Shown: in pieces, positions 1 through 48,083 of the stretch | Layout: every line of letters starts with the position of its first letter | How positions within the stretch are numbered: position 1 is the first letter of the stretch | Assembly (NCBI GenBank): GCA_031284165.1 | Contig: JAITAK010000052.1 | Location: 1 to 48,083, forward strand | Length of the DNA stretch: 48,083 nucleotides | Direction: 5' to 3' | Source of the DNA: Puniceicoccales bacterium | GTDB lineage: Bacteria; Verrucomicrobiota; Verrucomicrobiia; Opitutales; LL51 | Notes under the pieces: generated by a model | Told to the model about the DNA's origin: nothing | Databases searched by the model: none | The model's input: only the letters and a program-made list of their open reading frames with translations | Position numbers and translations under genes: made by a program

Positions 1-1
1 A

Positions 2-55
2 GAGGGCCGTGAAGAGGGCCGTGAGGAGGGCCGTGAGGAGGGCCGTGAGGAGGGT
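2..55 (+). repeat. 12-bp in-frame tandem repeat (gagggccgtgag, about 4.5 copies) encoding (EGRE)n
   Basis: Direct reading gives gag ggc cgt gaa / gag ggc cgt gag x3 / gag ggt. The repeat continues off the left edge of the window. Confidence 0.9.
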
Positions 56-313
56 CTCATCGAAGGCGAGAAGATAGGCCGCGAAGAAGGCGAAAAGATA
101 GGGCAATTAAAAGGGAAAATAGAAATGCTGATAAAGAATTTTCTCAAGGGTAGAGAAATTGATGGCGATGACATCGAAGGCATTGTGCCGTATACGTTAG
201 ATGATAGTTTTGTGTGCCAAGCTTGGGAGAGTTTGAATAACTCTAATAAAACAGAAGAGAAGTATAAAGATTTTCTCCAAGAGCTTAGAAATTGGAAGCT
301 AATGCAAAGCTAA
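2..313 (+). CDS. Partial CDS (N-terminus off-window): Glu/Gly/Arg-repeat C-terminal fragment, possibly the tail of an Rpn/YhgA-like PD-(D/E)XK transposase-like protein
   Basis: Frame 2 is open from nt 2 and runs into the listed 125..313 ORF. Translation is EGREEGREEGREEGREEGLIEGEKIGREEGEKIGQLKGKIEMLIKNFLKG... An E/G/K/R repeat followed by a short helical tail is what I recall from Rpn-family C-termini. No catalytic domain is visible, so the family call is weak. Confidence 0.35.
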   Translation, partial: EGREEGREEGREEGREEGLIEGEKIGREEGEKIGQLKGKIEMLIKNFLKGREIDGDDIEGIVPYTLDDSFVCQAWESLNNSNKTEEKYKDFLQELRNWKLMQS

Positions 314-380
314 ATAATTAAAGGAAAATATGAAAAACTAAGGATATGTCATAATATATGATATCTTAATTTAAGTGTTT

Positions 381-1559
381 TTATTTAATAAAATTAACGG
401 AAATATGTTCAGGAATTATCGCTTGATAATGGCCTGAGGAGCCGTTACCTTCATAGTAAATCGTGATCTTCTTCGCATTCATTATTCCTGAACTATATAT
501 GTCTTGTCGATGGCTCAGTTGTCCATAATTATTTCTTCTGATCCATTTGCAAACGATATCACATCTTATTTCTTTGGCTAAAAGTGCAGTTAGTGGAGTA
601 TCTAATTGTATAGTCCCTTTCTTAATTTTTTCACATAAATCGCTATAGGCGGTAACATGTTCCTCTTGCATTAATAAATCCAGCCCATAAAGTATACCAG
701 AATACTCGCCAGTTTTACTTTTGCTATTACTTGCCTGGATGTTGGTAATGCAATTTGCTAATTTTTTTAAAAGCTCTAAAACCTCTTTCTTGGTAATTTG
801 GATGGATGCCGCTCCTGCATTTTGGGCTTTTTCAGCAGTAAGTATTGCCCAGTAACCACATAGCCCATCCCCAGGAACGTTCTGTAATTTGTAACCATCG
901 GCAATAAAAGATATTTTTTTATTTTTTTCCGCTTCAATCTTAGGGATCGCCTTAGATGACAGTGCCGATGATAATGAAGGTGCGCTGCTATTATTTTGTA
1001 CTTTGAAATGGGTAGGCAACGACAACGGCTTAGTCGTGGCAAGCAACGGTTTCGATTTGTCTGTATTTTGTACGAATTTTTGCAATTTCTTGGGCTGTAA
1101 TTGTGTTACCGTTGAATGGGGTTGAACGGGTATAAATGGCTTAGCATTCCATAGTAATTTTTTGAAAGGCCTCTGTCGCCTCTGCTTTATCACTAAATGT
1201 TTTTGATTTTTCAATTGCCTTAACCGAGATTGTTGGGTTAATTTTGAGGGAGTAGTCATAAACTTAATGCCTTTGTCGTTGTGCTCTATTTTTTTTAGCA
1301 TTAATTGCCTCGTGCTTTTATTTTGTAATTTTTTTTGATATTGAGGTTGTTCAGTCGTTTTTTGTTTTTCTTTCTGACCATGTGACTTTTCTTGTTTTTG
1401 AGAGAATCTCGGTAGTAGCGGTAGCGTTTTGCGAGGATATCGCCAATGATTGTGTTGTGTTACATGAGATGTCACATCTTTATCGTCTCCAAATGAAACT
1501 GCCGTCAAAGAAGATAGCCACAAGATTGTAGTTAATGTTTTTGTATAATTTTTATTCAT
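381..1559 (-). CDS. Secreted OTU-like cysteine protease (candidate deubiquitinase/deubiquitinase-like effector)
   Basis: 392-aa ORF with ATG at 1559. The leader-like N-terminus MNKNYTKTLTTILWLSSLTAVSF is followed by a Lys/Gln-rich low-complexity region. The C-terminal ~175 aa carries the OTU-type D-G-x-C box (VPGDGLCGYWAILTA) and a terminal His box (SSGHYQAIIP). It is colinear with the paralogue at 1572..2360. Confidence 0.6.
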   Translation of the reverse strand: MNKNYTKTLTTILWLSSLTAVSFGDDKDVTSHVTQHNHWRYPRKTLPLLPRFSQKQEKSHGQKEKQKTTEQPQYQKKLQNKSTRQLMLKKIEHNDKGIKFMTTPSKLTQQSRLRQLKNQKHLVIKQRRQRPFKKLLWNAKPFIPVQPHSTVTQLQPKKLQKFVQNTDKSKPLLATTKPLSLPTHFKVQNNSSAPSLSSALSSKAIPKIEAEKNKKISFIADGYKLQNVPGDGLCGYWAILTAEKAQNAGAASIQITKKEVLELLKKLANCITNIQASNSKSKTGEYSGILYGLDLLMQEEHVTAYSDLCEKIKKGTIQLDTPLTALLAKEIRCDIVCKWIRRNNYGQLSHRQDIYSSGIMNAKKITIYYEGNGSSGHYQAIIPEHISVNFIK

Positions 1560-1571
1560 ATTGGTAATTTC

Positions 1572-2360
1572 CTAAATTTCAAATTTAACCTCAACGCCTT
1601 CGGGAGTAATTGCTTGATAATGTCCTCTAAATCCGTCGCCCGAATAATGAATCATGGCGACGGTTACTGGTCTTGTATGTTCGCTGTTTCCGCCATTTTG
1701 GCTGGGATCGGCGTGGAATGTACAGATAAAATTTCCTTGACTTTTACGTTTCGATCGCACGGAGATTGTACAATGGAGTACATCGGTTAAAAATGGAATC
1801 AGCGGAAAATCGAGCTGCATTTGCTTCGCTTTAATTTTCTTGTATAAATCATCATAGTTCTTCGCAAAACCTTCGCAGATGAGTTGATTAATTACATCCA
1901 TTCGATCAATCTCATCGATGCTTTTATTTTCCTTGTCGGCGGTATAAGCAATCCTATCCGCTAATTGCTTCAAAATTTCCAAAATTTCATTTTTACGAAT
2001 ACAGATAGTGGTTTTAGTTCTTTCCATTTCCTGGGCTTTTTTGGCCGTCAATACTGCCCAATAACCGCAACAGCCATCACTAGGAACATCTTTCAAGGCA
2101 TAGCCCTTTGGAATGATATCTCCTGTTTTTGTTTCAGACGTGTCGTCTAAAGGAAGCGTTTTATTTCGAGAAATAGTTATTTCTTGGATATCGGAATGGT
2201 TCGAGGAATGGCATACTTCTAGTTTCGTAGGCATTGCCATAAAAGCATCGCTACTACCGATGCCCACAATACCTATCCAATAAATACCTTTCCCCATCCA
2301 TTGACACATTGTAATCTTAATATAAAAAAAATAGTTATTATTGTCAATAAAATTTTGCAT
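1572..2360 (-). CDS. OTU-like cysteine protease, tandem paralogue
   Basis: 262-aa ORF. VPSDGCCGYWAVLTAKKAQ, YDDLYKKIKAKQMQLDFPL and FRGHYQAITPEGVEVKFEI align block-for-block with 381..1559. The ATG at 2358-2360 lies 1 nt after the mtaB stop (2362-2364), which suggests co-transcription. Confidence 0.6.
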   Translation of the reverse strand: MQNFIDNNNYFFYIKITMCQWMGKGIYWIGIVGIGSSDAFMAMPTKLEVCHSSNHSDIQEITISRNKTLPLDDTSETKTGDIIPKGYALKDVPSDGCCGYWAVLTAKKAQEMERTKTTICIRKNEILEILKQLADRIAYTADKENKSIDEIDRMDVINQLICEGFAKNYDDLYKKIKAKQMQLDFPLIPFLTDVLHCTISVRSKRKSQGNFICTFHADPSQNGGNSEHTRPVTVAMIHYSGDGFRGHYQAITPEGVEVKFEI

Positions 2361-2361
2361 C

Positions 2362-3717
2362 CTAGGGCGTAATCTTCATCGATTCTTCGATAAGTTCTCC
2401 TCGAATAAATGTGCCGCAATTTTGAATTAGACGCACTTTTCCTATCTGATTACTGAGATCCCTGGGGGCATTAAGGACTAAAACCTTGATGTAGTTTTCT
2501 GTAAATCCAGGGAAAGCCGATTTCTTTCTGTCCTCAAACAAAACGAGTTCCGTTTTCCCGATTTGCTGTTCGAAAAATTGGCAGCGTTTTTTCCAACTCA
2601 AATCTCGCAATACCTTACTGCGTCGATCGATTTCATTGCGAGTCACAAATTGCCCTTCTAGTAAATTTGCTGCGGTTCCTTCACGGCGAGCATAGGAAAA
2701 GACGTGAACGTATTGGAATGCCGTCTCTTGAATTAAATGTATAGAGCACTCGAAATCCTCATCACTTTCTCCGGGGAATCCCACGATAAGATCCGTTCCC
2801 AAACCGATATTGGGAATAGCTTTTGCAACGCTCTCGACATAATCTTCGGCTTCAGCGAGGGTATAATGACGTCTCATTGCCCGTAGGATACGATCGCTCC
2901 CTGATTGAATAGGCAGGTGAAGATATTTGACGAGTTTATGTTTAGGATCTGCCATTTGAGTTAAAATAGCGTCATCTATGGTCTTGAACTCGATGCTACT
3001 TAAGCGAATGCGTTGAAGTTCAGGAATTTCATTCAGTGTGGCAATGACGTCAGATAATTTTTTCCCACTGTTTCGATAGACCCCTATGTTGGTACCCGTT
3101 AAAACGATTTCTCTGACACCTTGCCGCACATGGATTTCCGCATCTTCGATCAGATTTTTAAAATCGCGGCTGCGGGCCCGTCCCCGCAATGTTGGAATGA
3201 TGCAGTAGGAACAAAAGAAATTGCAGCCTTCTTGAATTTTCAAATTATAGCGTTGACGATAAGGTCGATGCAAAAGGCAAGGGAATTCAAAATCAGATTT
3301 TACGATGGGATAACGCGAAATTTCTGTGAATTTTTTTCGCAAATCGAGCCTATCGATATGTTCAAAGATGCGATGTTTTTCGGAATTGCCGAGGATAAGG
3401 ATGCGATCATGTAAACCGAGAAGTTCTGACGGATTTTTTTCGGCGAGGCAACCCGTAATGACTAAAGCGACATGGGGCTGTGTGCGAACAATTTGTCGGA
3501 TAGTTTGTTTACACTTTGATTCAGCTTCCTGCGTAACAGCACAGGAATTAACGATCGCGACATCGATCGATCGGTCCATAACCTGAGCAACCTCGTAACC
3601 AGCAGCCTCGAGAGTTTCGATAAAAGTCCGCGATTCTGCCGCATTTAATCGACAACCATGCGTATGGACATACACTCTCACCTCATCGTATTTTCTAGCA
3701 AAAAATTGACAAAGCAA
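2362..3717 (-). CDS. mtaB: Radical-SAM methylthiotransferase, MtaB-like (tRNA t6A37 methylthiotransferase family)
   Basis: It has the N-terminal UPF0004-type VYVHTHGCRLNAAES, the radical-SAM box IQEGCNFFCSYCIIPTLRGRARSR and a C-terminal TRAM-like segment. The listed start is TTG at 3717. A GTG at 3681 (VRVYVHTHGC) is an alternative start. Confidence 0.75.
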   Translation of the reverse strand: MLCQFFARKYDEVRVYVHTHGCRLNAAESRTFIETLEAAGYEVAQVMDRSIDVAIVNSCAVTQEAESKCKQTIRQIVRTQPHVALVITGCLAEKNPSELLGLHDRILILGNSEKHRIFEHIDRLDLRKKFTEISRYPIVKSDFEFPCLLHRPYRQRYNLKIQEGCNFFCSYCIIPTLRGRARSRDFKNLIEDAEIHVRQGVREIVLTGTNIGVYRNSGKKLSDVIATLNEIPELQRIRLSSIEFKTIDDAILTQMADPKHKLVKYLHLPIQSGSDRILRAMRRHYTLAEAEDYVESVAKAIPNIGLGTDLIVGFPGESDEDFECSIHLIQETAFQYVHVFSYARREGTAANLLEGQFVTRNEIDRRSKVLRDLSWKKRCQFFEQQIGKTELVLFEDRKKSAFPGFTENYIKVLVLNAPRDLSNQIGKVRLIQNCGTFIRGELIEESMKITP

Positions 3718-3901
3718 GCCGGAATTTATGGGCCAAAGCGATTTACAAAAAAAATTCTGTATGAATTTTTAATTAAAATTCGTTCTTAAAATTTGATTTC
3801 TTGATTTCCTGTGCAGGTCTAGACGAAAGACACTAACTTAAACGCTTTAAAAGTTTTTGATCCCAGTGGACTTACAACTCAACGGCAGTAATTTTCCGTT
3901 T

Positions 3902-5377
3902 TTATCGGTATTGATTGACGACATCCACGTCATTGAAAGGAATTTTTTCGTCGCCAATTTGTTGATAAGTTTCATGGCCTTTTCCAGCAATGAGAACGAT
4001 ATCGTTTTCCTGTGCTTGAGTTAATGCTTGGTGGATTGCTTGTTGCCGATCCGTTTCGAAGATCACAGGAATGGAAATTTTCTCTTTCATCCCTGCACGC
4101 ATGTCATGGAAAATATCTTCCATTTTTTCGTGGCGCGGATTATCTGAAGTTGCGATCACCGCATCGGAAAATTGGCAGGCAACACTCATCATCGGCGCTC
4201 GCTTTGTCCTATCCCGATCACCACCACATCCAAAAACCGTAATGAGACGACTAGATCTTTCTTTTGATTTCAATATCTTAATTCGTCTTAAGCTTTCTAA
4301 AACACGAAACAAGCCATCCTCGGTGTGAGCATAGTCGACAAAAACTTGTACCCCGTGAGCGGTAGCGATTTTCTGTAATCGTCCAGGGACGCCAGGAAAA
4401 GTTGCTAATTTGGCTGCGATCTCTTTAAGGGTTAAATTGCCCATAGTATGCACTGCTGCAACCGCCGCTAATGCATTTTCTACATTGTGTACGCCAATGA
4501 TACCTAGATGACAATCATAACTTTCATCGCCATGATGTAAGCAAAATGTACTCCCCATTGTTGTACATCGCAAATCCGTTGCATAGTAATCGTTTTTAGG
4601 ATTTTCAAATGCGTAAGTTATTCCTCCGAATTCTGTATAAAGCCGCTGGCCATAATTGTCATTGCCATTCAACAGATTGAGTTTTGGTTTCGTTCCATTT
4701 TCACCGGAAAAAAGCTTCCGCTTCGCCAAAAAATAGGCTTCCTGATGACCATGATAATCCAAGTGGTCCGCCGTCAAATTGGAAAAAATACCTACATCGA
4801 CCTTTAACCCGTAGACGCGTTTCTGAGCTAAGGCGTGGGAACTCATTTCCAAAGCTACAGCGGCGTTTTGCGGTAAGTTGGCAAGCATAGTATACAACGC
4901 TATTCCATTGGGTGTCGTTTGCGACGAAGGTAAAACATTATCGATGAGATCGTAAGCAATCGTTCCGATGACCGCTGTAGGCCGATCAAGTAAGTGTCTT
5001 AATAAATAAGTTATCGTTGTTTTGCCATTGGTCCCCGTTACGGCAAACAGAAAAGGACGCTTGGACTCGCTCTGAAAAAACTGTCTCGCCGCCAATCCTA
5101 ACGCTTGACGGACATCATCGACAACGTAGATCGCTATGTTGATTCCCAGTTCTGCCAATTGATTTTCAGCTTCTTCCACCTCTTCGCGCTGGACTACGAT
5201 GCCCTTGGCTCCTTTCTTTATGGCTTCACTGATAAAATTCACACCCCGATGACGATTCCCGAACAACGCAAAAAATAAATGCCCCATCTCAACTTTTCGG
5301 CTGTCATCGGCTATGCCTGAAATCGCATCATTGGAAGTTATAGCTTCTAAAAACTCCCTATAATCATCACTTTTCAT
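3902..5377 (-). CDS. murE: UDP-N-acetylmuramoyl-L-alanyl-D-glutamate--2,6-diaminopimelate ligase
   Basis: Mur ligase P-loop VTGTNGKTTITY, the DNPR motif (TSDNPRHE) typical of meso-DAP-adding MurE, and a C-terminal GKGHE motif. Length is 491 aa. Confidence 0.9.
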   Translation of the reverse strand: MKSDDYREFLEAITSNDAISGIADDSRKVEMGHLFFALFGNRHRGVNFISEAIKKGAKGIVVQREEVEEAENQLAELGINIAIYVVDDVRQALGLAARQFFQSESKRPFLFAVTGTNGKTTITYLLRHLLDRPTAVIGTIAYDLIDNVLPSSQTTPNGIALYTMLANLPQNAAVALEMSSHALAQKRVYGLKVDVGIFSNLTADHLDYHGHQEAYFLAKRKLFSGENGTKPKLNLLNGNDNYGQRLYTEFGGITYAFENPKNDYYATDLRCTTMGSTFCLHHGDESYDCHLGIIGVHNVENALAAVAAVHTMGNLTLKEIAAKLATFPGVPGRLQKIATAHGVQVFVDYAHTEDGLFRVLESLRRIKILKSKERSSRLITVFGCGGDRDRTKRAPMMSVACQFSDAVIATSDNPRHEKMEDIFHDMRAGMKEKISIPVIFETDRQQAIHQALTQAQENDIVLIAGKGHETYQQIGDEKIPFNDVDVVNQYR

Positions 5378-5434
5378 GAATAGTATTTCAAAACTATAAC
5401 TTCCTTCCCTTTTCGTTCGTTACCCCGTTACCCA

Positions 5435-5457
5435 ACACGACGCGCCCAGCGCCGTGT
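5435..5457 (-). terminator. GC-rich hairpin downstream of the 740-aa gene (possible terminator or processing structure)
   Basis: acacg-ac-gcgc-cca-gcgc-cgtgt forms a 5+4 bp stem with a 2-nt bulge in otherwise AT-rich spacer. There is no clear T-tract on the minus strand, so this is not a canonical intrinsic terminator. Confidence 0.25.
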
Positions 5458-5483
5458 AGACGCTTTTACCTTCAAAATATGAC

Positions 5484-7706
5484 TTAGCCAAACGCCTTAT
5501 TTTCCGTCAAAATCTTTACCGGAATCAAAACTTGCCGTTCCACTTCGTTATAAATTGCGTTATTGTTAATGATGAACGAAGTTTTTATGGGTACCAAGGG
5601 GAGCGGTTTCGTTTCACCTGGTTTTGTAGAGAGCGTATTTTTATAGACCTTATTGGAACTTTGAGGTCTAGAAGTCCGTGAAATAAATTCTTTCTCTAGG
5701 GCTGTACCCAAGGATTGCAAGGTAAATAAAAATACGTTTGCCAATACATAATCAACAGACACATCTACCTGTAGGCGATCATTCTGCGCACTAACGACAC
5801 ATAACACCGGGTCTGCATTTTTCATTTGTGGTAAAAAGTTTTCAACCGCCTGTTTTATGACCTTTGTTTCTTCACTCGTCGCTGAATCAAGCGGCATTTC
5901 AGACAAAATCTGAGGGATAGCATCGCTAAAATTCCATTTTCCTTTCAAGATAACCCCCTGAGGGAGTCCTTCAAGGTATGACTTAGCGTTAACTATAGGT
6001 ATTTTTTTTGCGATGACGTTGTCGATCAAATATTTGAGATAATCCAAGGAATCCGACCCCAAAAATTGGCCATTAATTGCTGTTACATACTCCTCTAATA
6101 TTTGACCCTTTGCACCAGACAGCGCAGGTAATAGCGATACGGCAGTGTTACTTGCTGGAGTCGTCACATTATTAATCCCTTTAGCCCCTAGATTCGCTTC
6201 AGTATTACTGGCTGCTGGCATCGCTCCATTCGCAGGAACTGCGCTTTGACCCGTTGCGCCTCCGGTACCTGGAGTGACAGAGGATGTCTTTAAGTTTATG
6301 GAAAGGATATAAATTTTATGGCCTTGATATTCGCAAGACAACTGATAATTAGACTCTAAGGTGTGAAAACCTTCAACCTTCAGTGCTGCAGATAAATCAT
6401 TGCAAGTCTGCGTAACTAATTTACAATCTTCTAAATATTTCTCAAGCGTTTTTGTCCCTAAAACATGGCTCGAAAAAGAGACAACTTTATTTTGATAGGT
6501 TGTAAAAGCCCCCATATTAACTATCGATAAATGTTCACGGGTATTCGCCAATACTTTATCGATAATAGGAGTTAAATTTTTGTTGTCGTTGTCAGATCTC
6601 TTCGCCAAAGCGGGAATCATAGATTTCAAGATATCGCAAAGCAATATATCAATACGATTTACCACCATAACACCGCCGACATCCTTCATTTCAATATATT
6701 CGCTAATGCTTGCGGGTTCCTGATAGTTTTCAGCCTTCAAGTCAGCATAAAATGGCGAAGTAGCATCAAAAATGAAGCTAATGTAAACATCAAGCTTCGT
6801 CGAAGCGGTATTGTTAAGTTGTGGCTGTGCCGCCGCCGTCGGCTGGGTTACCGCTGCCTGTACTCCGTTGGGGCTTGGTTTTAACCCATTGCCATTAGGT
6901 CGTATAACAATTTTCCATCCTTGAATAGCGCAATAGGCACAGTGCTGCTGCAGCTGCGTTACTTGTAACCCTGACAAAAGGGGTTTCGACAGACTATCAA
7001 AAAACTTGGGCGTCAAATTAAACTCGATCGACCCTGCCGTTATGGGCTCCTTAGCCTGATCAACGAGTGTCTTTAGGAAATCTTTATCTTTGTTAAGAAG
7101 GTCTATCTTGGCTTTGTCGTTGGCCATAACGATATAACCCTCATGTTCAGTCCAATGAAAATTATCTATTTTGAGAGATTCCTTGGGTGCTTTTTCATCC
7201 ATTTGAAAAATGCAATAGGGAAAATAGTCGCGGTGATCCTCGAATATTAATACGGTAGCGTTGCTTCCTTCCTTGAGCGCACTGCCATCTTTTCCCCATT
7301 GCGGCCACATTGCCAATAATAGAAAATTTGCTTTTACATTATCTAGCCCCATCAGTCCTAGAAAATGAGGATTATTCAAAATCGATTTTATGTCTTTAAG
7401 CTTTATGGAAGCTATGGGCTTTTTATTAAAAACTTGAAGATCTTTTTCACCGTCAGACGTTAGGTTAGGTTTATCGGCGAAGCCCATTTCGCCTACGGAT
7501 ACGGATTTAAAAGTGGGCGTACCTGAAGGTGTATCTTGACTTTGGCCCTTCGTCAATTCCGCCAGGGCGGTATATTCGGCTTTCTTTGCTTCCCCTAAGG
7601 ACGCACCGACCAAACTTAGCGATCCCCAAATTAACATTCCACAAAAATAAATATTTTTCCACATAACGATATTTCTCCTACAATTAATTTTCTTATTCAT
7701 TTTCAT
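5484..7706 (-). CDS. Hypothetical secreted protein (740 aa)
   Basis: Long ORF with ATG at 7706. The hydrophobic leader is WKNIYFCGMLIWGSLSLVGASLGEA. There are two Ala/Thr/Gly/Pro/Asn low-complexity linkers (AAVTQPTAAAQPQLNNTAS; TPGTGGATGQSAVPANGAMPAASNTEANLGAKG). I recognise no family motif. Confidence 0.6.
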   Translation of the reverse strand: MKMNKKINCRRNIVMWKNIYFCGMLIWGSLSLVGASLGEAKKAEYTALAELTKGQSQDTPSGTPTFKSVSVGEMGFADKPNLTSDGEKDLQVFNKKPIASIKLKDIKSILNNPHFLGLMGLDNVKANFLLLAMWPQWGKDGSALKEGSNATVLIFEDHRDYFPYCIFQMDEKAPKESLKIDNFHWTEHEGYIVMANDKAKIDLLNKDKDFLKTLVDQAKEPITAGSIEFNLTPKFFDSLSKPLLSGLQVTQLQQHCAYCAIQGWKIVIRPNGNGLKPSPNGVQAAVTQPTAAAQPQLNNTASTKLDVYISFIFDATSPFYADLKAENYQEPASISEYIEMKDVGGVMVVNRIDILLCDILKSMIPALAKRSDNDNKNLTPIIDKVLANTREHLSIVNMGAFTTYQNKVVSFSSHVLGTKTLEKYLEDCKLVTQTCNDLSAALKVEGFHTLESNYQLSCEYQGHKIYILSINLKTSSVTPGTGGATGQSAVPANGAMPAASNTEANLGAKGINNVTTPASNTAVSLLPALSGAKGQILEEYVTAINGQFLGSDSLDYLKYLIDNVIAKKIPIVNAKSYLEGLPQGVILKGKWNFSDAIPQILSEMPLDSATSEETKVIKQAVENFLPQMKNADPVLCVVSAQNDRLQVDVSVDYVLANVFLFTLQSLGTALEKEFISRTSRPQSSNKVYKNTLSTKPGETKPLPLVPIKTSFIINNNAIYNEVERQVLIPVKILTENKAFG

Positions 7707-7908
7707 TTAAAATTCTGTGCACTTTCTACAAATTGGTTCTTTCATACAAAATTCGACACTCATGTAAAGCTTAAATTTCATCGAAAAATCCTAGATTTTG
7801 CATAAATTTTAACGAAAAACCTGTTGTAAGCCTCTTAGCAAAACCATATTGCAAAAAATTGCAAATAAAATTTTTAGTAAAACAGCATTATCCTCGCTTT
7901 GGCCGTCA

Positions 7909-9612
7909 TTACATGGCAATATTTTGGATCAGCGTCACAAGAGGAAGGAAGAGTCCAATCACGACAGAACCGACAAAACCTGCAAGAAATATCACCAATA
8001 CCGGTTCTATCATAGACGTTGTACGCGTAATAAGCTCGTCTAATTGCTCTTCGTAGGACAGAGCAACTCTATTCATCATTGCCCCGAGTTTTCCTGATTC
8101 TTCTCCTACCTTAATCAGTCCTTCAGCCATGACGGGAAATACATTGCGCCGACGCAAAGCCACCGTTAAAGACATGCCTTGTTGCACATCCCTAATGGTC
8201 AGGGCTAAGTTAGCTTTCATATAACAATTATTGATGCTTTCGCTAGCCATTTTCAGCGATTCAATGACGGAACAACCGCAGAGGAGGAGGTCCCCAAAGG
8301 TGCGAGAAAAAAGGACCACATCCCACTTCATTATACAATCTCCAAGTAGCGGTATTTTCAGGACGACGGCGTAAAACACTTTTTTAAGGAATGCGATTTT
8401 CTTAGCACCCAATATCACCAAAGGCATGATCAGCAAAGTTACCAATATTTCTTTGAGATGTGTCGTTACGAATCGGCTGCTGTCCAAAATGATCACGGTT
8501 AATGTTGGCATAACGTGAGCGCCAATTTGTTCAGCGATCACTTTTTCAAACCTGGGAACGACGAAAGTCGTTAGTAGCAAGATGACCATCGAAGAAACAG
8601 TGAAGACTGTGGCCGGATAAAGCATCGCCGAAATGATTTTTTTCTTAATGAAGATCTTTTTTTCCATCAAATTTGCCATTTTCGCCAATGTATTGGCTTG
8701 TTGTCCAACGGCTTCACCGGCGCGTACCATCGCAATTTCCGAGGTCTCAAACTTGACAACAGAAGACGTCAAAGCTTCAGAAAGAGAATTCCCTGCCTCG
8801 ATTTTTACGAATAAATCATGCAGGAAAAACCATGTATTTTCGTGACGTGCCTCTTGTTCTTTCAAAATAGCTAAGGAGGAACGAAGATCCATCCCCGCAT
8901 CTAAAAGTGCCGAAAGTTGGCGAATAATCTGTGCTTTCTTTTCAATTTTCAGTTTCAACGATCCTATAGCTTTCTTTTTTGCCGTTTTTCTCTCTGCAGT
9001 ACGCCGATATTTTCTCGATTGCTGTGGCGCAGAAGTATAAGGTGGCGCTTCATGAGCTTCCGGGTTCTTCATCGCGGCGTCTGTTGCTGCGTTTACCGCA
9101 GTATTTTCGCGATATTCCCGTAGTTGTTCCCCATCATAGCATATCTTGTGTCCATGCCTCTGCTGCCCTTGATTTACTGAGGTCATCGCTGAGGAATCTT
9201 TTTTATGTGTTATGTCCATGCCATCATCCAATACCGCCTGACTAAGCGTTAAAGGATCTGAGGAAAGCGATATTGCGCCCTCCTTAGCTTCAGTGTTGCA
9301 GTTGACGGTAGATATGTCTCTCGTGGAAGGGGCAGCCTCCAAAAGCCTAGAAGCGTCGTCTTTTAACGAGCAATCTGCGCTTTCCGAAAGCCCATCTCGA
9401 TGCGCTATCTCTTGAGCCCATGTGTTGGAGGAATCCGCAAAAGACCGGAAATGGGTCTTCCAAGGATGATCGTCTTGCAATGAATGTTCCGAGCATTCCC
9501 CGATCAATCCTTGTGTTTGCTCGTCTTTTCCCTGCATTTCATGGAAGAAGCTTTCCTGGTACCGATCAATTCTGTTCTGGAAAGCGTTTTTTAAAAACTG
9601 TCGAAATTTCAT
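7909..9612 (-). CDS. Type II secretion/type IV pilus platform protein, GspF/PilC family, with ~210-aa non-homologous N-terminal extension
   Basis: The C-terminal ~350 aa shows two T2SSF-like halves (QLSALLDAGMDLRSSLAILKEQ...; FGDLLLCGCSVIESLKMASES...GEESGKLGAMMNRVALSYEEQLDE) and three hydrophobic spans, ending ...GLFLPLVTLIQNI. The ATG at 9612 overlaps the upstream stop as ATGA. Confidence 0.75.
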   Translation of the reverse strand: MKFRQFLKNAFQNRIDRYQESFFHEMQGKDEQTQGLIGECSEHSLQDDHPWKTHFRSFADSSNTWAQEIAHRDGLSESADCSLKDDASRLLEAAPSTRDISTVNCNTEAKEGAISLSSDPLTLSQAVLDDGMDITHKKDSSAMTSVNQGQQRHGHKICYDGEQLREYRENTAVNAATDAAMKNPEAHEAPPYTSAPQQSRKYRRTAERKTAKKKAIGSLKLKIEKKAQIIRQLSALLDAGMDLRSSLAILKEQEARHENTWFFLHDLFVKIEAGNSLSEALTSSVVKFETSEIAMVRAGEAVGQQANTLAKMANLMEKKIFIKKKIISAMLYPATVFTVSSMVILLLTTFVVPRFEKVIAEQIGAHVMPTLTVIILDSSRFVTTHLKEILVTLLIMPLVILGAKKIAFLKKVFYAVVLKIPLLGDCIMKWDVVLFSRTFGDLLLCGCSVIESLKMASESINNCYMKANLALTIRDVQQGMSLTVALRRRNVFPVMAEGLIKVGEESGKLGAMMNRVALSYEEQLDELITRTTSMIEPVLVIFLAGFVGSVVIGLFLPLVTLIQNIAM

Positions 9613-10658
9613 GACATATTCCGCTTAAATTTGACCTTGCGTTTGGCGATGTTTTGGACGCTCTGTTTGACAGCGATATCGTCATTTTCGGCAATTTCGA
9701 TGCCAATAATATGTTCGAAAATGTCATCCAAAGTCAACACACCGACGATTTTATTTCCTTTCTTGACAAATGCAAGCTGCGTTAAGTTCTTTAGCAGAAC
9801 ATCGAGGGCATCGTCTACAAACATATCGTCGGAAAGAACCTTGGGAATCTCCATAATACGAGACAGTTGAATTTGGGCACCATTCGTGGCAAAAGCATGC
9901 AAAATTTTTCGGCGATGGACAATACCTACGAGATTTTCTGGATTGTTCGCATAAACAGGAATGCGACCCGTGGGAATGTTTTCATTATTAGCAATGAATA
10001 CGTCGCGAACGGTTGTATTCTTACTATAGGTGCTTAGATGATCCAGCGGAGTCATAATCTGAGCGATCACCGTGTAATCCATCTTCAGCGTATTTTCGAT
10101 CATCTTGCGTTCTTGATGGCTTAGTGTTCCATCGCGCACATTCTTTTCGGCAAGGAGCATGATCTCTCGATCAGAGTAGGCGGCATCGGCAGACTTTTTT
10201 CCTATAACCAGCCTTAAAATAAAACGGCAAATCTTGGAAAAGGGATACATCATTAAAACGACAAATTTGAGCAGATAAGCGGCAGGAATATACAATTTCT
10301 TCCGATAGATCAGACCGAGATTTTTAGGGAAAATTTCCGAAAATAACAAAATGATCACCGTTAGTCCCGTCGAAAAATAAACCAGCTTATCTTCACCGTA
10401 GATCTTGACGACCAGGCCTCCGGCGACAATGGCGCCAAAAGTATTGGAAAAAGTATTGAGCATGATGATTGCCGAGGAAGTTTCATCCATATTCTTTTTA
10501 CACTTTTCCATGGCGTGAGCAGCGCGTTTAGATTTGGAGCGAAGGTCTTCAAGTTCGATATCACTGGCACTGAAAAGGATCGCTTCGAGCAACGAAGCGA
10601 TTGTAGAGATACCTACCGTTAATGTTATGGTCAAAAGTAGGAGAAAAAAAGAACCCAT
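9609..10658 (-). CDS. CNNM/DUF21 transmembrane domain plus tandem CBS domains protein (TlyC/CorC hemolysin-family)
   Basis: MGSFFLLLLTITLTVGISTIASLLEAILFSASDIELEDL is a typical DUF21 start. Two CBS modules follow (IMTPLDHL...VGIVHRRKIL; IMEIPKVL...VGVLTLDDIFEHIIG). The ATG at 10658 is preferred. The longer ORF to 10820 would overlap the divergent ankyrin gene. No C-terminal CorC_HlyC domain is apparent. Confidence 0.75.
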   Translation of the reverse strand: MGSFFLLLLTITLTVGISTIASLLEAILFSASDIELEDLRSKSKRAAHAMEKCKKNMDETSSAIIMLNTFSNTFGAIVAGGLVVKIYGEDKLVYFSTGLTVIILLFSEIFPKNLGLIYRKKLYIPAAYLLKFVVLMMYPFSKICRFILRLVIGKKSADAAYSDREIMLLAEKNVRDGTLSHQERKMIENTLKMDYTVIAQIMTPLDHLSTYSKNTTVRDVFIANNENIPTGRIPVYANNPENLVGIVHRRKILHAFATNGAQIQLSRIMEIPKVLSDDMFVDDALDVLLKNLTQLAFVKKGNKIVGVLTLDDIFEHIIGIEIAENDDIAVKQSVQNIAKRKVKFKRNMS

Positions 10659-10803
10659 GGAACGATCTGACCATAATAGGGAACTGCAGCGGAGCGCAAT
10701 GAAATATATTGTAATTAAAATATTTATAAAAAAAATTGCTACTGATAAAAAATTTCGCAGAAATAATGAAATGCTTTCCGAGAAAATAAAAATTTTAAGA
10801 TTG

Positions 10804-12063
10804 ATGCGCTTTAGCGCCATCGCACTTCAGGTCATAGTCCATTGCCTTCAAGGAAGTTTAAATGCTTCATCATCAGCAGCGTCGGAAACGTTGAGCAAAT
10901 TTAACAGCAATCTTTATAAGGATACACCTTATTTAGACGCTGTCCGCCACGGCGATATACTCGAAATACAGCAATTTTTAAGCGATCCCTTACTGGATAT
11001 CAATCAGCAAAATAGTTCAGGAGAAACCGACTTAATGTTAGTGTTAGCGATGATCGCGATCTATGGACAATGTCGTGATAAAGGCCTGAAAAAAGCTCAA
11101 GATATTTTCAATTTATTAATGCAGCAACCCAAAAGGGATTGGAATTTACGCAACAACAACGGAGAAACTGCCCTCTGGCAGGCGACATCATTACGCCTTT
11201 GGGAATGCTTTAATGCCTTGTTACAGGTAGAAGCTGTAGACCCTAACATTCCCGATCAGAAAGGATTTACGCCCCTGACATTGCTCATAGAAATGAGGAA
11301 GGGGAGCCGCAATGATCCCGACAAAGCAAGTCTCTTGGAGATAATAAAATGTTTACTTCAATGTGAACGCGTCGATGTCAATCAAGAGGGAGATGGTGGA
11401 ATAACGCCATTAATTTTAGTCATTAAGTTGCAAGACGGGCTATTACTTTCCGCGTTTCTCGAATGTCGACGATTTTCCCTGGTTGCTTGTCAGAGCCATT
11501 CCTTACTTCAGCACCTTGGCAACCCACAGGGCTCACAGTTTCCCCGCAACACTTCACGTCTATTTCCATTGGAAGTGGCTTGGAAACAATATGCCTATTC
11601 TGATCGTCACTTCCTGCCTATATTCGATCTTATTTATCAGCGTATTTTGAGCGATGTTGATATGGAATTAATGCGCTACCTTAAACAAGTTAAGGAACGG
11701 TTATCGCAACTGAGCGATGTAAATTCGACAATTTGTGATGCACAAGACATACTTCAGACTATAGCAGCATTATACGAAACACCCGTAGTCATCAAATCTT
11801 ATGAATGCTGTAGCGATGATATACTTATCAAAGCTATCCGATATAAAATTAATTTCATTTCAAATCTGATTGAGGACAAAAATCTGCCACTCGTTTTGAC
11901 GATGAAGCGCATGTCTCAGCTAGGAAAGATCGTCACACAATTGGAGCAATTTTTGATATGTAGAAATCAACAAAATTTGGAATTGCTTAAAGATGCCTTG
12001 TATCAAGAACTTGACAATTATGAATATAAAGGTTATTTGAAAAAACAACTTAAAAAACTTTAA
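10804..12063 (+). CDS. Ankyrin-repeat protein
   Basis: ANK-like units are present: DAVRHGDILEIQQFLSDPLLDINQQNSSGETDLMLVL; NLRNNNGETALWQATSLRLWECFNALLQVEAVDPNIPDQKGFTPLTLLIE; DVNQEGDGGITPLILVIKLQDGLLLSAFLE. The listed TTG start at 10534 is antisense to the CNNM gene. In-frame ATGs at 10771 and 10804 are more plausible. MRFSAIALQVIVHCLQGSLNA is leader-like. Confidence 0.7.
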   Translation: MRFSAIALQVIVHCLQGSLNASSSAASETLSKFNSNLYKDTPYLDAVRHGDILEIQQFLSDPLLDINQQNSSGETDLMLVLAMIAIYGQCRDKGLKKAQDIFNLLMQQPKRDWNLRNNNGETALWQATSLRLWECFNALLQVEAVDPNIPDQKGFTPLTLLIEMRKGSRNDPDKASLLEIIKCLLQCERVDVNQEGDGGITPLILVIKLQDGLLLSAFLECRRFSLVACQSHSLLQHLGNPQGSQFPRNTSRLFPLEVAWKQYAYSDRHFLPIFDLIYQRILSDVDMELMRYLKQVKERLSQLSDVNSTICDAQDILQTIAALYETPVVIKSYECCSDDILIKAIRYKINFISNLIEDKNLPLVLTMKRMSQLGKIVTQLEQFLICRNQQNLELLKDALYQELDNYEYKGYLKKQLKKL

Positions 12064-12293
12064 GCCATATAAAATATAAGTCATTGAAAAATTAAACCGC
12101 CGGTAATGATCATTTTCAATAGCGGTATATCACCGATTTTAACGCCGCATTTTAGATAATTTTGATGCTTACATCCCCTGTTGACATAGAAAGTAAATAT
12201 TGAAAGTGAAAAATTTTTCCGTAAAAACAAAAAAATCTTGAAAATTAAACAATATTCATCATAACTTTTTTTATTCATTTGAAAGAGAAAATA

Positions 12294-13913
12294 ATGGCTA
12301 AAATAGTATTAAGAAAAATCGTCGGTGTTATATTACTCATGTATCCCTTAATTAGTCAGGGATGGAATGTGGTTATCGATGGTCGAGGGAATGTTTTAAC
12401 GGAAAATAGCGCAATTGATAAAGAAAAGGCGACTATTCTCATCCAGAATGGAGAATTTTCTGTCAGGTATGGACAATTTTGGCTTTATTGGCCTGACGTC
12501 ATTGGTGAGACCTATAATTTTAAGCAGTGTTATCTACCCGATGTGCCATTATTTGTGCCTGTCGATGGCGAGGAGTTCTATCAATACGTTCTTTCTAAGG
12601 AAGGGAACGTCAATAAAAGCAATGAAAGTTCATTAGGGAAAACGGAGAGCGAAATACTAAACCCCGATGGCGATGTCCTTTGTTGCCTTCAGTTGCTTAG
12701 AAACAAAAATGCGATGAAAGGTGAGAAAAAAAAGTTTATTGAACATGTCGTCTTTTACCGCTACAATACAGGCAACCGTTATTTTTTCCTCGCTCCCGCT
12801 GCAAAATTGCACAAACTTATTCAATTTGCCTTAGCGGGTGGTGCCAAAAGGGCTTTTAAACTTTATATCGGTATCGATGGAGAAGTGGATTCAAGTGAAG
12901 ATGCGAAAAATAAAATTACCAGCTTTCCTAACTGGTTTGCTCCGCGCAATTATTATATTAAAAATGACGGTAACGAATTTAATACGATGACCTTAAGGGA
13001 GAACGACGGTTTTGCACTCTCTGGGTTGGCAAGCCAAGGCTGGATCGGCTGGACGGGAAATGATACGGGATGGAAAGGAAAATATAGCCTCCCAGGAATT
13101 AATTTAGAAGATCAAAGCGTCGCCCATAAGGGAGAAAATCGGTCAATAACAACACAAGTACTTATAGGCGATGTGACACTACTAACGCACCACATCTTTT
13201 TAAATCAAGGTTCCATAGAAAAAATCCAAGAGGCATTATTTGGGAGCAATGATCGTCTCCCCGAAGGTCTAAAAGATTGCAATACTTCGAAATACGGCGA
13301 TTTGACTTCATTCGTCATAAAATTATTAGACGCCACTAGCGACGAAAATTCAAGAAAGTCTGTCTTAGGAAACGTTATAGAGCGGCTAGCGACAGAACTT
13401 GATGCTGAGACGAACCCTAGTCATGAATCGTCACAGTACGTCGTGAAAAAATTATCTGGAGAACAGGTGCCCTTCCGTACTTGGCTCGAAAATAAAAAAG
13501 CTGCTCAGAAAGAAGTTCCTCAAAGGAAAGTTCTTAAGGAAGAAACTCCTCAAAGGAAAGCGCCTAAGGAAGAAACTCCTCAAAGGAAAGTACTTAAGAA
13601 AGAAACTCCTCCAGGAAAAGCGCCTAAGAACAAAATTCCTCCGAATCCTCTGAAACAAATTCCCCAGGAAGAAAATTTTCAGAATAATCCGCTACCAGAC
13701 CTCTCTGACGAATACATCCAAAGCCATTTCAATAGCATTGCGAATGACATTGTCAAGAAATGTCGTACCGGAAGTATCAGCGCTGATGAAGCCGTCACTG
13801 AGCTGAAGCAACTCAAAGAACGTGGCATAAAATTGGGGATAATGGTTGTCAGAATTCAATCAGCTTTGTCGGAAGTAGAAAGGCATCGCATGTATCCTAA
13901 AAATTATAAATGA
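12294..13913 (+). CDS. Paralogous family member 1 (P1): unrecognised conserved N-domain, repeat linker and C-terminal helical module
   Basis: The first ATG is at 12294 (the listed 12279 is TTG) and is preceded by aagagaaaata. The hydrophobic leader ends in ISQGW. It shares the blocks ILIQNG, FWLY, YLPDVPLFVPV, DVLCCLQL, FYRY..NRYFFLAPAAKLH, GFALSGLASQGW, LPGINL, ITTQV and LLTHHIFLNQ with the ORFs at 14099, 22824 and 24891. Confidence 0.8.
   Translation: MAKIVLRKIVGVILLMYPLISQGWNVVIDGRGNVLTENSAIDKEKATILIQNGEFSVRYGQFWLYWPDVIGETYNFKQCYLPDVPLFVPVDGEEFYQYVLSKEGNVNKSNESSLGKTESEILNPDGDVLCCLQLLRNKNAMKGEKKKFIEHVVFYRYNTGNRYFFLAPAAKLHKLIQFALAGGAKRAFKLYIGIDGEVDSSEDAKNKITSFPNWFAPRNYYIKNDGNEFNTMTLRENDGFALSGLASQGWIGWTGNDTGWKGKYSLPGINLEDQSVAHKGENRSITTQVLIGDVTLLTHHIFLNQGSIEKIQEALFGSNDRLPEGLKDCNTSKYGDLTSFVIKLLDATSDENSRKSVLGNVIERLATELDAETNPSHESSQYVVKKLSGEQVPFRTWLENKKAAQKEVPQRKVLKEETPQRKAPKEETPQRKVLKKETPPGKAPKNKIPPNPLKQIPQEENFQNNPLPDLSDEYIQSHFNSIANDIVKKCRTGSISADEAVTELKQLKERGIKLGIMVVRIQSALSEVERHRMYPKNYK
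13509..13658 (+). repeat. 30-bp in-frame tandem repeat, 4 good plus 1 degenerate copies (KEVPQRKVLK/EETPQRKAPK...)
   Basis: The units are 13509-13538, 13539-13568, 13569-13598 and 13599-13628, with a degenerate unit at 13629-13658. The consensus is gaagaaactcctcaaaggaaagYRcYtaag. Confidence 0.9.
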
Positions 13914-14098
13914 TGACAGCATTAAAATTACGATTGATATGAACAAGGCTATGTTGCAGAACCGTAGCGATAAGCACCAATGTTTACCCATTCATTTGTA
14001 CTTATGAATTTCGATGAGACGCCGATATTTCTTAATAATGGGTTGTAAAGAAACGGGAGACTGTCGCAAACACTAAACAATTTGGAATGGAGAGGGAA

Positions 14099-16291
14099 AT
14101 GAATACCAAAGTTATAAAAAAAATCGCTGCAGGGATATTACTGATCTATCCCGCGATGATGGATGCGTGGGACGCTATGATCGATAATGACAATAATGCG
14201 ATTCTCGATAATACGACTAGTGCAGCCTATTGTCGGAATAATCCAAGCATTTTGATTCAAAACGGTTATCAATCGGTGAAATACGGAAAATTTTGGTTAT
14301 ATGAACCCGATCCTTGGCAAGGACGCCATTATGCTAAATCAACAACAGAAAAATTCTATTATTTATCCGATGTCCCTACATTTATGCCCGTCTATGATGA
14401 TGCTCATTATAAATACCCTAAAAGTAAAATCTTTGGCGGTATCAACATGGACGGATTGGGAACGAGTAGCAGCGAAATATTAATGCCCTATACCAATGTA
14501 ATTTGTTGCTTACAATTATCCAAAGACGGCGATAAGCGCTGGGGGAATAATTTTATAGAACAGATGATTTTTTACCGCTACAAGAAAAGTAATCGCTATC
14601 TTTTTTTTGCCCCTGCGGCTAAATTACATCACATCTTGGATAAAAACGACAGCGAAGAATTTGAACTTCATCTTAGCCTCAGTAAAACTATTTCCTGGGA
14701 ACAAGGCGCGAAAAATCAAATCAATGATTTTCCAGATTTTGACTTTCAAAAGCACTATGTTGATAAAAAAATTACCACATTTTATACCATGAATTTAGGA
14801 GAAAAAGATGGTTTTGCGCTTTCCGGTTTAGCAAGTCAAGGTCGAGCGAATTGGCTAGGGCGTGTTAGTGGAGGTCAATGCGGTCTTCCGGGGATTCGTT
14901 TACTTCAAACTGCAAACAATCAATGGATAACGACGCAAATTAAAGCCAAAGGCAGGACATTTCTCACACATCATATTTTCTTAAATGAAAATTTTACGCA
15001 ACAAGTGCATAATGCCCTGTTTCGTCCCAATAATCATTTACCGGAATGCTTGAGGGATTACGACACTGTAACTTATGGAGATCTCGTTTCATTCCTATGG
15101 AAATTGGAAAGTAATGAAGCGATTCGAAAGGATCCCATCCTCGCAGACGTTTTAGATAGGCTTCACGATGAGCTGAATAATGAAAAAAATCCGAGCCACG
15201 AACAATATTTGCAGTCGCAAAAGGATGACCCAACGTTGAAAGCTCAGGAAAACAAAGCATCATCTTTCCTTCAACAATTCAATACGTCGCCTTTAACAGG
15301 GCTAAAATTTAGCCCAGAACAGCTAAAGCAGGTCGATGCTGCTCAAGTAAAAAAGGACGTTACTCCAAGGAAAGGAACAAGTAAGATTCGAGAGAATCTT
15401 ATCTTAATTAAGAACGTTAAGAACGTTGCCGACGAACTGAATAATGAAGAAAATCCAAGCCACAAGCCATCCTTGCCATCGAAAAAGGATAGCCCGGCGT
15501 TGAAAGTCCAGAAAAATAAAAAATCACCTTTGCGACCATCCCTATTCAATACGTCGCCTTTGACAGGGCCAAAATTTAGCCAAGGTCCGCGAAGTGCAAA
15601 TGTGGCTCAAATGGAATATAATGTTTTTCACTCAAAGAGGAAAAAAAGCAAACTGAAAGCGAAAACCAAAAGCGATTCGGAAGATAAAAGTACGTTGAAA
15701 GAAGAAAAAATAATCCCTAAGCGGCGAAATACAGTTATCTCTAGCCCAGGGAATAAGAACAATATCACCGGTTTTAATTCAAAGAGGAAGGAAGCCGTTA
15801 AATCACCGGTTTTAATACGCCCTACAGCAAAAGGGGTGCCCTTTCATCAGAAAAATGAAAATGAATCGCCTACCATTGAAACAAAGAATGATGACAGCGA
15901 TTTCAACTTAAATGGAGAAAAAGCGATTCGAGAACAGGAGTATACTGAAGAGGAAAAAGAGGAGTCAGCGATTTCAACGCAAATGGAAACTAAAGGGATT
16001 CCGAAACAGGAAAATATGACTTTGCCTCGAAATGAAGGAGTTGCCCAAAGAACGTTAAAGTCAAACATATCATTTAATGAGTGCTTGAATGATATCATCA
16101 AGCGTTGTAAGACTCACAATATGACTATCGATAGAGCGCTGAAAATGTTAGATCACGCAAAACAACAGGCGTTAAATCAGGTAAAGACAAATTTCTCAGG
16201 GGAAAAGCAAAAAAATATCGAGAAAAGGATATTACAGCAAATTCTCAACGCGAAAAATGAGATTGAACGATCTCGCTCAGGGAAAAAATAA
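14099..16291 (+). CDS. Paralogous family member 2 (P2)
   Basis: It has the same colinear blocks: ILIQNGYQSVKYGKFWLYEPD, YLSDVPTFMPV, NVICCLQL, MIFYRYKKSNRYLFFAPAAKLH, GFALSGLASQG, GLPGIRL, WITTQI, FLTHHIFLNE and LPECLRD. The ATG at 14099 follows ggagagg. The ATG at 14087 is an alternative. The tail is long and Lys/Ser/Pro/Glu-rich. Confidence 0.8.
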   Translation: MNTKVIKKIAAGILLIYPAMMDAWDAMIDNDNNAILDNTTSAAYCRNNPSILIQNGYQSVKYGKFWLYEPDPWQGRHYAKSTTEKFYYLSDVPTFMPVYDDAHYKYPKSKIFGGINMDGLGTSSSEILMPYTNVICCLQLSKDGDKRWGNNFIEQMIFYRYKKSNRYLFFAPAAKLHHILDKNDSEEFELHLSLSKTISWEQGAKNQINDFPDFDFQKHYVDKKITTFYTMNLGEKDGFALSGLASQGRANWLGRVSGGQCGLPGIRLLQTANNQWITTQIKAKGRTFLTHHIFLNENFTQQVHNALFRPNNHLPECLRDYDTVTYGDLVSFLWKLESNEAIRKDPILADVLDRLHDELNNEKNPSHEQYLQSQKDDPTLKAQENKASSFLQQFNTSPLTGLKFSPEQLKQVDAAQVKKDVTPRKGTSKIRENLILIKNVKNVADELNNEENPSHKPSLPSKKDSPALKVQKNKKSPLRPSLFNTSPLTGPKFSQGPRSANVAQMEYNVFHSKRKKSKLKAKTKSDSEDKSTLKEEKIIPKRRNTVISSPGNKNNITGFNSKRKEAVKSPVLIRPTAKGVPFHQKNENESPTIETKNDDSDFNLNGEKAIREQEYTEEEKEESAISTQMETKGIPKQENMTLPRNEGVAQRTLKSNISFNECLNDIIKRCKTHNMTIDRALKMLDHAKQQALNQVKTNFSGEKQKNIEKRILQQILNAKNEIERSRSGKK
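15167..15580 (+). repeat. Internal ~150-bp duplication with 264-bp period inside the P2 linker
   Basis: Copy 1 (15167-15313) encodes DELNNEKNPSHEQYLQSQKDDPTLKAQENK...FNTSPLTGLKFS. Copy 2 (15431-15580) encodes DELNNEENPSHKPSLPSKKDSPALKVQKNK...FNTSPLTGPKFS. Confidence 0.85.
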
Positions 16292-16342
16292 CGAAAAAAC
16301 AATAAAACAATTAACATTAATTATTAAAATATGGAGATAAAA

Positions 16343-24890: not shown

Positions 24891-27113
24891 ATGGGTAACA
24901 AAATAAAAAAGAAAGTATGGGTTAGTCTTATATTGCTTCTAGCATCCCTAGGAGCGTACGGGTGGACTACAATTATTAATAAAGGAAAAACAATTTTAGG
25001 CAATGAAGTTAAAGAGTTCAGTTCCAATAATTTTGCAAGAATCAATAAGGAAAAATTGGTACACACCTCAGGGACGACGTTATCTATCGATTCCAAGATT
25101 TTGAGGTCTATTTCCCATGCGATATTTCGAAAAAATTTAACAATCCTTATCCAAAATAAAGATCAAAGTGTGCAATACGAACAATTTTGGTTATATGATC
25201 CTGATTTTATTCCTAAAGATTCCAACAAATCTCCATATAAGCATCCTTTCAGTCATTCCATTGAAGAAAAATGTACATTTTTTTATCTGCCAGATGTCCC
25301 TCTATTTGTTCCTGTACATAAAAACACATTTTATAACTATCGCAAAGTTGACGGAGGAATAAAAAATAAAAATGTGCTTGGAAAGGGTAAGAGTGAAAAA
25401 TTACGGTTCCATAGCGATGTGATATGTTGCATGAAGTTGTTTAGGGAAGAAAATGCAAAGGTTTTGGAAAAAACAAATAGAGTCGCTGAAAATAGAAATG
25501 AACAAAATGTTATTGAACAGATCGTTTTTTACCGCTACAGCCCCGCTAATCGCTATTTTTTCCTTTCACCGGCCGCTAAATTACATCATCTCATAGATGA
25601 TGTCCTTACTTTCGGTTGCCGAAAACCATTCGAATTACAGATGGGCATTGATGGAAGAATCGCTTCAGGGAAAAACGCCAAGACACGCATCGCAGATTTC
25701 CCAAATACATTCACTTTCCAAAATCACTACCTCATTCGGGAAACTTCTCATTTCTTTACAATGCACTTGAAGGAAAAAGGAGGCTTCGTACTGTCTGCTT
25801 TAGCCAATCAAGGTTGGATTGGTAATGAAACCGGTGGAAGTTATGGCCTTCCAGGTATTAATTTGGTGAGCGATACCCATAGCGTAGATCTCACCAATAA
25901 AGGACAAAATAAATGGGTGACGACCAAAGTCAGTATAGGGAATACGCAATTTCTGACGCATCACATTTTTTTAAATCAAACCTTCACGGCTAAACTTGAA
26001 TGGGTATTATTGGGGCAAAATTTCAATTTACTGGAGGGTTTGAAAGATTCCGATACAAAAGTTTATGGAGATTTGGTTTCCTTCTGGGCAAAATCGACGC
26101 TCAATGAAGAGATTCGCAAGGATTGGCTCCTGATGAATGTTTTCGAAAAAATTGAAGATGGACTTAAAAATAAAAATAATCCAAGCCATCAACAGTACAA
26201 AGATTATTGCCAAGCCTATGCCTATTACAAGGTCGCTCATGTCGTTCACGATTTTAAAGTCAAGGTCGAAGAAAGTATAAAACTGATTTCTCAAGATAGC
26301 GAAATCGTCAGTGAAATAGAGAAAATTACCCAAAAAATGAAGATCATTCAATGGAAAGATGAGGGAATCGCAGAACTCAATAAATTGGAAAATGACTTGC
26401 TTGACCAAGATGATCCGAGTGATGCGCCAATCGATACCATTGAAACCGGAAAAGCTTGTATCGAAGAAGAATTCCAAAGGGTATTACAGGCATTCGACGC
26501 TTCAAAGCGACCGTCACAGTTATTAAAGCCGGTGTCAAGAAAGAAACCCGTAGCTAAAAAGCCAACGCCCATAGCAAGAAGTTCAGCCAGGAGACAACAA
26601 AGACGGATCAGTCTATCCCAGAGACGCCAAAGATGGAACGCAATAAGAAGAAGAGCAAGAGCCCATAAAGGGAATTTAACGCCTCCCAAGGGCAGTTCTC
26701 GAAAGCCTACGCCAACATCACCAAGAACAATGCGTAATAAAAAAGCAGCCAATCCTCAAAATCAGAATAAGCAACCCCCAAAGCAAGATTCAAATAACCC
26801 AGAAGAAAACCAAGAGCCCGAGAAAAAATTCATGGGAGAACCAGAAAAATCTCAGTCTTTTGGATATACAACTACGGTGAATACACCTGAAAAAGGCAAA
26901 AATAAGCATTATACCAACGCCAAAGATCTCGTGAAAAAATTCAAGGAAAATTTGCAAAAGCGCATCGATAAGATGACAAAGCAATTGAATGAAATGCAGA
27001 AAAATCCCGATAACTTCGATTACTCAAAGGTTAATGCTATGCGCGAACAATTTTATCACCTGCTCAATACCTTAAAACAAGGCCAAGTTATGGCTAACGA
27101 TACATACCTGTAA
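24891..27113 (+). CDS. Paralogous family member 4 (P4) with basic Pro/Arg/Lys linker
   Basis: The first ATG is at 24891 (the listed 24852 is TTG). The leader is VWVSLILLLASLGAYGW. Shared blocks are ILIQNKDQSVQYEQFWLYDPD, YLPDVPLFVPV, DVICCMKL, IVFYRYSPANRYFFLSPAAKLH, GFVLSALANQGW, GLPGINL, WVTTKV, FLTHHIFLNQ, LLEGLKD and NPSH. It has a ~45-aa insertion after the leader. Confidence 0.8.
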   Translation: MGNKIKKKVWVSLILLLASLGAYGWTTIINKGKTILGNEVKEFSSNNFARINKEKLVHTSGTTLSIDSKILRSISHAIFRKNLTILIQNKDQSVQYEQFWLYDPDFIPKDSNKSPYKHPFSHSIEEKCTFFYLPDVPLFVPVHKNTFYNYRKVDGGIKNKNVLGKGKSEKLRFHSDVICCMKLFREENAKVLEKTNRVAENRNEQNVIEQIVFYRYSPANRYFFLSPAAKLHHLIDDVLTFGCRKPFELQMGIDGRIASGKNAKTRIADFPNTFTFQNHYLIRETSHFFTMHLKEKGGFVLSALANQGWIGNETGGSYGLPGINLVSDTHSVDLTNKGQNKWVTTKVSIGNTQFLTHHIFLNQTFTAKLEWVLLGQNFNLLEGLKDSDTKVYGDLVSFWAKSTLNEEIRKDWLLMNVFEKIEDGLKNKNNPSHQQYKDYCQAYAYYKVAHVVHDFKVKVEESIKLISQDSEIVSEIEKITQKMKIIQWKDEGIAELNKLENDLLDQDDPSDAPIDTIETGKACIEEEFQRVLQAFDASKRPSQLLKPVSRKKPVAKKPTPIARSSARRQQRRISLSQRRQRWNAIRRRARAHKGNLTPPKGSSRKPTPTSPRTMRNKKAANPQNQNKQPPKQDSNNPEENQEPEKKFMGEPEKSQSFGYTTTVNTPEKGKNKHYTNAKDLVKKFKENLQKRIDKMTKQLNEMQKNPDNFDYSKVNAMREQFYHLLNTLKQGQVMANDTYL

Positions 27114-27188
27114 AATATTAAAGTCGACGAGATGACGATCATTTCATCAATTTTTCTTTTCCTGCAGTCAGGTCCTTTAAAGAAAAAT

Positions 27189-27608
27189 TTATGAGGAACG
27201 ATGATTTTGCATCAAAAAAGCAATGGAATTATAATCTTTGAGTGCCTTCTTGATCACTTGAGTAATACTCTCCTGGGTTCCTTGAATGGGGATGGCCCTA
27301 CGTTGGCTGATCGGCTTATGTTCTATGACGATATCATTAGGAAATTTTAGAAATTTTTTCAGAGAAGTCACTTTTATTCCCTTAAATTTACCTTTAGGTT
27401 TACCGCCTACGGTTATTTTTCGTTCTGACAAATGGGTATGAGGAACGATTTGCCACGGATCGCCAAGCGATTTTGAGAACGCTGGATCGATGCTGCGTTT
27501 CCCTCGTTTCGAACTTTGCGAAACCTCCGCAATACGTTGCATTTCAAGAGCGGTGTCCTCGTGTTCTTCAACGATCATGCCATAGTCAAAATTATCCCTA
27601 GATTCCAT
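27189..27608 (-). CDS. Small hypothetical protein immediately downstream of the T3S chaperone (candidate chaperone partner or substrate)
   Basis: The ATG at 27608 (MESRDNFDYG...) is preceded by aggaaaggaaatcaca. The longer listed start at 27650 lies 20 nt inside the chaperone gene. The N-terminus is acidic and the centre is Lys-rich (GGKPKGKFKGIKVTSLKKFLKF). I recognise no family. Confidence 0.5.
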   Translation of the reverse strand: MESRDNFDYGMIVEEHEDTALEMQRIAEVSQSSKRGKRSIDPAFSKSLGDPWQIVPHTHLSERKITVGGKPKGKFKGIKVTSLKKFLKFPNDIVIEHKPISQRRAIPIQGTQESITQVIKKALKDYNSIAFLMQNHRSS

Positions 27609-27630
27609 TGTGATTTCCTTTCCTAATTTT

Positions 27631-28113
27631 TTAATTTTTCCATGATCCATACTTCTTCTTTGTTGGAATCGTTTTTAAATCTTCATCACTGAGCATTTCA
27701 GCTTCAGTGCAAATTTCGTCAATACGCTTCATCCACGCATCGACTACATCAACAAATACAGCTAAATCGTCTTCGAAAGCATTCGAATCGGCCAAAGGAA
27801 GCAAAAACTTTTTCTGTAAGACTAGAGTCTGCGTTTGCTTATCAATGGCGAATGTCGCACCGTTGGAAACTTTCCAAAAAAAATTGGCTTCTAGAAGTAC
27901 TTCCAAAACGAGCTCTTTCCCCATAAATGGAACTACGCTAATATAGGAATATACAATTAATGCGCCTTCTTCTTCATTGAGCTCTAAATTAAGTACAATT
28001 TTATCATCAAATAGAATTAAACAATGATTATTGGAGTCTAAGGTCAATGACGATAAATCCAGGACTTTTGCAAGTTCCTGAAGTAGATGATTTACTTCGT
28101 TTTTATAATCCAT
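27631..28113 (-). CDS. Class I type III secretion chaperone (CesT/SycE-like fold family)
   Basis: 160 aa and acidic. The pattern LLQELAKVLDLSSLTLDSNNHCLILFDDKIVLNLELNEEEGALIVYSYISVVP...LEVLLEANFFWKVSNGATFAIDKQTQTLVLQKKFLLPLADSNAFEDDLAVFVDVVDAWMKRI matches the canonical layout of CesT/Tir-chaperone family proteins as I know it. That layout is: announce the target, 'alien' example, L-L-Y, LLeaNlf, GatlalD...l.L. Confidence 0.75.
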   Translation of the reverse strand: MDYKNEVNHLLQELAKVLDLSSLTLDSNNHCLILFDDKIVLNLELNEEEGALIVYSYISVVPFMGKELVLEVLLEANFFWKVSNGATFAIDKQTQTLVLQKKFLLPLADSNAFEDDLAVFVDVVDAWMKRIDEICTEAEMLSDEDLKTIPTKKKYGSWKN

Positions 28114-28200
28114 ATCCCATTTCCATCACAACAATTGCATTAAATGCGTTAAAAACATAGCTGTTTAAATCAATAAAATGATTTTACATATTTTTGCAAC

Positions 28201-28227
28201 AAAAAAAGCGTTCATGAAACTCATGAA
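28201..28227 (-). terminator. Intrinsic terminator candidate after the lipoprotein gene
   Basis: On the minus strand, TTCATGA-GTT-TCATGAA forms a perfect 7-bp stem. It is followed after CGC by TTTTTTT and lies 43 nt downstream of the stop at 28270. Confidence 0.45.
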
Positions 28228-28269
28228 GAACAAACGTTCGCGCAATTAATTGCTCATCGAAAATTCTGT

Positions 28270-29364
28270 TCAATTCGCAGAAAGACTCAACGTGGGAACG
28301 ACAGCCATGGAATCACCTGCCTGTAGATTAAATAGGTAACTTATGAATAAAAATGTCGATTTGGAATTGAGGTCGTTGTCGGCAATATAAAACCATTTTC
28401 CGCGGTAAAAAATGCTGACAAACGCATTTTCAGGACGCGCCTTCGCTTCAGCACAATGGATGGCGATCCATTTCCCTGAAAGATGTTGATTCCAATGAAA
28501 TACGGCTCCATTTTCATCTTTTGTTTCCGTAACCAATCCGGTTTCAATGTCATGGAAGGGAACATCGACGGCATGGGAAAGATAAAATAGAACTTCAATC
28601 ATAGAACGCGTACGTATCGTTAGAATCGTATCGCGCTTATCTAAAGCATTGGAACTTAAATGAAACTCTGACTGATTGGGATCGAGACCCAAAATGGATT
28701 TCAATTCTTGTACTCCGGGATGATTGGAATCTGTAAACTGAACTACCCATTCTTTGGGATGATCAAAACGTGTACCAATGAGCAAACACTTTTGTTTATA
28801 CAAATTTTCAATGAGGTTTACGGCTTCACTAAAGGGCTCATAAACTGGCTTTGTAGTCGGTGTTGGCCCTGAGGCGCTGCTCGCATTATCGAGATCATTG
28901 ATGCTTTCAATGCACAAATTGAAAACCCGTTGCGGACTCCATCCGGATTGCATGAGACCAAAAACAACCGCTAAAGGTATCGGCGAAACCATTCTTTGGG
29001 TAAACTTTTCACCTTGAAGTGGAGTATAAAAAATGGTAGGATTTTGAAAAATCTCGCTATAGGCGATAATGCCCAACTCATAGTGGCCGGCATTTTTGTC
29101 GAACCCAAGCTTCGACCCACTAGGGCCAATACGCGTCGTCAATTTGCGATTTTCGCTAATGCTACTGACTTCTAAGAAATAGGGATTATCGCGATATTTG
29201 AGACGGACCATATTTAGTAATAGTTGTTCATCGGTGGTCTTCACAATTGCACTATTATATTCACAATGTGCTTTTTCGACAGAACTGGGTCCCACAGATT
29301 TACATCCTCCTATACAGAGAAAAGTCGCTATATACAAGGCTGGCCTTCTAAGTTTATTAATCAT
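28270..29364 (-). CDS. Hypothetical lipoprotein (364 aa)
   Basis: MINKLRRPALYIATFLCIGGCKSVG has a lipobox-like IGGC. The rest is globular with no recognised motif. Confidence 0.6.
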   Translation of the reverse strand: MINKLRRPALYIATFLCIGGCKSVGPSSVEKAHCEYNSAIVKTTDEQLLLNMVRLKYRDNPYFLEVSSISENRKLTTRIGPSGSKLGFDKNAGHYELGIIAYSEIFQNPTIFYTPLQGEKFTQRMVSPIPLAVVFGLMQSGWSPQRVFNLCIESINDLDNASSASGPTPTTKPVYEPFSEAVNLIENLYKQKCLLIGTRFDHPKEWVVQFTDSNHPGVQELKSILGLDPNQSEFHLSSNALDKRDTILTIRTRSMIEVLFYLSHAVDVPFHDIETGLVTETKDENGAVFHWNQHLSGKWIAIHCAEAKARPENAFVSIFYRGKWFYIADNDLNSKSTFLFISYLFNLQAGDSMAVVPTLSLSAN

Positions 29365-29439
29365 AAATGCGTTTCCGATGACTAAAGTAAATGAAAAATT
29401 TTTTCTGTCAACAATGTAGCAGATTTTATAGACAAGTTG

Positions 29440-31116
29440 TTATTCATCAACGCGGGTTTGCATATTCATTATAGAAGCCAGCATTTGATATTGTTGCAGA
29501 GATGCCTGTTGATCGCCCTTGATTTTCATTTCATCTAAAATTTTATAAATAATGTAGTCACTAAAATTTCTTTTATCTTCTTTTTCTAAATCACTGACTT
29601 TTTTTTCAACAGCAATGGGGTCGATCTCCTCATCAGAAGGAATGGTCTTTTTTTCTAAAAATATGATTTCCGCTTCCATTTTTTTCATAGGAATTATCGA
29701 AGAAATACTTTTGGGATGATTGGGATGAAGTTCCGAAAGCGCTTCTCTCTCTTCGGAAGTAATCTTAGCATTATTGAGATCCTCTTCATGAAATACCGCT
29801 GTGGTCCCGTGGTAATCCGTAACAATTTTCATGAATGATTCGCGGTTCATATCTTGAACTTCATCCAGTGTTTTTTTGATTTTATCCATCTGATCCAAAA
29901 AGATCTCTTCTTTTTTCCAAATCAAAAAATCTTCCGTAACCTGTGCTCTAACACTATCTAGTGGGGGATATAAGGACGGGATGATGCCCCTATAAAGTAA
30001 AATACACACTTCGCCGTTTTTACTGATGACGGGATCCGAATAGTAGCGTTGATCATTTAATTTAGTTGTCTGCGCTAGAGATTCAGCGTAAAAATACTGA
30101 TTTTCTGAGAATTGCCCTAGGGTTACAGCATCCAAATGCTGAATTTTTAATTGATGATCTTCAAGGAGTCGCTTAAATTCTTCAGAATCGCAAGCGATAT
30201 TTTTTTCATAGAGTTGATAGACCCAGCGATCGGCGGCTTTCATAGCGTGTTGAGTAATTTTATGATCTCGGTAGGCTTTGGCAAGTTCATCGTTAAACGC
30301 CTCGGAATCCTTCTTCAAATGTTTAAATTGACGGCTGTGTTTATTGTAAAAATGCTGAAGCGCCGATGGCGAAGCTTCCGGAATTTTCTCAGCAAATAAT
30401 TCGGGAGAAAATATAACATAATCCAAAAGGATTTGCTCTTTAATTTTATAGGCTTCTTCATGATCTTTGAAGTATTTTTGAAGTTCTTCTTCGGTGACTT
30501 TAACTTCCTCCGATAAAAGCGGAGCACCAAATTTAGCGACGATGAAGGAATATTTCGTCAATGCTCGGGTGATGGCTAATTTTGCGTTTTGAGCTAAGCA
30601 ATAACCCTGTGCAGACAGTAATTTTTCCACGGTATCGATTCTAAAATCATTGGCGACCATTTGTTCAAAGATGGCCCATTGCTGGGTATTTCCCTGGAGT
30701 TGCTCCAAAAAATTGTTGTATTTATTGACGTCGAATTGACGATCTTTCCCTTTAAAGGCAGGGTAATTTTCGATGAAGCGATTCATCAAACTTTTATGAG
30801 GTTCCGGAATATGGAGATCATCGGCGAGTTTTAGTGCCGTAAGACGTGCAAGGAGGGCGTAGTCCTTTAATTGAGGGATACCAATGAAAATTTGACGTAA
30901 TTGGGCGCTTAATTCTAACTCCTGCAGTATCGGAACGATTTCTTTTTGAGAAGATAAATCGTGGCCAAAAAACTTTTGGCTCTGTCTGCGCGAGTTGCGA
31001 CCAATGCCCGGAGAAGATCCGACGGTAAAAACAAAGCTAATCGTGATGATAATCAATAAAATCGAAAACAACCATTTATGGTGTTTCTGCAAAATTTTCT
31101 GCAAAGAAGAGATCAT
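29440..31116 (-). CDS. Membrane-anchored periplasmic chaperone, PpiD/SurA-N-like (no obvious PPIase domain)
   Basis: The N-terminus MISSLQKILQKHHKWLFSILLIIITISFVFTVG is the PpiD-type single anchor. A long helical Lys/Glu-rich ectodomain follows. The call rests on architecture, not on catalytic motifs. Confidence 0.45.
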   Translation of the reverse strand: MISSLQKILQKHHKWLFSILLIIITISFVFTVGSSPGIGRNSRRQSQKFFGHDLSSQKEIVPILQELELSAQLRQIFIGIPQLKDYALLARLTALKLADDLHIPEPHKSLMNRFIENYPAFKGKDRQFDVNKYNNFLEQLQGNTQQWAIFEQMVANDFRIDTVEKLLSAQGYCLAQNAKLAITRALTKYSFIVAKFGAPLLSEEVKVTEEELQKYFKDHEEAYKIKEQILLDYVIFSPELFAEKIPEASPSALQHFYNKHSRQFKHLKKDSEAFNDELAKAYRDHKITQHAMKAADRWVYQLYEKNIACDSEEFKRLLEDHQLKIQHLDAVTLGQFSENQYFYAESLAQTTKLNDQRYYSDPVISKNGEVCILLYRGIIPSLYPPLDSVRAQVTEDFLIWKKEEIFLDQMDKIKKTLDEVQDMNRESFMKIVTDYHGTTAVFHEEDLNNAKITSEEREALSELHPNHPKSISSIIPMKKMEAEIIFLEKKTIPSDEEIDPIAVEKKVSDLEKEDKRNFSDYIIYKILDEMKIKGDQQASLQQYQMLASIMNMQTRVDE

Positions 31117-31198
31117 AGGATGCGATTCCTAAACGATAGAATATTTATTTGAAAAATTTTCAAGCCATTCTTAGACTTAGAAGGGTTAAAACTGATAT

Positions 31199-31579
31199 CT
31201 AAAAATGTCGGAAAATGGCATATTCTTTTTCTATGGGCTTATCAATAGGTTTGTCGCTTCCTCGTTCAGCTATTTTCGCAATACTGATCGCCAATGCATA
31301 TAATTGGGGAGAAATTGAAGCGATTGGCGTTTTTTCTTTAAGCGTAAGCTTCCATTTTTCTTGTCCCAAGCCTATTTCGAAGGAAGATCCTGCACTCATG
31401 GAATTTTTGATGCGGTTAACGAGTATCGTTGCGATTATCCCTTCATTGGGATCAGCATCGCTAGCATTTTTATATAAGTCCAAACCGACGAGGAACCCTT
31501 GAGTAACGACGCCGGCAACGAGTGCAAAAATTGAAAGCCCAATAATGACTTCAATTAATAAATATCCTCTTCGATTCAT
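31199..31579 (-). CDS. Prepilin-type N-terminal cleavage/methylation domain protein (T2SS pseudopilin / minor pilin)
   Basis: MNRRG|YLLIEVIIGLSIFALVAGV is the G-[FY]-x-L-I-E prepilin signature. The ATG at 31579 is preferred over the listed 31600. Confidence 0.7.
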   Translation of the reverse strand: MNRRGYLLIEVIIGLSIFALVAGVVTQGFLVGLDLYKNASDADPNEGIIATILVNRIKNSMSAGSSFEIGLGQEKWKLTLKEKTPIASISPQLYALAISIAKIAERGSDKPIDKPIEKEYAIFRHF

Positions 31580-31623
31580 TGGATAATATATCGTAATCAT
31601 TTGGAAGCAATTGGCAAGCGCGA

Positions 31624-33087
31624 TTAGCGATCATACTGCAATACATAGGCTTTTAAAGTTGAAGCCATAGCTTCTAGCGCAGCGAATTGACCGGAAGTCA
31701 TGCGCCATTGCCAATTATGACATTCTGTCCCAGGGATATTCAATCGCCCTTCGGAGTCCAAACCCAGGAGATCTTGAACGCTAATGATTCCCAGGAAACA
31801 GGGAGATCGGTAAATTTCCGTCAAAAATTTCCATAAAACCTCATGATCGTCAATTCCAAAGTAGCGATGGATCTGATCTTTGGTCGATTCGTCGCAATGG
31901 CGATACCAACCGAGCAGCGTATCGTTATCGTGGGTTCCGATGTAAAGTACGGCAAAAGGATGATGATGGTGAGGAAGGTAGCTGTTTTTAGCATCGTGAG
32001 AAAAGGCAAACTGCATGACTTTCATCCCTGGACAGGACAGCTGTTCCATAAGTCGGTGAACACTCGCATCTAACTCGCCCAAATCTTCGGCGATCAGAGG
32101 AATATTTTTAAAATGGCGAAATAACTTTTCGCCAGGGCCTCTTTCCCATTTTCCGTTTTTAGCCGTTAACGCATTTTGCGGTACGCTCCAAAAGCGGTCG
32201 AACCCACGAAAATGGTCAAGGCGGAGAACATCAAAGATTTCTCGATGGTATTCGATACGTCGTCGCCACCAATCATAATTTGTCCTTTCGAGATAGGACC
32301 AATCATAGACGGGATTGCCCCAAAGTTGACCATCTTCTGAAAAATAATCAGGCGGCACACCGGCAATACGTAAAGGCTTTAGGTTTTCATCGAGTTGAAA
32401 GTTTTTGGGTTCGCTCCAAACGTCGGCGCTATCCAATCCCGGATACATGGGGATATCACCGATAATTTGCACACCTTTTTCATGGGCATAACCCTTTAAT
32501 TTTTGCCACTGCTGATAAGCGAGGTACTGTAAAATTTCGTAGCTTTCGCCGTCTTCGAGAATAGAAGGCGCTAACTTTGTAACATCGATCTTGGCATATT
32601 GACGGTAAGGTGGAGGCCATTCCATCCAAGATTTTCCTTCAAAATGTTTCTTCAATGCAGAAAATAGCGCATAGGGCCTGAGCCAGGGCGTATGTGCCCG
32701 AAAATATCGCAGCTTTTCCCGCTCATTTTGCGGGAAATTTTCTCGAATCTTCGACAACGCATCTTGAAAAAAATGATAGATCGCTCCAAAAGCAACACGA
32801 CATTCATCGTTCGGTAAGTCGGGTATCGAAATCTCCAGCGCCTTGAGGTCGATAAAATAGGGATTGATAGCCCATGAAGACAATCCTTGGTAAGGAGAAT
32901 CACCGTAACCCGTTGGCGTCAAGGGACAAACTTGCCAAAATTTCATCCCTGCAGCGCATAAAAAGTCGACAAATTGATAGGCATTCTTGTCGAAACATCC
33001 AATACCCTGCGCACTCGGAAGACAGGAGATATGCATCGCTACCCCTACAGCCCGTTTTTTAGTCCATAAACCACCCACGCGGGCCAT
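31624..33087 (-). CDS. malQ: 4-alpha-glucanotransferase (amylomaltase, GH77)
   Basis: Motifs are GVAMHISCLPS..GIG, FWQVCPLTPTGYGDSPYQ, GDIPMYPGLDSADVW, LRLDHFRGF, IAEDLG and GTHDNDT. Confidence 0.9.
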   Translation of the reverse strand: MARVGGLWTKKRAVGVAMHISCLPSAQGIGCFDKNAYQFVDFLCAAGMKFWQVCPLTPTGYGDSPYQGLSSWAINPYFIDLKALEISIPDLPNDECRVAFGAIYHFFQDALSKIRENFPQNEREKLRYFRAHTPWLRPYALFSALKKHFEGKSWMEWPPPYRQYAKIDVTKLAPSILEDGESYEILQYLAYQQWQKLKGYAHEKGVQIIGDIPMYPGLDSADVWSEPKNFQLDENLKPLRIAGVPPDYFSEDGQLWGNPVYDWSYLERTNYDWWRRRIEYHREIFDVLRLDHFRGFDRFWSVPQNALTAKNGKWERGPGEKLFRHFKNIPLIAEDLGELDASVHRLMEQLSCPGMKVMQFAFSHDAKNSYLPHHHHPFAVLYIGTHDNDTLLGWYRHCDESTKDQIHRYFGIDDHEVLWKFLTEIYRSPCFLGIISVQDLLGLDSEGRLNIPGTECHNWQWRMTSGQFAALEAMASTLKAYVLQYDR

Positions 33088-33093
33088 TATACG

Positions 33094-35238
33094 CTAAGGT
33101 AGGTCGGAGGCAAATAAAATTTCTCGTTCCAAAAATATTCCCTGCATTTCAAAGACTTTTTGCCGCATAAGGCGAAGCAATGATTTTATGTCTTTTGCCA
33201 CAGCCCTGCGATCGGCGTTGATAATAAAATTAGCGTGTTTTTCGGAAACTTGAGCCCCGCCCATAATCATTCCCTTCAATTGGGCTTGCTCAATGAGCAT
33301 ACCGGCGAAATGAGAAGGAGGATTTTTAAAAATACTTCCCCCATTGGGTTGTGTGGGCTGACTTGCTCTACGCCATCGCATTCTGTGTTGAATTTTTTCT
33401 CTTAAAGATTGCGGAGATTCGCTCTGCGGGAAAAAAAACTCAGCTTCTAAAATTACGCCATCGCGAAAACCATAACGATAGGAAAATTTCATCTGCGCTC
33501 TTAAAATGGTCTTTACCGCTCCAGAACGATCGAGAAATCTTATGCGAATCAGATGGTCTCCTATAGACTGTTGATGAGCTCCTGCATTCATATAAAGTGC
33601 TCCACCTATAGTTCCGGGAATCCCCGCTAATTCCTCGCAACCTTGGAATCCTAAAGCGGCTACGCGTTTGACAAAGACTGCCAAAGGCATTGCTGCAGCA
33701 ACCGTGACGCTGCGATGATGCACTATAAATAAAGGAGGCATCTTTTTCAATGAAATGAAAACACCTTTAAAATCATCCAGTAATAAGTTGGATCCGTGAC
33801 CGATGATAGCGTAAGGAATGTTGAAATCTTGGAATATGCCCATCAAGATAAGAAGTTCTTCTTCCGATTGAGATTCAATCCACAGGTGCGCTTGTGCAGC
33901 GATTTGGAATGTATTGTAGTGTTTCAAAGAAAAGTTTTCTTGGAAAGCAATGGTGTGTTTTATTAAACGATCTTTGATTTGGGCTAAACATTGCTTCAAT
34001 TGCCAGCGTTGTGCCTGCTCATAGATGTCACCTGCACCGATGAAAAGGATGGCTTCAGGAAGCTCATCGCTTAGATCAAATTGCTGGAGATCGAGATCTT
34101 CCACATTGGTGATGTATTTGACCTTAGTGGATTGTGGAAGATCTTGGAGTATCCTTTCTGTCGTTCCTGTGGGAAGCAACGACTCGTTGGCGGCGTATAC
34201 GGGTAATAAGAGCGTCGCTTTGTCCTTGAAAATCTCAGCAAAATCCTGGGCGTATTGCTCGGTACGAGAATAACGATGAGGCTGGAAAACACATAAAATT
34301 TTTTTGCCGGGATGCATGTTTTGGAACTTTTCTATATAGCAAGCGATTTCCGTGGGATGATGAGCGTAATCTGTCCAAATTTCTATGCGGTGATGACCAA
34401 TACCTACTTCCCCTAAACGTTGGTGGCGACGAAAAACTGGGCTGGGAGACACTTCCGATAAAATGGTCGCCTCTCCTTCTGCGGCTAATTGTTCCAGGAC
34501 TTTTTGAACAATGGCTTTGTTTTCTAAATCATGAGACGCGCCATGCGTTGTCGAAGGTGTGGGCGCGAAAAATCGAGGCACAGAGAGGTTTTGAACGATA
34601 TGGCGCAGCCGTATATTACCTTCGGGGATAATAACCGCGCGCCGTGTTTGGGAAAATAATTTTTCAAATGCCGCGTCTAAATTTTCTGGCGAACCGTAGG
34701 CCTTAAGATGATCATCTTCGAGATTAATCGCCGCGGTCATGTAAGGATGGAATGCTTCGATCGTGCGGTCGCTCTCATCGACTTCGCACAGCAGGTATGG
34801 ACTGTCCTTAATAAAAAGGGCAGGTGGTTTTCGATGATCTCTAAAAAATCCCCCTAAGATGTAACTACACGTCGGCCAATGATCAATCAACGCAGCCGTT
34901 GTGGTAGTTTTGCCATGAGATCCTGTAATAGCGACGACTTTTTTTTGTGCACAAAACTTCGCTAAAAAATATCCACGCCGAATGACAGGGATATTTCTTT
35001 CTCGGGCAATCCGTAGCCAGGGATGATTCTCCTTAACGGCACTGGAAAAAATGACGCCGTTGCTGTGCTGCGGGAACTGTTCACAGATCACAATTTGTTG
35101 AGCTTCTAAAAATCGTTCCCACGGCAGGGCAAGGGCATCGTCAAAGCCATAAACGCGATGCCCCTGCTGTCGAACATAAGATGCTAAAGGCGCCATACCC
35201 ATACCACCAATACCTAAAAATAAAAATTGCTTGCTCAT
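33094..35238 (-). CDS. murC-murB: Fused UDP-N-acetylmuramate--L-alanine ligase (MurC, N-terminal) / UDP-N-acetylenolpyruvoylglucosamine reductase (MurB, C-terminal)
   Basis: The N-terminal half has FLGIGGMGMAPLASYVRQQGHRVYGFD and the P-loop ITGSHGKTTTTA (MurC). From about aa 430 it has FSLKHYNTFQIAAQA, IIGHGSNLLLDD, ELAGIPGTIGGALYMNAG and GGSIFKNP (MurB). It is a single 714-aa frame with no internal stop. Confidence 0.85.
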   Translation of the reverse strand: MSKQFLFLGIGGMGMAPLASYVRQQGHRVYGFDDALALPWERFLEAQQIVICEQFPQHSNGVIFSSAVKENHPWLRIARERNIPVIRRGYFLAKFCAQKKVVAITGSHGKTTTTAALIDHWPTCSYILGGFFRDHRKPPALFIKDSPYLLCEVDESDRTIEAFHPYMTAAINLEDDHLKAYGSPENLDAAFEKLFSQTRRAVIIPEGNIRLRHIVQNLSVPRFFAPTPSTTHGASHDLENKAIVQKVLEQLAAEGEATILSEVSPSPVFRRHQRLGEVGIGHHRIEIWTDYAHHPTEIACYIEKFQNMHPGKKILCVFQPHRYSRTEQYAQDFAEIFKDKATLLLPVYAANESLLPTGTTERILQDLPQSTKVKYITNVEDLDLQQFDLSDELPEAILFIGAGDIYEQAQRWQLKQCLAQIKDRLIKHTIAFQENFSLKHYNTFQIAAQAHLWIESQSEEELLILMGIFQDFNIPYAIIGHGSNLLLDDFKGVFISLKKMPPLFIVHHRSVTVAAAMPLAVFVKRVAALGFQGCEELAGIPGTIGGALYMNAGAHQQSIGDHLIRIRFLDRSGAVKTILRAQMKFSYRYGFRDGVILEAEFFFPQSESPQSLREKIQHRMRWRRASQPTQPNGGSIFKNPPSHFAGMLIEQAQLKGMIMGGAQVSEKHANFIINADRRAVAKDIKSLLRLMRQKVFEMQGIFLEREILFASDLP

Positions 35239-35412
35239 CCTAAAAGATTTTAACCTATAAAGTGATCAATGAAGAATCGAAAATAATGGCGAGTATAATT
35301 GTTAAAGGCGCTAATTTTTACTTAGGACTACATTACTATATCGCTATAGGTCTTTGTGACGTCTGCATGGACACTTGTCACTCACTGTGAATGGCTTGAG
35401 GCTCAATGAAAG

Positions 35413-35440
35413 TTGCAATGCCACCGATAAAAAATATATT
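35413..35440 (+). promoter_or_regulatory. Sigma-70-like promoter candidate for priA
   Basis: TTGCAA (35413-35418), a 16-nt spacer, then TATATT (35435-35440). The predicted start site is within a few nt of the priA ATG at 35449. No Shine-Dalgarno is visible. Confidence 0.35.
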
Positions 35441-35448
35441 ATTTGTCC

Positions 35449-37671
35449 ATGGCTGTCGTGTTTGTCGCTGAAGTTTTAGTCTTTGCTCCTATCGATCGGC
35501 CATTGAAATACACCATTCCTGAAGCATTATGCTCTGCAATTTTGCCAGGAAGTTTGGTTCATATTACGGTTGGAAAAGTGAAAAAAATGGGCCTCGTTTG
35601 TCGTATTCATCACATCGACCCGCAAAGCCTAACCTACACCTTAAAATCGATTATAAGCATGATTTATGATATTCCTATAACGCACGAAATCCTCATTCAA
35701 TTTTATTTTTGGATCGCCAAGTACTATGTTTGTGATCTTTTTTCCGTTATTGATACCGCCATTCCCAATGTGATTCGCAAGAATATTCCATTGAAATTGA
35801 TTCCTTACTTACAGCTCTCGACCCCAGTCTGTACATCGATTGATCCTAAAAAGTGTCCTAAGCAGTATGAGGCATTGGAATTTCTCAAGCAAAATCCCTA
35901 TCTTTTGAAAAACAAATTCCTGGAGCGATTTTCGCGCAATATCTTAGATACCTTACTGCAAAGAAATGCCGTCTACGAAACATTCCAGCGCGAAGAACGC
36001 ATTGCTTATACCCGTTCTGATCTTATCCATCCTCAACATCACCCCATTCAGTTAACCGCAGAACAATGGCAAGTCGTTCATTCCGTCAATGAAAGTTTAG
36101 ATCAAAGAACGTTTAACGTTCATTTGTTGCATGGAGTTACGGGATCCGGAAAAACGGAGGTTTATATTAAACTTATAGAGCGCGTTATCAGAGAAGGGGG
36201 CTCCGTGCTCTATCTATTGCCTGAACTGGCACTGACAGCACAAATCGTCGAAAAAATTCGATCGCGCCTCGAAGGACTTACGGTATGGGTTTGGCATAGC
36301 AGTTTAAGCGATGGAGAACGCAGAGATACGTGGTTTGGCGCACTGAATCATACAGCAACCGTCATTGTGGGCGCGCGATCGGCGCTATTTTTGCCATTGA
36401 ATCATTTGCGATTGATTATCGTCGACGAAGAGCATGAGTTCGCTTATAAACAAAACGAAACGCCTCGTTATCACGGTCGCGATGCAGCGATTTACCGTGC
36501 CAAACTTCATGGGGCAACATGCCTCTTAGGCTCGGCGACGCCTTCTGTAGAGTCGATTTTTAATACGAGATTTAAAAATTATAAGTTGGAAACGCTACCC
36601 CATCGTATCGACCATCGTCCATTACCTCTGGTCCATATCGTTGATATGCGCTACGAACCTCAAGGACACTATGGGGTCCTTTCGCGGTTGCTTGTCGAAA
36701 AAATGAAAACGTGCCTAGAAAAAAAAGAACAGATCATCCTATTTTTAAATCGACGAGGCTATGCAACCACTATTTTATGCAAAAGTTGCGATTTTATCGC
36801 ATCCTGTCCCCATTGCAGTGTTCCTTTAACTTTCCATAAAACCATCCGTCAGTTTCTTTGCCATTTTTGTTCTTATCAGGAACAACCGCATACTCAATGT
36901 CCCCAGTGCGGCTCACCGGAGATTTTCTATAGGGGCATCGGAACCCAGAAAATAGAGCAAATAACGCAAAACCTTTTCCTCAACGCCTGCGTTGCACGCA
37001 TAGATTCCGATGTTATGGGAAAAAAACACAAGTTTATTCATATTTTGAATGATTTTCGCAGTGGCAAAATCGACATTCTTGTGGGAACGCAGATGATTGC
37101 TAAGGGATTGGATTTTCCTAATGTAACCCTCGTCGGGTTAATCAACGCAGATGGGGCCCTGAATCAACAGGATTTTCGCGCTAATGAAAAAACTTTCCAA
37201 CTTCTAGTCCAAGTGGCCGGACGATCCGGACGCGGAGATCACGGCGGTGAAGTAGTGCTTCAAACCCATATTCCTAACAACGAAACCATCTTTCTGGCTA
37301 AGAATGCGGACTTCAACGCGTTTATCGATAGGGAATTAAGTTTGCGTCAGCACTTTGCTTACCCGCCCTATCGCCATATCATTCATTGTAATATTTCCGG
37401 AACTCACCTCGAAGCCACAGAAGTCTTTGCTAAAGAAAGCTTCATTAAACAACTTCGCGAAGTCTTTGCAGAAGATACGCTTCACACGGAAATCCGGGGC
37501 CCCATGACTTCGCCTATTGAAAAAATCCAAGATCGCTATCGCTATTTCGTCCTAATTTTTACTCGAAACATCAGCAAGACCTGCAAAAAAATTTACGATT
37601 TTAGCCACCAAATTCACATTCCCCAAGGTATTTTCTTATCCATCGATGTTGATGCCTTGGATTTTGTGTGA
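35449..37671 (+). CDS. priA: Primosomal protein N' (replication restart helicase)
   Basis: Walker A GVTGSGKTEVY, DEEH box (IIVDEEHE), the Cys-rich zinc region CKSCDFIASCPHCSVPLTFH...CHFCSYQ...CPQCGS, and GTQMIAKGLDFPNVTLV. The ATG is at 35449 (the listed 35443 is TTG). Confidence 0.9.
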   Translation: MAVVFVAEVLVFAPIDRPLKYTIPEALCSAILPGSLVHITVGKVKKMGLVCRIHHIDPQSLTYTLKSIISMIYDIPITHEILIQFYFWIAKYYVCDLFSVIDTAIPNVIRKNIPLKLIPYLQLSTPVCTSIDPKKCPKQYEALEFLKQNPYLLKNKFLERFSRNILDTLLQRNAVYETFQREERIAYTRSDLIHPQHHPIQLTAEQWQVVHSVNESLDQRTFNVHLLHGVTGSGKTEVYIKLIERVIREGGSVLYLLPELALTAQIVEKIRSRLEGLTVWVWHSSLSDGERRDTWFGALNHTATVIVGARSALFLPLNHLRLIIVDEEHEFAYKQNETPRYHGRDAAIYRAKLHGATCLLGSATPSVESIFNTRFKNYKLETLPHRIDHRPLPLVHIVDMRYEPQGHYGVLSRLLVEKMKTCLEKKEQIILFLNRRGYATTILCKSCDFIASCPHCSVPLTFHKTIRQFLCHFCSYQEQPHTQCPQCGSPEIFYRGIGTQKIEQITQNLFLNACVARIDSDVMGKKHKFIHILNDFRSGKIDILVGTQMIAKGLDFPNVTLVGLINADGALNQQDFRANEKTFQLLVQVAGRSGRGDHGGEVVLQTHIPNNETIFLAKNADFNAFIDRELSLRQHFAYPPYRHIIHCNISGTHLEATEVFAKESFIKQLREVFAEDTLHTEIRGPMTSPIEKIQDRYRYFVLIFTRNISKTCKKIYDFSHQIHIPQGIFLSIDVDALDFV

Positions 37672-37749
37672 CTATGAAAAAGCTTGCTCTTACCTTTTTA
37701 TTTGATTAGGGAACCTTGGACTTTTTAAAATTAAAACTATCTAGAAAAA

Positions 37750-38457
37750 ATGGGAACACAGATGAATGAAGCAGGACATCGAGAACGACTACGTCAACGC
37801 TTCTTAACCTCAGGATTACCAGCATTTGCAGATCACGAAGTTGTAGAGTTATTTCTAACGCTTTGCATCCCTAGAAAGGACGTTAAGTCTCCGGCAAAAG
37901 CACTATTACAAAAGTTCGGTTCTATTCAAAAAATCTTTGATGCTGATATCGATGCGCTATCCCAGATCAAAGACGTAGGTCACGTAGCACCTATCGCCAT
38001 AAAAATCATCAAATCACTTGCCGAAATTTATCTACGAAAGAACATCGAAATTGCGGAATGTAGTCTTAACAGCCAAGAGAAGTTGGAGGAATTTTGGCGA
38101 TTAAGATTAGGAGGCATAGAATTCGAAGTACTCGAAATTGCGTTGCTCAACCCGCAATTTCAATTATTGGAAAATGGGGTCCTACGATTAGGAGAAGGTG
38201 TCGTACATCAAATACAGGTCCAGCCACGTAAAATTATAGAGTATGCTTTACAACATCACGCCAGCGCGATTATTATTGCCCATAATCATCCTTCGGGAGC
38301 GACCATTCCTTCCCGGGAAGATTATTTTTTAACTAAAGAAGTTGAAAAAGCCGCTGAACCTTTGGACATTATACTCTTTGACCATTTCATCATTACCCAT
38401 TGCGAAATTTTTTCGTTTCGAAAAGAGAAGTTGATTAATCCAACGAGGTATTTATGA
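37750..38457 (+). CDS. radC: RadC-family JAB/MPN domain protein
   Basis: It has an N-terminal HhH-like region (GHRERLRQRF...LSQIKDVG) and the JAMM motif IIAHNHPSG. Confidence 0.85.
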   Translation: MGTQMNEAGHRERLRQRFLTSGLPAFADHEVVELFLTLCIPRKDVKSPAKALLQKFGSIQKIFDADIDALSQIKDVGHVAPIAIKIIKSLAEIYLRKNIEIAECSLNSQEKLEEFWRLRLGGIEFEVLEIALLNPQFQLLENGVLRLGEGVVHQIQVQPRKIIEYALQHHASAIIIAHNHPSGATIPSREDYFLTKEVEKAAEPLDIILFDHFIITHCEIFSFRKEKLINPTRYL

Positions 38458-38555
38458 TATTTGTGTGCTGCGGTGAGCTTAAGGAATGACAAAATTTTGC
38501 TGAAAAAATGCACCTATTATTGACTTCAAATTTTATATGATTTTAAATTTCCTCT

Positions 38556-39530
38556 ATGAAAATCTCGATTATCGGTGCAGGAGCTTGGGGGACCGCTGTT
38601 GCTTTAAGCAGTTTCTATCCAGGGCACGCTATAACTTTGATCACTAAGTCAAAACAAGATGCCGAAGAAATTAACACTCATCATGAAAATATAACTTTTT
38701 TCCCGGGGATTAAAATTCCAGAAGCTATTAGCGTCACCCATCAATATTCCTCTTTAGCATCCTGTGATGTGCTTTTTCTCATTTGCCCATCCAATGCCAT
38801 CGATGATGTTTGCGCCCGCGTTAAAACGTATGCTTTGCCAACATCAACGCCAATTTTTTCCTTCTGTAAAGGATTACCTGGTGCTCAATGGGAGCCTCCA
38901 AGTATGTATATCCATCGCCATTTTCCCTCTCATCCCTTTGCCGTACTCTCAGGACCTTCCTATGCACGCGAAGTAGCACTAGGTCTCCCTACAAAACTCG
39001 TCTTGGCCTCAGCGAATCATTGTTGTCGCGATATTCCTATCTCCTTTAATAATATGACCATCGAGTATACCACCGATGTCATTGGGGTAGAATTAGGAGG
39101 ATGCTTAAAAAACGTGTACGCTATCGGCGCAGGAATATTTGATGGCTTTCGATTCGGCGATAATGCGAAGTGTTCTTATATAACGGTATGTCTCCACGAA
39201 ATGATTGCCATTGGTCAGAAATTGGGAGCCGAAGAAAGCACATTTTTCGGCCCCAGTGGGCTAGGAGATTTACTGGCAACTTGTTCTGGAAATTGGAGTC
39301 GCAATCGCGCCTTTGGCGAAAAGATCGCTCAAAATAATAATCCAAAAGACATTATCGATGATTCCGTTGCCGCCATCGAAGGTTACCGGTCAGCGCGAAC
39401 GTTCTATAATATTTTTCAAGAAAAAATGATCTCTGCGCCAATTCTCGAAGGGCTTTACCATATTTTGTATGGACAACTTTCCCGGGATTTAATGCAAACG
39501 ACTCTATTAGAAACCGTATTCTCGAAATAA
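38556..39530 (+). CDS. gpsA: NAD(P)H-dependent glycerol-3-phosphate dehydrogenase
   Basis: Rossmann start KISIIGAGAWGTAVAL, LSGPSYAREVA, GGCLKNVYAIGAG, and GLGDLLATC..SRNR. Confidence 0.88.
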   Translation: MKISIIGAGAWGTAVALSSFYPGHAITLITKSKQDAEEINTHHENITFFPGIKIPEAISVTHQYSSLASCDVLFLICPSNAIDDVCARVKTYALPTSTPIFSFCKGLPGAQWEPPSMYIHRHFPSHPFAVLSGPSYAREVALGLPTKLVLASANHCCRDIPISFNNMTIEYTTDVIGVELGGCLKNVYAIGAGIFDGFRFGDNAKCSYITVCLHEMIAIGQKLGAEESTFFGPSGLGDLLATCSGNWSRNRAFGEKIAQNNNPKDIIDDSVAAIEGYRSARTFYNIFQEKMISAPILEGLYHILYGQLSRDLMQTTLLETVFSK

Positions 39531-39551
39531 TTTTCCCAATGATTTAAAATC

Positions 39552-40040
39552 ATGAAATGCCCAAAGTGCAATTGCAACCATAGTAAAGTCACGGATACGC
39601 GCATAGCTTTAGATCAGAAAAGTATACGTCGCCGTCGCAAGTGCAGTGCATGCGGTTACAAATTCTCCACGACGGAAGTTTATTGTAAAATGGAACTCGT
39701 CGTCAAAAAACGCGATGGGAGGGAGGAAGATTTCGATGCTGAAAAAATTATGCGTGGGTTACAAAAGGCGGTAAAATTGAACGGCGTAAATGAGCGAAAA
39801 ATCGAAGTCATTATGCAAAATATTTTGCAAAAAATCCGCGATCATCATTCGCAAAAGCTCTCTACGGAAGATGTCGGTCAAATTGTCATGGAAGAATTAA
39901 AAAAAACCGATCCTATGGCCTATTTGCGTTTCGCCAGCATTTGCAAAAAGTTTCACGCAGCTCACGAGTTTGAGCAAGAGGTCAGAAACTTGGAGCAAAT
40001 TGAAGGTGTGGGGCATGAATCGATTTCATTATCCAATTAA
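39552..40040 (+). CDS. nrdR: Transcriptional repressor NrdR (zinc ribbon plus ATP-cone)
   Basis: MKCPKCNCNHSKVTDTR...RRRRKCSACGYKFSTTE is followed by an ATP-cone (VVKRDGREEDFDAEKI...). Confidence 0.9.
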   Translation: MKCPKCNCNHSKVTDTRIALDQKSIRRRRKCSACGYKFSTTEVYCKMELVVKKRDGREEDFDAEKIMRGLQKAVKLNGVNERKIEVIMQNILQKIRDHHSQKLSTEDVGQIVMEELKKTDPMAYLRFASICKKFHAAHEFEQEVRNLEQIEGVGHESISLSN

Positions 40041-40076
40041 GCTTGCGCAGAGAAAATATACACAAAAACTAAAGTA

Positions 40077-41495
40077 ATGAGTACATCCATAGCCCTCGTT
40101 GGTCGTCCCAATGTGGGTAAAAGTCGTTTATTTAATCGCCTAGTCAAACGGCGCATCTCGATTGTCCACGATCAACCAGGGACGACACGTGATGTGATCA
40201 TTGAAACGCTTCCCAATGACATTACATTAATGGATACGGGAGGTATGGGTCTATCTTCATCTCAGGAAGAAATGACCTTATTATCGGCTGTCGAAATGCA
40301 GGTACATTTCGCATTACAGGCCGCTGAAGTTATATTTTTCGTCGTCGACGCCCGTATGGGGTGTGTGCCTCTCGATTGTGAAATTGCGGCGATGTTGCGA
40401 AAGTTTAGCAAAAAAGTATATCTTATTGTTAATAAAATTGATTCCGAAAAAGAAATAAACCGCAGCGATGCGTTTCACGGTTTAGGATTTAGCGATGTCA
40501 TTCCCGTATCGGCAGAACATGGTTACGGAGAATGGGATTTGTGGAAAGTGATCAACCAATACGCCCAGTCGAACGAAAATGAAAAGGAAAATAATGCAAC
40601 AGATACAACGATTAAAATCAACTTGCTGGGACGGCCTAACGTAGGTAAATCTTCCATCGTCAATGCACTGCTCAAAGAAAATCGCATGATCGTCAATCCT
40701 AAGGCAGGAACAACGCGCGATTCTGTGCGTTGCAATCTTCATTTTACAGTCAATCACAAAGGATATCATTTTCAACTCGTCGATACTGCTGGACTGCGGG
40801 AAAAGAAAAAAGTAAATACCTCTCTGGAATTTTTTTCCGCATTGCGTTCGGAGCGTGCCATTGACTTCGCCGATATTACATTTTTAGTTGTTGACGCCTT
40901 GTCAGGGATTAGGCGCCAGGATAAAAAATTACTGGGTCAAGTTTTGGAGAAGGGAAAATGCTTTGCCCTGATAGTTAATAAGTGGGATTTTGCTGACGAC
41001 CACATTAAACAATCCGCTGATCATCAATGTTGCTCTATTGGCGATTTTCAAGAGAAATTTGTAGCAGCGATTCGGAAAGAATTATTCGCATTAGCTGCAT
41101 TTCCCATACTCTTTGTCTCCGCAAAGACGGGCTATGGTATAGAGCATATTTTGCGCGAAGGTGCGGATTTATTCGAAAGAGCTTCCGCAATGGTTTCAAC
41201 GGGGAAATTAAATCGCGTTATACAAAATTTATTCGATCGTCATCCTCCAGCGGCTGTTTCAGGGAAACGCTTTAAAATCTACTATGCCGTTCATTGTAAA
41301 ACTTTTCCATTCCGATTGAAAATTTTTTGCAATCGTGCTCAAAGATTATCGGAGCCCTATCGTCGGTATCTGGAAAACGGAATTCGCAGTGCTTTTGATT
41401 TATCGGGTTGTCCTTTGGTTTTTGAGTTTATCGACAAAGAAATGCGTTACGCCCCGTCATTGATAAAGTCAGATAAGGGCTGTGCGCTCCTATGA
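40077..41495 (+). CDS. der: Ribosome-associated GTPase Der/EngA (double GTPase domain)
   Basis: Two G1 motifs (LVGRPNVGKSRLFN; LLGRPNVGKSSIVN), DTGG/DTAG, and NKID/NKWD, plus a KH-like C-terminus. Confidence 0.9.
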   Translation: MSTSIALVGRPNVGKSRLFNRLVKRRISIVHDQPGTTRDVIIETLPNDITLMDTGGMGLSSSQEEMTLLSAVEMQVHFALQAAEVIFFVVDARMGCVPLDCEIAAMLRKFSKKVYLIVNKIDSEKEINRSDAFHGLGFSDVIPVSAEHGYGEWDLWKVINQYAQSNENEKENNATDTTIKINLLGRPNVGKSSIVNALLKENRMIVNPKAGTTRDSVRCNLHFTVNHKGYHFQLVDTAGLREKKKVNTSLEFFSALRSERAIDFADITFLVVDALSGIRRQDKKLLGQVLEKGKCFALIVNKWDFADDHIKQSADHQCCSIGDFQEKFVAAIRKELFALAAFPILFVSAKTGYGIEHILREGADLFERASAMVSTGKLNRVIQNLFDRHPPAAVSGKRFKIYYAVHCKTFPFRLKIFCNRAQRLSEPYRRYLENGIRSAFDLSGCPLVFEFIDKEMRYAPSLIKSDKGCALL

Positions 41496-41582
41496 TCTCT
41501 GTCAGGAGAGTGCATATCGGCATCACTTTACTATCGCCATAAATTAGGGTTAGACAGGCGTGATATTGAATATTGAAAAAAG

Positions 41583-41611
41583 TTGACGTTTAGGCTGTAG
41601 GGTAATTTAAT
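41583..41611 (+). promoter_or_regulatory. Sigma-70-like promoter candidate for ppdK
   Basis: TTGACG (41583-41588), a 17-nt spacer, then TTTAAT (41606-41611). The ATG at 41618 is only 7 nt after the -10 element, and no Shine-Dalgarno is visible. Confidence 0.35.
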
Positions 41612-41617
41612 CAGCGC

Positions 41618-44332
41618 ATGTCTGAACAAAATAGGATATACGAATTCGGGAAGAAGATTGATGGTGATGCGACCATGAAGGCGCTATTGGGAGGGAAAGG
41701 GGCAAACTTAGCTGAAATGGCACGTATTGGATTGCCGGTTCCTCCAGGTTTTACGATAACAACGGAAGTTTGTATTGAATTTAGGAAGAATAATGAGCGG
41801 TTACCCAATGACGTTTTAGATCAAGTAAAAACGGCGATCAAAAATGTAGAGGCGCAACAGGGAAAACGATTTGGCGATTTAGAAAATCCGCTATTATTTT
41901 CTGTGCGTTCTGGAGCGCGAGAATCGATGCCGGGAATGATGGATACGATTTTAAATCTCGGCCTTAACGATCAAAGTGTGCAAGGATTAGCTCGAAGAAC
42001 GAACAATCCGCGTTTTGCCTACGATTGTTACCGCCGTTTTATTCAAATGTACGGCGATGTCGTGATGGGCGTCCGAGCTCATGATGATCATGAGGAAGAG
42101 CCTTTTGACCGGGTTTTGAGACAATTAAAAAATGAGGTGAAGGCGATCAACGATGTGGACCTCACGGCAGAGCAACTGCAGCAATTGATTGAGCGTTATA
42201 AGGTTTTAGTCGAGAAGACCGTTGGAATGGAATTCCCACAAGATGTTCATCAACAATTAGAAGGCGCTATTGGGGCCGTATTTAAGTCTTGGAATAATGA
42301 ACGAGCCGTCATTTACCGTCGAAAGTACAATATTCCTTCGGAATGGGGAACCGCTGTCAATATACAATCGATGGTTTTTGGAAATATGGGGAACAATTGT
42401 GCGACAGGTGTCGCATTTACGCGGAATCCCGCTAATGGCCAGCGAGAATTTTACGGAGAATATTTAATTAATGCTCAAGGCGAAGACGTTGTTGCAGGAA
42501 TTCGTACTCCGCAACCGATTAGCGCATTACACAAGGATATGCCTAGCGTTTTTGAGCAATTAGTTACAGTTTGTAAGACTCTAGAGGATCATTTTAAGGA
42601 CATGCAGGATTTTGAATTTACCGTCGAGCAGGATAAACTCTATATGTTGCAGACGCGCCATGGAAAGCGTACAGGATTGGCTGCAGTGCGCATTGCGGTA
42701 GAAATGGTGGAAGAGGGGCGTATTGCTAAAGAAGACGCAATTCGGCGCATTCCCGCCGACTCTATTTCCTCCTTACTCGTTCCTGTGTTCGACGAACAGG
42801 AAAAAAAGGGATTGAAAAAATTAGCTACGGGATTACCGGCAGGACCGGGAGCCGCTTGTGGAAAAATTTATTTTTCCGCAAAGGTTGCGGAAGAGGTCCA
42901 CGCTGCAGGCGAAAAAGTCATTCTCTGTCGCATCGAAACATCTCCTGAGGATATCCGGGGAATGTTAACGGCGGAAGGGATTTTAACGAGTCGTGGAGGA
43001 GTAAGTTCTCATGCAGCTTTAGTGGCGCGGCAAATGGGAAAAGTATGCGTTTGTGGTGCGGGTTCGCTCCATATCGATTACACTTCGAAGACGATTCAGG
43101 TTGAAGGGGTTGTGATTAAGGAAGGCGATTACGTTTCCATTGACGGAACAACCGGAGAGGTTTTCGCGGGGAAGGTAGCAACGGTACCTTCGGAAGTAAA
43201 CCGCGTTTTAAGCAATGAAATGTCGGTGGAAGCGAGTTACATCTACCGCTTATTTGCCACGGTTATGCAATGGGCCGATGATTTTCGTCAATTGGGAATA
43301 TGGACCAATGCCGATACGCCAAAACAAGCGCAAGAGGCGTTTCAACTGGGTGCGGAAGGAATCGGACTATGCCGCACGGAACATATGTTTTTCGAAGATG
43401 ACCGCATTGACTTTATGCGAAAAATGATTTTGGCACCGACGACCGAAGATCGCATCGAAGCCCTAAACTGTCTCAAACCACTGCAGCGCGGCGATTTTGA
43501 AGGACTATTTCGAGAAATGAAAGGGCTTCCGGTCACGATTCGCCTTTTAGATCCTCCATTGCATGAATTTTTACCGAATATAGAAGAAGCCCTAGCAACA
43601 CTTTCCCAAAAGTTTACCATACCTATAGAATGGATTAAGACAAGGGTTCAGGCCCTTCATGAACAGAACCCAATGTTGGGACATCGCGGTTGCCGATTGG
43701 GCATGACTTACCCTGAAATGACGATGATGCAGGCTTCAGCAATTTTTGAAGCTATGATACAGGTCATGGATGAGGGCATCGATGTTGCGGTAGAAGTTAT
43801 GATTCCGCTGGTGGCATTTACAGGAGAGCTCAGCGGACAGATTGCCCTGATTGAGGCTGCCGCTGAGAAAGTAATGAAGGAAAAAGGAAAAGTTCTGACC
43901 TATAAAGTAGGCACGATGTTAGAGTTACCTCGTGCCGCCTTGATCGCGGATAAAATTGCAGAAAAAGCAGAATTTTTTAGCTTCGGAACCAATGATCTGA
44001 CACAAACGACGTTGGGGATGAGTCGCGATGATTCGGGAACATTTTTGCCCGATTACATCGCTCAAGAAGTCATTGAACGCAATCCTTTTGCTTCCATCGA
44101 TATAGAAGGCGTTGGCCAGATTATGGAAATTGCGGTCACAAAAGCAAAAAAAGTTAGACCTGACATAAAGCTGGGCATTTGCGGAGAACATGGAGGTGAT
44201 CCTGACTCCATAAAATTCTGCCATAAATTGGGGTTGAGCTATGTCAGTTGTGCTCCTAACCGCATTCCCGTTGCTAAAATTGCTGCTGCTCAAGCGGCGT
44301 TAGATCTTAATAAACAAGGCCAAAAAAATTGA
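41618..44332 (+). CDS. ppdK: Pyruvate, phosphate dikinase
   Basis: [28 protein letters not shown], the phospho-His region [28 protein letters not shown], and [21 protein letters not shown]. Length is 904 aa. Confidence 0.93.
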
Positions 44333-44369
44333 GAGAGCAGAGTGAGATAGAACTTTAATTTCTATGTTA

Positions 44370-44410
44370 CTTGCCCGGAGCAAAACACTGGGCAAGCGAC
44401 ATATTTTTTA
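44370..44410 (+). terminator. Intrinsic terminator candidate after ppdK
   Basis: cttgccc (44370-44376) pairs with gggcaag (44390-44396). The stem is followed by cgacatatttttta. It lies between the convergent ppdK and murA genes. Confidence 0.5.
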
Positions 44411-44415
44411 TATCA

Positions 44416-45780
44416 TTAATAAGAGTTTTTAGAAAAAGGGCGAAAATCGCTTTCCGTCTCAGGAACAGCAATGATAATAGGTTGGGGTGTAGTGTTTTCG
44501 ATAAAGGATATTTTGGTTTCCCGCTGAATAGAAGCTCCTAACGCGCTGAGTTTTGCTTCAAAGTGTTCGTAACCACGATCGATATAATCCGCCCGCCCAA
44601 TAACTGTCTCTCCATCCGCAACCAAAGCGGCAAGACACATTGCTGCACCGGCACGGAGATCTGTTGCGACAATCTCGCCACCTTTAAGTTTCTTTTTCCC
44701 TTTGATGGCGATTGCTCCATAACCTACAGTATTGATATCCATTCCCAAACGGCACAAGGCGTCGATATAGGCGAAACGCTCTGGAAAAACGGGGTCATAT
44801 ATTTTGCTAACGCCGTGGATCTGAGAAGCCAGGACCGCTATTTGAGCCTGCAAATCGGTAGGAAACCCGGGATAAGGCGAGGTATGGAGCGTGAACGGCA
44901 GGAGATCTTCCACACGTCGAACGACGAGTTCTTGACCTTCCCAATGGTAGCAGTGTTTTCCATGGGGCAAAATTTTGTGAAAACCGCTAAGGGCTTCACG
45001 TGGAGCGTTGACGATACGTAGCGTATCGCCAAGGAGGAGACCTAGGATGAAAAATGTGCTCGCTTCGATGCGATCGGGAGGAATCGTAAAATCGGCGCCA
45101 TGAAGCGAAGATACCCCGCAAATCCTAAGTTGAGTTGTACCGATGCCTTCAATTTGAGCGCCCATTTGTTTTAGGAATAGGCAGAGGCTGACGATTTCGG
45201 GTTCGCGCGCTGCATCTAAAATCATAGACTCTCCTTGGGCAAGAACAGCTGCTAAAATGGCATTCGCTGTTCCGGTAACGGTAGATCCCCGTGGCCCTCG
45301 CATTGAAAATGTAGCTCCTTTAAGCGATGAGGCATACAAGTAGGTGGCATCTGGTAATTGAGTGATACTAGCGCCTAGGGTTTTGAAAGCACGCAAATGA
45401 ATATCGATAGAACGTTCTCCGAGTTGACATCCTCCAGCGGTACGGACAAAGGCTTTATGGTGGCGCCCAAGCAGGGCGCCCAATAAATAGACCGATGCAC
45501 GTATTTGTTGAGTAAATCCTGAGGACACATCTGTAGCAATGTGTTCAGCAGTGATTGACCAAGTATGATTGTCTACTTGCTTGACCTCGGCGCCGAGATC
45601 CCGGATTAGTTCGAGCATATAAGCGATATCTGTTAATTGAGGAACGTTATAGAAGGTACACGTCTCTTCGCTGAGTAGCGCTGCAGCGAGGATAGGTAAG
45701 CAAGCATTTTTGGATCCGCTAATGGTTACAGTTCCTTTCAGAACCTTTCCTCCGTGTATACTGTTATAATTTAAATCCAT
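44416..45780 (-). CDS. murA: UDP-N-acetylglucosamine 1-carboxyvinyltransferase
   Basis: VTISGSKNACLPILAAALL, the active-site loop RTAGGCQLGERSIDIH (Cys retained), and GFPTDLQAQ. There is a tail of about 35 aa beyond the usual end. Confidence 0.9.
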   Translation of the reverse strand: MDLNYNSIHGGKVLKGTVTISGSKNACLPILAAALLSEETCTFYNVPQLTDIAYMLELIRDLGAEVKQVDNHTWSITAEHIATDVSSGFTQQIRASVYLLGALLGRHHKAFVRTAGGCQLGERSIDIHLRAFKTLGASITQLPDATYLYASSLKGATFSMRGPRGSTVTGTANAILAAVLAQGESMILDAAREPEIVSLCLFLKQMGAQIEGIGTTQLRICGVSSLHGADFTIPPDRIEASTFFILGLLLGDTLRIVNAPREALSGFHKILPHGKHCYHWEGQELVVRRVEDLLPFTLHTSPYPGFPTDLQAQIAVLASQIHGVSKIYDPVFPERFAYIDALCRLGMDINTVGYGAIAIKGKKKLKGGEIVATDLRAGAAMCLAALVADGETVIGRADYIDRGYEHFEAKLSALGASIQRETKISFIENTTPQPIIIAVPETESDFRPFSKNSY

Positions 45781-45786
45781 AGCAAT

Positions 45787-46536
45787 TTAAAAATTACTTT
45801 GAGGAGGCATTGAGCGCCGCCGTCCGTTGCGGTAGTTACGTTTAACGCCATGGGTACCGCAATTTTTGAAATTTGATTTATATTGCCGATGATTAAAAGG
45901 AGTATGGGTTATAGGTTTATCTTCAGATACAGATGCAGATGCGGAGGGGCGATGAGAAGAAGGACAAGAGGCATTAAATCCTAAAAATTTCCATATTTTT
46001 CGAAGAAAGTTCTTAACGGAATATTTTTTTTCCTCATCGCAGGAACAGTGATGAGTACCAGAGTGATTGGCACTCGGAGGTAATTTTTGCTGAAAATCGC
46101 TGCACAACTCGCTTTTTTCATGGGAACTGTCGTTACGACAATGTAGGAAGGCGTTGGTTTTAGGAGGGCGATGGCAATGATCGTCGCGCTGTGTTCTAGG
46201 TACTTTTTGAATAGGGTCACCTACGGTAGCTTTCGATGGATCAAGGACGTCAACGGTTGTCGTTTTAAGCCTATGTTTTCCTTCGGAGGGAATGTAATCT
46301 TCTTCTTCATTGGGAGAAACATCACGGTTTCTACAGGAAGCGATCATTTCATTCCTTTCATGGGAGAGGGCGTCATGGCAATCCTTTGGACCTTCCTGTT
46401 GATTTTTGATCGCAATGCTATCATTAAGAACGCTGGAGGGATCGGTAATTTCGCCCACGAGGGATTTTTTCTTTTGTTTATTGGCCTTTCCTGGAATTCG
46501 GCCACGTTTCAATGGATTAATTTCTTTCTCTAACAT
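45787..46536 (-). CDS. Hypothetical basic His/Cys/Ser/Pro-rich protein (249 aa), probably disordered
   Basis: The ORF has an ATG at 46536 and ends 6 nt before the murA ATG. There is no hydrophobic core and no motif I recognise. Coding status is supported only by length and position. Confidence 0.45.
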   Translation of the reverse strand: MLEKEINPLKRGRIPGKANKQKKKSLVGEITDPSSVLNDSIAIKNQQEGPKDCHDALSHERNEMIASCRNRDVSPNEEEDYIPSEGKHRLKTTTVDVLDPSKATVGDPIQKVPRTQRDDHCHRPPKTNAFLHCRNDSSHEKSELCSDFQQKLPPSANHSGTHHCSCDEEKKYSVKNFLRKIWKFLGFNASCPSSHRPSASASVSEDKPITHTPFNHRQYKSNFKNCGTHGVKRNYRNGRRRSMPPQSNF

Positions 46537-46835
46537 AATTTTATATAAAAAATAGACGGTTACGGTTTGTTACGCTTACTCAACGAGCACAATCATGGAT
46601 ATCGTCACAACTTAATTTTTAGTTATACTTTAGGGTAAGCTAATAACGCGCTGCGAGACGATAAGCATCGTCCTCATGTATTTGCTAAAGATATGGGCGA
46701 AAAGGCAAGAAAATTCTGAATAGTTGTAAATCAATTGCAATTGCCCCAGAAAGTCCTAGAAATCTCGACAAAAACGTTGACAGAGCCGCATATTTAATAT
46801 TGATTTCAGGTTTTCTAAATACAATATTTTGAGCG

Positions 46836-47135
46836 ATGAATAAATTAAAATTGATCAACGAAATTCATAATTTGCTGAACCTAAATGCCGAAGAAACTTC
46901 AGAGCATAAATTCACAAAAGTTTTTGCAGAAAAGGCACTTAACGTTGTTCTCGACGCCATCACCAACGGCATTAAGAAGGATGAGAATGTCCAGGTCGTA
47001 GGATTTGGTACGTTTTCGGTGGTAAAACGGGGAGCCCATAAAGGAGTCAATCCGCGAACAGGGGAAAAAATTGCGATTGCAGCTTCAAAGAATATTAGAT
47101 TTAAGGCGGGGGCTAAGTTAAAGAACATCTTATAA
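46836..47135 (+). CDS. hup: HU/IHF-family nucleoid-associated DNA-binding protein
   Basis: GFGTFSVVKRGAHKGVNPRTGEKIAIAASKNIRFKAGAKLK is the HU beta-arm signature. Length is 99 aa. Confidence 0.88.
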   Translation: MNKLKLINEIHNLLNLNAEETSEHKFTKVFAEKALNVVLDAITNGIKKDENVQVVGFGTFSVVKRGAHKGVNPRTGEKIAIAASKNIRFKAGAKLKNIL

Positions 47136-47283
47136 TTTTTTCGAAAGGTATGCTTTAGATCATGGTCGTAAGTATTTAAAAATAAAAAGGCGTACAGGGG
47201 GTAGGGATTGTGTATTGGATTGGAGCAATCGACAGGGATGAGGATAAGTAAGGGAAAATTTTAAAAAAAAACAAAAAGAATAC

Positions 47284-47311
47284 TTGACGGCAGGGTAATG
47301 AACGCTACATT
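47284..47311 (+). promoter_or_regulatory. rRNA operon promoter candidate with upstream A-tract (UP-like)
   Basis: TTGACG (47284-47289), a 16-nt spacer, then TACATT (47306-47311). It is preceded by aaaattttaaaaaaaaacaaaaagaa (47258-47280). It lies ~330 nt upstream of the 16S 5' end. Confidence 0.4.
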
Positions 47312-47502
47312 GCATCCTAGTGACTCGCAAAACGGGTTTCTAAAAAAGAAGATCGTTTAAAAGTGAGGTCGGGTATTTTTTTCGCATTTAGTTTTTAAGA
47401 AAAACGAAATAGATGCAAAAAAAAGATTGACTTTAAGGAAATGGTTTTCAGATTAGTACTTACATTTTAAGTGAAATTGAAATGGTAAACTGAGGTTTTA
47501 AT

Positions 47503-47548
47503 GTACTCTGAGGAGTACAATAAGAAAATCTCAGAGTGTTCTTTGAAA
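47503..47548 (+). promoter_or_regulatory. rRNA leader antitermination elements: boxB-like hairpin plus boxA-like sequence
   Basis: The hairpin is gtactc-tgag-gagtac (47503-47518). It is followed by tgttctttgaaa (47537-47548), which matches the Gram-positive-type boxA UGUUCUUUGAAA I remember. Confidence 0.5.
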
Positions 47549-47637
47549 GTTATTTGTGCGATTTATTCGGCTTCAGAATAAATTCTAAATATTGAGTAAT
47601 TCCTTATTTTTATAAAATGAAGGACAGACTTTCTTAA

Positions 47638-48083
<446 letters not shown>

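Follow-up and report, generated by a model that had tools for sequence, protein, structure and literature searches.

The gene pair

Two minus-strand open reading frames lie in tandem near one end of the window, the whole 48,083-nt stretch of DNA analysed here, which derives from a termite gut metagenome. The downstream gene, ORF-A (381..1559, minus strand), encodes 392 aa and comprises a leader-like N-terminus, a linker, and a C-terminal domain with a predicted OTU fold (384..926, minus strand; residues ~212-392) that matches the family HMM at E 7.7e-67. The longest open reading frame of the upstream gene, ORF-B, occupies 1572..2360 (minus strand; 262 aa), and the form that is probably expressed is shorter (1572..2309, minus strand), with 241 aa from the ATG at 2297 or 245 aa from the ATG at 2309. 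Its predicted OTU-fold domain (1575..2153, minus strand) supplied the sequence for the AF2 model discussed below. Upstream of the pair is a gene for an mtaB-type radical-SAM methylthiotransferase (2362..3717, minus strand; UPF0004 and Radical_SAM), a conserved neighbor that is situated outside the protease unit.

Each protein carries a D-G-x-C motif and a histidine motif closer to the C-terminus. In ORF-A these are GDGLCGYWA, containing Cys234 (codon 858-860), and GHYQAI, containing His377 (codon 429-431), with both codons checked; in ORF-B, SDGCCGYWA provides Cys98 (codon 2067-2069) and GHYQAI provides His247 (codon 1620-1622), in the numbering of the longest ORF. The two proteins share 33% identity over 222 aa (BLASTP, E 7e-31), well above chance, and are diverged paralogues. 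The first-pass annotation had described a tandem pair of minus-strand genes with these motifs, and both ORFs are indeed real and paralogous.

At the junction between the two genes (1560..1574, minus strand), the ORF-B stop codon TAG (1574-1572) is followed by 12 nt before ORF-A begins. An AGGA Shine-Dalgarno-like motif is located at 1573-1570, 10 nt ahead of the ORF-A ATG, and no terminator-like site was found between ORF-B and ORF-A. ORF-A is probably co-transcribed with ORF-B.

The window also contains CesT, ankyrin, giant orphan and mur genes, which at first sight suggest an owner among the Chlamydiota. A genome scan whose matches were all Puniceicoccales/Verrucomicrobia, together with a MurC-MurB fusion, speaks against that assignment. 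Sequence searches of the PDB with three giant orphan neighbors found nothing.

A family outside the curated sequence models

A search of 1.84 billion protein representatives places the domain in a family of 44 clusters at E<=1e-3, or 24 at E<=1e-30. In an alignment of 28 family domains, P24, C29, W32, G174, G177, H178, and Y179 are invariant, and D26, G27, and G30 are conserved in at least 90%. At the position two residues after the histidine (His+2), most members have Gln and others have R, K, W, G, or L. The acidic residue or Asn that is canonical at His+2 is missing from the family alignment, and apart from D26 of the Cys loop the 28 domains offer no invariant acidic residue as an alternative. 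Candidates for orienting the His are the Gln at His+2 and the conserved Gln of an MQLD motif.

Scans of ORF-A and ORF-B against Pfam, NCBIfam, PADLOC, and PHROGs gave nothing significant. PF02338, the OTU profile to which the first-pass annotation had pointed, matched neither protein at E<=1, and did not match the distant members and orthologues that could have bridged it to the family; its best score over the family, E 0.02 in one of 28 members, is not significant. Nevertheless, the only protease families among the sub-threshold matches were PF02338, PF10275 (Peptidase_C65, otubain), and PF05412 (arterivirus Nsp2 PLP2), each in a single member of the 28 and always at the Cys loop, with Peptidase_C65 appearing again (E 0.077) in the second L002 copy. 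Since these E-values (0.02-0.12) come with scores far under the gathering cut-offs, the family lies outside these curated models.

Searches against proteins of known structure behaved similarly. With phmmer, ORF-A and ORF-B gave only chance matches in the PDB (antibody VH regions), and a canonical-looking protein encoded at 7896-9116 of the related locus L010 reached OTU Cys loops only at E 0.5-1.6. The family profile produced a sub-threshold Cys-loop match to VPGDGNCLYHAV of EschOTU (E 0.16), and hhalign placed the family GHYQ on GHYD (H265) of human OTUB1, a sensible alignment with a weak probability of 2.4%. In a word-index homologue search, a single sequence as query retrieved only the protein itself, and the family profile retrieved that protein and one relative (P0032). 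By these sequence criteria the family is small, orphan, lineage-restricted, and unclassified.

Predicted structure

The ORF-B domain was modeled with AF2 on the family alignment, giving a pLDDT of 87.3 and a pTM of 0.84; the same procedure with the two paralogues alone gave an unusable model (pLDDT 42.7). The model places C29 as the first residue of a helix (29-42) and H178 as the first residue of a strand (178-184), in regions where pLDDT is 95-97. In a Foldseek search of the PDB, the best 50 matches were all OTU deubiquitinases, 37 of them at E<=1e-3, and the Foldseek probability was 1.0 for nearly all of the 50, with a minimum of 0.96. TM-scores for the best matches were moderate (0.5-0.68). 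The best match was wMelOTU (6w9r, E 6e-6), and others included the viral vOTU (3pt2), OTUD3 (4bou, TMt 0.68), OTUD5 (3tmp), OTUD1 (4bop), and Otu2. Structure matches in BFVD were mainly OTU-type as well.

Since the cysteine opens a helix and the His-Tyr pair opens a strand, the OTU reading holds at the level of the fold. The model agrees with the Cys-to-His order that the first-pass annotation described, and its assignment of the proteins as OTU-like cysteine proteases stands as far as the fold is concerned, but not as regards a significant OTU sequence model or an acidic residue at His+2. The predicted structure supports an OTU fold for the ORF-A/ORF-B family, of clan CA and similar to MEROPS C85.

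N-termini and proposed export

The first ~24 residues of ORF-A (MNKNYTKTLTTILWLSSLTAVSFG) form a Sec-type leader-like N-terminus, of the classical n/h/c type when judged by eye and ending SFG|DD. A basic, low-complexity, K/Q-rich linker (~28-205) follows, and ORF-A as a whole contains 15.7% K and 12.4% Q with a pI of 11.1. ORF-B has a hydrophobic N-terminal segment (MGKGIYWIGIVGIGSSDAFMAMP) and a short linker ahead of its predicted OTU-fold domain; its leader and those of its orthologues are weakly hydrophobic and rich in G, C, and Y. The leaders of many family members have an AxA-like ending. The two N-termini had been described as different, one long and Lys/Gln-rich with a leader and the other short. 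This is true of ORF-A, but the short N-terminus of ORF-B still has the hydrophobic segment of the family.

The layout of leader, linker, and catalytic domain points to export through the general secretory pathway, and Sec export with later release is the most likely fate of both proteins as judged from their N-termini. A crude hydropathy-window score did not tell the family apart from cytoplasmic controls. N-myristoylation and a lipobox were also considered for the conserved 'MG...' N-termini, but the motifs do not fit on inspection. Genes for a GspF/PilC-type platform protein and for a pseudopilin-like protein are also present in the window.

Promoter-like element, start codon, and relation to mtaB

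The ATG at 2360, 1 nt past the mtaB stop codon, is the start of the longest ORF only. All syntenic orthologues of ORF-B begin with 'MG...' followed by a hydrophobic stretch, and this start aligns to M22 of ORF-B (ATG 2297), where a separate gene call (241 aa) also begins; M18 (ATG 2309) is possibly an alternative. Given a start at 2297 or 2309, the spacer between mtaB and ORF-B is therefore 52-64 nt. Within this spacer is a promoter-like element (2319..2347, minus strand) consisting of TTGACA (2347-2342) and TATATT (2324-2319) separated by 17 nt, an 11/12 match. Its -10 hexamer ends 9 nt before ATG 2309. Both position and sequence of the element are kept in the orthologous spacers, in which ~6 nt separate the end of the -10-like hexamer from the ATG. 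The additional 5' part of the longest ORF (MQNFIDNNNYFFYIKIT; 2310..2360, minus strand) overlaps the element and is probably not translated, and the start of ORF-B would be of a leaderless type.

The 1-nt distance to mtaB reported in the first-pass annotation is thus an artefact of taking the longest ORF. Its view of an effector-type gene embedded in a housekeeping transcription unit is not supported. The adjacency to mtaB is real and the order murE-mtaB-OTU gene, on one strand, is kept in eight of 10 loci from related metagenome-assembled genomes (MAGs), but the start of the gene lies 52-64 nt further on and is preceded by a conserved promoter of the sigma-70-like kind. The same conserved order, the proximity of the longest-ORF start to the mtaB stop, and the lack of a terminator-like site between mtaB and the family gene might suggest that the family is a cytoplasmic housekeeping accessory of MtaB, coupled to mtaB and acting with tRNA modification. 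We regard this as very improbable, as the orthologue N-termini move the start away from mtaB, the longest ORF runs over the conserved -35/-10-like element, and hydrophobic leaders followed by disordered linkers are typical of exported proteins. In addition, the family members in loci L007 and L008 do not adjoin mtaB, and the GC3 of ORF-A (0.32) is well under that of mtaB (0.40).

Composition also bears on whether the pair arrived recently as the cargo of a mobile element, an idea that derives from the fragment at 2-313, which the first-pass annotation called mobile-element-like. ORF-A has a GC content of 0.36, as compared to 0.43-0.47 in its housekeeping neighbors. The fragment represents the 3' part of a convergent gene truncated at the edge of the window, with a 12-bp repeat (4.4 copies) that encodes EGRE units. 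Depth over 1-268 in the source metagenome exceeds that of the adjoining sequence ~3-10-fold, and this stretch occurs with alternative flanks, so that it appears to be multi-copy. Depth is the only observation pointing in that direction, however, and none of the searches (Pfam, NCBIfam, PADLOC, PHROGs, and plasmid tblastn) returned a transposase or other family match for the fragment, so that the label finds no support. No transposase, integrase, or phage family matches the ORFs either, and no tRNA is nearby. Furthermore, the position beside mtaB is kept among MAGs whose MtaB proteins share only 56-66% identity, which argues for old, vertical inheritance. Recent mobile cargo is accordingly a very improbable origin for the pair.

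Genomic relatives and the putative host

The 10 genomic relatives are without exception MAGs of Puniceicoccales/Verrucomicrobia, and nine of them come from Kalotermitidae, a family of lower termites. Opitutales families that are exclusive to lower termites have been described as putative flagellate endosymbionts, including the intranuclear Ca. Nucleococcus (PMC11257099; PMC8204192). By analogy with these relatives, the bacterium that owns the window is a putative intracellular symbiont of gut protists. The earlier suggestion of a host-associated bacterium was right in spirit, but the owner belongs to the termite-gut Puniceicoccales and is not a pathogen of the Chlamydia or Legionella type.

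Genes for PF00443 (USP/UCH) proteins that score above the gathering threshold (E 1e-31 to 3e-5) come directly after the family gene in three of the related loci (L003, L007, and L008). These USP-type genes encode the same arrangement of leader, basic linker, and catalytic domain. The 48,083-nt window itself contains no USP or other ubiquitin-related gene.

Proposed function

The explanation that we favor, and consider fairly likely, is that ORF-A and ORF-B are exported ubiquitin or ubiquitin-like (Ubl) isopeptidases of a protist-associated symbiont, produced from a two-gene unit with its own promoter. ORF-B and ORF-A would be transcribed together from the conserved promoter just downstream of mtaB. 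In each protein a hydrophobic leader would be followed by a linker that varies and is mostly disordered, and then by the catalytic domain at the C-terminus, where the invariant Cys (VPxDGxCGYWA) and the invariant His-Tyr (GxGxxGHY) are predicted to form a thiolate-imidazolium pair. The Sec pathway would carry the proteins over the inner membrane, after which they may be released or displayed on the cell surface. Once outside the cell, they could cleave ubiquitin or Ubl conjugates that the eukaryotic host has placed on its own proteins or on the surface of the symbiont, and thereby blunt ubiquitin-dependent recognition or clearance. We infer both the catalytic activity and the ubiquitin/Ubl substrate, with the adjacent USP-type genes of L003, L007, and L008 as indirect support.

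The substrate of an OTU-fold hydrolase could also be something other than ubiquitin, such as envelope or secreted proteins (as a maturation protease), a peptidoglycan-type amide, or other acyl or ester bonds, in which case the likeness to OTU enzymes would reflect a shared papain-like scaffold only. A Sec-type leader delivers a protein first to the periplasm, a place without ubiquitin, and cell-wall genes such as murE are among the neighbors; the lack of a canonical acidic triad residue, the Trp in place of the usual Arg or His after the Cys, and the lack of a significant OTU sequence model are in keeping with such a role. The structural matches speak against it, as the best are all OTU deubiquitinases rather than NlpC/P60, CHAP, C39, or other bacterial papain-like enzymes. 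So do the canonical USP-type genes of identical architecture that adjoin family genes in three related genomes, and a genome scan that found the family only in termite-gut Puniceicoccales/Verrucomicrobia MAGs and not in free-living relatives. We judge a non-ubiquitin substrate unlikely.

Isopeptidases are also found within bacteria, where Ubl systems include dedicated enzymes of this kind, and the pair might then be the peptidase arm of a bacterial Ubl-conjugation or anti-phage system (Bil, Bub, or CBASS Cap3-type). The genes near the pair are mtaB, murE, and the convergent repeat protein, with no E1, E2, or Ubl gene among them, and none occurs in the flanks of L001-L010. PADLOC gave no match, and the leaders and linkers are unlike a cytoplasmic defense enzyme. 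This is the explanation to which we give the least credence. The favored reading remains that of exported isopeptidases directed at host-made conjugates.

Comparison with known deubiquitinases

Bacterial OTU effectors include wMelOTU and wPipOTU of Wolbachia, RickOTU, BurkOTU, EschOTU, Legionella ceg7 and ceg23, and ChlaOTU (Schubert et al., 2020; PMC7396840). The bacterial OTUs in that survey are predicted type III or type IV substrates, and Verrucomicrobiota are not mentioned in it (PMC7396840). The present family resembles these effectors in its predicted OTU fold, with wMelOTU as the best PDB match of the model, in the order of Cys and His-aromatic, in a D-G-x-C Cys loop very like the EschOTU segment given above, in its probably eukaryote-associated carrier, and in its high divergence from eukaryotic OTUs. 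It differs in being unseen by PF02338 and in the residue at His+2, which is Gln or variable rather than D, N, or E; the canonical OTU triad has an acidic residue or Asn two positions after the His, or an A20-type alternative upstream of the Cys (PMC7396840). It also differs in its N-terminus, a putative Sec-type hydrophobic leader with a disordered linker, in its phylum (Verrucomicrobiota), and in its locus beside mtaB, kept in most relatives.

Compared with OTUD1 (4bop), OTUD3 (4bou), OTUD5 (3tmp), yeast Otu2, and the CCHFV vOTU (3pt2), the family shares a compact domain of ~150-190 residues, and the model superposes on OTUD-subfamily and nairovirus vOTU structures with TM-scores of 0.5-0.68 over 165-180 aligned columns. 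As in those domains, the Cys is predicted at the N-terminal end of a helix and the His at the beginning of a strand. However, identity is only 10-16%, an insertion modeled with low confidence interrupts the ORF-B domain at residues ~131-165, and the family has Trp for Arg/His at Cys+3 along with the non-acidic His+2.

A parallel for the proposed export route is TssM of Burkholderia, a USP-type deubiquitinase and type II secretion substrate in which a hydrophobic N-terminal region precedes the catalytic domain (PMC10719079). For the type II route to bring TssM into the host cytoplasm, the bacterium must lie free of a vacuole, and the role proposed for TssM is to strip ubiquitin off the bacterial surface (PMC10719079). 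By analogy, the present proteins share a hydrophobic N-terminal region, a spacer, and a C-terminal deubiquitinase-like domain, with putative export by a general pathway and not by T3SS, T4SS, or T6SS. TssM differs in having a USP fold, where an OTU fold is predicted here, and an Ig-like spacer domain in place of the low-complexity basic linker. A 2023 paper describes TssM and no other bacterial USP-type deubiquitinase.

A broader and more doubtful possibility is that an 'effector slot' just downstream of mtaB became anciently fixed in Puniceicoccales symbionts of lower-termite gut flagellates and contains varied types of Sec-exported deubiquitinase from genome to genome. The slot might be filled by the new OTU-fold family, by a second OTU-like type, or by canonical USP enzymes, which would share the succession of leader, basic disordered linker, and catalytic domain and rely on the general secretory pathway rather than on a T3SS or T4SS. 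Bacteria lying naked in the protist cytoplasm or nucleus could in this way erase the host ubiquitin that marks their own surface, or that on host or nuclear targets, with the OTU family working by its Cys-His pair without the canonical acidic residue.

The bacterial OTU deubiquitinases known so far belong to a small number of pathogens and insect symbionts and are all predicted to depend on specialized injection systems. The family described here extends them to Verrucomicrobiota and to termite-gut protist symbiosis, and adds OTU-fold members that are invisible to current sequence models and lack the usual acidic active-site residue. Together with the USP-type neighbors in sister genomes, it suggests that the ability to manipulate host ubiquitin is vertically inherited and belongs to the core traits of this symbiont clade, and it offers a concrete starting point for understanding the persistence of endosymbionts of unculturable protists. 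The family seed alignment enables the annotation of genes that are now all labeled hypothetical.

An Orphan Family of Putative Proteases With a Conserved Core

ORF-A (381..1559, minus strand; 392 aa) and ORF-B (1572..2360, minus strand; 262 aa if the longest ORF is taken) carry the motifs on which the first-pass annotation had identified them as OTU-like cysteine proteases, namely GDGLCGYWA (Cys234) and GHYQAI (His377) in ORF-A, and SDGCCGYWA (Cys98) and GHYQAI (His247) in ORF-B. The two proteins are homologous in their C-terminal ~190 residues, with 33% identity over 222 aa (E 7e-31), far above chance. ORF-A begins with a classical-looking leader, MNKNYTKTLTTILWLSSLTAVSFG, followed by a linker of ~180 residues that is 15.7% Lys and 12.4% Gln with a pI of 11.1; the linkers differ between the paralogues, that of ORF-A being long and basic and that of ORF-B short. 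The GC3 of ORF-A (0.32) is lower than that of its housekeeping neighbors (0.40-0.46) and similar to that of the giant orphan genes of the window. In a neighbor-joining tree, ORF-A and ORF-B each sit on a long branch close to the base of the main group, and neither is a near relative of the other, so either the duplication is old or both copies are evolving rapidly.

Neither protein matched Pfam, NCBIfam, PADLOC, or PHROGs models or PDB sequences. When all 1.84 billion cluster representatives were searched exhaustively (HMMER, two-domain profile), the family amounted to no more than 44 clusters at E<=1e-3, 24 of them at E<=1e-30. Across 28 aligned domains, P24, C29, W32, G174, G177, H178, and Y179 (ORF-B domain numbering) are invariant and V23, D26, G27, G30, A37, Q113, I130, Y170, G172, and I182 are at least 90% conserved, which defines a core of VPxDGxCGxWA ... 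MQLDSPL ... YYxGNGxxGHY. This core thus includes one absolutely conserved Cys and one absolutely conserved His, as would be expected of an active cysteine hydrolase.

In the usual family layout, a linker of very variable and often repetitive sequence connects a hydrophobic N-terminal segment to the C-terminal domain; a few members carry two or three domains in tandem. Four distant relatives (P0020, P0034, P0035, and P0041) have such tandem copies, with GRCGYYA Cys loops and (D/N)HF(M/I/V)V(A/T)LP His motifs; the P0035 gene (L013 5001-7631) lies on a 23.5-kb JGI metagenome contig and adjoins recJ, HIT, a SurA-like gene, and secDF. In many of the proteins P0004-P0019, the leader is followed by (V/I)P(F/S/Y)W(K/R) and a basic amphipathic stretch (e.g., SVPFWKLIVKKIQ), which may serve in membrane or surface attachment or as a secretion signal. 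This motif is weak in ORF-A (residues about 40-48) and absent from ORF-B.

Structural Assignment to the OTU Fold

AlphaFold2 gave no usable model from the two paralogues alone (pLDDT 42.7), while the 28-sequence alignment yielded a confident one (pLDDT 87.3, pTM 0.84), in which confidence reaches 95-97 in the regions of the Cys and of the His. Helix 29-42 opens with C29, strand 178-184 opens with H178, and only an ORF-B-specific insertion (about 131-165) is poorly defined. Foldseek matched this model to 37 PDB entries at E<=1e-3, and all 50 matches listed are OTU domains, including Wolbachia wMelOTU (6w9r; E 6e-6), nairovirus vOTUs, OTUD3 (TMt 0.68), OTUD5, OTUD1, Otu1/Otu2, otubains, and Cezanne. 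A BFVD search with the model returned mainly viral proteins of OTU type.

Sequence comparison gives fainter signals. The Cys loop of the family profile aligns weakly to that of EschOTU, VPGDGNCLYHAV (E 0.16), and individual members give weak matches (E 0.02-0.09) to PF02338, otubain, and arterivirus PLP2. In hhalign, the family GHYQ falls over GHYD (His265) of human OTUB1, whose sequence was confirmed against PDB 4ddg, at a probability of only 2.4%. These hints agree with an OTU reading, but weakly. The usual OTU triad is C...H-aromatic-D/N/E (Schubert et al., PMC7396840). The family keeps the C...H order and the aromatic residue; however, the residue at His+2 is Gln in most members and R, K, W, G, or L in others. 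The OTU identity proposed in the first-pass annotation therefore stands on the predicted fold and the Cys/His pair, and departs from expectation in the canonical acidic position and in the curated PF02338 model, which single members approach below threshold. From the structural model, the domain very probably has the OTU fold, and the pair are predicted with good confidence to be active Cys/His hydrolases. OTU deubiquitinases are already well established in bacteria; the family described here would add a new OTU-fold subfamily that is an orphan at the sequence level.

Gene Starts, Probable Promoter, and Relation to mtaB

Directly upstream of the pair lies mtaB (2362..3717), encoding a UPF0004 and Radical_SAM methylthiotransferase, next to murE (3902..5377). 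ORF-B had been described as starting 1 nt after the mtaB stop, but ATG 2360 is simply where the open frame has its first ATG. In eight related loci with the same gene order, the family protein begins 'MG(L/M/I)...' and continues with hydrophobic residues up to '...AMP' or a similar ending, and these N-termini align with M22 of ORF-B, MGKGIYWIGIVGIGSSDAFMAMP (ATG 2297), which is also the protein collection's own gene call (241 aa). The mtaB/ORF-B spacer (window 2298-2361) holds a promoter-like TTGACA-17-TATATT (2347..2319) agreeing with 11 of 12 consensus positions. The corresponding cTTGCt...TTATATT element, conserved in both place and sequence, lies in the spacers of the orthologous loci (L001-L006 and L009), from genomes whose MtaB proteins are only 56-66% identical. 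Taken together, promoter-like sites are no more frequent in the region than expected (10 against 10.9), and the case for a promoter is made by this conservation rather than by the scan. In the orthologues, the -10-like hexamer ends about 6 nt ahead of the ATG, a spacing that points to mRNAs with little or no leader; in the window the hexamer ends 9 nt ahead of ATG 2309 and 21 nt ahead of ATG 2297, so ORF-B may start at either.

ORF-A follows ORF-B after 12 nt, with AGGA 10 nt ahead of its ATG and no terminator-like site between the genes. This short junction, together with the conserved promoter-like element, indicates that the two genes probably share one transcription unit. Since the spacer element is conserved, the pair likely has its own promoter, in place of the earlier picture of effector genes embedded in a housekeeping transcription unit. 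The murE-mtaB-family gene order is kept in 8 of 10 loci, and coupling of the pair to MtaB function is an unlikely explanation.

Beyond the pair, window 1-313 (plus strand) covers the 3′-terminal part of a convergent gene broken off at the window edge, with a 12-bp repeat present 4.4 times (GAGGGCCGTGAG) coding for EGRE units. The source metagenome covers 1-134 at a depth of about 84 and 135-268 at about 19, compared with about 7 for the neighbors, and window 1-268 shows alternative flanks; the fragment is therefore a multi-copy sequence. No library gave a family match for it, and its earlier description as mobile-element-like found no support in these searches; it may resemble the C-termini of Rpn/YhgA-type nuclease-transposase proteins. 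That the pair is mobile-element cargo is unlikely, given its conserved place beside mtaB.

Distribution and Probable Host Association

A public termite gut metagenome run carries 96% of the region's sampled words, and its contigs run unbroken across window 1-4000, with a uniform depth of about 5-8. Among one genome per species for 185,579 species, the family Cys-loop pattern occurs in ten loci, all from MAGs named 'Puniceicoccales bacterium' or 'uncultured Verrucomicrobia'. Nine of the ten bear sample codes of Kalotermitidae lower termites (supplement of Mies et al. 2024, PMC11257099): Calcaritermes temnocephalus, Cryptotermes cavifrons, C. dudleyi, two Glyptotermes spp., Incisitermes marginipennis, Neotermes castaneus, N. 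cubanus, and Procryptotermes leewardensis. The intranuclear Ca. Nucleococcus belongs to the Opitutales families confined to lower termites, which are described as putative flagellate endosymbionts (PMC11257099; see also PMC8204192), and we infer that the family-bearing MAGs belong to this group.

The gene content of the window fits Verrucomicrobiota. It also includes a CesT-family (type III secretion chaperone-like) protein (27631-28113, minus) between two orphan ORFs and an ankyrin-repeat protein (10534-12063, plus), the sort of genes that host-associated bacteria typically carry; the window shows no gene for a type III apparatus. A 714-aa ORF (33094-35238, minus) joins a MurC-type Mur ligase to FAD_binding_4 and MurB_C, a MurC-MurB fusion that occurs in Verrucomicrobium and is characteristic of Verrucomicrobia. 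Five large orphan ORFs (12279-27113, plus; 544, 734, 2120, 603, and 753 aa) have low GC (0.36 for the 2120-aa ORF), strongly positive AT skew, and no Pfam matches, and the three compared with PDB sequences found no match; they are candidate lineage-specific secreted or host-interaction proteins.

Linked USP Genes and Proposed Function

What follows the mtaB-linked gene differs between loci, so this position acts as a slot of variable content. Only the window and L002 have a second family copy there, in tandem; that of L002 (1741-2787) is very diverged, with a GETEKT repeat insertion. In L003 a gene for a ubiquitin-hydrolase-type deubiquitinase (USP; PF00443) directly follows (6523-7914; E 9e-25). 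Two further loci carry USP genes directly downstream of the family gene, and all three loci are from related Puniceicoccales MAGs of termite guts: L007 (family gene 5527..6528) has two (6590-8140 and 9740-11194; E 1.4e-31 and 8.6e-18), and L008 has three (2535-4310, 4587-5561, and 6180-8492). All are above the PF00443 gathering score (E 1e-31 to 3e-5), and they have canonical Cys (GLINFGATCYANSAIQ) and His (GGHYIAY) boxes. Their layout is that of the OTU-like family, with the catalytic domain at the C-terminus behind a hydrophobic leader and a basic linker rich in K/R. The window itself has no USP homologue; these linked genes in related genomes, from outside it, are the strongest functional clue. 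Further downstream, L009 encodes a leader-bearing, proline-rich, coiled-coil orphan (6742-8433), and L010, after about 1.4 kb, a different leader-bearing protein (7896-9116) with a textbook OTU Cys loop, VPGDGNCFFWSV, that no Pfam model recognizes.

TssM of Burkholderia was, according to a 2023 paper, the only bacterial USP-type deubiquitinase described; it is a type II secretion substrate, a route sufficient when the bacterium is free in the host cytoplasm, and was proposed to strip ubiquitin from the bacterial surface (PMC10719079). The most likely reading of the pair is as exported OTU-fold cysteine isopeptidases. After Sec export, which is somewhat favored, they would be released or surface-displayed, perhaps aided by the GspF/pseudopilin-type machinery encoded in the window, and would strip ubiquitin or a ubiquitin-like modifier (Ubl) placed by the eukaryotic host, a substrate assignment that we consider fairly probable. 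The differing linkers could set different localization or substrate reach. The main rival, in which the OTU-fold hydrolase would act on an envelope substrate other than ubiquitin, is considered improbable beside the linked USP genes; a bacterial Ubl-defence role is unlikely for leader-bearing proteins.

A literature search found no paper joining deubiquitinase, Verrucomicrobia, and OTU domain, and within the literature searched both the phylum and the symbiosis are new for OTU deubiquitinases. The family is distinguished by its unusual export-type layout, non-canonical His+2, and conserved chromosomal position, with added interest from the USP genes of sister genomes; this interest is limited in that we infer activity, export, and lifestyle alike. 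Between murE and a GspF-type gene, the window also encodes a 740-aa leader-bearing orphan (5484-7706, minus); L009 has a weakly conserved counterpart (24% identity over 682 aa) in the corresponding place upstream of its murE.

Follow-up and report, generated by a model that had tools for sequence, protein, structure and literature searches.

Chaperone gene and surroundings

The window is a stretch of 48,083 nucleotides with a G+C content of 40%, from a termite-gut 'Puniceicoccales' (Verrucomicrobiota) genome; 95% of the words sampled from it were found in one termite-gut metagenome run, X1. Its housekeeping genes are murE-like, a murC/murB fusion, malQ, priA, radC, gpsA, nrdR, der, ppdK and murA-like, and it also encodes GspF, a pseudopilin and an ankyrin-repeat protein. 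At the right end (47638-48083) a 16S rRNA gene begins, of which the window has 446 nt; a search with this fragment gave conserved-word matches only. Four features concern us here: a gene for a chaperone of type III secretion systems (T3SS), a small basic ORF directly downstream of it, a conserved element upstream of it, and an array of four paralogues, P1–P4, on the opposite strand.

The chaperone gene (27631..28113, minus strand) has an ATG start and encodes an acidic protein of 160 aa (pI 4.45) of the class-I, CesT/ExsC-like type. In a Pfam profile scan it matched PF05932 (CesT) with 78.6 bits, where the cut-off is 22 (E 5.5e-22), and the match extends over profile positions 1–119 of 119. 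NCBIfam gave weak, sub-threshold matches to SicP and YscB. Sequence matches in the PDB were ExsC (1e-6, residues 1–130) and CesT (5e-5), with SrcA/STM2138, Tir chaperone and SicP as further matches; identity to ExsC is only ~27%.

The structure was modelled with AlphaFold2 from a 16-orthologue alignment (pLDDT 77.4, pTM 0.72). The predicted fold runs helix, three strands, helix, two strands and a long helix (H3-18, E30-35, E39-46, E51-59, H66-75, E87-91, E96-104, H110-147), matching the alpha-beta-beta-beta-alpha-beta-beta-alpha order of class-I chaperones. Class-I T3SS chaperones make up 44 of the 47 best Foldseek matches of this model in the PDB, the other three (ranks 32, 43 and 47) being two structural-genomics proteins of unknown function. 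First comes ExsC from the ExsC–ExsE complex (E 6e-10, target TM 0.82), followed by SicP, SchA, VecA, SrcA, SycH, CesT, YscB and SigE; SpcU, SycE, SycT, InvB and Spa15 are also in the list. Sequence and predicted fold thus agree that this ORF is a CesT/SycE-type class-I chaperone, as an earlier note on this DNA had proposed from the layout of the protein.

The chaperone itself is not new in kind, since NCBI already annotates relatives automatically as T3SS chaperones. Its close homologues (n = 28) are all metagenomic, and the full-length ones are 57–82% identical to the window copy, with 36 invariant positions among orthologues and a conserved C-terminal tail, YGSWK[YN]; the protein also has an acidic linker. 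The named close homologues come from NCBI metagenome-assembled genomes (MAGs) called 'Puniceicoccales bacterium', where they are annotated 'type III secretion system chaperone'. One is labelled 'Holosporaceae', which is probably a binning error. A more distant, higher-GC orthologue (P0032) lies on a 1.9-kb contig without gene context. Recorded chaperones reach at most 82% identity to that of the window, and none of the RNA runs searched contained the chaperone locus.

Among 1.84 billion representative proteins, a profile search with the family found 2400 at E<=1e-3, of which 603 reach E<=1e-10 and only three, all of this lineage, E<=1e-30. One family member, P0047, is an orphan amid clpXP/tig/lon on a 1.6-Mb contig.

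The paralogues P1 (12279-13913), P2 (14087-16291), P3 (22824-24635) and P4 (24852-27113, plus strand) are ~40% identical over their first 350–445 residues and have variable C-termini. P4 converges on the small ORF, as the earlier note had described and reading the window confirmed; the gap between them is 75 nt. The same note took the chaperone to mark the locus as an effector region and counted P1–P4 among its possible clients. Put in full, the chaperone would serve P1–P4, and perhaps a 2120-aa giant protein, in a T3SS effector island. The closeness of P4, the lineage-specific character of P1–P4 with their variable C-termini and lack of Pfam domains, and the nearby ankyrin-repeat protein speak for such an island; we nevertheless consider it highly improbable. 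All four N-termini open with an n-region rich in lysine, followed by a hydrophobic core and, ahead of a conserved Trp, by small residues that resemble a cleavage site (e.g. MGNKIKKKVWVSLILLLASLGAYG followed by W); that of the giant protein is similar. Read by eye, P1–P4 and the giant protein have the appearance of Sec substrates, and Sec-type signal peptides are normally absent from T3SS substrates. The array lies on the strand opposite to the chaperone, and the GspF and pseudopilin of the window would provide another export route. Within 10 kb of the chaperone, no related locus has a P1 or P4 homologue, so adjacency of the array is specific to this genome; relatives have pheS-BatA in its place. 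Neither claim was therefore supported: the relatives' module sits in a housekeeping block without P1/P4 homologues, and the N-termini of P1–P4 resemble Sec-type signal peptides. P1–P4 should not be annotated as T3SS effectors on account of their chaperone neighbour.

Gene pair and upstream element

The small ORF (27189..27608, minus strand) encodes a basic protein of 139 aa (pI 9.8), our candidate for the cognate client of the chaperone. Its ATG lies just past the chaperone stop codon, after a spacer of 22 nt (27609..27630) with a Shine-Dalgarno-like AGGAAAGGA 8 nt before the ATG. We read this arrangement as translational or operonic coupling of the two genes, in line with the earlier note, which had called this same-strand neighbour overlapping or coupled.

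Chaperone and small ORF are adjacent in every relative examined, with spacers of 9–33 nt by gene coordinates. In 13 related loci (10 non-duplicate) the module lies within a housekeeping block, typically ordered murC/B fusion, malQ, pseudopilin, PpiD-like, ~360-aa lipoprotein, chaperone, small ORF; beyond the small ORF come convergent pheS and then BatA and further genes, where the downstream flank was read. The loci sharing this murC/B-to-pheS order are L002-L008, L011 and L025-L028. Two others, L009 and L010, have a chaperone 58% identical to the window's and different flanking genes throughout (dxs, sufBC, amine oxidase), and the chaperone is still paired with a small ORF, of 117 aa. Since the pair is kept where the whole neighbourhood differs, the likely client of the chaperone is the small ORF, in a layout like that of ExsC–ExsE. 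The lipoprotein encoded at 28270-29364 was also considered as a client and rejected, since it carries a lipobox and L009/L010 do not have it.

The genes of the block differ in rate. Against 57–82% identity to the window copy for the chaperone, the lipoprotein shows 37–65% and the small ORF 30–49% by BLAST, which no longer detects it in the most distant loci; across ten aligned orthologues the small ORF is 19–46% identical to the window copy. A fast small ORF beside a slower chaperone suggests the rates typical of a substrate and its chaperone.

Orthologues of the small ORF range from 93 to 159 aa and are all basic (pI 9.7–10.5), and all are without a hydrophobic N-terminal segment or signal peptide. 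After Met1, only R63, K64, R103 and Y126 are invariant among the 10 aligned orthologues. An [LI]xxR[KRT] motif occurs twice in the window's small ORF, once at residue 60 and once at residue 100; R63/K64 and R103 fall within these two copies. All seven independent orthologues have the motif at least twice, with two conserved copies 39–47 aa apart; none of 5000 composition-preserving shuffles of the small ORFs reached seven of seven, a significance that is overstated because the motif was defined post hoc. The copies read HLSERKITV and PISQRRAIPI in the window, KSLRNRKAKLL and KTLKSRKPKLI in L009, and KKLSQRKARCL and KSLSQRTIRQI in L002. Motif positions span 26–123, within the usual range of chaperone-binding domains. 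A conserved LKDYNSI helix lies at the C-terminus. Modelled alone from the single sequence, the small ORF gave no confident fold (pLDDT 37.8) and is predicted to be largely unstructured. The N-terminus of the window copy is acidic (MESRDNFDYGMIVEEHED) and not a textbook type III secretion signal.

Profile searches with the small-ORF alignment gave no match in Pfam, PDB or PADLOC and detected no homology to ExsE, YscM or LcrQ, and a word-based (k-mer) protein search returned only the small ORF itself. A toxin-antitoxin or anti-phage defence pair was rejected, as neither the chaperone nor the small ORF matched in PADLOC, and the lipoprotein did not either.

The small ORF might instead be a co-chaperone or adaptor, with the real substrate encoded elsewhere, e.g. 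a conserved 372-aa protein downstream of sctV in related genomes. Heterodimeric class-I chaperones do exist (SycN–YscB, PDB 1xkp, is among the Foldseek matches), and the conserved YGSWK tail of the chaperone could dock a third partner. Against this, the small ORF has neither a chaperone-like fold nor a family match, is predicted to be unstructured and evolves far faster than the chaperone. We judge a co-chaperone role improbable and keep the small ORF as the likely client.

Upstream of the chaperone, 66 nt before its ATG, lies a 21-nt element, TTGCAAAAATATGTAAAATCA (28179..28199, minus strand), which holds TG[CT]AAAA twice, 12 nt apart start to start. It comes after a T-run that ends the lipoprotein gene. 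Across 10 aligned upstream regions it is nearly invariant and exceeds the coding sequence in conservation. The window has a single copy, with 0 of 100 shuffles matching, and the element occurs once per locus, upstream of the chaperone, in eight loci. Promoter calling placed no canonical sigma-70 site at the element, and together with reading by eye it left sigma-54 and canonical sigma-70 interpretations unconvincing; no intrinsic terminator was called. The element is probably the promoter or operator of the two-gene operon.

Type III secretion genes in the window and in related genomes

That the window holds no sct/ysc apparatus gene, as the earlier note had stated, was upheld in two ways. Pfam scans covered the listed ORFs of at least 120 aa, a size above that of SctF, SctI and SctS, minus short ORFs nested in larger genes, and gave no match to a T3SS apparatus family. 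In tblastn, protein queries from L013, which is a complete T3SS locus, and SctV and YscY from a termite-gut locus (L020) found only the chaperone in the window. Neither the 48-kb window nor ~200 kb of related loci contains an sct gene. The note had also mentioned T3SSs in this part of the bacterial tree, and rightly: NF-T3SSs are documented in Verrucomicrobia (PMC3459982), and the window organism belongs to a verrucomicrobial (PVC) lineage. In the papers searched we found no report on point for T3SS in Puniceicoccales, Opitutae or termite Verrucomicrobia. The note's interpretation stands in part: the chaperone identity, the coupled small ORF and the PVC lineage are retained, the effector region and the P1–P4 clients are dropped, and the T3SS elsewhere in the genome, which the note took the chaperone to imply, is plausible.

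The closest named relative of the chaperone outside the lineage is P0035 (Desulfothermus sp., WP_461833103.1; profile E 1.5e-25), 35–38% identical over 122–140 aa. Unlike the window gene, it belongs to a complete T3SS cluster of the Ysc type, with an 866-aa protein on one side and LcrR/LcrG-like genes on the other; the cluster includes SctW, SycN, YscX, YscY, SctV, LcrR, LcrG-like, LcrH-like, SseC and SctC. With the SctV of this cluster as query, SctVs labelled Opitutales/Opitutaceae were found among the best 120 of 8000 matches, and none among these 120 had a Puniceicoccales label or belonged to the termite clade. One SctV, P0310, came from an unrelated ENA sample.

Species-representative genomes were then scanned with a query in which the window chaperone was joined to the last 211 residues of an Opitutales SctV. 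SctV was found in four termite-gut Puniceicoccales MAGs (Pcl387_bin38, Pcl387_bin136, Roe453_bin126 and Ct408_bin121) and in five Opitutales/Opitutia/Verrucomicrobia MAGs. The chaperone was found in four other termite-gut Puniceicoccales MAGs: Im510_bin18, Pcl387_bin18, Cc175_bin33 and Gsp477_bin23. No MAG in the scan had both, a weak absence because the scan matched exact 8-residue patterns and the MAGs are incomplete. NCBI protein accessions of the chaperones and of the SctVs are tens of thousands apart, which places them in different MAGs. The octapeptide HQELTDEI, conserved throughout the termite-gut SctV clade, is absent from all four chaperone MAGs, weak evidence that these are without that sctV.

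The termite-gut sctV encodes 699 aa (FHIPEP, 760 bits) and follows a YscY-like TPR gene; in the four SctV MAGs this yscY-sctV pair is flanked by cysS and the gene for the 372-aa protein, of unknown function. Neighbours within 10 kb are fabF, a lipid-A gene and prs, joined in two of the four MAGs (L020 and L021) by another CesT-family gene, which differs from the first. Among the four, SctV is 93–95% identical and cysS 60–71%. The termite-gut SctV is 62% identical to SctV of the Ysc-type cluster, and YscX/YscY accompany it. In these MAGs, then, T3SS genes are scattered among housekeeping genes, and an 'orphan' chaperone is unsurprising.

Run X1, the source in which the window was found, also contains fragments related to this locus. 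Contigs of 190–629 nt are tiled along yscY, sctV and the gene for the 372-aa protein at 82–92% identity, with Pcl387_bin136 the closest sctV. Their depth is 3–6, against 6–8 for pieces of the window. Given their closeness to Pcl387_bin136, and the ceiling of 82% identity among recorded chaperones, these sctV fragments probably belong to a second population. As no MAG was found in both sets, the one with the chaperone and the one with SctV, a T3SS in the chaperone's own genome is only plausible, with chances about even or slightly better.

The same lack of overlap fits a reading without an injectisome, in which an orphan CesT-fold protein sequesters or stabilises a small basic protein, be it a nucleic-acid binder or a regulator. 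CesT–CsrA and Chlamydia Scc4–RNA polymerase are parallels; here secretion would have been lost or never present. No related locus has an sct gene near the module, which is surrounded by housekeeping genes and has a strongly conserved upstream element to itself; P0047 is likewise an orphan, among clpXP/tig/lon; the client is K/R-rich with a pI of about 10; and CesT itself binds CsrA (PDB 5z38, among the Foldseek matches). Weighing against these points, all close relatives of known role, by structure and by sequence, are secretion chaperones, and the nearest relative with gene context, P0035, is inside a T3SS cluster. The related Puniceicoccales have sctV, T3SS genes that are dispersed and one more CesT paralogue that looks like an orphan, and with dispersal of this kind the missing linkage of the module is expected, not telling. 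Moreover, a fast-evolving, disordered client resembles a substrate and not a housekeeping regulator. We regard this T3SS-independent pair as possible, if doubtful. Were the genome indeed to have no T3SS, the module would be a clear case of a secretion-chaperone fold that a reduced genome has retained for a different task.

Module as a candidate chaperone–substrate unit

We lean modestly towards a self-contained two-gene operon: a class-I T3S chaperone and its cognate small basic client, with their own upstream element. In this operon an acidic chaperone homodimer would bind the client through the two [LI]xxR[KRT] motifs, one per protomer, much as ExsE binds around the ExsC dimer. The chaperone would keep the client unfolded and soluble and would present the client to a type III export apparatus whose genes lie elsewhere in the genome; as in Chlamydiae, the T3SS genes of the group are spread among housekeeping genes. 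The client could be a small secreted regulator of the ExsE/YscM/LcrQ kind or a small effector delivered into a eukaryotic host, in that case probably a termite-gut protist. Chaperone family and fold, gene pairing, client properties and the dispersed yscY-sctV of termite-gut Puniceicoccales are directly supported; from these we infer binding, secretion and a T3SS in this very genome.

ExsC–ExsE of Pseudomonas aeruginosa (PDB 3kxy) is the closest known model, ExsC being both the best sequence match and the best fold match of the chaperone. As in exsC-exsE, the chaperone gene is directly followed by a gene for a small protein without a fold of its own, and the window client has a twofold basic motif, ~40–47 residues apart. 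In the paper on the 3kxy structure, ExsE is said to wrap around the ExsC dimer, and it reportedly has two Arg-x-Val-x-Arg motifs, each contacting one ExsC protomer. These ExsE motifs are ~49 residues apart. The client family differs from ExsE in size (93–159 aa versus 81) and has no detectable homology to it. The chaperone, at only ~27% identity, differs from ExsC in its extra acidic linker and YGSWK tail. Unlike the ExsC–ExsE–ExsD–ExsA system, the window shows no ExsD and no AraC-type ExsA domain in the ORFs scanned, and no T3SS operon lies near its chaperone. ExsE itself is an 81-aa secreted protein that sequesters ExsC (PMC7303211). SycH–YscM2/LcrQ of Yersinia (PDB 1ttw) is an analogous system, although the window client has no YscM/LcrQ homology.

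With the class-IA chaperones CesT, SicP, SrcA, SchA and VecA the window protein shares a full PF05932 match, small size, acidity and the alpha-beta fold, and its gene likewise stands beside that of a candidate substrate. It differs from them in its housekeeping neighbourhood, far from any apparatus gene. In this last respect it resembles the chlamydial chaperones Scc1/Scc4, Slc1 and Mcsc; Chlamydiae, too, are PVC bacteria with T3SS-related genes scattered among housekeeping genes. However, no chlamydial chaperone is among its sequence or fold matches, and the sctV of the related termite-gut MAGs is Ysc-like.

Worth following are the family of the client, the conserved probable operator and the T3SS genes that are dispersed in termite-gut Puniceicoccales. 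A working chaperone–substrate unit would give a handle on how uncultured verrucomicrobial symbionts of the termite gut talk to their eukaryotic hosts, with one client, one chaperone and one regulatory element to test. It would also mean that, in the PVC group, Chlamydiae are not alone in having dispersed T3SS genes; the chlamydial scattering was described earlier (PMC3459982).

A bolder version goes further. Termite-gut Puniceicoccales would join Chlamydia as a second lineage of the PVC group whose injectisome regulon is dispersed, and the module, under its dedicated promoter or operator, would supply a lineage-specific, small basic effector with NLS-like patches that is delivered into a protist, perhaps into its nucleus; these Puniceicoccales might even belong to the 'Nucleococcus cluster'. 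This is speculative, and we think it unlikely as a whole. The 'Nucleococcus cluster' is protist-endosymbiotic and includes intranuclear symbionts (PMC8204192). The NLS-like patches of the small ORF are KRGKR, PKRKI and RKRKIRQ.

The chaperone gene, its upstream block and the adjacent small ORF

At its C-terminus (window positions 27631–27660) the CesT-family chaperone carries a YGSWK[YN] tail that is conserved and is preceded by a variable acidic linker. The tail has no structure in the predicted chaperone model (pLDDT <50) and could be a docking motif. On the 5′ side of the chaperone gene lies an intergenic block, TTGCAAAAATATGTAAAATCA (28179–28199, minus strand), that is better conserved among the relatives than the coding sequence and occurs only once within the window; locus L009 carries the related TTGTAAAAAT..ATTGCAATTTTACA. 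The small ORF directly 3′ of the chaperone gene (27189–27608) and its orthologues have variable N-terminal halves with K/R patches, among which KRGKR, PKRKI, RKRKIRQ and RRKKKIRQ resemble, as sequences, eukaryotic nuclear localisation signals.

Paralogous proteins of the window

Four paralogues, P1–P4, are encoded on the plus strand at 12279–13913, 14087–16291, 22824–24635 and 24852–27113, to both sides of a gene for a 2120-aa protein (16331–22693, plus strand). P1–P4 share ∼40% mutual identity over their N-terminal 350–445 aa and have variable, K/R/Q-rich C-termini. Judged from their residues, the N-termini of all five proteins resemble Sec-type signal peptides. No Pfam domain was found in any of the five, and no homologues were present among the related loci fetched.

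Two further paralogues, at 381–1559 and 1572–2360 (both minus strand), are similar at their C-termini, with 33% identity over 220 aa. Both contain DGCCGYWAV ... GHYQAI, which resembles the signature of OTU-type cysteine proteases (deubiquitinases) and makes the pair candidate proteases of this type; neither product has a Pfam match. Signal-like N-termini were also seen on both.

Other genes of the window and the sctV loci

A MurC-MurB fusion protein (33094–35238, minus strand), with Mur ligase, FAD_binding_4 and MurB_C domains, is kept in all relatives; such a fusion is also known in Verrucomicrobium spinosum. The conserved block adjoining the chaperone includes a pseudopilin with an N-methylation motif (31199–31600, minus strand), which, like a GspF-type platform protein (7909–9612, minus strand), is a component of type II secretion or type IV pili. 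An ankyrin-repeat protein is encoded at 10534–12063 (plus strand). A bacterial 16S rRNA gene is truncated by the window end, so that only its 5′ 446 nt are present (47638–48083, plus strand; Rfam, 377.6 bits); this fragment could show where the organism stands with respect to the 'Nucleococcus cluster' of protist endosymbionts.

In the termite-gut Puniceicoccales MAGs with sctV (loci L019–L021 and L024), yscY-sctV stands alone, flanked by cysS and an unknown 372-aa gene. Across these MAGs, whose G+C content spans 46–57%, SctV is 93–95% identical, whereas cysS reaches only 60–71%. A second CesT paralogue lies at L020:1134–1631.
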